Assembly (NCBI GenBank): GCA_041572275.1
Contig: JBFFSQ010000003.1
Span: forward strand, 1 to 37,296
Origin: Gammaproteobacteria bacterium
GTDB lineage: Bacteria; Pseudomonadota; Gammaproteobacteria; SZUA-229
Reading direction: 5' to 3'
DNA length: 37,296 nt
The translations under genes were made by a program, and so were the position numbers. Of this stretch, positions 1-37,296 are shown piece by piece; positions within the stretch are counted from its first letter, which is position 1, and the number at the start of each line of letters is the position of its first letter. The notes beneath the pieces are model-generated. The model was given only the letters and a program-made list of their open reading frames with translations. It searched no databases and had not been told where the DNA came from.

Positions 1-77
1 GAATATCCGGCTTCATCAAGTAGCATGGCCGTAGTATTTTGATGTTCTATATTGTCATGAACCAGTGCAATATTCAT
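1..77 (-). CDS. Partial CDS (N-terminus only, runs off the left edge); possibly a response-regulator receiver domain
   Basis: A minus-strand ATG at 77-75 opens a frame that stays open to position 1 (MNIALVHDNIEHQNTTAMLLDEAGY...). The pattern resembles the beta1/alpha1 start of CheY-like receivers. Only 25 codons are visible and the SD is weak. Confidence 0.3.
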   Translation of the reverse strand, partial: MNIALVHDNIEHQNTTAMLLDEAGY

Positions 78-340
78 TGTCTCAATCCGATTAAAAAATG
101 CCATCCCTGGCTTAAGTTCCACGGGGGGAATGTCTAAAGGTTAAGGTACATAATGGATACCTGCGCTATTGAATCCATGATAGGCCTGTTTCCATATATG
201 CTAGTTGAGCAATTAATATGCCAGTAAATAAGGCGGGTTTTAGAGGGTTGGAAAAGGAAAAGCGGGCGAAAAATGTGCAACTGATAATTAGTTTGTGCAT
301 TAACTGTGCAGATGAAAAAAAGAGTGTGTGGTGATGAAAT

Positions 341-372
341 AAAAAATAGCCGGGTGACCCGGCTATTTTTAT
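341..372 (-). terminator. Rho-independent terminator after the globin gene (end of the redox operon)
   Basis: Stem tagccggg/cccggcta (347-354 / 358-365). On the minus strand it is followed by a T-run (complement of the A-run at 341-346). It lies about 30 nt downstream of the stop at 397. Confidence 0.8.
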
Positions 373-396
373 TGTCGTCCGTGTGTAGGTTAAGAA

Positions 397-813
397 TCAG
401 GCAGCCTGTTCAGCGGCGGCTGCTTTCATCGTGTCTGCAACCAGAGTGTAAACGGTTGTCCAGGCAGCCTCCACTTCTTCAGTGAAGGCATCTTTCAGTC
501 CTGCGCCCAGCGTCCAGATCAACGCTGCACCGACCGTGTCATAATCTTCATCTTTTACGCCATAATCGACATGACGTTTACCCATGTCTTGTAAGGCGGG
601 GACGATGGCTTCGACATTATCCAGTGCGTTAACAGCGGTATTTAAAATAGCCATTAATTTACGCCCCTGCTCTTTCATGTCACCTTTAAACATGGATTTA
701 ACTTGTGGATCCAGTTCAAATAGTTTGCCATAGAAAAGCTCAGCTGCTGTTTCTGATATCGGAAGGACCTTGGCCCATGATTCTTTAACCAGTGTAATTT
801 GTTCGGGTGTCAT
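397..813 (-). CDS. Single-domain globin (3-on-3 bacterial haemoglobin; no reductase domain, no signal peptide)
   Basis: 138 aa. Motifs align by eye with the Vitreoscilla Hb / flavohaemoglobin globin domain: ELFYGKLF (Tyr at B10), KEQGRKLMA (Gln at E7), GKRHVDYGV (proximal His F8). It starts 35 nt after the upstream gene. Confidence 0.85.
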   Translation of the reverse strand: MTPEQITLVKESWAKVLPISETAAELFYGKLFELDPQVKSMFKGDMKEQGRKLMAILNTAVNALDNVEAIVPALQDMGKRHVDYGVKDEDYDTVGAALIWTLGAGLKDAFTEEVEAAWTTVYTLVADTMKAAAAEQAA

Positions 814-848
814 TAGTAATTTCCTCGTAAAAGTTAGAATAAATTGAA

Positions 849-1442
849 TTAGCCGTCGATGGGGATACGAATAACTACACCACCCATAACATCACCGATT
901 TTAAAATCGGTTTTGGGTGAGTCTTTGTGCTTGTTGTGACAGGAGACACAAACCGGGGCGACGCCAGTATCTGCGTAAATAGCAGTGAAGTAGTTCTGCC
1001 CCCCCAATTTCTCTTCGGTATAAAAGTTTTTGCCTTTATTCTTGGCAATAAATTCCAGGCCCTCTTTTTCAGCGGGGGTTTTCGGGGCATTTTGCTTGTT
1101 GATAGGCCAGATCGACTGCAATGAGTAGCTGAAATTAACATCTGGATTACTGGCTATACGCTTGGCAACATGCTCAGCACCCATGCGGAACATCTGCGCG
1201 GGTAAGGGTAGTGCTTTATCATCGTCAAAATACTCACTGGCTTTAATCACTTTTTCTTTTTTTACCAGGCGGTTAACTACTTTGCGGGTGTAAATAGAGC
1301 GGTCAGAATCAACAACGGTGTGCAGGGCATCAGCCATAGCTTTAACGGGCACCTTGTTTTCACCAATTGCATATGCTGATGTAGCAAGCAGGTTGGCAGA
1401 TAGAATTGTGCTTAATACAAGTACAGGTTTGGATGGTTTCAT
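849..1442 (-). CDS. Secreted DUF3365 (Tll0287-like) c-type haem protein
   Basis: 197 aa. Signal peptide MKPSKPVLVLSTILSANLLATSAYA. Single CxxCH (CVSCH) near the C-terminus in the DUF3365 context ...YFTAIYADTGVAPVCVSCH...GDVMGGVVIRIP. Confidence 0.8.
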   Translation of the reverse strand: MKPSKPVLVLSTILSANLLATSAYAIGENKVPVKAMADALHTVVDSDRSIYTRKVVNRLVKKEKVIKASEYFDDDKALPLPAQMFRMGAEHVAKRIASNPDVNFSYSLQSIWPINKQNAPKTPAEKEGLEFIAKNKGKNFYTEEKLGGQNYFTAIYADTGVAPVCVSCHNKHKDSPKTDFKIGDVMGGVVIRIPIDG

Positions 1443-1490
1443 AAAACTAACTCCTGGTGGTCGGGTTTGAATTTAGATGGGTTAATTTGT

Positions 1491-2891
1491 TTAGTCATCA
1501 GACTGTTCTCCAGTGCTATGGCGTAGATGTTCACGTTTGGCCATATCCATAGACTGAATATGAAGTGTGGGCTTGCCCTGAAAGTTGTTGTTGATCAGCT
1601 TGTCGTCGGCAAGCGCATCAATAGAAAACTCAAGGCCATGACATTGCATACAAACGGGGCGTAGCATTTTGGTATTGGGTTTAAGGCTGGCGCTTTGATT
1701 GTGTTGAACCATGATGCGATTAAGCCATTCACTGACATCGTAGCTCGCCCGGGGCATGTGGCAGCTTGCACAGGAGACACCACTGCCAGCCGGTAGCTGG
1801 CCAGACTGTTCCTGCTGCCAGGCTGCATAATGGGCGGACTGTTTATAGGCCAGGCTGTGTTCATCATTGTGGCAAGATAGGCATTGTTCGACGGCAGCAT
1901 CGACCAGATCGTAGCTATGGGCAGGATGACAACTGTTGCACTGCAGTTCCGTACCATGGGACTCGGCTTTCATCGGCAGGCGCGCCAGTGCCGGTGTCAT
2001 TGCCGGTAGGCCAACCTGTAGGCGCATGCCGTGTTTGCCGCGTTTAAAGTGTTTTACTTCGGCACCGTGACATTGAGTGCAGGCATTTAGTTCAGGCTGG
2101 TTAGTCCAGTTGGCTGCGCCACCATCTTCATTGAGAGGGATATGACAGGCGCTGCAATTGGCACCCATTTTGGCGTGAGCTGAGCGAGCCCAGTCCTGTT
2201 TGATTTGATCTGAAGTCTCGACCGTTAGTGGTTTATCAATATCACTCAGGCTCAATGCCTGCACGGGATAACGATCATGGGGGTAGTTCGCTACCTCATC
2301 CAGTACGTCAGCAAACACACGTTTGGGTAGAGTTCTGGAGCTCAGTAATTCGGGTTCATCACGATGCTTGATCAGGAAATCGGTATAGAGAGCACGATTG
2401 TTGTGATAGTTGTGGCAACCGGCACTGGCACAAGTATCGAAGGCCATGCCCTCATGGCTGGGTCGTTCGTCGGCTATACCGGCATGGCAATGAACACAGA
2501 AATCCCGCGCCTGGGTTAAGCCATTTTTCTGGGTAATCGCAGGCTGGTGTTCACTGTGACAGCTGATGCAGTTAAGGGCGTTAATTTTGACCAGTCGATC
2601 AGCGTTTCTAGGGTCCTTGAATTTACTCCTGGGATGAGAATCAAATGGCTTTTGACGGTTATCACCATGACATTCGATACAACTTTCAAGAATTTGATCC
2701 TGATTATCATAAGCATTCTTGTGACAACTGTCACAGCTCATACCAATCTGATGATGGCCATTGCTCAGCTCGCCAGGCATAAAAACAGTTTTGTCATTGT
2801 CGAACCACAACTTGTGACTGAAGTAAGCCAGGCTGATTAGGATAAGAAGGGTCCAGATTAACCAGTAGGTTTTGTTATCAGAAGTGAACAT
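1491..2891 (-). CDS. Membrane-anchored multihaem cytochrome c (10 CxxCH + 1 CxxxxCH)
   Basis: Haem motifs CDSCH, CIECH, CISCH, CVHCH, CASAGCH, CSACH, CTQCH, CNSCH, CLSCH, CASCH and CMQCH. N-terminal TM helix YWLIWTLLILISLAYF. I prefer the ATG at 2891 (MFTSDNK...), 2 nt after the upstream stop, over the ORF-track start at 2948, which overlaps the upstream gene. Confidence 0.85.
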   Translation of the reverse strand: MFTSDNKTYWLIWTLLILISLAYFSHKLWFDNDKTVFMPGELSNGHHQIGMSCDSCHKNAYDNQDQILESCIECHGDNRQKPFDSHPRSKFKDPRNADRLVKINALNCISCHSEHQPAITQKNGLTQARDFCVHCHAGIADERPSHEGMAFDTCASAGCHNYHNNRALYTDFLIKHRDEPELLSSRTLPKRVFADVLDEVANYPHDRYPVQALSLSDIDKPLTVETSDQIKQDWARSAHAKMGANCSACHIPLNEDGGAANWTNQPELNACTQCHGAEVKHFKRGKHGMRLQVGLPAMTPALARLPMKAESHGTELQCNSCHPAHSYDLVDAAVEQCLSCHNDEHSLAYKQSAHYAAWQQEQSGQLPAGSGVSCASCHMPRASYDVSEWLNRIMVQHNQSASLKPNTKMLRPVCMQCHGLEFSIDALADDKLINNNFQGKPTLHIQSMDMAKREHLRHSTGEQSDD

Positions 2892-2893
2892 AA

Positions 2894-4873
2894 TTAAAAG
2901 TAATATGTCTTCAGTATATGGAAGCCGAGTAGTGCCGGTAATGGCCATAAAATGAGAATGTGGCTCCAGGTGGAAAATTGTCGCAGTCGTTTTGACATCT
3001 GCCGTGACAGTTGGTGTTCACTGGCAATGGCGATGCCGGCAATTGCACCGGTAAATAGCAGACTACTGAAGGTAAGCATCAGGTACAGGTTTAGGTTGTC
3101 TCCAAAGCGGAAACCGGTATGGGCAAACAGGATAAAGATAACCAGTAGTGCAATGACAGTATGGGCAACTCGCCAGTCTGCATAATCTCCTAGTTGATGC
3201 AGTTTACGTGTGCGTTTTTTGATTGAGAGCACGGATATAATGAGAGCAAATACAAGGATGCCAAAGCCACTGATTTGTTTGAATAGGCTGGTACGCCAGA
3301 ATGTGTCCAGGCTGATGGACTGTACTGATGCGGCATAATCCATACCGGGAAAGGAAAAAATAGTTAATGCAATGAGAATGCTGATTAAAGAACTCAGCAA
3401 CAATAGATGAGAGCCTTTTACCGGTTCAGGTGTCGATTCTGAATTGGCAAAGTCTATGAGTAAGGGTTTGCATGAGCCGCAGACAGTCGAAGCACCGGTG
3501 ATACGTGCAAGGTCTATAACTGACTCTGCACCAGATTGTTGTGCCTGGCTGAGCTGGCCCCGGGTGACTCCGGTACAGTTGCAAACGGTAGCCGTTGCTG
3601 GCCATTCACAGATATTGTCATGAGTCTTGTCAGGCCAGAGGTAGCCATGTTGTTTGAAGCGTCTGATCTGCCAGGGCCAGACACGTTGTTTACGGGCAAT
3701 GGCTTCACGTAATCGATTGATACCCTGCATTTCACCAACAGCAATGGCACCCTGGAGCCGACCATTGATGATGATGAGTTTACGATAAATATGCTGGCCA
3801 CTGTCATGGAAAATGGCGAGTTCTCTGGAACGTGCTGATTCGCCAGTGTTGCCCATACTAAAAACAGGATAGTCAATTACTTTCAGGTTGGTTGCGGTAA
3901 TGCTGCCCAGATATTGTGCCTGTTTACCGTTAATTCGATGCGCACAAACTGCAGCCTGTTCATAACCGGGGGAGACCAGGCCATAAATCTGATTGTTGTG
4001 TTCAGCGCACTCACCAATGGCAAAGATATTCTGGTCGTTCGTTTGCAACTGGTTGTTAACACGAATGCCTCGGCCAATTTTAATACCGGAATTTCGTATC
4101 AGTTCAATATTAGGTTCAATGCCAGTAGCGATGATCAAGGTATCGCACTCAATAACTTCATCGTTACCTAGCAGGACAGCTGCCACTTTGTCGTCGCCAA
4201 TAATACGCTTAACCGGGCTGTTTAAGCGTATGTTGATACCTGACTGTTCAAGCTGGTACTTTAAGTAGCTACCTGCGTGTTGGTCGAGTTGTCTGAACAA
4301 TAGCCACATGCTGTGTTCGATAACCGTTACCTGTGTGTTGAAGCGCTGCATGGCCCGAGCGGCCTCAAGGCCCAGGAGACCACCGCCAATGACCACTGTG
4401 TGTCGAGTACGGGTGCTACGACTCATTAAGGTCTGCGCATCATTCAGATTGCGTAAGGTAAAGATATTTTTGAGTGCAATACCTTCGATATTTGGGATAT
4501 GTGGACGTGAGCCTGTTGCCAGAATCAGTTGTTTATAACTGTGAGTGATACCCTGGCTATCGGTGACTTCTTTCGAATAGCGATTGATATCAATAATAGG
4601 ATTATTAAAGAAGGTATTGATATTGGGTTTATGTAATATATCCAGGCTGTTATAAAGTGATGCGTGTTTTACTTCACCGGCCACAAGGGCGGAGAGCTGG
4701 ATTCGGTTATAGGGCTCCCAGGGCTCAGCACCAAAAATTGCAATGCGGGTATCTGGGTTTAACTGACATAATTCATAGACTGCACGGACACCTACAGGGC
4801 CAGAGCCGATAATGATAATATCGTGTGCCTGTTTCACAAATGTGTTATCGATTGTCAGTGTTTCAGCCAACAT
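2894..4873 (-). CDS. NAD(P)H/FAD oxidoreductase (NirB N-terminal-like) fused to a BFD-type [2Fe-2S] domain and a 5-TM four-histidine membrane domain
   Basis: 659 aa. Two Rossmann motifs (IIIIGSGPVG, VVIGGGLLGLE). C431-x-C433...C465-x2-C468 (CNCTGVTRGQL...CGSCKP). Five hydrophobic helices lie between residues about 488 and 659, with H571/H585 in helix 3 and H638/H652 in helix 5. Confidence 0.85.
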   Translation of the reverse strand: MLAETLTIDNTFVKQAHDIIIIGSGPVGVRAVYELCQLNPDTRIAIFGAEPWEPYNRIQLSALVAGEVKHASLYNSLDILHKPNINTFFNNPIIDINRYSKEVTDSQGITHSYKQLILATGSRPHIPNIEGIALKNIFTLRNLNDAQTLMSRSTRTRHTVVIGGGLLGLEAARAMQRFNTQVTVIEHSMWLLFRQLDQHAGSYLKYQLEQSGINIRLNSPVKRIIGDDKVAAVLLGNDEVIECDTLIIATGIEPNIELIRNSGIKIGRGIRVNNQLQTNDQNIFAIGECAEHNNQIYGLVSPGYEQAAVCAHRINGKQAQYLGSITATNLKVIDYPVFSMGNTGESARSRELAIFHDSGQHIYRKLIIINGRLQGAIAVGEMQGINRLREAIARKQRVWPWQIRRFKQHGYLWPDKTHDNICEWPATATVCNCTGVTRGQLSQAQQSGAESVIDLARITGASTVCGSCKPLLIDFANSESTPEPVKGSHLLLLSSLISILIALTIFSFPGMDYAASVQSISLDTFWRTSLFKQISGFGILVFALIISVLSIKKRTRKLHQLGDYADWRVAHTVIALLVIFILFAHTGFRFGDNLNLYLMLTFSSLLFTGAIAGIAIASEHQLSRQMSKRLRQFSTWSHILILWPLPALLGFHILKTYYF

Positions 4874-4882
4874 AAACTATCC

Positions 4883-4928
4883 AAAAAAAACGCCATGAAA
4901 AGAAACCAGCCAGTTTCTTTTCATGGCG
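4883..4928 (-). terminator. Strong intrinsic terminator-like hairpin 10 nt upstream of the flavoprotein start codon (possible attenuator or sRNA terminator)
   Basis: Perfect 16-bp stem (cgccatgaaaagaaac at 4891-4906 / gtttcttttcatggcg at 4913-4928) with a 6-nt loop. On the minus strand it is followed by T8 (complement of 4883-4890). The ATG is at 4873. Confidence 0.75.
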
Positions 4929-5210
4929 CCGTTGCCATATAAATTAACTTAGTGATTTATTAGCAGCATGTATGCCAATTGAATAAAATGATAACAAAAC
5001 ACAGTAAACATCAGTGTTTGCGTAGGTGTGGTTAACTGGTGGGGTGTGTTAATGATGGAGCTGTTGTCCAGTGTTGCACTAGAATAGACCCTCATTGCAC
5101 AGTTACTGAACAATATGTGCTAAACAATGCACAATGAACAAACTTAAGTATTCACTGAATACAGGCTGAAGAGCACTTGCTGCTATCGGGTGGCAACAAT
5201 GTCATAGGTG

Positions 5211-5242
5211 AAAAACGCGCGCATAATGATGTTTTGCGCGCG
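5211..5242 (-). terminator. Rho-independent terminator of the second globin gene
   Basis: 7-bp all-GC stem (cgcgcgc 5216-5222 / gcgcgcg 5236-5242) with a 13-nt loop. A T5 run follows on the minus strand (complement of 5211-5215). It lies about 60 nt downstream of the stop at 5300. Confidence 0.7.
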
Positions 5243-5299
5243 AGTGGGGATAAGTATCCTCCATAATCTGGAAATGATTATAGAGGGTAAAGTTCAATA

Positions 5300-5710
5300 T
5301 CAGGCTTCGGCTGCTGCTGATTTCATGGTGCCAGCGACCAGACTATAGGTTTCCAGCCATGCCGATTTGACATCATTAGTGAAGTTTTCTTGCAGGCCCT
5401 GCTCCAGGGTCCAGATCAGAGCAGATCCTACAGTGTCATAGTGTTCATTTTTAACGCCGTAATCGAGATGACGTTTACCCATTTGTGCCAAAACTGGAGT
5501 CAATGTGTCCAGTTTATCGATAGAATTCACGGCAATATTTAAAGTCGCCATCAGTTTCTGTCCCTGTTCCTGCATGTTGCCTTTGAATAGCGGCCTGACT
5601 TCAGGATCGAGTTCAAACAGTTTGTCGTAAAAAAGTTCAGCAGCTTTGTCTGCAATAGGCACTACCTGGGCCCATGAGTCTTTAACAAGCTGAATCTGTT
5701 CGGGTGTCAT
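5300..5710 (-). CDS. Single-domain globin, paralogue of the 397-813 gene
   Basis: MTPEQIQLVKDSWAQV... is colinear with the other globin and shows the same FY.KLF / EQG.KLMA / GKRH.DYGV motifs. I prefer the ATG at 5710; the track start at 5779 adds 23 non-homologous residues. Confidence 0.85.
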   Translation of the reverse strand: MTPEQIQLVKDSWAQVVPIADKAAELFYDKLFELDPEVRPLFKGNMQEQGQKLMATLNIAVNSIDKLDTLTPVLAQMGKRHLDYGVKNEHYDTVGSALIWTLEQGLQENFTNDVKSAWLETYSLVAGTMKSAAAEA

Positions 5711-6016
5711 ATTGCATTTCTCAAATGTTTGGTTGAAATGTGATATTAATTTGTAGCTAAATTTGTGTGCTGTAATCAATATTGCTTTAAGGTGAGTGAG
5801 GCATAAAAGCTATAGTTATATTGGCATTCAGTACGGTTTATTTATGATAGGCATAAATGCATCGAATTTGATCCAATAGTTTATCAGGGGTTTATCGACT
5901 ATTTTTTTCAAGTCTATAAGCTGTAATGAATGTAGATTCTAAAAGGCACGCTGATCAAACCAGTCTATTGATATGTGTTGTTTATCTAAGAGGCGTTCAT
6001 GCCATTGTCAGGGGTA

Positions 6017-6433
6017 TCAGTCTCTTCTAAAGGGTAAGACATCAGCTTTTTCATCATTTATGATTTCGGAAAGTTGCTCGCCCAGCATTAAATCCATGGC
6101 TTCCAGTGTGCGTCTGAGAATCATACTGGCAGCAAAGTGAAATATACGAACTTCGCATTGAATGGCCTCTTGTAGTGAGTCACGGCCTTCGATTTGAAAG
6201 TCGGTCCAGGCAAGAATAGGAAAGTCATTCAATGCTCTGTCAACAACAATCCATGCATCCTTTTGCAGTATTAGATCCAGGTGTTTTAATTTGGGTATAG
6301 GAAATCGTATTTGTCTGCCAAATCTTTTTAAAGCGATTTGAACTTCGTTGTAATAAACAGCCTCAACCTTTCCTTCACGGTTATGAAGTAAAGGGACTTC
6401 GTTATGTCGAGTATAGAGCTGTGTAGGATTCAA
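6017..6433 (-). CDS. Hypothetical protein (138 aa), no recognisable domain
   Basis: Clean ORF downstream of the cbbO terminator on the same strand. No signal peptide, TM helix or motif that I can name. Confidence 0.55.
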   Translation of the reverse strand: MNPTQLYTRHNEVPLLHNREGKVEAVYYNEVQIALKRFGRQIRFPIPKLKHLDLILQKDAWIVVDRALNDFPILAWTDFQIEGRDSLQEAIQCEVRIFHFAASMILRRTLEAMDLMLGEQLSEIINDEKADVLPFRRD

Positions 6434-6480
6434 TGGTTTCCACCCGGTAAAGCTTTACTCTTATTGTAATACAGTGAGCA

Positions 6481-6516
6481 TAAAAAAAAGCCCGATTTTA
6501 AGTCGGGCTTTTTTAA
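6481..6516 (-). terminator. Rho-independent terminator after cbbO
   Basis: Stem aagcccga/tcgggctt flanked by an A-run (6482-6489) and a T-run (6509-6514). On the minus strand the hairpin is followed by T8. It lies about 15 nt after the cbbO stop. Confidence 0.85.
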
Positions 6517-6530
6517 AAGAGCTGAAGTCT

Positions 6531-8888
6531 TTATGATGTTAGTGAAGCGAATAGTGTTGGTAGCTTTTCTGGCAAACGGTCAACGTTATCAATTACGGTG
6601 TAATTATTTTCACCAAAGATACGCTTCACATAAGCATCAGCATGAGGATCCAGTGTTAAGCAGTATGTAAGAACTCCTGTAGAATAAAGTTCCTCTACTG
6701 CTTTCTTGGTATCATGACGTAAATGCTGTGGGTCGCGTTCATCAATATCAGCCGGTTCACCATCGGTGACCAGAAGAATTAACTTACGACGTTCAGGCTG
6801 CTTTAACAGATGATGACCTGCATGTCGTAATGCTGCCCCCATGCGTGTAGATAAACCGCCTTTCATACCCGCCAGGCGACCTTTAACATCATCATCTAAT
6901 TTTTGATTAAAGTCCTTGAAGCGATAATACTGCACGTCATGACGGCCATCAGATGCAAAGCCATGCAGTGCAAATGGATCACCGATACCATTAATTGCTG
7001 TAGCAACTAAAGTCGCCGCCTCTCGCGTTAACTGAAGCACTGTTTTTTCTGAACCACCCATAGGTTCATTGGTTGATTCAGACAGGTCCATTAATACGAC
7101 GATAGACAGGTCACGTGTGTTCAACACATTACGCATGGTAATACGTGGGTTGGGCTGTTCGCCCATACGTATAGCAATCATCGCATCTACCGCGGCATTA
7201 ATATCCAGCTCATCACCGTCTTCTAAACCGCGCTTACGTTGAACGCCTTCTGGGGTTAACAAATCAATGATTTGTTTAATGCGATGCGCAACAGGTTTGT
7301 ACTCATCCAGAATCAGCTTAATATCTTCCGGATCGCCTAACGGTTGACGTCGCTCGTATACAGTTGCCCAGTCAGGACGGTGTAATTGAATCTGGTAATC
7401 CCATTCCTGGTAATGGAAAGGATCGGAAACAGGTTCCTTACCCCACATGTCGTTGAAACTGACTTGCTCATCGGTCAGGTCGTCTTCATAGGGACGCATG
7501 TTTGTTGAACATGTCCAGATTTCCTGAGCGTCATCACCCGCCAGCTCACAGTCAACTTCGTTAGCCATTTCAATAACACTAACTTGTTTACGAACCTGGC
7601 GCTGACTAGCCGCAACATATTCAAACTCAACATCTGAATCAAATTCTTCAAATTCCCAGACATAGCGATTATCATCGCGGTAAGGGATACGAATACGTTC
7701 AAGGATACGTAAACTCGGGACATTCTTGCGGCCAGAGAACAGGTTAAACAGTTCCATACCCATATGCCATGAGTAATTGTTATCATCCTGTTTGTCTTCT
7801 ATTTCGGCGTGGAAACGTTGAACAAACTCGGCAACCTGCTCATCATCCGTCGTTATGGAATCATCAAGCAGCATGTGTGCGATATGTTCCAGCTCTTTCA
7901 TTGCCGGATGTTCTAACTCTTCATCCTCATCGGCAATTTTCAGGAGTTCTGCCCACAGTTTTTTCAAGCCGGGAAAATCCTTAGCCGCTTTATATTCAAC
8001 GCGTGCGTCTTCCATAAAGCCGATGAAGAACATCTGTGCCGGACTAAGCTGCTCTGCAGAAATAGCTGAGTCTGAATAACACATGTGTGCGGCCATATGA
8101 GCTGCCGTAGCACGATACAGTTCCAGGCCTGGGATCTTGTTATCATCAGGACCGACATCATCAACCGCATCAGGCATATGCACAATACGGTGTTCAATAT
8201 AGGGTCGGAAATCTGTGTAGTCTGCACCGGTAGGACGCAGGAAGAAATCACGACCCCACAAGGCACGCAGATAAAAATTCAGTTTGCGCTGTACTTTAAT
8301 GAACAGAACACCACGACGTTCTTTCTGTAACATCGCCTTTGAGTCTGCTGATTCCAGGTTAAAGTAGGTCGTCAGGTTATCAAAATCACGACGGTATGCC
8401 TGGGCGCCAAAATTGGCCCAGCGACGTAAGCCACTTAAGGTCAGTTTATCCAGCAGCTGATCAATGTGATTTAACATTGGGCGCAAACCACGTGCCGCAG
8501 TTGATGCAAACTGGTGGATAAAGGTCAGATAGCCACGTACCAGTTCAGCATCACCCAGGTGACGGGCTGCAGATGGCAAACTAGCAAAGAGTAAAGAGAT
8601 AACTTCACCTGATGTCATGGAAGACAATTTCATGGCTGCAGTGATACAGTCATCAATGATGTCTTCACCACATTCCTTGGCAACCAGCGGCATTTCCTGG
8701 AGGTAAGTTATGACCAGGTCAGAACCACGGCCCAGGTTAGACATAGCTTTGGCACCACTCAGGTAAGCTTCCAGTCCAGTTGGCGACATAATACGTGCCG
8801 CCTCATGAAAAGTGCCATTCAGTACATCACGTACTTCAGGAGCTACATCTTGTAACTGTTCTTCGTAATCTTCTAGATTGATCGACAT
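6531..8888 (-). CDS. cbbO: RuBisCO activase subunit CbbO (vWA-domain protein, NorD-like)
   Basis: 785 aa. C-terminal von Willebrand A domain with MIDAS-type VVLMDLSESTN. It sits immediately downstream of cbbQ in a cbbLS operon. Confidence 0.9.
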   Translation of the reverse strand: MSINLEDYEEQLQDVAPEVRDVLNGTFHEAARIMSPTGLEAYLSGAKAMSNLGRGSDLVITYLQEMPLVAKECGEDIIDDCITAAMKLSSMTSGEVISLLFASLPSAARHLGDAELVRGYLTFIHQFASTAARGLRPMLNHIDQLLDKLTLSGLRRWANFGAQAYRRDFDNLTTYFNLESADSKAMLQKERRGVLFIKVQRKLNFYLRALWGRDFFLRPTGADYTDFRPYIEHRIVHMPDAVDDVGPDDNKIPGLELYRATAAHMAAHMCYSDSAISAEQLSPAQMFFIGFMEDARVEYKAAKDFPGLKKLWAELLKIADEDEELEHPAMKELEHIAHMLLDDSITTDDEQVAEFVQRFHAEIEDKQDDNNYSWHMGMELFNLFSGRKNVPSLRILERIRIPYRDDNRYVWEFEEFDSDVEFEYVAASQRQVRKQVSVIEMANEVDCELAGDDAQEIWTCSTNMRPYEDDLTDEQVSFNDMWGKEPVSDPFHYQEWDYQIQLHRPDWATVYERRQPLGDPEDIKLILDEYKPVAHRIKQIIDLLTPEGVQRKRGLEDGDELDINAAVDAMIAIRMGEQPNPRITMRNVLNTRDLSIVVLMDLSESTNEPMGGSEKTVLQLTREAATLVATAINGIGDPFALHGFASDGRHDVQYYRFKDFNQKLDDDVKGRLAGMKGGLSTRMGAALRHAGHHLLKQPERRKLILLVTDGEPADIDERDPQHLRHDTKKAVEELYSTGVLTYCLTLDPHADAYVKRIFGENNYTVIDNVDRLPEKLPTLFASLTS

Positions 8889-8981
8889 TTTTTTACCTAA
8901 CCATAAATATAAGGTTATTGCTTATATGCCATACCTGAAAGTTGAACAGGTATAGCACGTCTTTACTTTATCGGTAAAAAA

Positions 8982-9797
8982 TTAACCAAAGAATGTCTGT
9001 ACGGCAGCATTCAGCGTATCACGCATATCCGGGTCATCTGTTAATGGTGTGACCATGGTCATGCTACAGGCGGCTTCGGCATCAATGCCTTTGCTAATCA
9101 GTTGTCCTGCGTAAACCAGTAGACGGGTTGAAATGCCTTCATCCAGACCGTGACCTTTCAGGTTACGCGCACGGTGTGCAATCTGGACCAGTTTTTCTGC
9201 AGTAGCTTTATCAACACCCGATTCTTTTGAAACAATCGAAACTTCAATTTCTTCAACTGGATAATCAAAATCCAGACCACCGAATCGCTGCTTGGTAGAT
9301 TGCTTAAGATCTTTCATCAAGCTCTGGTAGCCAGGGTTATAAGAGATAACCAGCTGGAAATCAGGATGGGCTTCGATGAGCTCACCTTTCTTATCTAATG
9401 GCAGAGTGCGACGGTGGTCAGTTAACGGGTGAATAACTACCGTTGTATCCTGGCGTGCTTCAACCACTTCGTCCAGGTAACAGATTGCACCAATACGTGC
9501 GGCTGTTGCTAATGGACCATCCTGCCATTTGGTACCATCTTTATCCAGCAGGAAGCGACCTACCAGGTCAGATGCAGTCATATCTTCATTACATGCAACT
9601 GTGATCAATGGACGACCCAGTTTATAAGCCATATATTCAACAAAGCGAGATTTACCACAACCTGTTGGGCCTTTCAGCATCATTGGCATACGTGCGTTAT
9701 ACGCGGCTTCGTATAGCTCAATTTCATTAGCAACTGGCTCAAAGTATGGTTCTTCTTTAATAATGTATTGTTGTGGATCAACAGTATTTTCTGACAT
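8982..9797 (-). CDS. cbbQ: RuBisCO activase AAA+ ATPase CbbQ (MoxR class, NorQ-like)
   Basis: 271 aa. Walker A GPTGCGKS, Walker B CYLDEV, and the typical CbbQ/NorQ length and context. Confidence 0.93.
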   Translation of the reverse strand: MSENTVDPQQYIIKEEPYFEPVANEIELYEAAYNARMPMMLKGPTGCGKSRFVEYMAYKLGRPLITVACNEDMTASDLVGRFLLDKDGTKWQDGPLATAARIGAICYLDEVVEARQDTTVVIHPLTDHRRTLPLDKKGELIEAHPDFQLVISYNPGYQSLMKDLKQSTKQRFGGLDFDYPVEEIEVSIVSKESGVDKATAEKLVQIAHRARNLKGHGLDEGISTRLLVYAGQLISKGIDAEAACSMTMVTPLTDDPDMRDTLNAAVQTFFG

Positions 9798-9847
9798 GAC
9801 ACACCCTTTCTTGATGTTTCGGTTTAATTTTTAAAATCTTCAAAACC

Positions 9848-9871
9848 TTCTTGTATAAGCCTATACAAGAA
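9848..9871 (-). other. Intercistronic stem-loop between orf110 and cbbQ
   Basis: Perfect 10-bp inverted repeat ttcttgtata / tatacaagaa with a 4-nt loop. On the minus strand it is followed by GGTTTTGAAGATTTT. The stem is AT-rich, so it would be only a weak terminator or a processing site. Confidence 0.4.
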
Positions 9872-9912
9872 TAATGAAATCAAATATTGATTCGCCCTGC
9901 TAAACAACGTGC

Positions 9913-10245
9913 TTATAGCTCGCTGTAAATCTCATATTCACCATCCCATCCAAGTTCACGTGCTTTTTTTACCGCTTCATCGTGGATGCGTTGATGACGT
10001 TCAAATAAATCTTCTGGTAACCGGCTGACTAAACAACCGTATTTATCCCACTCGGCATTAACCTTATCTTGTAAAGCGTCAATCCCGGCTAGGTTCCAGC
10101 CCTTACAGGTTTCAGTTTCTTCAATAATGCCAAACACACGTGCATCGCGAACCAGTTTTCCGATTGTGGTCATACCCCCGAACAGGTCTTCATCGATTCC
10201 GACATAACGATCGTTCTGTGCTGATTTTGATGGTTGTCTTGGCAT
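9913..10245 (-). CDS. Hypothetical acidic protein (110 aa) inserted between cbbS and cbbQ
   Basis: ATG-initiated ORF with a weak GGTAAG SD-like element 8 nt upstream. No motif recognised. It is bracketed by the cbbS terminator and the 9848-9871 stem-loop. Confidence 0.55.
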   Translation of the reverse strand: MPRQPSKSAQNDRYVGIDEDLFGGMTTIGKLVRDARVFGIIEETETCKGWNLAGIDALQDKVNAEWDKYGCLVSRLPEDLFERHQRIHDEAVKKARELGWDGEYEIYSEL

Positions 10246-10285
10246 AAAAACACTTACCTATTATTAAAAATTACTTTATCTACAG

Positions 10286-10330
10286 AGATAAAAAAGCCCC
10301 TGTGCTGCAGATGCAGACCAGGGGCTTTTT
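10286..10330 (-). terminator. Intrinsic terminator/attenuator after cbbS
   Basis: Stem agcccctg / caggggct (10295-10302 / 10319-10326) with runs of A/T on both sides. It lies about 25 nt downstream of the cbbS stop. This is the usual place where cbbLS transcripts are partly terminated ahead of the accessory genes. Confidence 0.8.
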
Positions 10331-10352
10331 CAGGTATAAACCCCGGATCTGC

Positions 10353-10709
10353 TTATACAGCTTCGCCGCGGAAGATAACCATAGATGCACCAGCACACTG
10401 TGCAAAGTTGTCCAGACCTAACAGGCGAACGTGGTTGCCTGGGTGAGCTTTTTTACAAGCTTCACATTCAGCCAGGATAGCATCAACGTCAGTTTCACCG
10501 AACATTGGCAGCTTCCACATGTACCAGTAAGAACCACTGGCGTTTTGAGGCTCAGTGTGTTCAATTGATGGGTTCCAACCTTTGCCTACGATGTACTCGA
10601 TTTGAGCGCGGATCTGATCAGCGTCCATAGATGGCAGGTAAGAGAAAGTTTCAAACTTACGGCTGTTAGCGTCGCCTAAGCTTGATGCGTAATCTTGCAT
10701 ATCACTCAT
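10353..10709 (-). CDS. cbbS: RuBisCO small subunit
   Basis: 118 aa, recognisable RbcS/CbbS sequence (...[12 protein letters not shown]...). It starts 79 nt after the cbbL stop. Confidence 0.95.
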
Positions 10710-10788
10710 TGTGAATACTCCAAATTAAATTTCGTTTGTAAGAGCAACTCTTAAGAGCTGCTCCTACGCAGCATTAGCTATATCGCTA

Positions 10789-12207
10789 TTACTTGTGAGA
10801 AACGTCCAGCTTATCAACTGTGTCGAATTCGAACTTGATTTCTTTCCAAGTTTCCATCGCAGCTTTAAGCTCTGGGCTGCTCTTAGCAGCGTTAGTAAGG
10901 ATGTCCTTACCTTCTTTCTCAAGCTCACGACCAGTGTTACGTGCTTCAACACAAGCTTCAACAGCAACACGGTTAGCAGCTGCACCCGCAGCGTTGCCCC
11001 ATGGGTGACCTAATGTACCGCCACCGAACTGCAGTACAGAGTCATCACCAAAGATGTTAACCAGCGCAGGCATGTGCCATACATGGATACCACCAGAAGC
11101 TACTGGGATAACGCCAGGCATTGAACCCCAGTCCTGATCAAAGAAGATACCGCGTGAACGATCTTCTTTGATGAATGAATCACGCATGATGTCGATCCAG
11201 CCCAGAGTTGCTTCACGATCGCCTTCCAGCTTACCAACAACAGTACCTGAATGCAGGTGGTCACCACCAGACAGACGTAATACTTTAGTTAACACACGGA
11301 AGTGGATACCGTGGTGTGGGTTACGGTCAAGTACCGCGTGCATTGCACGGTGAATGTGCAGCAGCATGCCGTTGTCCTGACACCATTGAGCCAGCTGAGT
11401 GTTCGCTGACAGACCACCAGTCAGGTAGTCATGCATGATGATAGGTGCGCCGATTTCTTTCGCGTATTCTGCACGCTTCATCATTTCATCAGATGTAGGA
11501 GCAGTAACGTTCAGGTAATGACCTTTACGCTCACCAGTCTCAGCTTCAGCTTTCAGGATAGCTTCCATTACGAAATCGAAACGGTGCTTCCAACGCATGA
11601 ATGGCTGTGAGTTAACGTTTTCGTCGTCTTTAGTGAAGTCAAGACCGCCACGCAGACCTTCGTAACATGCACGACCGTAGTTCTTGGCAGACAGACCCAG
11701 TTTAGGTTTGATAGTACAACCCAGCATAGGACGACCGTACTTGTTCATGATGTCACGTTCAACCTGGATACCCTGCGGTGGTCCATTACAAGTCATAACG
11801 TAAGCAACTGGGAAGCGGATATCTTCTAAACGAAGTGCACGCAGAGCTTTGAAACCAAATACGTTACCAACCAGTGAAGTCAGTACGTTTACAACTGAAC
11901 CTTCTTCGAACAGGTCAATTGGGTATGCGATGAACGCGTAGAAACAAGTGTCATCACCTGGTACGTCTTCGATCGCATATGCGCGACCTTTGTAGTAGTC
12001 CAGATCAGTTAACAGGTCAGTCCATACAGTAGTCCATGTACCTGTTGAAGATTCAGCAGCTACCGCAGCAGCAACTTCTTCACGAGGAACACCTTCCTGT
12101 GGAGTAACTTTAAAACAAGCCAGAATATCAGTCTCTAATGGAGTGTATTCGGGCATCCAATAAGTTTCGCGGTATTCTTTAACACCAGCGTCGTACTTTT
12201 TAGCCAT
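10789..12207 (-). CDS. cbbL: RuBisCO large subunit, form IA (green-type; Q-type locus)
   Basis: Canonical motifs [31 protein letters not shown] and [11 protein letters not shown]. The N-terminus [12 protein letters not shown] is typical of form IA. The ATG at 12207 has a GGAGG SD at 12214-12218; the track start at 12231 is an upstream extension. Confidence 0.97.
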
Positions 12208-12436
12208 TATAGGCCTCCTAGTAATTAACAAGGTTTTTAAATTCTTTCCTAGCCAGCAGATTGAATCTCTATTCCGTTGGCGTTTAAATCATGGGTAAAT
12301 AATCACCCATGACTCAGTGGGAATGGAAGTATATGCGAAGCAAACTATAAAGATATTCAGTATTTTTGATTGTTATCATAAATAAATGCTTATACTATTA
12401 ATATTTCATACATACTATTATTAAAGTTGATAGATC
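12208..12436. promoter_or_regulatory. Divergent cbbR-cbbL control region with candidate LysR (T-N11-A / TNA-N7-TNA) box
   Basis: AT-rich 229-nt spacer between divergent cbbL and cbbR. TCAGTATTTTTGA at 12357-12369 fits T-N11-A with TCA/TGA dyad ends. An 8-bp-stem hairpin, tcatgggt(12289-12296)/acccatga(12305-12312), lies in the presumed cbbL leader. Promoter hexamers are not confidently placed. Confidence 0.4.
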
Positions 12437-13345
12437 ATGCATGTGACATTACGTCAATTAGAGGTATTCGAGGCAGTGGCTCGCTTAAATAGCTATACCA
12501 AAGCGGCCGAGGAATTGCACCTGAGTCAGCCTGGTGTTTCTATGCAAATCAAACAGTTAGAAGAAAGTATCGGCCTGCCGCTGTTTGAGCATGTTGGTAA
12601 GAAAATTTTTATAACTACCGCTGGTCGGGAAATGTACAGCTATAGCCAGACTATCAGTCATTTGTTAGATGAGGCGGATACGGTCATTGAAGAATTGAAA
12701 GGTGTACAAAGCGGTCGTCTGGCGATTTCCGTAGCCACTACTGCCAGTCATTTTGCCACTCGCCTGTTGGCTGCCTTTTCGCAGCGTTATGAGGGTGTCA
12801 CCATCAGTCTGGATATCACCAACCGGGAAAGCCTGCGTCGCCAGCTGGAGCATAATGAGCCGGATCTGGTTATCATGGGTCAACCACCAGAAGGTGTGGA
12901 TACAGAATCCGAGATCTTCATGGAAAATCCGCTGGTAATGATAGCACCACCTGATCATCCTCTTGTCGAAGAAAAAAATATTCCATTAGAACAATTTGAG
13001 CATGAGCATTTTGTGGTGCGTGAGGGAGGCTCCGGTACGCGCAGTGCAATTCAGCGTTTTTTTGAAGATCACGGCGTGAGTTTTCATACCGGTATTGAGA
13101 TGAGCAGTAACGAAGCCATCAAGCAGGCGGTTGAGGCCGGGCTGGGCCTGGGGATAGTGTCCATCCATACTCTGGAGCTGGAGCTGGCAACTAATACCCT
13201 GGTGACGCTGGATGTGGAGGATTTTCCAATCATGCGTCATTGGCACATTGTGCAGCGATCGGGAAAACGTTTATCTCCTGTTGCCCAGACGTTCAAGCAG
13301 TTTGTACTCGACGAAGCGAAGCAGTTTATTCGGCTGGAAAAATAA
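12437..13345 (+). CDS. cbbR: LysR-family transcriptional regulator of the cbb operon
   Basis: 302 aa. N-terminal HTH (YTKAAEELHLSQPGVSMQIKQLEE) plus a LysR substrate-binding domain. It is divergently adjacent to cbbL. Confidence 0.9.
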   Translation: MHVTLRQLEVFEAVARLNSYTKAAEELHLSQPGVSMQIKQLEESIGLPLFEHVGKKIFITTAGREMYSYSQTISHLLDEADTVIEELKGVQSGRLAISVATTASHFATRLLAAFSQRYEGVTISLDITNRESLRRQLEHNEPDLVIMGQPPEGVDTESEIFMENPLVMIAPPDHPLVEEKNIPLEQFEHEHFVVREGGSGTRSAIQRFFEDHGVSFHTGIEMSSNEAIKQAVEAGLGLGIVSIHTLELELATNTLVTLDVEDFPIMRHWHIVQRSGKRLSPVAQTFKQFVLDEAKQFIRLEK

Positions 13346-13368
13346 TATTAAAAAAAATATGGTTTTTG

Positions 13369-13397
13369 TTCGCATTTCATTTTTTTCATGCTATATA
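13369..13397 (+). promoter_or_regulatory. Candidate sigma70 promoter for the DUF3365-GGDEF-EAL gene
   Basis: TTCGCA (13369-13374), a 17-nt spacer, then TATATA (13392-13397). It lies about 35 nt upstream of the TTG start. Identified by eye only. Confidence 0.3.
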
Positions 13398-13432
13398 AGC
13401 AGTCCGTCTAAGTTTTTATCCAAGATGTAGCA

Positions 13433-15553
13433 TTGAATAATTATAATAATGTCCAGAAATCCGGTCCTGACCGGTTTGTCAAAGAACCCATCGTTATTAG
13501 CTCTGTATTACTCCTGATTAGCTGGACCTTGTTAACCGGCTATTCTCTCTACTGGAATATTACCAATCTGTATCAGAGGCAAGTGGATCTTGCCGCTTCG
13601 GAGGCGCGTGCCAACTGGAATAAAGATCGTGCGTTTCGTGACTGGACCACTCGACAGGGTGGTGTCTATGTCAAAACCAGTGATCAGGTTCGACCCAATG
13701 AAAACCTGGCGCATTTAAAGAATCGGGATTTGCACACCCTGGAAGGAGTCCAGCTTACATTGTTGAATCCAGCGTTTATTTTGCGGGAAATGACTGCTGA
13801 GTTTGAGCAGGCAACAGGAATTAAGGGACGCCTCACTGCGAAACAGGTCTTTAATCTTGAAAATAAGGCCGATGCCTGGGAGCAGGCTGCTATTGCGCGG
13901 TTTGAGCAAGGGATCGAAGAAGTAATTGAAGAGACAGAAATCGATGGTGCACCTTATTTGCGTTTCATGAAACCGGTATACGTCAATAAGGAGTGTATTC
14001 ATTGCCATGGTGATCTGGGATTTAAAGAAGGCGATTTACGTGGTGGTATGAGCGTGTCTGTGCCTTTAACGCCCTACCTGACAAGTGCTGCCCAGACCGT
14101 GAATTCCATGGTCTTGACCCACGCCAGTGTCTGGTTGCTAGGATTTCTGGGGATTGTGGCATTTGCCTGGATGGCCCGTGTTCGAGAAAAAGACCGTTTT
14201 GTTTTGCAGGCGCAGCTGGCCCATGATGCCCTGCACGATGTCCTCACTGATCTACCTAACCGTACGCTGTTTACCGATCGACTGAATACCGCGATTCGCA
14301 TGAAACAGCGAGATCCTGGCTATCAGTTTGCCATTTGTTTTCTCGACCTGGATCGTTTCAAGAACCTGAATGATAGCTACGGTCATAAACTGGGTGATGA
14401 AATGCTCAAGCAGGTGGCAGAGCGTTTTAGTGAAATTACCCGGCCTATGGACACGGTTGCGCGTATGGGCGGCGATGAGTTTACGTTCCTGCTGGAAAAT
14501 TATGCGAATGACAAGGAAGCAGTATCGATTATTGAGCGTTTACTGGCTACCTTGAAGGAGCCCTTTGATATAGCCGGTACGCTAATTTATACCAATGCCA
14601 GTATCGGTGTGTGCTTTGGCGATAGTAACTATAAGCGTGCCGATGACATGATACGAGATGCAGATATTGCCATGTACCAGGCCAAGTCTTCGGGCAAAGG
14701 CCAGGCCTATATCTTTGATCCACATATGCATCGTCAGGCGGTGGTGGCTATGCAAATTGAAAATGATCTCCGCCATGCTCTGATCAATGAGCAATTTGAA
14801 GTCTATTACCAGCCAATCATCAATCTGCAGGAAAACAGGATTGATGGCTTTGAGGCCTTGTTACGATGGCACCACCCGCAATTAGGGGATGTACCGCCGG
14901 ATGATTTTATTCCGGTGGCGGAAGATATGGGGGTGATTGGTGAAATTGGTGAATGGGTGCTCAGACAGGCATGTGCCCAGGTTCAGCAGTGGAGTGATCA
15001 GTATCGACCTGAGGAGGGCTTTTTTGTCTCGGTAAACCTGTCGGGTCGGCAGATCATTGACAGTGGGCTCAAGCAGACAATTGCAGCTATCCTTGAGTCA
15101 ACAGGTATGGATCCAGCTCGCTTGCATTGTGAGATTACCGAGACCATGCTAATCCAGCATAAGGAATTGGCCGCAGTAGTAATGGATGATATTCAGGCGA
15201 TGGGGGTGCATATCAGTATTGATGATTTCGGTAAGGGCTATTGTTCCCTGACGTATCTGCATCGATTCAAGTTCAATACCCTGAAAATTGATAAATCATT
15301 CGTCCAGGATATGAGTAACTATGGTAAGGGACTATCATTGGTACGCACAATCATGGTGCTGGCTCGAGATTTCGGTACTGCAGTTGTTGCCGAGGGCGTT
15401 GAAGATAAAGATCAGCTTGATCGCCTACTGTCACTTAAGTGTCGATGGGCACAGGGCTACTATTTCTATAAGCCGTCACCTGCAGACGCTCTGAGTCACT
15501 GCCTGCAGGCGGGTTGTCACCAGTTGCTTGGCAAACTGGGCTGCTGTCAATGA
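13433..15553 (+). CDS. Membrane-bound DUF3365 (haem-c sensor)-GGDEF-EAL c-di-GMP signalling protein
   Basis: 706 aa. TM helix, then a periplasmic DUF3365 with CIHCH (encoded at 13994-14008), then a second TM helix. The GGDEF domain has an RPMD I-site 5 residues before GGDEF. The EAL domain has EALLRW, DDFGKGY and EGVE. The TTG start is taken from the ORF track and no SD is seen. Confidence 0.85.
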   Translation: MNNYNNVQKSGPDRFVKEPIVISSVLLLISWTLLTGYSLYWNITNLYQRQVDLAASEARANWNKDRAFRDWTTRQGGVYVKTSDQVRPNENLAHLKNRDLHTLEGVQLTLLNPAFILREMTAEFEQATGIKGRLTAKQVFNLENKADAWEQAAIARFEQGIEEVIEETEIDGAPYLRFMKPVYVNKECIHCHGDLGFKEGDLRGGMSVSVPLTPYLTSAAQTVNSMVLTHASVWLLGFLGIVAFAWMARVREKDRFVLQAQLAHDALHDVLTDLPNRTLFTDRLNTAIRMKQRDPGYQFAICFLDLDRFKNLNDSYGHKLGDEMLKQVAERFSEITRPMDTVARMGGDEFTFLLENYANDKEAVSIIERLLATLKEPFDIAGTLIYTNASIGVCFGDSNYKRADDMIRDADIAMYQAKSSGKGQAYIFDPHMHRQAVVAMQIENDLRHALINEQFEVYYQPIINLQENRIDGFEALLRWHHPQLGDVPPDDFIPVAEDMGVIGEIGEWVLRQACAQVQQWSDQYRPEEGFFVSVNLSGRQIIDSGLKQTIAAILESTGMDPARLHCEITETMLIQHKELAAVVMDDIQAMGVHISIDDFGKGYCSLTYLHRFKFNTLKIDKSFVQDMSNYGKGLSLVRTIMVLARDFGTAVVAEGVEDKDQLDRLLSLKCRWAQGYYFYKPSPADALSHCLQAGCHQLLGKLGCCQ

Positions 15554-15578
15554 GCGGGTTTGGAACAGGAGCCGTTTT

Positions 15579-16004
15579 TTAGTTCGAAACGACCAGTTCG
15601 TCACCAAACCATGCGTGTAGAGCTTGTGAAATACTCGTGACCTGTGCGGCCGAATAGGGCTGTTTTTCGGTCCTGCCCCAGACGACGCCAGGCCAGCAGT
15701 AATCCTCTTCATGGCGGCCAATCACATGGATATGTAATTGTTGCACAATGTTACCGATGGTTGCGGTATTCAGTTTGGATACGCTGAATTCCGATTGAAT
15801 AAACCTGGAAATGGCATTGATGTTTGTCTGTAGTGCCTGCTGCTGTGCAACATCCAGTTCATGAAATTCGGTAATGTCTGTTTCTGGTACCAGAATGAAC
15901 CAGGGGACCAGGGCATTATTCAGCAGTAATAAATGACAGGCATTGAGTTTACCCATCCAGTGGCAATCATGTTTAAGCTGTTTGGCTAGTTTGAAGGTTG
16001 TCAT
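15579..16004 (-). CDS. HIT-family (histidine triad) protein
   Basis: 141 aa. QLHIHVIGR triad-like motif and the typical HIT length. Confidence 0.75.
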   Translation of the reverse strand: MTTFKLAKQLKHDCHWMGKLNACHLLLLNNALVPWFILVPETDITEFHELDVAQQQALQTNINAISRFIQSEFSVSKLNTATIGNIVQQLHIHVIGRHEEDYCWPGVVWGRTEKQPYSAAQVTSISQALHAWFGDELVVSN

Positions 16005-16018
16005 AGGCTGTTTACGCT

Positions 16019-16471
16019 TCAGGCGTCTCCCCGCATGGCATAGTCGAGTTTAATAATGGGGGCTGAGTTGTTGATTGGCCAGATTGGCTGGTTGAGCAAT
16101 AAGCCCAGGGTAACCATGATATGTATGCCCTCGATATCAGCATATTCCATCAGGTTTTTGCGCATTTCTTCAAATACATCACCATCGACTGGTAGCTTGC
16201 AGTCCAGTCTGTTCGGTAGGCGTGTTATTTCTCCCAGGATCAGCTGTCCTTCGGGTCCCCTGGAATAGCTGGGGATGTCGTCGACCTGATAAAAATTAAT
16301 GTAAATATCTGTGTCCTGATTGTCGAGAAAATTCTGTTTTCTCAGGGTGCCCTGGATAGTGAGGTTTTGACCTGTAGCATCGAGTGCTCGGTTAATCGCC
16401 TGTTCCAGGGAGTAGAGGTGGCTCCAGTTATTGATAGAGAACTGAATGAGGGTGGGATCGGCTGTTGGCAT
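16019..16471 (-). CDS. Hypothetical protein (about 150 aa)
   Basis: ORF sits 14 nt upstream of the HIT gene on the same strand. I prefer the ATG at 16471 (MPTADPT...), because a TATAAT-like hexamer at 16507-16512 sits almost on top of the TTG at 16498. No domain recognised. Confidence 0.5.
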   Translation of the reverse strand: MPTADPTLIQFSINNWSHLYSLEQAINRALDATGQNLTIQGTLRKQNFLDNQDTDIYINFYQVDDIPSYSRGPEGQLILGEITRLPNRLDCKLPVDGDVFEEMRKNLMEYADIEGIHIMVTLGLLLNQPIWPINNSAPIIKLDYAMRGDA

Positions 16472-16667
16472 GGGTAATCCACGGAATACTGTTCGCAAGT
16501 TGTCGTCATTATAACGAGTCAGTTCTCAAAGCGGGAGCCTGTCTGGCGGTTGTTAGAAACAGTAGTTCTGATGTGGGGATTTCCGACAAAGGGGGGAGAA
16601 AAGAGTGACTGGATCATTATAATAAATATGGTACTTCTGTTATCGGCCAGTTCCGGGGAGGTCCGTT

Positions 16668-16853
16668 ATGGTGTACCGGCACAGTAAACGGCATGCATTT
16701 AGAGGCCAGGAGCGTCGAACCGACATTGAACGCCGTGTCGTATCTGATCGACGCAACCTGTATCGGTTTGAGGCTTGGGGCTCAGAGCGCCGTGAAAGTC
16801 CACTGCGACGTCGTAAAGATGGTATCTGGATGACGACTCAGTTAGATAGTTAA
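16668..16853 (+). CDS. Small arginine-rich protein (61 aa) with repeated (D/E)RR motifs
   Basis: ATG preceded by GGGGAGG, 6 nt upstream. The sequence contains QERRTDIERR, SDRRNLYR and SERRESPLRRR. Confidence 0.5.
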   Translation: MVYRHSKRHAFRGQERRTDIERRVVSDRRNLYRFEAWGSERRESPLRRRKDGIWMTTQLDS

Positions 16854-16895
16854 CGCTTGATACCGTCGGCTATGAATGAAGTAGTGGTTGTGAGT

Positions 16896-17162
16896 TCAGC
16901 TGGCGGTTTTCTTCTGTTTATACATTTCAATGAAGTAACTGTATTTGCTCGGGTCGATCGGGTGCTTGACGTGAGGAGTCAGCGCGGCAATTTGCGCCTC
17001 ATTGACTGACCAGCAGTGGTATAGATTGTTCCAGAATGGGGCGTCAAAAATTTTCAGGATGTCTTCTACGGTGAGATCCTTGATGGTTTCCTCACCGATC
17101 AGGTTTGTGCCCTGGATCTCATACCAGTTCAGCTTCAGTGCTATATCCCCGGAATCCGGCAC
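16896..17162 (-). CDS. Hypothetical protein (88 aa)
   Basis: ATG-initiated ORF convergent with the 61-aa gene. No motif recognised. Confidence 0.4.
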   Translation of the reverse strand: MPDSGDIALKLNWYEIQGTNLIGEETIKDLTVEDILKIFDAPFWNNLYHCWSVNEAQIAALTPHVKHPIDPSKYSYFIEMYKQKKTAS

Positions 17163-17497
17163 AGTGTTTTCCTCGCGTTTAGAACGAATGTGGTCAGTAC
17201 TGAACCAACCTTGTCTCGGTTCAGGTTACTGGATAATTATGAGCATGAAATACTACGAAACTTGGTAAAATAGTTTGTTGATAATAATCAAAGACAGTGT
17301 GACTGCGTTTGCTAGTGTGTGAGGTGATCAGTGCTGAGATGGCTTTATTTGCCTCCTATTTGAAATAGATCAAAACCGCATTTTTGAATTGAAGACGGCA
17401 AGGAATCACATGCACGAACTTGGGGCGGTGGTGATCGCTTGTGGCTATGCATGGCTTGGTATAAGCTGGCCAGCCACTTTTTGACCAGGACAATTCG

Positions 17498-19072
17498 TTG
17501 TATAAATTAGCGGAACGACGACTGAAATTACTACTGGATTCAGGCCAGAAACGAATTCTGGAAGGCCGTCAGATTGGCCTGGAAAAAGAAAGCCTACGGG
17601 TGTCTCCAGATGGTGGTATTTCACAATTAGCTCATCCAGGTTCTCTGGGTTCGGCCCTGACTCATCCTTATATTACGACTGATTACTCCGAAGCCTTGAT
17701 GGAGTTTATTACGCCACCATTCGAACATACTGAAGATGCGCTGGCTTTTTTACGTGATACCCAGACTTTTGTTTATGGCGAGCTGGAGAATGAAATTCTC
17801 TGGGCCACCAGTATGCCTTGTGTGGTGGCCGGCGAAAGCAGTATTCCCCTGGCGCGATATGGCACGTCGAATGCCGGCACTATGAAAACGGTGTATCGCA
17901 GGGGGTTAGGACATCGTTATGGTCGGGTTATGCAGGTCATTGCTGGTGTGCATTTTAATTATTCCTTACCCGACAGTTTCTGGCGTCTGTATCAGGAAAT
18001 CGAAGAAGATACCCAGCCGCTGCAGGATTTTATTTCTGAGCAGTATTTTGCCCTGATCCGTAATTTACAGCGTTTTGGCTGGCTGGTGCCCTATCTGTTT
18101 GGGGCATCCCCCGCTGTGTGTAAGTCATTTCTCGGTGGTAAGCCGACCGATCTGCATGAATTTGATGCCAGTACCTATTACGAGCCCTATGCAACATCTC
18201 TACGTATGGGGGACATTGGTTATCAGAATAACAAGGAAAATGAAATTGGCATCAAGGCCTGCTATCGCAATGTTGATGCCTATATCCGTTCCCTGGAATA
18301 TGCCACTGAGACTCGTTATAAAGGCTATGAGAAAATTGGTGTCAAGGTGAATGGCCGCTACGAGCAGCTCAATGCCAACATCCTGCAGATCGAGAATGAA
18401 TATTACAGTACAGTCAGACCCAAACAGATACTACAGGGTAATGAAAAGCCGATGATGGCCCTCAAGCAACGAGGCGTGAAATATGTTGAGTTGCGTTCAT
18501 TGGATGTGAATGCTTTTGACCCGCTAGGTATCAACGAAGAACAAATTCGTTTTCTGGAAGCATTTCTGGTTTTTTGTCTGATTCAGGATAGTCAGCAGAT
18601 CTGTTTTAGTGAACGCGAGGAAATAGATAACAATGAACTGGTCGTGGCTCATCGGGGACGTGAACCTGGCTTGAAATTACAACGAGATGCCGTTAGTTGT
18701 GAGTTGAAAGAATGGGCGTTGGAAATCTGCGGCGCAATGGAGGGTATTTGCGAGCTACTGGACAAGCCCTATGCTACGCGTCCCTATGCCAATGCGTTGG
18801 CCAAACAGCTTGAAAAAGTTCAGGATCCAGAGTTGACTCCATCCGCGCTGATGCTGAACAGCATGCGAGAGAATGGAGAGGGTTTCTACCATTTCGCCCG
18901 TCGCATGTCGCAACAACATTACGATTTCTTCAAGAACGTTAAACTCGATGCTGAACGCAATGCTTTATTTAGGCAGGCGGCCCAGACCTCAATCGAAGCG
19001 CAGAGAGAACTTGAGGCGAACGATCAGGTATCGTTTGATGAATACCTGGCAGCTTATTTTGCACAAAAATAG
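17498..19072 (+). CDS. gshA: Glutamate-cysteine ligase (gammaproteobacterial type)
   Basis: 524 aa, colinear by eye with E. coli-type GshA (...GLEKESLRV..., YGRVMQVIAGVHFNYS, RSLDVNAFDP). TTG start as in the ORF track; as I recall, E. coli gshA also uses TTG. Confidence 0.9.
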   Translation: MYKLAERRLKLLLDSGQKRILEGRQIGLEKESLRVSPDGGISQLAHPGSLGSALTHPYITTDYSEALMEFITPPFEHTEDALAFLRDTQTFVYGELENEILWATSMPCVVAGESSIPLARYGTSNAGTMKTVYRRGLGHRYGRVMQVIAGVHFNYSLPDSFWRLYQEIEEDTQPLQDFISEQYFALIRNLQRFGWLVPYLFGASPAVCKSFLGGKPTDLHEFDASTYYEPYATSLRMGDIGYQNNKENEIGIKACYRNVDAYIRSLEYATETRYKGYEKIGVKVNGRYEQLNANILQIENEYYSTVRPKQILQGNEKPMMALKQRGVKYVELRSLDVNAFDPLGINEEQIRFLEAFLVFCLIQDSQQICFSEREEIDNNELVVAHRGREPGLKLQRDAVSCELKEWALEICGAMEGICELLDKPYATRPYANALAKQLEKVQDPELTPSALMLNSMRENGEGFYHFARRMSQQHYDFFKNVKLDAERNALFRQAAQTSIEAQRELEANDQVSFDEYLAAYFAQK

Positions 19073-19251
19073 CCTTGTGTAGGCATTAGGGCGGAGATAT
19101 CTATTTAGGTTTGTGTCTCAGCAAGGGTTATTACATGTCTGATGGGTACCAGAGTGGAATATCCTGAATTCTTGGTATAGATCAATTTAAATTATGGAGC
19201 AGAGGGCTAGAGTATTAACAGGTGCTAATAAACCCCCGGTAAGGAGAGATC

Positions 19252-19734
19252 ATGAAGAAAGAAGAGAAGCAGGCACTGGCTGAGCAGGCCTATGAAAAAG
19301 CAGTCAACTACGAGTTGGAATATGGTTGCTGTCCACAGTGCGTGCTGGCTACCGTCCAGGAAACCATTGGCATCATTGATGACCAGACCATAAAGGCCAG
19401 TCATGGTCTATCTGGTGGCGGCGGCTTATTGGGGCAGGGGGCCTGTGGGGCGCTAACGGGAGGCTTGATGGCGTTGAGTGCCAAGCGAGGCCGAGACAGG
19501 GATAAGCTGGATAAAGGTCGCTTCATTAATAATTTCAAGAAAGGCAAAGAACTGGTCGAGCGTTTTCGTGAGGAGTTTGGCGGTATTACCTGCGAAGAGC
19601 TACAAAAGCAATTTACCGGTCGGACTTATGATATGTGGGATGCAGAGCAATATCAGCAGTTTGATCAGGACCGGGGCAAACAGTGTGCAAACGCCACCGG
19701 TACTGTCACCAAGTGGTTAATTGAAATGCTTTAA
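19252..19734 (+). CDS. C_GCAxxG_C_C family protein (putative redox-active)
   Basis: 160 aa. Signature CCPQC...GACGALTGG...C...C. AAGGAG SD 7 nt upstream. Confidence 0.8.
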   Translation: MKKEEKQALAEQAYEKAVNYELEYGCCPQCVLATVQETIGIIDDQTIKASHGLSGGGGLLGQGACGALTGGLMALSAKRGRDRDKLDKGRFINNFKKGKELVERFREEFGGITCEELQKQFTGRTYDMWDAEQYQQFDQDRGKQCANATGTVTKWLIEML

Positions 19735-19887
19735 GTCCTGAATATAGGCGCTCATCGATACCCGTCGTTTTATCGCTCCACCTGAATGAGCCGCTCCTGT
19801 CGGGGCGGCATAAATCCCTAATTTACTCTCCCTCTTATCCCCGCTTGTGTTTAAATCTCCCTGTTTGTAAACAAGGTAGGTGAGTTT

Positions 19888-20748
19888 ATGCAAGACGAGG
19901 TGGCAGCACAGAAGCTAGAAGCTCATCTCACGATCGATACGGTGGCTACGAGTGTGGTTGACCGTTTGGCGGTTGAAACAGGCCTGTCGAGGCAGGCCAT
20001 CAAGCGTGCCATGCAGAAAGGCGCTGTCTGGTTCAGCCGCGGCAAAAAAACACAACGACTCAGGCGCTCAAAACGAGCATTACAGCCCGGTGATGAGGTG
20101 CATCTCTATTACGACACTCTTGTGCTGAACGAACAGCCGCCCAAGCCAGAACTGATTGCGGATGAAGGTCACTATAGTATCTGGTATAAGCCTTATGGTC
20201 TGCGCTCACAGGGATCGAAATGGGGTGATCATTGTACGATTAATCGGCAGGTAGAGCAGTTACTGCAACCGCAGCGGCCCGCATTTGTTGTCCATCGACT
20301 GGATCGGGCGGCGACTGGGCTGATTATCATTGCCCATAGTCGGAAAATGGCAGCGGCATTTTCCCGTATGTTTCGTGAGCGTCGTATCGTGAAACAATAC
20401 CGGGTGGTGGTTCATGGGCAGTTTCAGCAGAGTGAGACACCTCTGACAGTGACAGAGCCTCTGGATGGTAAATTGGCCCGTAGCCATTTTTCGTTGATCG
20501 ATTATGACCCTGGTTTACAGCGTTCGGTGCTGGATGTGAGTATTGAAACCGGACGTAAACACCAGATTCGGCGACATCTGGCTGCGTTGGGATATCCCGT
20601 GGTTGGAGATCGGTTATACGGTGAACCGGGAGATCATGAAAATCTGCAGCTGGTGGCATGCTTGCTGGCTTTTGAGTGCCCGCTGACGGGTGCAGCCAAA
20701 CAGTATCAACTGGAAATAAATAAAGACAGAGATATAACGGTGCATTGA
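19888..20748 (+). CDS. RluA-family RNA pseudouridine synthase
   Basis: 286 aa. S4-like N-terminus, catalytic HRLDRAATGLIIIAHS motif and a C-terminal GRKHQIRRHL motif. Confidence 0.85.
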   Translation: MQDEVAAQKLEAHLTIDTVATSVVDRLAVETGLSRQAIKRAMQKGAVWFSRGKKTQRLRRSKRALQPGDEVHLYYDTLVLNEQPPKPELIADEGHYSIWYKPYGLRSQGSKWGDHCTINRQVEQLLQPQRPAFVVHRLDRAATGLIIIAHSRKMAAAFSRMFRERRIVKQYRVVVHGQFQQSETPLTVTEPLDGKLARSHFSLIDYDPGLQRSVLDVSIETGRKHQIRRHLAALGYPVVGDRLYGEPGDHENLQLVACLLAFECPLTGAAKQYQLEINKDRDITVH

Positions 20749-20760
20749 TAGCATCTGATA

Positions 20761-20790
20761 GTCGCCATTGCCAGTATCGGTAATGGCGAC
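20761..20790. other. Hairpin between convergent genes (possible bidirectional terminator lacking U-tracts)
   Basis: 9-bp stem gtcgccatt (20761-20769) / aatggcgac (20782-20790) with a 12-nt loop, in the 64-nt gap between stops at 20748 and 20813. Confidence 0.4.
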
Positions 20791-20812
20791 CATCGTAAGC
20801 TGGATGTAGCGC

Positions 20813-22726
20813 CTAGACCAGGTCCAGGTGGAGTATGCCTTCCATTTTTTCAGCGGTTTCAGATTTGCCCGTGCGGCTATCGCCCACCAGGGCAATGGTG
20901 ATGCTGACTTCATCGGCGTGGCCGCCCAAACGCTGACGTTTTTCCAGAGCGCTGGTTTTAATCTCCTCGATGAGGTCTTCTGCCAGTCGCACCGGGCCTT
21001 CCTGTTCAACACATTCGCGTGAGGTATAACCGCAACGTTCGATATCCTCATCGCTATTGCCTTCATAGGCTCCCGCCATCAGCTGGCTGTAGGCGACACC
21101 GACTTTCAGTTCACCGCGATTAATGAGGATGTTCATGTCACCGACGAAGCCTTTTTCATTTTCGGAGAATTTGTCATACAGGTCCGGGTGCAGGATGGTG
21201 CCGTCATTGTCTTTCAGCAAAGGGAAGGGATTGGCCCAGTAGCTGCTTTCCTTGGCACCACGATGGGTCTGGGTAGAGCCTGCTGCTACACGTTCACCTA
21301 AACGGAAATGTTCCAGTGCTGTCTCGATGTGCATATCTGCATGTATGGTAGTGGTGCCCAGTTCAATAACGGTGAAGTTATTCATATACAGCAGCATATC
21401 CAAGGGATCATCGCGGAATAGCTCATCAACATCAGTGACCGGTACGATCTGGCGTGCGTTGGAGCCAGTATGTTTATTGTAGCCAACTTCGCGGCCGGCC
21501 ATTTGTAGCTTGGCCTGATCGCTGAAACCATCGAGACAGGCAAAGGCACCGGTTTCTGTGCCGGTAAATACGGGACGGGTCAGTTTGTCTTCTGCTTTGA
21601 TTAGGCTGATTTTACCCATATCATCGGCCTTGATCAGCATCTCGGCGATATAAGGCTCATCTTTAGTATTGAAACGGACAACATAGCGGGTACAGCCACA
21701 GTGTAATGGTAAGTCACCGTTGAGAATGGCCAAAACATTGTGCAGCGTCAGAATAGGTTTCTTGGCATAGCCGAAATATTTCAGTTCATCGATATTGGGT
21801 ACGACACCGATGAGCAGTTTATTGTTTTCGTCATAGTAGTAACCCAGGTCTGACTCCTCAGCATCGGGCATGCCAAAGAAGAAGATGCCATCAGCCTGAC
21901 GATTACTGGTGATATCCTCAATACGGGCGAATGGAAACAGGTTGAGAAGACCGGGTTCCATTTCAATGCAGCCACGAGACTTATGAATAAACGCAATAAT
22001 AAGTGATGTGCCGACCTGTAGAGGCACAGAGACCCAGTCCTCGACGTTGAAACCCCTGAGGCGAAGCGGGTTGTGATCGAGTTGATAAAAGGGTTTGGCA
22101 CGTTTGTTTGATGGCGTGGAATAATCGACACCGGTTTTCATGTCGGCTGCAATGGTCAGCGGTATATGGGCCAGCAGTGAATAGTCGGCTGGGTAATTGA
22201 AATAATGGCCCGAGATTTCACCCGCTGTGACATTGGGCGAGGGATCCATGCCCGGTGTCCGGCGCACTCCTTGATCAAGATTGACCTTGTTTAATAGTTC
22301 ACGACGAGTATCCAGGATCAGATCAGCCAGATCCTGAGCTTTATCGGTGACCATTTCTTTTACCGTGGCTGGAGTCTCCAGGCCTGTTGAGACCACGTCG
22401 TTCTGTAAACGAACCAGGCGGGAATAGGCTGAACCTCGATAATGATGGAAGGCACCGTCGATGAAGCGAATCAGATCGCGGGCATGTTCTTTGTCCATAT
22501 GGCTCGACAAATTCTCGGATTCTAAAATATTAATTAAATCTCGGGTCCGTACCTTTTTGATAAAGTCGACTTTCTGAGAGGCTTCATTTTGCTGTTTGTC
22601 GGGCCGATTTTGCAAATCAGCGATGAATGCTGCTTTGTAAATTTTCAGATAGCGGGCAAATGCGAGACTTCTGAGTAACTGGCCGGGCGTAGTACAGCCA
22701 TCGCGTATTTCGAGTATTTGTTCCAT
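20813..22726 (-). CDS. Large conserved-hypothetical protein (about 637 aa) ending in an HprK/P-like P-loop; possibly DUF4914-like
   Basis: Long clean ORF. GDSRTGKSET lies 16 residues before the stop and resembles the GDSGVGKSE loop of HPr kinase. The family assignment is from memory only. I prefer the ATG at 22726 to the TTG at 22795. Confidence 0.6.
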   Translation of the reverse strand: MEQILEIRDGCTTPGQLLRSLAFARYLKIYKAAFIADLQNRPDKQQNEASQKVDFIKKVRTRDLINILESENLSSHMDKEHARDLIRFIDGAFHHYRGSAYSRLVRLQNDVVSTGLETPATVKEMVTDKAQDLADLILDTRRELLNKVNLDQGVRRTPGMDPSPNVTAGEISGHYFNYPADYSLLAHIPLTIAADMKTGVDYSTPSNKRAKPFYQLDHNPLRLRGFNVEDWVSVPLQVGTSLIIAFIHKSRGCIEMEPGLLNLFPFARIEDITSNRQADGIFFFGMPDAEESDLGYYYDENNKLLIGVVPNIDELKYFGYAKKPILTLHNVLAILNGDLPLHCGCTRYVVRFNTKDEPYIAEMLIKADDMGKISLIKAEDKLTRPVFTGTETGAFACLDGFSDQAKLQMAGREVGYNKHTGSNARQIVPVTDVDELFRDDPLDMLLYMNNFTVIELGTTTIHADMHIETALEHFRLGERVAAGSTQTHRGAKESSYWANPFPLLKDNDGTILHPDLYDKFSENEKGFVGDMNILINRGELKVGVAYSQLMAGAYEGNSDEDIERCGYTSRECVEQEGPVRLAEDLIEEIKTSALEKRQRLGGHADEVSITIALVGDSRTGKSETAEKMEGILHLDLV

Positions 22727-22974
22727 AGCAACTTTATCAATGGTTAGGGCAATAATAAGCCTGACTGTGGCTGCGGGCCATTCAGTCAGGCGCAAGTATC
22801 AGTTGCCGAAAAGCATAATCAATAAATTGAATAATTGATTTGATTTGTCACAATTTGTCATTATTCATCAGGTCGTTGCAGGAATTTAAGCACGGTATTG
22901 CCATATTCGAAGCATAGATTATTCAACAGGACACCGAAAGCGGTGTTGTTGAATGAAACGATGAGGATATGACA

Positions 22975-23583
22975 ATGAATAAAACACGATTAAATATCGC
23001 GATGGCGATGATATTACCTGCGTGTGTCACTGTTGGCTGCGGTAGTAATGAAACCCGGACTGCGGTGGATGATGTGATTGTTCCAGAGCAACAACTGGTT
23101 CAGGAGCTTGAGCACAAGGAGAATACGGTGCCCGTTACTGAGTCAGTGGTATTGGCAGAGCAGATTGAAAATGAGTTTGAGGCGATTGTTGAGACTGAGC
23201 CGGTGGTTGATGAAGTGATGACATCGCAGCCAGAACAGCGTGTGTTTTATTTCGATAGTAACAGCAGCGACATTCGGCAGGATGATTTTGAGCGTCTGAT
23301 TGCCCATGCTGAATATCTGATTAAGCACCCACAAATCAAACTGAAAATCAGCGGCCACGCAGATATCAGTGGTGATTCGCTCTATAACCAGCAGCTGGCG
23401 CAGAAACGTGCGGAATCAACTGCGCGCATCTTAATGGATTATGGCGTGCTGGCGGCTCAGATTGATATGCAAAGCCTGGGCGAAGACAGTCCGGTAGCTG
23501 GTTTTGAGCATGCGATTGAGGATCGACGTGTTGAGCTTGAGTATGTCATTGATACTCAGCTGAGTGAGGTCAACAATTTCTAG
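22975..23583 (+). CDS. pdsO: OmpA-family lipoprotein, sortase-system-associated (PdsO-like)
   Basis: Lipobox VTVGC. C-terminal OmpA domain (FYFDSNSSDI...SGHADISGDSLYNQQLAQKRAES...RRVELEY). It is adjacent to pdsS. The second ATG (22975) has a GAGGA SD 7 nt upstream; the first ATG (22969) is too close to it. Confidence 0.75.
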   Translation: MNKTRLNIAMAMILPACVTVGCGSNETRTAVDDVIVPEQQLVQELEHKENTVPVTESVVLAEQIENEFEAIVETEPVVDEVMTSQPEQRVFYFDSNSSDIRQDDFERLIAHAEYLIKHPQIKLKISGHADISGDSLYNQQLAQKRAESTARILMDYGVLAAQIDMQSLGEDSPVAGFEHAIEDRRVELEYVIDTQLSEVNNF

Positions 23584-23688
23584 GCGATGTAGGGAGGTGG
23601 TCTGCCGTTCCGTGTCGCTGTTCCTTGCGGTGGCCGGACGGCTTTATGGGGTTTTGCCGAAAGATAGGCTGAGCTGTGTGAGCATAGA

Positions 23689-25791
23689 TCAGGCGAGTGG
23701 CAGGCGAATGATGAACTCAACACCACTGTCATCGTCACGGTTGTGGGCACTAATCTGACCTCCATGAGCCTGGGTAATGAGTTTGGCAATATATAAACCC
23801 AGTCCCAGATGACTTGAGTTTGTGGATTCTCTACGCAGGCTGACCATGGAATCGAATAACTGTGATTGCATGTCGGTGGGTAACAGTGGCCCTGAGTTGC
23901 TTAGCGATAAACATAAATCGCGTTGATCTTGATTGAGGTTTAGTTGAATGTCGCTGTCATTTGGGCTGAAGTCCACTGCATTTGAAATTAATTTGTCCAG
24001 CAGTTGCACCATGAGTTCAGGTGATCCATTTATTATTGTATCGGTCGTCTCGATATGGAGCTTGAAGTCATGTTCGGGGTAGATATCACGATAGGCTTCA
24101 ATGCTACTGCGGAGAACCTGGCCGAGGTCAAAATCTTCCAGTTCAGACGCCTGGATGCTCTGCTCGACTCGGGTTGCTTCGCTCATGGCGGTAATGATAT
24201 TGGCGAGACGATCACTGCCTTCTCGGGCTCGCTGGGCGTAAATTCTACTTTGTTCGGATAGATCTGCGTTGCTGAGATTGTCCAGTGATGATTGCACTAC
24301 CGCCAGTGGTGTACGCAATTCATGGGACAGTTTAGAGGCCAGGCTGCGCAGGTACAGTGTGTATTGTTGCAGGCGTTTGTGCATGGTAGACATGCTGCGG
24401 GATAAATCGCCGAGTTCATCACGGCTGTTTGATGTTCGGTAGTCACTGCTAAGTTGGCCATCGGCACTGATCATGTCTTCAGCGGCATTGCGTAACTTGC
24501 GAATACGGAATGACAACAGCGTGGCATAACCAAGTAATGCGAATGCGGCTATCAGGATGGCAATGGAGCTGAGTGTAATGAGTCGACTCAGCGCTCGATT
24601 AGTCAGGGAGAGGATGGCTTCACTGCTCTGATCAGCAACGACCACCGCTACTACTCTATTATCAATTATGACCGGAAAGCTGGCGGAAACGATGGCGCGG
24701 TTGGATGTTTCCGGTTTATACCATGAGGTCATTTCCTGTTTGTTTAAAGCTGCTTCGATTAACGGCCCCTGGATACGACCTTGTTGCAGGCTAACTGCCT
24801 GCGTTGTTGATTCAGCTACGTTCATGATGAAGTGATAAAGCTGGTTGAGAATGTCCAGCAGCGTTTCATTGAGGTCGAGACCCTGAGATGAATCCGCTGG
24901 CCGTTCAATACTGCCAATACTGCTGAGTAACCAGCCCTGGCTGTCGGCGACTCTGAGTCGGGCTCTATCCTGGTTGAAGCGTTGCAGCAGTGTTTCCAGT
25001 TTTGGTGAGGTTTGAATCAATAGGCCATTACTTTGTGAATCAGCTTTGTCCCAAGTGCCATACCAGCCATTGATGGTGTCTGATGACGGAGTGTCGATAT
25101 CAACAATGGCCATATTGATATTCGATGTGAGCAGTTTCAGTGGGATGCGCAGCTCGATGTTGTAGCCTGTGGCGGTATCTTGCCACTGACCGGAAATGCG
25201 ACGTTCGTATCGTAGTCGTGGATTAAGACTATCGCCATCAATAAGATATTGAGCTTCCAGTTTGCCCGGTGCACTGGTCTGAATGAAATAGCGCCGGGGC
25301 TGACCGTTTTTATTTCGCAGAAGTAGTTGCAGGCGATCACCATTAACCAGCTGTTGCGATGGCCGGTGGTAAATAACCTGGTCATCCTTAACACTAAAAA
25401 ACAGATACAGATAACTTTTGTAGGTGGCGGCAATAGCACTGACCGGTTGCTGGTTATTCGGGGCTGACGTCATTTGATTGCGGAATGACCTGAAATTTTC
25501 GTCGGATTGTCCCCAGTCATCGACATAGCCGTCAAGCTGGATTTGACTGTTTAGCCTGAAGGCATAGGTATTATCTGTGCTGTGATTAGTTTCGTCAGTT
25601 AATCGATCGAAATTGAACAGCTGTGGATTTTCATAGGTTAATAGATGAGCAATCGTTCGGGTGGTTGTGAGCAGGCTCTGTTCCTGGCCATCGCGTAAGG
25701 TGTTTTCCATTTCGCGGATATACTCACAACCGGCCCAGGGTAAGGCGAGAGTTAGTAGACTGAGAACGAAGAGTTGGTTACGTAATTTCAC
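23689..25791 (-). CDS. pdsS: Proteobacterial dedicated sortase system sensor histidine kinase
   Basis: 700 aa. Signal/TM helix, large periplasmic region, second TM helix, H-box SHELRTPLAVV and G-box GLGLYIAK. It lies 9 nt downstream of the response regulator gene and next to the sortase/target pair. Confidence 0.85.
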   Translation of the reverse strand: MKLRNQLFVLSLLTLALPWAGCEYIREMENTLRDGQEQSLLTTTRTIAHLLTYENPQLFNFDRLTDETNHSTDNTYAFRLNSQIQLDGYVDDWGQSDENFRSFRNQMTSAPNNQQPVSAIAATYKSYLYLFFSVKDDQVIYHRPSQQLVNGDRLQLLLRNKNGQPRRYFIQTSAPGKLEAQYLIDGDSLNPRLRYERRISGQWQDTATGYNIELRIPLKLLTSNINMAIVDIDTPSSDTINGWYGTWDKADSQSNGLLIQTSPKLETLLQRFNQDRARLRVADSQGWLLSSIGSIERPADSSQGLDLNETLLDILNQLYHFIMNVAESTTQAVSLQQGRIQGPLIEAALNKQEMTSWYKPETSNRAIVSASFPVIIDNRVVAVVVADQSSEAILSLTNRALSRLITLSSIAILIAAFALLGYATLLSFRIRKLRNAAEDMISADGQLSSDYRTSNSRDELGDLSRSMSTMHKRLQQYTLYLRSLASKLSHELRTPLAVVQSSLDNLSNADLSEQSRIYAQRAREGSDRLANIITAMSEATRVEQSIQASELEDFDLGQVLRSSIEAYRDIYPEHDFKLHIETTDTIINGSPELMVQLLDKLISNAVDFSPNDSDIQLNLNQDQRDLCLSLSNSGPLLPTDMQSQLFDSMVSLRRESTNSSHLGLGLYIAKLITQAHGGQISAHNRDDDSGVEFIIRLPLA

Positions 25792-25800
25792 GATGATTGG

Positions 25801-26499
25801 CTAGTGTCTGTCGTTCCAGCGATAGCCGAAGCCATAGACGGTTTCAATGGCATTAAACGCTGAGTCGATATTGGTGAATTTTTTACGTATGCGTTTGATG
25901 TGGGAGGTGATGGTGTTGTCATCCAGTACCACATTGGCGGCGTCCATGAGTTGCTGACGATTTTTTACATGGCCGGGGTGTTGTGCCAGAGCATGCAGGA
26001 GCCAGAATTCGGTGAGTGTAAGTGGTATCGCCTGTGTTTGCCAGGTCGCGGACATTCTGTCCATATCCATGCTGAGTTCACCTTGTGTCAGTGTGTTGGT
26101 TTGAGGTGTCGAGCGTTGCATGGCGTCAATGCGGCGTAATAGTGCAACGATACGGGCGACCAGATGAGGTAGGCTGATGTTTTTGGTTAAATAATCATCA
26201 GCGCCCAGGCGCAGGCCTGAAATGGCATCCAGTTCACTGTCCCGTGCAGTAAGGAAAATAATCGGTAATTGGGGTGCCATGGCGCGAAGATCGCGACAGA
26301 GTTCAAAGCCGCCTTCAATTTCATCTTCAAGTCCGACATCGATGATTGCCAGATCCGGCAGTTGTTTATTGAATGCCTGCATGGCGTCAGGCCGGTTGCT
26401 ATACAGGCTAACCTGATAACCATGATGTTGTAACACGTCGCGATAATTTTCGCGAATGGCGGGTTCATCTTCTACGATGGCAATGTGGTGACTCATCAA
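25801..26499 (-). CDS. pdsR: OmpR/PhoB-family response regulator of the sortase system
   Basis: 232 aa. Receiver domain (IAIVEDEP..., IIDVGL) plus a winged-helix output domain (...TVYGFGYRW). Confidence 0.88.
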   Translation of the reverse strand: MMSHHIAIVEDEPAIRENYRDVLQHHGYQVSLYSNRPDAMQAFNKQLPDLAIIDVGLEDEIEGGFELCRDLRAMAPQLPIIFLTARDSELDAISGLRLGADDYLTKNISLPHLVARIVALLRRIDAMQRSTPQTNTLTQGELSMDMDRMSATWQTQAIPLTLTEFWLLHALAQHPGHVKNRQQLMDAANVVLDDNTITSHIKRIRKKFTNIDSAFNAIETVYGFGYRWNDRH

Positions 26500-26680
26500 C
26501 CTGTCCTGTATCTGCTCTTGTGTCAGCTTCGATTATGTATGACTGAATGATAGCTGGATTCGGAGCAGAAATGTACGTTTGCCATAATTCATCATTATTG
26601 CACCTGACATTGCCATTTTTCACATCCGATATTGCCCGATTGTTTTGATTTACTGATCTAAAAGAAAGGGGAATCAGGCA

Positions 26681-28882
26681 ATGATCAGAACAAACTATCG
26701 TGCAGTAATTAAACGCAATCATAGCGGTGAGTGCCGGGTCGTTACACAAAGGCATTATCTATGGCAAGCATCTAGTCATCATGTATCACCACACTGGCGA
26801 TTGGTATCTGTAAGTAGTCAGCGCCACAGAAATTTTTTTCAGGGTCTGTTGTTGTTGATACTGCTGGGTCTGTTGCCCGGTATGGTATGGGCAAGTGAAA
26901 TCGCATTGCCGGCAGAGATTAAGGCCGGTAGTTTTTTTGTTCGTGGTGATTCAGGTGTAACGCAGGAAGCGTTACGCCTGAATAGTGAAGCAGACTTTAA
27001 TATCAGTGGCATGATTGCCCGTGTTCGTTTGCAGCAGCAGTTCAAAAATACTTCAGCTGAATGGATGGAAGGTGTCTACGTGTTTCCATTGCCGGAACAG
27101 GCGGCGGTGGATCGATTGAATATACAGGTGGGTGAACGACGTATCGAAGGTGTGATAAAAGAACGTGCCGAAGCAAAGGCCATGTATCAACGGGCGAAAA
27201 GCAGTGGTCAACGCACCGCACTGGTGGAACAGGAACGGCCTAATTTATTCACCACCTCGGTGGCAAATATTGCCCCGGGTGAAACGGTAGTGGTGGAGAT
27301 CAGCTACCAGCAAATGCTGCATTATCAACGAGGTCGTTTCAGTCTGCGTTTTCCAATGACACTGACGCCCCGTTATATACCGGGTGAACAGATAATTGAT
27401 GCTGATGAGCCGATCAGTATTAAAGGTTCAGGCTGGTCATTTAATACCGACCAGGTCAGGGATGCCAGTCGTATTACACCACCGGTTCGACTCAGTCATG
27501 AGACAGAGGACAGTCGTATGCGGATAAAGGTAACACTGGATGCTGGCATGGAGTTGAGTCGGATTAACAGTCTTTACCATGACATTGAGTTCAATCGTCA
27601 GGGTCAGGTCTATAGTGTCGAGCTGTTAAACGGTGCTGTAGCCATGGATCGAGATTTTGAACTGGTCTGGCAACCCGCGTTGGGGGCTGAACCCGAGGCG
27701 GCGTTGTTCAAGGAAACAATTGCCGGTGAGGATTATGCCCTGATTATGTTGATGCCGCCGGTGGCGGAGTCATTCCCGGTCGCACAGCAGTCACTGCCTC
27801 GCGAAGTGGTATTTATTATTGATACGTCCGGCTCGATGGCCGGTGTCTCCATGCAACAGGCCAGAGCCGCTCTGTTGATGGCCTTGAAAACACTGCAGCC
27901 CGTTGATCGTTTTAATATCATTGAGTTTAATTCAGTTACCCGGCGTCTATTCAGTCAGTCAGTGCAGGCTGATCAACAATCGCTAGATGTCGCTCAACGG
28001 TTTGTACAAAATCTGCGCGCCGATGGCGGCACCGAAATGAAACCGGCTATCGAGGCGGCACTGGATAGTGATGCGCTAGAGGGATATGTTCGGCAGGTGG
28101 TGTTCATGACCGATGGCAGTGTCGGCAATGAAACAGCACTGTTTGCTTTGATAGAAAATAAACTTCAACACAGTCGTTTATTTACAGTGGGTATAGGCTC
28201 GGCACCGAACAGTTATTTTATGCGTAAAGCGGCAGAGTTTGGTCGTGGTAGCTATACCTATATCCGTTCTCAGGATGAAGTATATGGCCGTATGCAGGCA
28301 CTGTTTGCGCAGCTGCAGTCACCGCAGTTGAGTCATATCCAGCTGAACTGGTCGGGGGAGTCGACCCCACAACTGTGGCCACAACGTTTGCCGGATCTAT
28401 ATCGTGACCAGCCTTTATTGATTAGTGCGAAACTCGACGTAGCCAATACCCATTTAACCGTCAGCGGCAGAATGGGTGGTCAGGTATGGCAACGCCGACT
28501 GGCACTTGATAGTCATCAGCAGCATAGTGGCGTTGCTGTGCTGTGGGCACGCAATCAGATTGCTGACTGGATGGATCAGGTTGTGAGAGGTGGTCAGCAG
28601 GCGAAGCTGCGACAGCAGATTGTTGACCTGGCCTTGAAGCATCAAATGGTGAGTAAGTATACCAGTCTGGTCGTTGTCGATCCGGTTCAAGCCAGAGCCA
28701 GGCATGAGGGCTTGAAAACGGCAGCTGTTGCCAACCGTTTACCCCTTGGTTCCCAGCAGCGTGTTCAAGGCTATGGTTTTCCACAAACTGCCACGGCATC
28801 TGAATTACAGTTACTACTGGGTTTTGGTTGCATTGCGCTAGCCATGATTCTAATACTATTCAGGGCACGATATGAAAAATGA
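26681..28882 (+). CDS. Sortase target protein with VIT and von Willebrand A domains
   Basis: VIT-like N-terminal region, vWA MIDAS FIIDTSGSM, and a C-terminal sorting signal FPQTAT + hydrophobic helix + RARYEK. The ATG at 26681 has an AGGGGA SD but adds about 40 basic residues before the signal-peptide-like segment. A TTG at 26801 is an alternative start. Confidence 0.88.
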   Translation: MIRTNYRAVIKRNHSGECRVVTQRHYLWQASSHHVSPHWRLVSVSSQRHRNFFQGLLLLILLGLLPGMVWASEIALPAEIKAGSFFVRGDSGVTQEALRLNSEADFNISGMIARVRLQQQFKNTSAEWMEGVYVFPLPEQAAVDRLNIQVGERRIEGVIKERAEAKAMYQRAKSSGQRTALVEQERPNLFTTSVANIAPGETVVVEISYQQMLHYQRGRFSLRFPMTLTPRYIPGEQIIDADEPISIKGSGWSFNTDQVRDASRITPPVRLSHETEDSRMRIKVTLDAGMELSRINSLYHDIEFNRQGQVYSVELLNGAVAMDRDFELVWQPALGAEPEAALFKETIAGEDYALIMLMPPVAESFPVAQQSLPREVVFIIDTSGSMAGVSMQQARAALLMALKTLQPVDRFNIIEFNSVTRRLFSQSVQADQQSLDVAQRFVQNLRADGGTEMKPAIEAALDSDALEGYVRQVVFMTDGSVGNETALFALIENKLQHSRLFTVGIGSAPNSYFMRKAAEFGRGSYTYIRSQDEVYGRMQALFAQLQSPQLSHIQLNWSGESTPQLWPQRLPDLYRDQPLLISAKLDVANTHLTVSGRMGGQVWQRRLALDSHQQHSGVAVLWARNQIADWMDQVVRGGQQAKLRQQIVDLALKHQMVSKYTSLVVVDPVQARARHEGLKTAAVANRLPLGSQQRVQGYGFPQTATASELQLLLGFGCIALAMILILFRARYEK

Positions 28883-29460
28883 ACAGCAGAAAACTGACCC
28901 TCAGCATTATCCTACTCTGTGCCATTTCTGCCTGGCAATTCGGCTCTGTGGCTTACCTGCATGTCAAAGCCCGGCTGGCACAGTACCTTGTCGCCGAGGC
29001 CTGGACAAAAGTAAAACAGGGCGAGGCAAAAGCTAAGCCCTGGCCCTGGGCAGACACCTGGCCGGTGGCGCAATTACGGGTACCGCGGTATCAGGTGGAG
29101 CAATGGGTGTTGGCCGGTGCCAGCGGTCGTACCCTGGCGTTTGGGCCTGGCTGGATGAAGGCCAGTGCAGAGCTCGGCAGCGCCGGTGTGGTGGTATTGG
29201 CGGGGCATCGAGATACGCACTTTGGGTTTCTGGCAGAGCTGGCTATTGGTGATGTTATTGAAATAGATGCAGTGAATGGCCCTATGCAATATCAGGTTGA
29301 TAGCATGGATGTAGTTGATAGTACTGTGTATCAGTTATCATTGCACGCCACAGAGTCGATGCTGGTGTTGATTACCTGTTATCCCTTTGATGGCATTGAT
29401 CCAGGTACGCCCTTGCGGTACGTTGTGTCGGCATCAAGAATATTGGAGACAAATACGTGA
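28879..29460 (+). CDS. Gram-negative (class 6/GN) sortase
   Basis: 193 aa. N-terminal TM anchor, catalytic His in LAGHRDTHF, Cys in LVLITCYPF and Arg in PLRYVV. Its start overlaps the target gene stop (ATGA). Confidence 0.9.
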   Translation: MNSRKLTLSIILLCAISAWQFGSVAYLHVKARLAQYLVAEAWTKVKQGEAKAKPWPWADTWPVAQLRVPRYQVEQWVLAGASGRTLAFGPGWMKASAELGSAGVVVLAGHRDTHFGFLAELAIGDVIEIDAVNGPMQYQVDSMDVVDSTVYQLSLHATESMLVLITCYPFDGIDPGTPLRYVVSASRILETNT

Positions 29461-30341
29461 CTGTCAGTAGTCATCGGATATACATCGTCGGTTGTGGTTA
29501 TATGGGGTTGCAAATTGCTGGCCGTATCAAATCACGACAACAGGTCATCGGCATTGTGCGCAGCGAACAGAGTAAATATTCATGCATAAAAAAAGGCATC
29601 GATTGTATTCGCCTGGATTTAGATCAGCTCGAAGATGTGACTGAACATGCTATCGATGTGGAGCAGCACAGTATTCTTTATCTGGCACCTCCGCCAAAAC
29701 AGGGCGAGAAGGATACCCGCCTGCAACATTTTTTACAGGCGTTAGGCTCGCAGCGACCGAAAAAAATTGTCCTGATTAGCACCACCGGTGTTTATGGTAA
29801 TTGTGAAGGCCGCTGGGTCGATGAGAATACACCGGTTAATCCTCAGGTTGATCGAGCAAAGCGTCGACTGGATGCAGAGCAACAATTACAAAGCTGGTGT
29901 CAAAGACATCAGGTGTCCTGTGTGATCCTGCGTGTGCCGGGTATTTATGGTCCGGGCAAGTTGCCTTTGAAACGGATTAGTAGTGGTGAGCCCATTGTCA
30001 GACAGGAAGATTCTCCCTATAGCAACCGCATTCATGCTTATGACCTGGCCAGTATCTGTATTCAGGCTGTTGTGGATGAGACGATTACCGGTATTTATAA
30101 TTGTGCCGATGGCCATCCATCAACCATGTATGACTATTTTATGAATGTGGCTGAGGCGACAGGGTTGCCGGCTCCCGAAGCAATCAGTTTACAGCAGGCC
30201 AGTACGCGTTTGTCTAAAGGCATGTTGTCCTATATGGCTGAGTCACGACGGATAGGCAATGAAAAATTACGTCGTGACTTCAAACTCGAATTACGCTATC
30301 CGGATTTGAAAGCGGGGCTGGCCGATATTTCGCAAGCTTAG
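29457..30341 (+). CDS. NAD(P)-binding SDR / epimerase-dehydratase-like protein
   Basis: 294 aa. N-terminal Rossmann IYIVGCGYMG. The GTG start overlaps the sortase TGA by 2 nt (29457-29460). No later start would keep the Rossmann motif. Confidence 0.75.
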   Translation: MTVSSHRIYIVGCGYMGLQIAGRIKSRQQVIGIVRSEQSKYSCIKKGIDCIRLDLDQLEDVTEHAIDVEQHSILYLAPPPKQGEKDTRLQHFLQALGSQRPKKIVLISTTGVYGNCEGRWVDENTPVNPQVDRAKRRLDAEQQLQSWCQRHQVSCVILRVPGIYGPGKLPLKRISSGEPIVRQEDSPYSNRIHAYDLASICIQAVVDETITGIYNCADGHPSTMYDYFMNVAEATGLPAPEAISLQQASTRLSKGMLSYMAESRRIGNEKLRRDFKLELRYPDLKAGLADISQA

Positions 30342-30378
30342 TTTTTTGTCCGCACTACGATGACAGGAATACGACACC

Positions 30379-30654
30379 ATGAGTGAAATCAAAATTGAAC
30401 GTCAACCGACACCGCAACGATTACAGGAGCTGGGAATCACAGACTGGTCTATCTGGACCAAGGAGGCTTCTGAATTTCCCTGGTATTATGATGCAGAAGA
30501 AATATGTTACTTTCTTGAAGGTGATGTCATTGTGACGCCGGAACAAGGTCAGGCAGTGTCAATGGGTGTGGGTGATCTGGTGACGTTTCCCAAGGGCATG
30601 TCATGCCACTGGTTAATTAAGCAAGCGGTAAAAAAACACTATCGTTTTAGTTAA
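30379..30654 (+). CDS. Small cupin (DUF861 / cupin_3-like)
   Basis: 91 aa. ...EICYFLEGDVIVTPEQGQAVSMGVGDLVTFPKGMSCHW... is typical of the single-barrel DUF861 cupins. Confidence 0.75.
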   Translation: MSEIKIERQPTPQRLQELGITDWSIWTKEASEFPWYYDAEEICYFLEGDVIVTPEQGQAVSMGVGDLVTFPKGMSCHWLIKQAVKKHYRFS

Positions 30655-31228
30655 AGCTGTTGCGACGTGTATGAGGGATATGCGCTTTCAAGAAATCCAT
30701 CTGGTCGACAAGAATGCGACGATTCGACAGGATCATTGCTTCGGCGTGATTGGGGGCATAGGGTAAAGCCAGTAAAGGCATATGAGCTTCACTGGGTGTG
30801 CGACAGGCTTTTGAAACATTACAGGCTTTACAGGCCGTCACCACATTATTCCAGTTATCCTTGCCCCCTTTGGCTCGAGGTTTGACATGGTCACGGGTCA
30901 ATAAGGCTGTTTTAAAACGATTGCCACAATACATGCAGGTATGGTGGTCGCGATTAAACAGGGCACGATTGGTCAGTGTCGGCGTTGCAAATTTATATTT
31001 ACTGGCATTGGCTCCACGTATGGCGATGATGGTGTTGAGGTCGATAAACGAGCGTCGTCCAGTGAGTTGACTGGTGCCACCATAAATACGAATGGTGGTT
31101 TCGCTGGCTGTCCAGGCGATCTGTTGACGAACATATAAATTAACCACGTCTTGCCAGTGTAGCCAGTCGATGGGAATGCCGGCATGATCCAGGGTCAGGA
31201 TTAAAGGCGTTAGCTGCGACTGCGGCAT
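30647..31228 (-). CDS. HNH endonuclease family protein
   Basis: CMYCG...DHVKPRAKGGKDNWNNVVTACKACN (HNH with a CxxC...CxxC zinc site). The ATG at 31228 has a GGAGGA SD 5 nt upstream; the track start at 31261 is an extension. Confidence 0.85.
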   Translation of the reverse strand: MPQSQLTPLILTLDHAGIPIDWLHWQDVVNLYVRQQIAWTASETTIRIYGGTSQLTGRRSFIDLNTIIAIRGANASKYKFATPTLTNRALFNRDHHTCMYCGNRFKTALLTRDHVKPRAKGGKDNWNNVVTACKACNVSKACRTPSEAHMPLLALPYAPNHAEAMILSNRRILVDQMDFLKAHIPHTRRNSFN

Positions 31229-31401
31229 GCGTTCCTCCAATGACGTTAAGTTCGCTAACACAAAGGGTGCCTGTTATTCAGTATAATCGCTACCCCTCGA
31301 AATACCAGTTTACAAGCTAAGCAATAGCCATGAATGCGATGGTATCGACAGTTTTTAATGCCATGTATTTTTAACGTTGAATGAAAACGTTTTTATGAAG
31401 T

Positions 31402-32775
31402 CTAAGTGACAACTTTGTAACAGGGAGTATATTTTTTGCCCGGTAGCTTCATTCGATGTTGCTGGACAAATGATTCCAGCAGTTCATCCAGTGGCTGTAA
31501 AATGGACTTGTCACCCCGAATTTCAAAGTTACCGTGTTCTTCAATCGAACGAATGCCATCAGCCTTCACATTTCCTGCCACTATGCCAGAGAATGCACGT
31601 CTTAAATTCGCGGCCAGTAAATGGTTATCCTGGTCCTTGTGCAGCTCCAGTTTTGACATGTTTTCATGACTGGGAATAAAGGGTTTCTGGAATTCATTTT
31701 CAATGGTCAGGATCCAGTTGTAATAATAAGCGTCAGAGTTACTCTTCCTGAAGTCCATGACTTTATTCATGCCAGCCTTCATTTCGCGGGCAACCAGGGC
31801 CGGGTCATCGATAATGATTTTGTATTTTTGCTGGGCTTCAAAACCCAGTGTTTGTTCTATGAAATGATGGATCTGTCTGAAATATGCCTCACTGCTTTTT
31901 GGACCGGTAAAAATTAGTGGAAAGGGAATTTCGGCATTATCCGGGTGTAACAGTATGCCGAGTATATAGAGGATTTCTTCTGCTGTACCCGCACCACCTG
32001 GGAACACGACAATACCATGGCCAGAGCGAACGAAGCCTTCCAGTCGTTTTTCGATATCCGGCATGATGACCAGGTCGTTAACAATCGGGTTGGGTGATTC
32101 AGCTGCAATAATGCCGGGCTCAGACATGCCAATGTAGCGACCATCATAGATGCGTTGTTTGTTATGGCCAATGGTGGCGCCTTTCATTGGGCCTTTCATG
32201 GCTCCAGGGCCGCAGCCAGTGCAGATGTTTAAGCCGCGTAGGCCAAGTTCGTGGCCAACTTCCTTGGTGTAATCATATTCGACCCGGCTGATGGAGTGCC
32301 CGCCCCAGCAGACCACCAGGTCAGGTTCGCGGTTTGTTTTCAAAATATTGGCATTACGTAAAATGTGGAAAACTGCGTTGGTGATGCCATGCTGGCTGTT
32401 GAGGTCAAAATTGCCGCTCAGCTCAACCACGTTTTTCGCATAAACAATATCGCGCAGTACGGTGAACAAATGTTCCTGTATGCCGGTAATCATTTCACCA
32501 TCAACGAATGCACTGGCTGGTGGGTTAGAGACTTCCAGTTTGACGCCGCGTTCCTGTTCAATAACACGAATGTCAAAATCCTTGTAGGCTTCCAGAACTT
32601 CCCGGGCATCATCAACCTGGCTGCCAACATTCAATACTGCCAGTGAACAACGACGGAATATATCGTAACAGCCGCCCACCTCGCTGGCCTGTTTGAGCTG
32701 ATTTACTTCCTGTTGTGAGAGAATATCTAGACGGCCTTTGGGTGTGATACGAAATGAAGTATTGTGTTTGTTCAT
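31402..32775 (-). CDS. ppnN: Nucleotide 5'-monophosphate nucleosidase PpnN (YgdH, LOG-family)
   Basis: 457 aa, near-colinear with E. coli PpnN as I remember it (CSLAVLN, VVCWGGHSI, NICTGCGPGAMKGPMKGA, PGGAGTAEE, RRAFSGIVAGNVK, HRMKLPG). Confidence 0.92.
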   Translation of the reverse strand: MNKHNTSFRITPKGRLDILSQQEVNQLKQASEVGGCYDIFRRCSLAVLNVGSQVDDAREVLEAYKDFDIRVIEQERGVKLEVSNPPASAFVDGEMITGIQEHLFTVLRDIVYAKNVVELSGNFDLNSQHGITNAVFHILRNANILKTNREPDLVVCWGGHSISRVEYDYTKEVGHELGLRGLNICTGCGPGAMKGPMKGATIGHNKQRIYDGRYIGMSEPGIIAAESPNPIVNDLVIMPDIEKRLEGFVRSGHGIVVFPGGAGTAEEILYILGILLHPDNAEIPFPLIFTGPKSSEAYFRQIHHFIEQTLGFEAQQKYKIIIDDPALVAREMKAGMNKVMDFRKSNSDAYYYNWILTIENEFQKPFIPSHENMSKLELHKDQDNHLLAANLRRAFSGIVAGNVKADGIRSIEEHGNFEIRGDKSILQPLDELLESFVQQHRMKLPGKKYTPCYKVVT

Positions 32776-32989
32776 GGACCTTTACTTTATAGTTATGATG
32801 TCAGGCATCTCTGATTGATAGTTATCAGGGATATTTTAATTTTATAATATTTACTTAGGCAGATGCTGTCTTATAATTAATTATGTTCAGCTTTTATTGC
32901 TTTTGCACAAAAAAACATGTTTTTATGCGCTATAAGGCTGAAATACAGGTGTAATGTGACAGACATTGGATCAATTTAAAGGGTGTGTA

Positions 32990-33532
32990 ATGGCTGACGA
33001 ACTGTTTGAAGTGGCGTTTAGTGGTGGTATCGCTGATGGTGCGGACCCGGCACAGGTGAGAGCAAGCATTGGTAAAATGTTCAAAGCAGATAATGCCAAG
33101 CTTGAGCAATTGTTTTCAGGAAAACGCGTTGTCATTAAAAAAAATATCGACCAGCAGACAGCCATGAAATACCAGACAGCAATGAGTCGAGCAGGTGCTG
33201 TCTGTGAAATAAAGAACCTGTCCACACCAGAACCTGTTGCGTCTCCGACTACAGAGACAGCATCAGCACCAGCGCGGGTAGCCGTTGATCATGATGTGCC
33301 GCCAGCGCCGGAAACGGAACCCTTGCATATTACAGGTGATCAAATTGCCGACCTGGCTGCGACGCTGGCGCCTGTAGGTAGTGATGTTCAGGATGCCAGG
33401 CAGGCGATTCCTGAGCCCCAGCTTGATTTGTCCGGGCTTGATATGGCTCCAGTAGGGGCAGATCTGGTTGATCCGGTTGAGAGAAAAGTGCCGCCACCGC
33501 CCAATACCGATGGCCTGAGTTTGAAAGATTGA
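32990..33532 (+). CDS. Hypothetical protein: about 80-aa folded N-domain plus a Pro/Ala/Glu-rich low-complexity tail
   Basis: I prefer the ATG at 32990 (MADELFEV...) to the TTG at 32966. No motif recognised. Confidence 0.55.
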   Translation: MADELFEVAFSGGIADGADPAQVRASIGKMFKADNAKLEQLFSGKRVVIKKNIDQQTAMKYQTAMSRAGAVCEIKNLSTPEPVASPTTETASAPARVAVDHDVPPAPETEPLHITGDQIADLAATLAPVGSDVQDARQAIPEPQLDLSGLDMAPVGADLVDPVERKVPPPPNTDGLSLKD

Positions 33533-33623
33533 TACATGTCATGATAGTGATTTAACGAGTGGCGTTATTGCCATTCCTGAACTAATAGTATGAATATCAG
33601 TCTGAGTTTTTATTCACCTTAAT

Positions 33624-34022
33624 ATGAGCACCAGTATGACAGTTAATGGTTTCAGCCAAGCCCGGATTAGACGCATTGGACGTGTGCTCCTGGCTGTGTT
33701 TATGCTGTCGTGGTTGAATTTGGCATTTCAGGTGCCTGTGCATGCTGCCATGGTTGAGTCGCAGTCATTGTCGCAGGAAATGGTGATGAACTGTCAATGT
33801 CCACCTTCCTTAAATGAAGCCGTGCTGTCGGCAGAGAACCAGTCGCTTGATGGCGTGCAGCTTATTAGTTTAAGTGTGCTGACTTTTCAGGCAGTGTTTT
33901 CAGATACAATAGACTCCTCACTGGTTGATCATCAGTTGATGCAGAAAGCCCTGCATTCAGACCAGACCTTTCGTGATACACGTCCACCCCCTCTCCTGTT
34001 AAATACCCGATTACTTATCTAA
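33624..34022 (+). CDS. Hypothetical exported protein upstream of the cus operon
   Basis: 132 aa. Arg-rich N-region plus a hydrophobic segment ending VHA (signal-peptide-like), then a Met-rich stretch with CQC (MVESQSLSQEMVMNCQC). No SD seen. Confidence 0.45.
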   Translation: MSTSMTVNGFSQARIRRIGRVLLAVFMLSWLNLAFQVPVHAAMVESQSLSQEMVMNCQCPPSLNEAVLSAENQSLDGVQLISLSVLTFQAVFSDTIDSSLVDHQLMQKALHSDQTFRDTRPPPLLLNTRLLI

Positions 34023-34107
34023 GAGTTTCTTCCAAAGCTGTGTCCTCTTGAGGACGTTTGACTGCGTGCATGTTTGCACGCCTATGTAATTGCTGAGGAA
34101 GTTGGGT

Positions 34108-35379
34108 ATGAACCCCAGAATATTGATTAAATGTGTATGGTTGTCGGTTGCTTTGCATCCGGGAATGTTAATGGCTGACACAGGTTTAAGTCTGTCTGCA
34201 GCTGAACAGCTGGCCCTGCAGCAGGATTCCCTGATTCAGGGTTATTCTGAAAGCGCGGAAGCCCTTGATGAGCAGGCAGTGGCGGCCGGACAGTGGCCGG
34301 ACCCAAAACTTAAGTTTGGGTTTCTATCTTTACCAACAGATACCTTTGAGCTTGATCAGGAGCCAATGACGCAGGTGATTCTAGGTTATAACCAGATGTT
34401 ACCTCGTGGAGACAGTCTTGATGTGAGCACCCGCAAAATGCAGGCAGGTGCCAGGATGCAGCGTGCTGATCTGGAGTTACGTAAACGTGAAGTATTACTG
34501 AAGGTACGTAAAGCCTGGTGGATGGTGTATTTGCAGGAGCAGACCGGTGTCATTGTTGAGCAGACACGAGCCCTGTTTGAGCAGCAACGGCGAGTCAGTG
34601 AGTCGCTCTATGCGGCTGGCCGCAAACAACAGCAGGATGTCTTGCAGGCAGAGTTGGAATTGTCATTGCTGGATGATCGTTTACAGCAGAACGATGCGAT
34701 GCAGCAAGAAAGTCGGGTGGTTCTGGCTCAATGGTTGGGTAGTCAGGCAGCGAGCCGTCAGCTGCATCTATCTGAGTCAGTATTCAGCGTGCAGCTTGGA
34801 CCAACGATCGATGTACTGGTTGAGGCGTTGGATACACATCCGATGCTAACAAAGCGGAATGAAAAGATTGTGGTCAGTCAACAGGATATTGAACTGGCAC
34901 GTCAGAAATATAAGTCACAGTGGGGTTTTGATCTGACCTACGGCAAGCGCTCTGGTCAGAACATGGATGGCAGTGATCGTGCAGATTTTTTCAGTGCCAT
35001 GGTTAGTCTTGATCTGCCGGTCTTCACTGAAGATCGCCAGGATCGTGTGCTGTCTGCACGCAAAAAACAGTTGCAGGTTAGTCGCTATGAAAAGCAGGAT
35101 CAGCGGTTGAAGCTGGTCTCTCAGTTAAAGCAAAAACATGTGCGTTGGCAACAGCTCAAGCAACGAATGCAACTCTATGATCATGAGGTGTTACCTCGGG
35201 CCAGGCAAAATTCGAAAGCAGCACTTAATGGTTATCAGTCAGGTGTGGTGACATTTAATGCTTTAACACGTGCACGTAGCGCTGAACTCAAGGCCGCCTT
35301 GCAACGTTTACAGCTGGCGGTTGATCAGGCCATAGCTTATGCCGAAATCCGGTATCTTATTGGGGAAGATGTGAAATGA
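34108..35379 (+). CDS. TolC-family outer-membrane efflux protein (CusC/CzcC-like)
   Basis: About 423 aa. Signal-like N-terminus and long coiled-coil-rich repeats typical of OMF proteins. It is followed by adaptor and RND genes. The ATG at 34108 has a GAGGAA SD 7 nt upstream. Confidence 0.85.
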   Translation: MNPRILIKCVWLSVALHPGMLMADTGLSLSAAEQLALQQDSLIQGYSESAEALDEQAVAAGQWPDPKLKFGFLSLPTDTFELDQEPMTQVILGYNQMLPRGDSLDVSTRKMQAGARMQRADLELRKREVLLKVRKAWWMVYLQEQTGVIVEQTRALFEQQRRVSESLYAAGRKQQQDVLQAELELSLLDDRLQQNDAMQQESRVVLAQWLGSQAASRQLHLSESVFSVQLGPTIDVLVEALDTHPMLTKRNEKIVVSQQDIELARQKYKSQWGFDLTYGKRSGQNMDGSDRADFFSAMVSLDLPVFTEDRQDRVLSARKKQLQVSRYEKQDQRLKLVSQLKQKHVRWQQLKQRMQLYDHEVLPRARQNSKAALNGYQSGVVTFNALTRARSAELKAALQRLQLAVDQAIAYAEIRYLIGEDVK

Positions 35380-36992
35380 AAGTAAAACAAATCGTTATTG
35401 GATTGAGCCTGGTGGTATTTGTTCTCACTGTTGGTTTTGGTGGTTGGTGGCTGGCCCAGCAAAGCCAGTCGCCTGACGTTCAGGAGACAGCCCTAGAGCA
35501 TGCTGAAAAACATCTGGACCCTAATTATGTTTGTCCTATGCATCCGCAGATTGTACGCAATGAACCCTCAACCTGTCCGATTTGTGGCATGGATTTGGTG
35601 GAAGTCAAACAGGATGAGCCGCAAGCAATGAAAGAAAGGGAAATTCTGTACTGGGTTGCACCCATGGACCCAAATTACCGGCGAGATGAGCCGGGTAAAT
35701 CACCGATGGGTATGGATTTGATTCCCGTGTATGACGAAGGTGATGAAGCCGTAGATGATGGACCTGTGGTTAAAGTTTCGCCTGCGGTCGTGAATAATCT
35801 TGGCGTACGTACAGCAGTTGTCGAGCGAGGACGGTTATGGCGCAAAATTGATACCGTGGGTTATGTTGATTTTGATGAATCAAAAGTGAGTCATGTGCAC
35901 CTGCGTACCGATGGCTGGATCGAAAATCTGGTGGTGAAATCTGAAGGTGATCGTGTCAAAAAAGGACAGCGCTTGTTCGATGTGTATTCACCAACGCTGG
36001 TGAATGCCATGGAAGAATATCTGCAGTCATTATCCTCAAATAGTAAGCGACTGATTCGTGCATCAAATGATCGCCTGCTTGCGCTGGGAATTTCCAAGTC
36101 TCAGATTAAGCAGCTGACCAGCTCTGGCAAGGTGCCACAAACCGTCAGTATCTATGCAACACAGGATGGTATTGTTGCCACGCTGAAAGTGCGTGAAGGC
36201 ATGTATGTGAAACCGGCGATGGAAGTGTTAAGTCTGGCTGATTTGTCGCGAGTGTGGTTGCTGGCTGAAGTATTTGAAAGTCAGTCCAACTGGGTGAAGG
36301 TTGGCCAGAGTGCGGACGTCAAATTGTCCTTTGTACCTGGTCGAGAGTGGGAAGGGACAGTGGAATATATTTATCCCCGTCTTGATACCAAAACACGGAC
36401 ATTGAAAGTGCGATTGCAGTTTGATAATCCCGATGAAACTCTAAAGCCGAACATGTTTGCCAGCGTAAGTATTTATGGCGGAGCGAAAAATAATGTTCTC
36501 AATATACCCCGTGAGGCACTTATTCGTACCGGCCAACAGGAACGGGTCATTCTTGATAAAGGCAAAGGTCGTTATGTGCAGCGTAATGTGGTGGCGGGTA
36601 TGGAAACCGGTGACTGGGTAGAAATTGTTGAAGGTTTAGATGAGGGTGAGCAGGTTGTTATATCAGGTCAGTTCCTGATTGATTCTGAAGCCAGTCTAAA
36701 GGCAAGTTTGATGCGCATGAGTGAGCCAGCTAGCAAGCAAGCGGCTGAAACACAACCGAAGATGCCAGTTGCACGAGCGGTCGTTAGAGAGCTTATGCCG
36801 GAGCAGATGAAAGTTAGCCTGGAGCATGATCCAATTCCTGAACTGGGTTGGCCAGCCATGGTAATGGATTTTGAATTACATACCGGTGTATCTGTGGAAG
36901 GGCTGAACATTGGTGATACGGTACAAATAAAGCTGGTGCAAGGTAAAAATGGTTACTTGATTAGCGATATTAAACCGATGATGGATCAGTAG
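35376..36992 (+). CDS. RND periplasmic adaptor (CusB-like) with N-terminal CxxC metal-binding module and C-terminal CusF-like domain
   Basis: 538 aa. CPMHPQIV...CPICGMDL, then PGKSPMGMDLIPVY, then an MFP core. The C-terminal part, ...LGWPAMVMDFEL...GDTVQIKL, resembles CusF. The start overlaps the upstream stop (ATGA). Confidence 0.88.
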   Translation: MKVKQIVIGLSLVVFVLTVGFGGWWLAQQSQSPDVQETALEHAEKHLDPNYVCPMHPQIVRNEPSTCPICGMDLVEVKQDEPQAMKEREILYWVAPMDPNYRRDEPGKSPMGMDLIPVYDEGDEAVDDGPVVKVSPAVVNNLGVRTAVVERGRLWRKIDTVGYVDFDESKVSHVHLRTDGWIENLVVKSEGDRVKKGQRLFDVYSPTLVNAMEEYLQSLSSNSKRLIRASNDRLLALGISKSQIKQLTSSGKVPQTVSIYATQDGIVATLKVREGMYVKPAMEVLSLADLSRVWLLAEVFESQSNWVKVGQSADVKLSFVPGREWEGTVEYIYPRLDTKTRTLKVRLQFDNPDETLKPNMFASVSIYGGAKNNVLNIPREALIRTGQQERVILDKGKGRYVQRNVVAGMETGDWVEIVEGLDEGEQVVISGQFLIDSEASLKASLMRMSEPASKQAAETQPKMPVARAVVRELMPEQMKVSLEHDPIPELGWPAMVMDFELHTGVSVEGLNIGDTVQIKLVQGKNGYLISDIKPMMDQ

Positions 36993-37003
36993 GAGCACCC
37001 AAT

Positions 37004-37296
37004 ATGATTGCAAAAATAATTGACTGGTCGATACAAAATCGGTTCATGGTGTTGTTACTGACCTTTGTGCTTACTGGCTGGGGTGTGTATGCGGTGAAAA
37101 ATACACCGCTGGATGCCATCCCCGATTTGTCGGATGTACAGGTTATTATCAAAACCATTTATCCATGACAGGCGCCACGAGTGGTGGAAGATCAGGTGAC
37201 CTATCCATTGACCACTGCCATGTTATCTGTGCCTAAAGCTACTAATGTGAGAGGTTATTCTTTCTTTGGTGATTCCTATGTCTATGTGATTTTTGA
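37004..37296 (+). pseudogene. cusA: CusA/CzcA-family RND heavy-metal efflux pump, 5' end, interrupted by an in-frame TGA at 37166-37168 (continues off the right edge)
   Basis: AGGAG SD at 36991-36995. The product reads MIAKIIDWSIQNRFMVLLL...[36 protein letters not shown]...GDSYVYVIF. The stop replaces the Gly of the conserved YPGQAP motif, and the same frame stays conserved to the window end. Confidence 0.6.

Follow-up and report, generated by a model that had tools for sequence, protein, structure and literature searches.

A four-gene haem redox operon conserved across bacterial phyla, inferred to span the membrane and to belong to the nitrate-assimilation regulon

Introduction

A four-gene operon conserved across bacterial phyla and linked to the nitrate-assimilation regulon seems to carry electrons from cytoplasmic NAD(P)H, through an undescribed membrane domain inferred to hold two haems, to an 11-haem periplasmic cytochrome and a haem-Cache protein, alongside a cytoplasmic globin of the NO-dioxygenase type. 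No curated family, solved structure or paper that we could find describes this combination. The window, i.e. the whole stretch of DNA analysed, comprises 37,296 nucleotides of a gammaproteobacterial contig (JBFFSQ010000003.1, assembly GCA_041572275.1). A first-pass annotation made from the sequence alone had proposed that four minus-strand genes form an electron wire between cytoplasm and periplasm with a haem-based ligand binder at each end, had offered nitrogen oxides among its guesses for the substrate, and had pointed to the adjacent RuBisCO locus. Our interest was to examine these genes with regard to content, synteny, cofactor motifs, topology and regulatory context. The observation was confirmed and its interpretation was supported, although three corrections were needed, which are given below.

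Results and Discussion

Gene content and domains

The following features were identified, all on the minus strand:

1..77 (-), 5' end (25 codons) of a NasT-like response-regulator/ANTAR antiterminator gene that runs off the window
209..223 (-), sigma-54 type -24/-12 box (TGGCATATTAATTGC) upstream of the NasT-like gene
342..370 (-), intrinsic terminator ending the four-gene operon
397..813 (-), cytoplasmic single-domain 3/3 globin (138 aa)
849..1442 (-), periplasmic stand-alone haem-c Cache protein (DUF3365/Tll0287-like, sCache_haem; 197 aa) with no axial Cys
1491..2891 (-), membrane-anchored periplasmic 11-haem cytochrome c (466 aa; an alternative upstream ATG at 2948 gives 485 aa)
2894..4873 (-), fusion protein (659 aa) of a NirB-N-type FAD/NAD(P)H flavoprotein, a BFD [2Fe-2S] domain and a five-helix membrane domain
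4881..4930 (-), leader attenuator, a 19-bp intrinsic terminator hairpin (4930-4889) plus T8
4922..4939 (-), ANTAR/NasT-type hexaloop hairpin (TATGGC-AACGGC-GCCATG)
4963..4977 (-), sigma-54 type -24/-12 promoter box (TGGCATACATGCTGC) of the operon
5300..5710 (-), second globin paralogue (136 aa), directly upstream and transcribed separately

The gaps between the four genes are 2, 48 and 35 nt. The fusion protein consists of Pyr_redox_2, Rubredoxin_C and BFD [2Fe-2S] domains followed by a helical membrane part. Its N-terminal 480 residues are collinear with NirB, the large subunit of assimilatory NADH-nitrite reductase (TIGR02374 positions 1-470, E 2e-115), whereas the sirohaem/[4Fe-4S] catalytic half (NIR_SIR) is absent and a membrane domain takes its place. 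The protein starts directly with its GxGxxG Rossmann motif, and the GxGxxG motifs, the four BFD cysteines (C431, C433, C465, C468) and four transmembrane histidines (H571/H585 and H638/H652) are invariant among its homologues.

These histidines are placed i/i+14 on two transmembrane helices, which supports the idea of an electron wire across the membrane. The AlphaFold model of the membrane domain shows five transmembrane helices (pLDDT 87), and positively charged loops (KKRTRK, SRQMSKRLRQ) place H571 and H638 on the inner side and H585 and H652 on the outer side. As in di-haem transmembrane carriers such as cytochrome b of the bc1 complex, the NOX/ferric-reductase domain and MsrQ, two helices each carry two His 14 residues apart, which could sandwich one haem near each membrane face, and as in NOX the carrier is fused to a flavin dehydrogenase. 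However, the domain gave no Pfam hit to Ferric_reduct, Cytochrom_B or PepSY_TM, only sub-threshold hits to DUF4405 and Ni_hydr_CYTB, no PDB sequence match and no Foldseek match, so that haem b binding rests on the histidine pattern alone; moreover, the helices number five, and the dehydrogenase is of the NirB type with an Fe-S cluster rather than of the FNR type.

The cytochrome possesses 10 CxxCH motifs plus one CxxxxCH (CASAGCH), hence 11 haems, and one N-terminal hydrophobic helix. A profile search of the PDB hit NrfA at E 7.6e-7, though only locally, in that the C-terminal six-haem half resembles the NrfA haem-packing modules. Nearly all significant PDB matches to this profile are ammonia-forming nitrite reductases, a few being other multihaem cytochromes, and the best Foldseek match is the Kuenenia reducing HAO-like protein Kustc0458 (6h5l_A, E 5.7e-3), albeit with a TM-score of only 0.27. 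NrfA, octahaem TvNiR/ONR and Kustc0458 are, like it, periplasmic multihaem proteins, and act on nitrogen oxides. In contrast to NrfA the cytochrome has no CxxCK haem, the NrfA active-site His aligns with Glu, and the proposed donor is an NAD(P)H flavoprotein and not NrfH, NrfBCD or quinol. At least 12 non-motif histidines are conserved for 11 haems, so every haem could be bis-His and no open site is evident; the N-terminal half is poorly modelled (pLDDT below 50).

It is doubtful that the cytochrome is a divergent NrfA/octahaem-type enzyme that makes ammonium from nitrite or hydroxylamine in the periplasm as an alternative or supplement to NirBD. The PDB matches, faint Cytochrom_C552 hits in some homologues, co-regulation with nitrate uptake genes, and the fact that the cytochrome is the best-conserved protein of the set (41-66% identity across phyla) speak for such an enzyme. 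Apart from the missing catalytic signatures, however, a genuine NirB(D) is encoded right beside the cluster in three of the related loci (L004, L009 and L088; loci used for comparison are given L numbers), nitrite made by a cytoplasmic Nas enzyme would first have to be exported, and no role would be left for the globin or the haem-Cache protein.

The DUF3365 protein (PF11845, 69.8 bits against a cutoff of 24.1) has a Sec signal ending AYA|I and a single CVSCH. No other Cys is conserved in 14 cluster-linked homologues, while M84, H172 and M186 are invariant, and a profile of these proteins hits Tll0287 (5b82) at E 1.5e-3. Cys-less sCache_haem domains bind NO tightly, whereas the Cys/His type does not (PMC12889525). 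Stand-alone members were proposed to be of the redox type, yet this one lacks the axial Cys, a trait so far characterised only in a signalling, NO-binding member. Either of the invariant Met84 and Met186 could nevertheless make it a six-coordinate electron carrier rather than a ligand binder.

The globin (PF00042, E 1e-18) has no export signal and possesses Tyr B10 (Y28), Gln E7 (Q49) and His F8 (H80), which align with its best solved relatives, the Methylacidiphilum globins 3wfw, 3s1i and 3ubc, at E about 4e-30. It is 54% identical to a globin inside the nrtABC-globin-nirBD-nasA cluster of Yoonia (L059); the globin type recurs inside nas clusters.

Synteny across phyla

Related loci were found in Gammaproteobacteria, Hydrogenophilales, Pseudazoarcus, Planctomycetota, Verrucomicrobiota and Binatia. 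Across 20 distinct loci, counting the window and one contig known only as a gene list, the multihaem gene directly follows the fusion gene in 19 of the 19 loci that extend far enough, and the DUF3365 gene is in the cluster in 18 of 18. A 3/3 globin is present in 16, a 2/2 globin replaces it in one (Verrucomicrobiota, L010), and it is absent within 8 kb in two (L001 and L002). Recurrence of the same gene order across at least four phyla is more than chance. Between the fusion and cytochrome genes, an overlap of up to 7 nt or a gap of up to about 15 nt was observed in most loci, and 50-60 nt in two. Apart from the partial match to NirB, NCBIfam has no model for the fusion or the cytochrome above its cutoff, and full-text literature searches found no description of the combination.

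Regulatory context

The hairpin at 4930-4889, which the first-pass annotation had taken for a terminator bracketing the operon, ends only 8 nt before the start codon and is not an operon boundary but a NasT-type attenuator inside the operon's own leader; the downstream element at 370-342 (13-bp stem with 6 GC pairs, followed by a T-run) does end the operon. In the leader, a sigma-54 box is followed by a hexaloop hairpin with A at loop position 1 and G at position 4, whose 3' arm and part of its loop belong to the 5' arm of the terminator. A pattern scan for sigma-54 boxes found 5 matches in the window against 1.24 expected, two of which lie in the two relevant intergenic regions. The attenuator recurs upstream of the fusion gene in L003, L005, L007, L082, L083, L085 and L087, and equivalent boxes in L001, L003, L005, L081, L082, L085 and L087.

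The same architecture, with a hairpin of the GGAC-AAAGGC-GTCC type plus terminator, precedes nirB in six Pseudomonas loci and one Gallionella locus, and nrtA and porin genes in the cluster loci. The role of the hairpin in NasT binding is documented for the NalA leader of P. putida nirBD (PMC10783516), which likewise has a sigma-54 promoter and an A1/G4 hexaloop hairpin overlapping a Rho-independent terminator just before the first gene. However, NalA needs two such hairpins, and in the window and in L087 only one clear one is visible downstream of the predicted promoter, instead of two or three.

The gene running off the left edge of the window, also missed previously together with the sigma-54 boxes, begins MNIALVHDNIEHQNTTAMLLDEAGY and matches the N-terminus of the Response_reg+ANTAR protein of L087 (10835-11428), which lies at the same place right after the globin, at 21 of 25 residues. 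An ANTAR regulator lies next to the cluster in 11 loci and NrtABC-like transporter genes in 12. The operon was therefore assigned to the NtrC/NasT nitrate-assimilation regulon, which lends support to the earlier guess of a nitrogen oxide.

Proposed mechanism

We consider the operon most likely an accessory redox module of the assimilatory nitrate/nitrite regulon, with a probability of about 0.5; no experimental data exist on any member. Transcription would start at the NtrC/sigma-54 type promoter, stop at the leader terminator and read through only when a NasT-type ANTAR protein, whose gene lies next door, binds the hexaloop hairpin. The 659-aa protein is inferred to oxidise NAD(P)H, probably NADH, on the cytoplasmic side and to pass electrons through FAD, its [2Fe-2S] cluster and two haems b, held by His571/His638 on the inner and His585/His652 on the outer side, to the periplasmic face. 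The cytochrome, translationally coupled to the fusion gene, would take them on to the Cys-less haem-Cache protein and, in many relatives, to an extra mono-haem cytochrome c, where a small nitrogen oxide would be bound and reduced; NO is the most likely substrate, hydroxylamine and nitrite are possible. Such an export of electrons dissipates membrane potential, which is costly.

The same flavoprotein domain would keep the cytoplasmic globin reduced so that it can dioxygenate NO, and the cell would then be protected on both sides of the membrane from NO made as a by-product of nitrate assimilation. An experimentally supported precedent is the narK-bjgb-flp-nasC system of Bradyrhizobium (PMC4724949), where a single-domain 3/3 globin (Bjgb) is encoded with an FAD/NAD(P)H flavoprotein (Flp) of the kind found in nas operons. 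Both belong to the nitrate-assimilation regulon, are NasT-dependent and are proposed to remove NO formed during nitrate assimilation, Flp being proposed to re-reduce Bjgb. In the present operon the flavoprotein carries a BFD [2Fe-2S] domain and is fused to a five-helix, four-His membrane domain, an 11-haem cytochrome and a periplasmic haem-Cache protein follow, and neither nasC nor narK lies in the operon.

Inward electron flow, in which the periplasmic cytochrome c pool (fed for example by sulfur oxidation in the autotrophic hosts) would reduce the globin or a cytoplasmic Nas enzyme and save NAD(P)H, appears unlikely. In its favour, a mono-haem class I cytochrome c is part of the cluster in L004, L005, L007, L010, L081, L082, L085 and L088, the cluster lies beside RuBisCO genes in the window and L087, and Flp is needed for growth on nitrate and was proposed to donate electrons to the nitrate reductase NasC (PMC4724949). 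However, the FAD and NAD(P)H motifs are invariant, which would be unnecessary for an import wire, moving electrons inward works against the membrane potential, the cluster also occurs in Planctomycetota, Verrucomicrobiota and Ketobacter, presumably mostly heterotrophs, and no molybdopterin nitrate reductase gene was seen among the annotated flanks of the loci.

Just as improbable seems a general NAD(P)H-driven electron export not specific to nitrogen oxides, be it a periplasmic metal (ferric) reductase, a peroxide or peroxynitrite reductase or a redox-balancing valve. The layout of flavin, two transmembrane haems and outer acceptor may be likened to NOX and ferric-reductase logic, and in L081 the upstream neighbours are FeoB/FeoC, FMN_bind and PepSY_TM genes. 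Yet iron-related neighbours occur in this one locus only, the consistent neighbours are nitrate-assimilation genes, the leader is of the NasT type, and the constant partnership with a globin and a haem-Cache protein points to a gaseous or nitrogen-oxide ligand.

Least likely is a sensor, in which the haem-Cache protein and the cytochrome would report periplasmic NO or redox state and the flavoprotein would only keep them poised. Haem-Cache domains are mostly sensor inputs, the Cys-less type behaves as an NO sensor, a haem-Cache-GGDEF-EAL protein is encoded in the same window, and c-di-GMP modulates NasT in P. putida (PMC10783516). None of the four proteins carries an output domain, though, an 11-haem chain with a dedicated NAD(P)H dehydrogenase is an expensive way to poise a sensor, and the tight translational coupling suggests a stoichiometric enzyme complex.

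Neighbouring genes

The adjacency to RuBisCO genes is real (cbbL 12231-10789, cbbS 10709-10353, CbbQ 9797-8982, CbbO 8888-6531), but this autotroph context, to which the first-pass annotation had appealed, is lineage-specific and incidental, being shared only with a close relative (L087). The second globin paralogue, likewise overlooked, is 65% identical to the operon globin, has its own terminator at about 5243-5211 and is also present upstream of the fusion gene in the 86%-identical contig.

Operon structure and gene content

Four ORFs were confirmed on the minus strand, exactly where the first-pass annotation had placed them, separated by gaps of 2, 48 and 35 nt:

4873-2894, minus strand: 659-aa fusion protein of a NirB-type flavoprotein and a membrane domain
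2891-1491, minus strand: 466-aa multihaem cytochrome
1442-849, minus strand: 197-aa Tll0287-like (DUF3365) haem-Cache protein
813-397, minus strand: 138-aa globin

The start of the multihaem gene is ambiguous, as the ORF extends to an ATG at 2948, overlapping the fusion gene by 55 nt, and a 485-aa version is on record, but homologue lengths (445-475 aa) as well as the stop-start spacing in other loci favour 2891. Searches against Pfam and NCBIfam assigned Pyr_redox_2, Rubredoxin_C and a BFD-type [2Fe-2S] domain to the 659-aa protein, a portion collinear with the first 470 positions of the NirB model TIGR02374 (E 2e-115). The 466-aa protein carries 10 CxxCH motifs and one CASAGCH. The localisation assigned in the first-pass annotation (no export signal on the flavoprotein catalytic domain and the globin, one N-terminal TM anchor on the multihaem protein, a cleavable signal peptide on the DUF3365 protein) can be read straight from the sequence. 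Both hairpin-plus-T-run elements that had been reported to bracket the operon exist, and RuBisCO, CbbQ and CbbO genes are indeed adjacent.

Conservation and synteny

The fusion protein has many full-length relatives of about 660 aa at 46-86% identity. Across 17 diverse members both GxGxxG motifs, the four BFD cysteines (C431, C433, C465, C468) and four histidines in the membrane part (H571, H585, H638, H652) are invariant, and the histidines remain so in a 27-sequence alignment of the membrane part alone. An exhaustive profile search with the membrane domain detected 828 representative clusters (at 50% identity) at E up to 1e-3, nearly all hits lying at the C-terminus of 640-690-aa proteins, so that the domain is essentially specific to this fusion. 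A cluster-member look-up gave no organism or product names.

Gene neighbourhoods were examined in ten species-representative genomes and eight further metagenome or MAG loci (loci are designated by L and a number), plus one contig available only as a gene list. Hosts include Chromatiaceae, Ketobacter, Pseudazoarcus, Hydrogenophilales, Pirellulaceae, Planctomycetaceae, Verrucomicrobiota and Binatia. The cytochrome gene follows the fusion gene in 19 of 19 loci that extend far enough, in most of them overlapping by up to 7 nt or separated by up to about 15 nt, and in two by 50-60 nt. The haem-Cache gene is in the cluster in 18 of 18 loci and a 3/3 globin is present in 16, whereas L001 and L002 have no globin within 8 kb. 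In the Verrucomicrobiota locus L010 a truncated 2/2 globin (PF01152; 7501-7872, plus strand) sits directly upstream of the fusion gene in place of the 3/3 globin; here the haem-Cache and mono-haem cytochrome c genes are also upstream, and a CcsBA-like cytochrome c assembly gene follows the multihaem gene. Eight loci add a mono-haem cytochrome c between the haem-Cache gene and the globin, or beside the cluster. The synteny that the first-pass annotation had made a condition of its proposal was thus confirmed.

Regulatory context

The first-pass annotation missed that in these loci the cluster sits among nitrate-assimilation genes. A Response_reg+ANTAR (NasT-like) gene is adjacent in 11 loci and NrtABC-like transporter genes in 12. 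A genuine NirB is adjacent in three, with a separate NirD in L004, fused to NirD in L009 and cut by the locus edge in L088, and the idea that the cluster replaces NirBD was rejected for this reason. Alginate_exp-type outer-membrane porin genes recur beside the cluster in six loci (L001 14201-15436; L004 6565-7899; L006 5435-7111; L009 5841-7310; L083 13674-14876; L088 7067-8350).

Locus L087 comes from a MAG whose fusion protein is 60% identical to that of the window. Its gene order matches that of the window: RuBisCO, CbbQ, CbbO, a small ORF, then a glutaredoxin-like gene that the window lacks, the four genes, NasT and NrtABC. In the window a 138-aa ORF with no Pfam or NCBIfam match (6017-6433, minus strand) lies directly after CbbO, and L087 has a 135-aa ORF with no Pfam match at the same position. 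However, the RuBisCO neighbourhood is shared only with L087, the other loci having unrelated neighbours, and a functional meaning of it was rejected.

The following elements were recognised at the left edge of the window and in and upstream of the 426-nt region that precedes the fusion gene:

77-1, minus strand: 25 codons of a NasT-like ANTAR response-regulator gene running off the window, matching the N-terminus of the L087 NasT at 21 of 25 positions
223-209, minus strand: near-consensus sigma-54 box, TGGCATATTAATTGC, preceding the NasT-like gene
4930-4889, minus strand: 19-bp terminator with T8, ending 8 nt before the ATG of the fusion gene
4939-4922, minus strand: hairpin TATGGC-AACGGC-GCCATG
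4977-4963, minus strand: sigma-54 type box, TGGCATACATGCTGC
5243-5211 (approximately): terminator of the second globin gene
5300-5710, minus strand: second single-domain globin, 65% identical to the operon globin

By analogy with L087, a nitrate ABC transporter probably follows beyond the window edge. Five sigma-54 matches were found in the window against 1.24 expected in the whole window, and two of the five fall in the two relevant intergenic regions. The hairpin and the 19-bp terminator share bases and are therefore mutually exclusive. The same arrangement was found before the fusion gene in L003, L005, L007, L082, L083, L085 and L087, before nrtA and porin genes in L001, L007, L082 and L083, and before genuine nirB in six Pseudomonas loci and one Gallionella locus that had been obtained incidentally, all with hexaloops carrying A at position 1 and G at position 4, typically GGAC-AAAGGC-GTCC. 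In P. putida this leader (NalA) is an experimentally shown target of NasT antitermination, in which the A and G loop residues are needed for NasT binding, and the nas operons are NtrC/RpoN-activated (PMC10783516). The upstream element, taken as an operon-bounding terminator in the first-pass annotation, is thus an attenuator, presumably nitrate-responsive, and not an operon boundary. Although the leader (4977-4881) shares its architecture with the Pseudomonas nirB leaders, only one hexaloop hairpin is visible downstream of the predicted promoter in the window and in L087, whereas NalA uses two and two are present in L003, L007, L082, L083 and L085. A first hexaloop hairpin between the sigma-54 box and the hairpin at 4939-4922 was searched for and not found, a weak AAAC-ACTGAT-GTTT candidate lying upstream of the predicted promoter not being counted. 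Searches against Rfam, at gathering thresholds over the whole window and at E up to 10 over the leader, gave nothing meaningful, the only structured hit there being the terminator of the second globin gene, which resembled the 'trpB motif' at E 0.44. In L001 the porin gene carries the same combination of sigma-54 box, double hexaloop and terminator, and so may encode a nitrate/nitrite-regulated porin. The second globin gene of the window has its own terminator and no sigma-54 or hexaloop leader, and the same upstream globin is present in the 86%-identical contig.

Fusion protein

The AlphaFold model of residues 478-659 is confident (pLDDT 87, pTM 0.81) and shows five predicted transmembrane helices. 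H571 and H585 lie at the two ends of helix 3 (87-108 of the model), H638 and H652 at the two ends of helix 5 (147-181). Each pair is 14 residues apart, which would correspond to the spacing of the two haem-ligating helices of cytochrome b. The strongly basic loops KKRTRK and SRQMSKRLRQ mark the cytoplasmic side, from which it is inferred that one haem would be placed near each membrane face.

Despite this histidine pattern, no match to known di-haem membrane cytochrome families (Ferric_reduct/NOX, cytochrome b, Ni_hydr_CYTB, PepSY_TM) was obtained by profile or fold: searches of Pfam at E up to 10 gave only sub-threshold hits to DUF4405 (E 0.005) and Ni_hydr_CYTB (E 0.38), a PDB profile search returned 0 hits and the best Foldseek E-value was 0.2. 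Compared with NirB, the FAD/NADH domains and the BFD [2Fe-2S] domain are shared, but no sirohaem/[4Fe-4S] NIR_SIR domain was hit, and TIGR02374 scores 386.9 bits against a cutoff of 578 because the catalytic half is missing; the true NirB of L009 does have NIR_SIR. The fusion protein is hence not a member of the NirB family.

Multihaem cytochrome

The cytochrome is the best-conserved protein of the set, at 41-66% identity across phyla (41-47% in Planctomycetota and Verrucomicrobiota). A family profile finds mostly ammonia-forming nitrite reductases in the PDB (D. vulgaris NrfA at 7.6e-7, E. coli NrfA at 2e-5, octahaem TvNiR at 7e-4), but the match covers only short haem-packing stretches of about 60 residues. 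All 11 motifs end in His, so that the CxxCK of the catalytic NrfA haem is absent, and the NrfA active-site His (in AQHPEYE) aligns with Glu in the family profile; the protein is therefore not a member of the NrfA family. A periplasmic assimilatory nitrite reductase, which would be one reading of this similarity, is weakened by the missing NrfA signatures as well as by the adjacent NirBD genes and was considered unlikely. The AlphaFold model is mediocre (pLDDT 65), its N-terminal five-haem half being below 50 and unusable. Its best fold match is the Kuenenia reducing HAO-like protein 6h5l_A (E 5.7e-3, probability 0.99), although with a TM-score of only 0.27, while Foldseek hits to NrfA have E above 1. 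At least 12 conserved non-motif histidines exist for 11 haems, a count that is uninformative as to an open (five-coordinate) haem.

Haem-Cache protein

PF11845 is matched at 69.8 bits against a gathering score of 24.1, and the CxxCH motif (CVSCH) is conserved in 14 homologues. A 2026 preprint shows that DUF3365 is a Cache domain with a covalently bound haem c; of the two members studied, a stand-alone one with Cys/His ligation released NO quickly, whereas a Cys-less signalling member bound NO with a koff of about 6e-4 per second (PMC12889525). The cluster's protein is stand-alone but Cys-less in all 14 homologues examined, no Cys lying outside CxxCH in the mature domain and the extra Cys of some homologues being lipobox residues, and it is thus not of the Tll0287-type Cys/His subclass. 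M84, H172 and M186 are invariant. A phmmer search against the PDB missed Tll0287 and a profile found only its C-terminal half, so that the residue equivalent to Cys68 could be placed only roughly, near PAQMFR.

Globin

The single-domain 3/3 globin (PF00042) has a Tyr B10/Gln E7 distal pocket: Tyr B10 (Y28), Gln E7 (Q49) and His F8 (H80) align with the Methylacidiphilum globins 3wfw and 3s1i at E about 4e-30, to which it is closer than to Vitreoscilla haemoglobin, flavohaemoglobin or Cgb. It is a separate 138-aa protein without the fused FNR-like reductase of flavohaemoglobin (Hmp), and NF009805 scores 71 bits against a cutoff of 432. A 54%-identical globin lies inside a canonical nrtABC-globin-nirB-nirD-nasA cluster of Yoonia sp. 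(locus L059, 3243-13344); this globin subfamily is a recurrent member of nitrate-assimilation clusters outside Bradyrhizobium.

Proposed function

Nitrate assimilation is known to produce toxic NO, and the only characterised dedicated counter-measure inside a nas regulon is the cytoplasmic Bjgb-Flp pair. In the Bradyrhizobium narK-bjgb-flp-nasC operon a single-domain globin and a flavoprotein, under NasS-NasT control, counter NO formed by the assimilatory nitrate reductase (PMC4724949). The present operon likewise has such a globin and an FAD/NAD(P)H flavoprotein of the type found in nas operons, encoded on the same strand within one terminator-bounded unit, but the flavoprotein is membrane-fused instead of soluble, and no molybdopterin reductase or MFS gene lies in the operon or in the window. 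The best-supported reading is an accessory module of the nitrate-assimilation regulon that spans the membrane, in which electrons would pass from NAD(P)H to FAD, the [2Fe-2S] cluster, the inner and outer haems b, the anchored 11-haem cytochrome and then the haem-Cache protein, with or without cytochrome c, where a nitrogen oxide would be bound and reduced. The flavoprotein domain would also serve the cytoplasmic globin. In the absence of biochemical data the full statement was given a probability of about 0.5, its core, a nas-regulon member that forms an NAD(P)H-linked transmembrane haem conduit, about 0.75-0.8. The module would work like Bjgb-Flp extended through the membrane and like NOX-type flavin-to-di-haem export, and would extend protection to the periplasm by a quinone-independent path.

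Outward flow is favoured since the NAD(P)H and FAD motifs are invariant, since it runs with the membrane potential and since the cluster also occurs in lineages that are probably mostly heterotrophic; inward import of electrons from the cytochrome c pool was accordingly regarded as doubtful. NO is favoured as substrate by the NasT regulon, the globin partnership (including replacement by a different globin class in L010), the NO-binding behaviour of Cys-less haem-Cache domains and the nitrite-reductase affinity of the cytochrome. A non-specific electron export such as metal reduction appears equally doubtful, and a sensor role was considered the least likely.

No NCBIfam model (release June 2026), Pfam family, solved structure or paper in the literature searched describes the fusion, the cytochrome family or the combination, and a Methylobacter EET paper and a Methylomonas NtrC-regulon paper do not mention it. 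Testable hypotheses arise for three unannotated families, the membrane domain, the 11-haem cytochrome and the Cys-less stand-alone haem-Cache protein, with nitrate under nitrogen limitation as a proposed inducing condition. If the periplasmic branch proved catalytic, the fusion protein, the cytochrome and the haem-Cache protein could together represent a previously unrecognised class of membrane-spanning, NAD(P)H-driven periplasmic nitrogen-oxide (NO/hydroxylamine/nitrite) reductase, built on an undescribed di-haem b membrane fold and widespread in nitrate-assimilating bacteria of several phyla. This would be a new enzyme of the nitrogen cycle and a new route for moving cytoplasmic reducing power to the periplasm without quinones, but it remains a tentative possibility, less likely than not.

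A second haem-Cache protein is encoded at 13433-15553 on the plus strand, next to the LysR-type regulator gene (12437-13345) that lies divergent from cbbL. Its TM-flanked Tll0287-like domain, with Cys only in CIHCH and hence of the Cys-less 'NO-sensor' type, is fused to GGDEF and EAL. As c-di-GMP binds NasT and blocks antitermination in P. putida (PMC10783516), it could be speculated that an NO-sensing c-di-GMP enzyme feeds into control of this operon.

Follow-up and report, generated by a model that had tools for sequence, protein, structure and literature searches.

Periplasmic and extracellular redox enzymes of bacteria are usually fed with electrons from the quinone pool, by NQR/RNF-type complexes or by flavinylated systems. 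In the quinol-drawing CymA, NapC and NrfH, as well as in CbcL-type fusions of a cytochrome b with a multihaem cytochrome c, a membrane module feeds periplasmic multihaem cytochromes c. A different design is found in the NOX superfamily (NOX, FRE, STEAP, SpNOX and MsrQ), which conducts electrons from NAD(P)H over a flavin and two b haems to an outer acceptor, O2 or Fe(III). It is characterized by six helices and a C-terminal dehydrogenase of the FNR type, with STEAP as a precedent for an N-terminal dehydrogenase, while NOX5 and DUOX include EF-hand or cNMP-type regulation. In NirB, electrons pass from NADH to FAD and on to a BFD-type cluster, and this input half is accompanied by a sirohaem/[4Fe-4S] half. 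The NasC-NarK-Bjgb-Flp-NirA system of Bradyrhizobium, under the control of NasS/NasT, includes a flavoprotein and a single-domain haemoglobin expressed along with the nitrate assimilation genes and is wholly cytoplasmic, without a transmembrane (TM) haem domain or periplasmic cytochromes. It ties nitrate assimilation to NO detoxification (PMC4724949). Finally, experiments have demonstrated haem b binding by DUF4405 via four central histidines (PMC11334425). The members of this family are described as stand-alone proteins with six TM helices and a link to ApbE flavinylation systems.

The window, i.e., the whole stretch of 37,296 nucleotides, carries a gene whose product fuses a NirB-type FAD/NAD(P)H flavoprotein to a BFD [2Fe-2S] domain and, behind it, five TM helices. 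The order of NAD(P)H, flavin, two b haems (predicted here) and outer acceptor is shared with the NOX superfamily. The differences are the number of helices (five versus six), the position and class of the dehydrogenase (it precedes the TM domain, as it also does in the FNR-type relatives described below, and belongs to the two-Rossmann NirB class), the added [2Fe-2S] step, and the acceptor, which would be a dedicated undecahaem cytochrome c. Judged from its predicted electron path, the protein works in a NOX-like manner, yet it stands outside the NOX family, as Ferric_reduct (PF01794) is not significantly matched. With NirB, the protein shares the FAD domain, the NADH domain and the BFD-type cluster, but it has the TM domain in place of the sirohaem/[4Fe-4S] half. 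In contrast to CymA, NapC, NrfH and the CbcL-type proteins, to which Pfam and NCBIfam revealed no sequence similarity, the apparent donor is not quinol but the fused NAD(P)H dehydrogenase. The gene and its parts are the following:

2894..4873, minus strand: whole gene, encoding a 659-aa fusion of flavoprotein, BFD domain and four-histidine TM domain (open reading frame list, translation)
3689..4825, minus strand: two-Rossmann FAD/NAD(P)H module with Rubredoxin_C-type domain, residues 17-395, of the NirB/ferredoxin-reductase class (Pfam, NCBIfam, Foldseek)
3461..3589, minus strand: BFD-type [2Fe-2S] domain, residues 429-471, with C431, C433, C465 and C468 (Pfam Fer2_BFD)
2897..3412, minus strand: five-helix TM domain, residues 488-659, a predicted di-haem-b module of an uncatalogued family (hydropathy, AlphaFold, family profile)
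3161..3163, minus strand: codon of H571, helix 3, cytoplasmic side (codon checked; invariant in 73/73)
3119..3121, minus strand: codon of H585, helix 3, periplasmic side, opening an H-T-G-x-x-x-G motif (invariant in 73/73)
2960..2962, minus strand: codon of H638, helix 5, cytoplasmic side (codon checked; invariant in 73/73)
2918..2920, minus strand: codon of H652, helix 5, periplasmic side (codon checked; invariant in 73/73)

An earlier note on this DNA had proposed the open reading frame 2894-4873 and read into its product an N-terminal two-Rossmann FAD/NAD(P)H module followed by the C-x-C...C-x2-C cysteines of a BFD fold. The frame is present and encodes 659 aa, to which the strand (minus, with the stop codon at 2894-2896) has to be added. 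The N-terminal module is recognized as Pyr_redox_2 at residues 17-301 (E 2e-62), with Pyr_redox also matched and Rubredoxin_C at residues 327-395 (all Pfam). The cysteines lie where the note had placed them, with verified codon positions, in a Fer2_BFD domain above the Pfam cut-off (E 2e-9). The fold and the GxGxxG motifs of ferredoxin-reductase-type two-dinucleotide-binding flavoproteins are both found, and Foldseek retrieves putidaredoxin, BphA4 and rubredoxin reductases (E ~1e-33, TMt 0.82-0.89). The top NCBIfam match is the N-terminal half of NirB, with residues 19-481 aligned to model positions 1-470 of 794 at 387 bits. This score stays below the cut-off of 578 bits (TIGR02374) because the sirohaem half is missing: model positions 471-794 are unmatched and no NIR_SIR domain was found in the protein with Pfam. 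Without that half, nitrite reduction in the manner of NirB is impossible for the protein, and the automatic name 'nitrite reductase (NADH) large subunit' is misleading for this family. On the other hand, as the electron-input half of NirB, the N-terminal module counts in favor of a path fed by NAD(P)H.

Approximately 74 of the 79 related loci encode a full-length homologue, ~637-740 aa long, and the identical 659-aa protein is also present in NCBI assembly GCA_041549995.1. The glycines G23 and G25 are kept in 72/73 homologues, and G163, G165 and G168 in all 73. Position 186, E in the target, is E or D in 58/73, which suggests that NADH is the likely preferred donor over NADPH. The four cluster cysteines are invariant (73/73).

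For the C-terminal part, the earlier note had drawn five hydrophobic helices over residues ~488-659, two histidine pairs on helices 3 and 5 with 14 residues between the partners, and a cytoplasmic N-terminus with both of these helices running in-to-out. All of this stands. A hydropathy scan and the AlphaFold model agree on helices at 488-507, 529-554, 564-586, 594-617 and ~636-658, with a pLDDT of 90.9 for the full-length and 91.7 for the TM-only model. H571/H585 and H638/H652 are found at the given positions and spacing. Lysine and arginine are concentrated in the cytoplasmic loops (family means of 3.6 and 4.2 per loop, compared to 0.7-1.4 for periplasmic loops), which supports the N-in topology and the common in-to-out direction of helices 3 and 5, as does the confident model. 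Two parallel helices that each carry His-x13-His at the same depth are the classic arrangement for holding two haems. The pairs fall within the spacing of 12-14 residues on same-orientation helices that marks NOX and ferric reductases, and they amount to four highly conserved central histidines in the TM core, as in DUF4405. All four are invariant in the 73 full-length homologues, which share 30-54% identity with the target, and they also persist in variants with quite different cytoplasmic domains. The other histidines of the region are variable (H489 in 0/72 homologues, H559 in one, H620 in 28/73 sequences). About 20 further TM residues are near-invariant in the family. Conservation is strong in two motifs on the periplasmic side, H-T-G-x-R-x-G-x-N and W-R-D...K-Q-x-S-G; after H585, T586 is kept in 72/73, G587 and G591 in 73/73, and N595 in 67/73.

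An exhaustive HMM search showed that the TM family comprises at least 791 cluster representatives (50% identity). The rarity suggested by a word-indexed homologue search (27 fragments) was a sensitivity artefact. No Pfam or NCBIfam model reaches its threshold on the TM domain, and PDB sequences gave no match to the family profile at E up to 10. Foldseek, run with the confident TM-only model against the PDB, returned talin and generic helical bundles at best (E 0.34). Simple helical bundles are hard for Foldseek to tell apart, so that this null result does not count against a bundle with haems. Alignments of the family profile to single E. coli MsrQ and CybB sequences with hhalign, which are weak targets, were non-significant. 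The weak matches of the TM domain alone to DUF2232 and exosortase are noise, as they do not recur across the family. The matches that do recur are sub-threshold and all point to di-haem-b membrane cytochromes; no transporter or anchor family is among them. DUF4405 (PF14358) is matched by 23 of 38 members (best E 1.1e-4; printed scores of 14-19 bits versus a gathering score of 26.7), over the TM2-TM3 hairpin up to the second histidine. Ni_hydr_CYTB, the prokaryotic cytochrome b561, is matched by 15/38 (best E 1e-3) and Ferric_reduct by 10/38 (best E 0.018), while PepSY_TM recurs as well. The target protein itself has no Ferric_reduct or DUF4405 match at E up to 10. By these recurrent weak matches, DUF4405, together with the flavinylation- and ferrosome-associated cytochromes (PepSY-like, MsrQ-like, FezC), is the nearest Pfam family, from which the target differs in its association with an NAD(P)H dehydrogenase and multihaem cytochromes. 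The TM domain thus appears to be a new, uncatalogued family of predicted di-haem-b proteins. The impression that the whole architecture is uncharacterized held up as well: it is absent from Pfam, NCBIfam and the PDB, and no description of the operon was found in the literature on Tll0287/DUF3365, DUF4405, multihaem cytochromes with NADH, undecahaem cytochromes with globins, or bacterial NOX. The Tenderiales undecahaem cytochrome UetJ was set aside, being an extracellular and different protein in a different cluster.

The gene is part of an operon with c-type cytochromes and a globin, flanked by two hairpins and a second globin gene:

5300..5710, minus strand: second globin paralogue, upstream of the leader, with M24 of the listed open reading frame as likely start (Pfam Globin)
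4881..4930, minus strand: leader with a 19-bp perfect hairpin and U8, a terminator/attenuator candidate (terminator scan)
1491..2891, minus strand: undecahaem cytochrome c of 466 aa with an N-terminal TM anchor (Pfam Cytochrom_c3_2, haem motifs)
849..1442, minus strand: periplasmic monohaem Tll0287-like protein (sCache_haem) of 197 aa with a signal peptide and one CxxCH (PF11845, E 4e-19)
397..813, minus strand: single-domain globin of the Hmp-globin type, 138 aa, without signal peptide, the last gene of the operon (Globin, E 1e-18)
342..370, minus strand: terminator-like hairpin past the last operon gene (terminator scan)

The undecahaem cytochrome likely starts at M20 of a longer open reading frame, its ATG following the stop codon of the target gene by 2 nt (TAAttATG). 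Of 80 related loci, 78 have an orthologue as the next gene downstream, in many cases overlapping the preceding gene or at most ~20 nt away from it, and a conserved periplasmic multihaem cytochrome in this position strengthens the idea of electron export. Its ten CxxCH motifs and one CxxxxCH motif are kept as a pattern in 70/71 orthologues. In addition, 11 histidines outside the motifs are invariant, so that each of the 11 haems can have bis-His ligation, as in a wire. A catalytic role like that of NrfA or HAO was dropped, since no open (five-coordinate) haem is evident with 11 extra histidines for 11 haems; PDB matches to NrfA were local and weak (E 1e-3). The Tll0287-like protein has orthologues in 74 related loci, with the CxxCH present in 72/72 of them alongside the PF11845 match. 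Cys/His axial ligation is a feature of Tll0287 and of the P. putida redox type (PMC12889525). Here, an additional conserved cysteine is missing (none outside the CxxCH in the protein from the window, none in the aligned region of 52/72 orthologues), hence the axial cysteine ligand of Tll0287 is absent, and the protein resembles the NO-binding type of the family. Many genomes add a small class-I cytochrome c to the operon.

With a probability of roughly 60%, we consider the target to be a membrane-bound NAD(P)H:cytochrome c oxidoreductase that sends electrons outward and bypasses the quinone pool. The haem binding, direction of flow, order of carriers and final acceptor in this mechanism are what we infer from the sequences. 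NAD(P)H, probably NADH, would reduce the FAD of the cytoplasmic NirB-type module, and the electrons would proceed to the BFD [2Fe-2S] cluster. From there, they would reach first a b haem on H571 and H638, close to the cytoplasm, and then a second b haem on H585 and H652, close to the periplasm. The latter would reduce the membrane-anchored undecahaem cytochrome c, which as a wire would serve the monohaem Tll0287-like protein and also the small class-I cytochrome c in the many genomes that have one. Electron movement from inside to outside would be aided by the membrane potential, so that the system would spend rather than conserve energy, which suits a detoxifying or electron-sink role.

Domain swapping within the TM family bears directly on the source of the electrons. 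In three relatives (P0038, P0083 and P0155), it is an FNR-type FAD/NAD module and a BFD domain that precede this TM domain, and some FNR-type relatives also carry EF-hand or cNMP domains. In a further relative (P0025, locus L083), a GPP34 domain replaces any dehydrogenase. An undecahaem orthologue is directly downstream in all variant loci read. Orthologous cytochrome partners follow the genes of P0038 and P0083, the two FNR-type loci read, and the Tll0287-like protein is found in variant loci L083 and L087. A dehydrogenase that is swapped while the cytochrome partners remain the same reinforces the export idea, and two unrelated NAD(P)H dehydrogenases on one TM domain argue that this domain accepts their electrons. 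Nonetheless, the GPP34 variant lacks a cytoplasmic redox module and counts against an obligatory NAD(P)H feed: its TM domain must take electrons from elsewhere, possibly from quinol.

With quinol as the simplest donor for a variant that retains its cytochrome partners, the TM domain might have the quinone pool as its main electron partner, like NarI, FdnI or CybB. It would then act either in an NAD(P)H:quinone reductase or in a quinol dehydrogenase that feeds the undecahaem cytochrome, with the flavoprotein as an optional second input. The 15/38 members that weakly match Ni_hydr_CYTB, a quinone-reactive family, agree with this, and the conserved periplasmic-side motifs fit a quinone site as well as a docking site. 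However, no quinone-site motif was identified in the TM domain, and with quinol as its normal donor it would be hard to explain why two unrelated classes of NAD(P)H dehydrogenase were independently fused to it, each with a BFD domain. We therefore regard a mainly quinone-dependent function as unlikely. Exchange with quinone and NAD(P)H-driven export are compatible and do not mutually exclude each other.

The globin offers another possible electron acceptor. It also matches the N-terminal domain of flavohaemoproteins (NCBIfam), and the two globins of the window are 65% identical. The end of the operon is occupied by a globin in ~51 loci and by a truncated haemoglobin in 11 more, together ~62/80. 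Single-domain globins require a reductase, and a pair of flavoprotein and haemoglobin has a precedent in a nitrate-assimilation operon (PMC4724949). The flavoprotein-BFD part could accordingly be the reductase of the cytoplasmic globin in a split NO dioxygenase like Flp/Bjgb, with the TM domain as a tether only. Yet the undecahaem cytochrome (78/80) and the Tll0287-like protein (74 loci) are steadier partners than the globin, which is missing from the GPP34 locus L083; the short FNR-type contigs end before the globin position. Ten loci even have a separate Fer2-FNR reductase beside the globin, and four invariant histidines with ~20 near-invariant TM residues would not be maintained in a domain that serves as an anchor alone. 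A globin reductase is thus quite improbable as the main function.

In the window, the operon is adjacent to the RuBisCO genes cbbLSQO, and the hosts of related loci include sulfur and iron oxidizers (Thiogranum, Chromatiales, Gallionellaceae). Both would fit an inward flow, in which the periplasmic cytochromes oxidize an external donor (reduced sulfur, Fe(II) or hydroxylamine) and NAD(P)+ is reduced for CO2 fixation. This direction is opposed by the membrane potential, NAD(P)+ reduction from donors at the level of cytochrome c is strongly uphill, and no device for energy coupling is apparent in the protein. Moreover, many hosts belong to heterotrophic groups, such as Hahella, Halieaceae, Cellvibrionaceae and Neptuniibacter, and RuBisCO adjacency was discarded as a functional clue because no such family is among the conserved neighbors of related loci, which makes inward flow very improbable. 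It is equally hard to believe that the four histidines bind a non-haem ligand, e.g., a transported or structural metal, in a TM domain that carries no electrons: this domain does lack a significant match to any known haem family, but the bis-haem arrangement of its histidines, its recurrent weak homologies to haem-b families alone, its constant fusion to electron-input modules and its constant c-type cytochrome neighbors speak against it.

As to the regulation of the proposed export system, the leader hairpin is followed by a U-run that ends 7 nt before the ATG of the target gene (RNA fold z = -4.2), and a similar hairpin with a T-run occurs upstream of the gene in six further loci (L026, L040, L042, L043, L045 and L062). 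No Rfam family reaches its gathering score in the window. A narK-RNA match beside the leader hairpin (E 0.4-1.4) is far below threshold and without evidential weight, and miRNA matches at the leader merely reflect the hairpin shape. Nitrate/nitrite regulator and transporter genes (NasST, NrtABC) adjoin about a third of the loci: an ANTAR regulator is found in 26 loci, NMT1_2 (NasS/NrtA-type) in 33 and Nrt permease/ATPase genes in 20-29. In the read part of the window, a cut ANTAR response-regulator gene, which adjoins the operon, is the only nitrate-related neighbor. The operon is probably induced by nitrate or nitrite via NasS/NasT antitermination and probably powers a reaction of nitrogen oxides (NO or nitrite) in the periplasm, while the co-transcribed cytoplasmic globin would deal with NO inside the cell. 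The globins, the nitrate-related neighbors, the leader hairpin and the missing axial cysteine of the Tll0287-like protein all favor this link to nitrogen oxides.

Domain composition, conservation, gene linkage and domain swapping, all directly observed, invite a broader reading, which we put forward tentatively and with somewhat more doubt than confidence. The family may be an unrecognized, widespread bacterial counterpart of NADPH oxidases, in which a new di-haem-b domain was joined at least twice to different dehydrogenases (of the NirB type and of the FNR type with EF-hand/cyclic-nucleotide control). It would export electrons past the quinone pool to an eleven-haem wire and a ligand-accessible Cache-haem protein, for a nitrate/nitrite-induced periplasmic reduction of NO or nitrite paired with a globin. 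If the main reading is true, a single polypeptide that links NAD(P)H directly to multihaem cytochromes of the periplasm would be a new entry into extracytoplasmic electron transfer. Convergence on a NOX-like design from different parts, with Ca2+ and cyclic-nucleotide domains in relatives, bears on the origins and regulation of NOX-type enzymes. Defining the TM family would also correct many 'nitrite reductase large subunit' annotations. If the link to nitrate/nitrite and the globin holds, the operon is a candidate for a new way of handling NO or nitrite in marine and sediment Proteobacteria, Planctomycetes and Verrucomicrobia. Cultured hosts exist in Hahella sp. CCB-MM4, Halochromatium glycolicum DSM 11080, Neptuniibacter sp. 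CAU 1671 and Haliea sp. E17.

The open reading frame at 2894-4873 lies on the minus strand, which the earlier note had left unspecified. It encodes a 659-residue protein in whose translation all residues named beforehand (C431, C433, C465, C468, H571, H585, H638 and H652) are correctly placed. The flavoprotein part matches Pyr_redox_2 (residues 17-301; E 2e-62) and Rubredoxin_C (327-395) in Pfam, and is followed by Fer2_BFD (429-471; E 2e-9). In NCBIfam, NirB scores highest, matched over its N-terminal half (residues 19-481 against model positions 1-470 of 794; 387 bits) and below the cut-off solely because the sirohaem half is absent. As the catalytic half is lacking, NirB identity was rejected, and an automatic label like 'nitrite reductase (NADH) large subunit' is misleading. 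The full-length AlphaFold model, built with 73 homologues as input, is confident (pLDDT 90.9; pTM 0.78), and its N-terminal 400 residues superpose on the putidaredoxin, BphA4 and rubredoxin reductases (Foldseek E about 1e-33). Both hydropathy and this model give the five transmembrane (TM) helices that had been proposed. Family means of Lys+Arg are 3.6 in loop 553-565 and 4.2 in loop 618-636, and 0.7-1.4 in the remaining loops. With a cytoplasmic N-terminus, this bias bears out that helices 3 and 5 both run in-to-out, and therefore puts H571 and H638 close to the inner face, with H585 and H652 close to the outer one.

Conservation was assessed over 73 full-length homologues with 30-54% identity to the window protein. 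Each of the four TM histidines, on whose invariance the haem proposal had been made to depend, is kept in all 73, and so is each of the four BFD cysteines. The remaining histidines of the TM region are variable: H489 is kept in none of 72 homologues, H559 in one and H620 in 28 of 73 sequences. On this alignment, the four-His pattern is more than chance. Further near-invariant positions concentrate at the periplasmic ends of the TM domain, with a conserved H-T-G-x-R-x-G-x-x-x-N after H585 and W-R-D...K-Q-x-S-G ahead of helix 2. Basic residues flank the inner histidine at R552-K553-R554 and W567-R568.

A first, word-indexed search returned 27 fragments only; exhaustive searching with an HMM of the TM domain gave 791 representatives (50%-identity clusters). 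Of these, 373 have E up to 1e-30, and most are 640-700 amino acids long. A scan of one genome per species yielded 80 loci. These occur in Gammaproteobacteria (Chromatiales, Thiogranum, Halochromatium glycolicum, Hahella, Haliea, Neptuniibacter, Cellvibrionaceae), Betaproteobacteria (Gallionellaceae, Burkholderiales), Planctomycetes, Verrucomicrobia, Omnitrophota and Polyangiaceae, and the complete fused architecture is found in about 74 out of 79. The TM domain has no match above threshold in Pfam or NCBIfam and none among PDB sequences, and a confident TM-only model (pLDDT 91.7) finds nothing better than E 0.34 among PDB folds. When 38 diverse members of the TM domain were each scanned separately against Pfam, the recurrent weak matches were all to di-haem-b membrane families.

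Recurrent weak Pfam matches of the TM domain (members matched; best E)
DUF4405: 23 of 38; 1e-4
Ni_hydr_CYTB: 15 of 38; 1e-3
Ferric_reduct: 10 of 38; 0.018
PepSY_TM: 2 of 38; 4.6

The DUF4405 matches span the TM2-TM3 hairpin. DUF4405 has four central histidines, and its binding of haem b was shown by pyridine haemochrome (PMC11334425). We read the TM domain as an uncatalogued, distant branch of the di-haem-b superfamily, not assigned to any single family.

The gene heads a tightly packed operon, with a regulator gene after it:

2894-4873, minus strand: the window protein
1491-2891, minus strand: undecahaem cytochrome c of 466 amino acids with an N-terminal TM anchor
849-1442, minus strand: monohaem Tll0287-like (sCache_haem) protein with a signal peptide
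397-813, minus strand: single-domain globin, the last operon gene
1-77, minus strand: first 77 nt of a response-regulator gene (MNIALVHDN...), running off the left edge

The TAA stop of the first gene is separated by 2 nt from the ATG of the cytochrome, which carries ten CxxCH motifs and one CxxxxCH. The undecahaem gene lies directly downstream in 78 related loci and the Tll0287-like gene is next in 74, followed by a globin in about 51 or a truncated haemoglobin instead in 11. A small class-I cytochrome c intervenes among the partner genes in 50 loci and is absent from the operon of the window. All 11 haem motifs are retained in 70 out of 71 undecahaem orthologues, in which 11 more histidines are invariant, enough for bis-His ligation of every haem; from its sequence, this cytochrome resembles a wire more than an enzyme. 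A second, paralogous single-domain globin (5300-5710, minus strand), 65% identical to that at 397-813, lies on the other side of the operon and has no counterpart there in related loci.

The most telling evidence is domain swapping. In some relatives, an FNR-type NAD(P)H dehydrogenase precedes the four-His TM domain instead.

Relatives with an FNR-type dehydrogenase
P0038 (locus L087), 951 amino acids: EF-hand pair, BFD, FAD_binding_6, NAD_binding_1, TM
P0083 (loci L084-L086), 1013 amino acids: three cNMP-binding domains, BFD, FNR module, TM
P0155, 866 amino acids: two cNMP-binding domains, BFD, FNR module, TM

All three retain the four histidines and the H-T-G motif. The loci of P0038 and P0083 encode undecahaem orthologues at 44-53% identity, one of them also a Tll0287-like protein (69% identity). 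The EF-hand or cyclic-nucleotide domains ahead of BFD, FNR and TM parallel NOX5/DUOX-style regulation. FNR-type relatives also keep a segment homologous to residues 331-485 of the window protein. In yet another variant (P0025/P0026), a GPP34 domain replaces any redox module, and both cytochrome partners are kept. Since the input is swapped or missing while the partners stay, the TM domain, the undecahaem cytochrome and the Tll0287-like protein form the constant core; on the cytoplasmic side the input can be exchanged, and in most cases it is an NAD(P)H dehydrogenase carrying a BFD cluster. Locus L083 (7591-8867) holds such a fusion of GPP34 (Golgi phosphoprotein 3-like) to the four-His TM domain, with no dehydrogenase, called as two ORFs (a single 425-residue protein in a cluster member) and followed by undecahaem and Tll0287-like genes. 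In the NirB-type relative P0175 (927 amino acids), a Ser/Pro-rich low-complexity linker of ~240 residues connects BFD to TM helix 1, so a rigid tether between BFD and membrane domain may be unnecessary.

The best-supported reading, with a probability of roughly 0.6, is that electrons are exported from NAD(P)H to the undecahaem wire. NAD(P)H would reduce FAD, with NADH the likely donor, since 58 out of 73 sequences have E or D at the acidic position that follows the second Rossmann strand. FAD would then reduce the [2Fe-2S] cluster, and the cluster the inner b haem (H571/H638). These steps mirror the input half of NirB. Transfer from the inner to the outer b haem (H585/H652) would mirror NOX-type enzymes; the outer haem would feed the wire, and the wire the Tll0287-like haem and the small cytochrome c. 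The membrane potential would assist outward electron flow, so that the system dissipates energy, which fits a detoxifying or electron-sink role. The electron shuttle envisaged in the earlier note is thus supported in silico by the invariance of the four histidines, the weak di-haem-b homologies, the cytochrome partners and the domain swapping.

Coupling of the TM domain to quinone, favoured by the GPP34 variant, is compatible with electron export rather than exclusive of it. A globin reductase with a membrane tether is disfavoured: the globin is a less constant partner than the cytochromes, and a mere anchor would not explain such strong conservation of the TM residues. An inward flow of electrons onto NAD(P)+ in support of autotrophy is likewise disfavoured: it is energetically unfavourable, many hosts belong to groups known as heterotrophs, and the adjacency to RuBisCO genes seen here is not conserved in related loci. 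A non-haem purpose of the histidines is disfavoured too: their spacing, the redox partners and the weak homologies all speak against it.

As an electron exporter, the window protein would work like a NOX or ferric-reductase-domain enzyme, yet it is no member of that family. It leaves Ferric_reduct unmatched, has five helices instead of six, carries at its N-terminus a dehydrogenase from a different class and includes an additional Fe-S step; a dedicated multihaem cytochrome would serve as its acceptor. The literature searched contained nothing on this architecture or operon, in agreement with its earlier designation as uncharacterised. We rate the protein as a putative exporter of electrons across the membrane through two haems, joined to a dehydrogenase and based on a hitherto undescribed domain family.

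A more tentative proposal concerns nitrogen oxides. Of the related loci, 26 have an ANTAR response regulator (NasT-like), 33 an NMT1_2 protein (NasS/NrtA-like) and 20-29 genes for Nrt-type permeases or ATPases; in L091, a complete operon has a divergent set of genes for a porin, NasT, NasS and NrtABC next to it. In the matching NCBI contig, the regulator at the operon end is a Response_reg+ANTAR protein of 197 amino acids. The leader (4881-4930, minus strand), about 370 nt past the stop of the upstream globin, forms a 19-bp perfect hairpin with a U8 run ending 7 nt before the ATG. Comparable elements occur in six loci (L026, L040, L042, L043, L045 and L062). The element is consistent with antitermination, possibly as an ANTAR-controlled attenuator; a narK-RNA (RF03032) match at 4923-4976 is far under threshold (E 0.4-1.4). 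The operon Tll0287-like proteins always keep CxxCH and lack the axial Cys of Tll0287; in one recent report the Cys-less type bound NO tightly, whereas the Cys/His type acted as a redox carrier (PMC12889525). With its globin or truncated haemoglobin and Cys-less Cache-haem protein, the operon is similar to a Bradyrhizobium system in which nitrate assimilation and NO detoxification are linked (PMC4724949). Together, the regulator and transporter neighbours, leader element, globin and Cache-haem partners hint at a putative nitrate/nitrite-induced handling of NO or nitrite on both membrane sides, a role we consider possible rather than probable.

L090 (10001-11195) holds an apparently decayed operon, with a TM-only ORF of 164 amino acids and cytochrome fragments of 73, 52 and 76, an ANTAR regulator upstream and NrtABC-like genes and P-II downstream; it may represent a pseudogene or result from misassembly. 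The second Cache-haem protein of the window (13433-15553, plus strand) is a 706-residue GGDEF+EAL protein with an N-terminal Tll0287-like (sCache_haem) domain. It has only the haem-motif region in common with the operon protein, and NO binding has been reported for Cache-haem proteins of this signalling type (PMC12889525).

A form I RuBisCO cluster occupies 6531-13345, its genes all on the minus strand apart from the divergent regulator:

12437-13345, divergent: LysR regulator beside the cluster
10789-12231, minus strand: cbbL
10353-10709, minus strand: cbbS
9913-10245, minus strand: unassigned ORF of 110 amino acids
8982-9797, minus strand: cbbQ
6531-8888, minus strand: cbbO-like VWA protein

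The host is probably a chemolithoautotroph. Two minus-strand ORFs, 6017-6433 (138 amino acids) and 20813-22795 (660 amino acids), have no Pfam match, and the former also lacks an NCBIfam match, with none of the 80 related loci containing an equivalent of it. Unrelated to the window protein, a CusB/HlyD-type membrane-fusion protein with heavy-metal-binding and CusF-like domains is encoded at 35376-36992 (plus strand).
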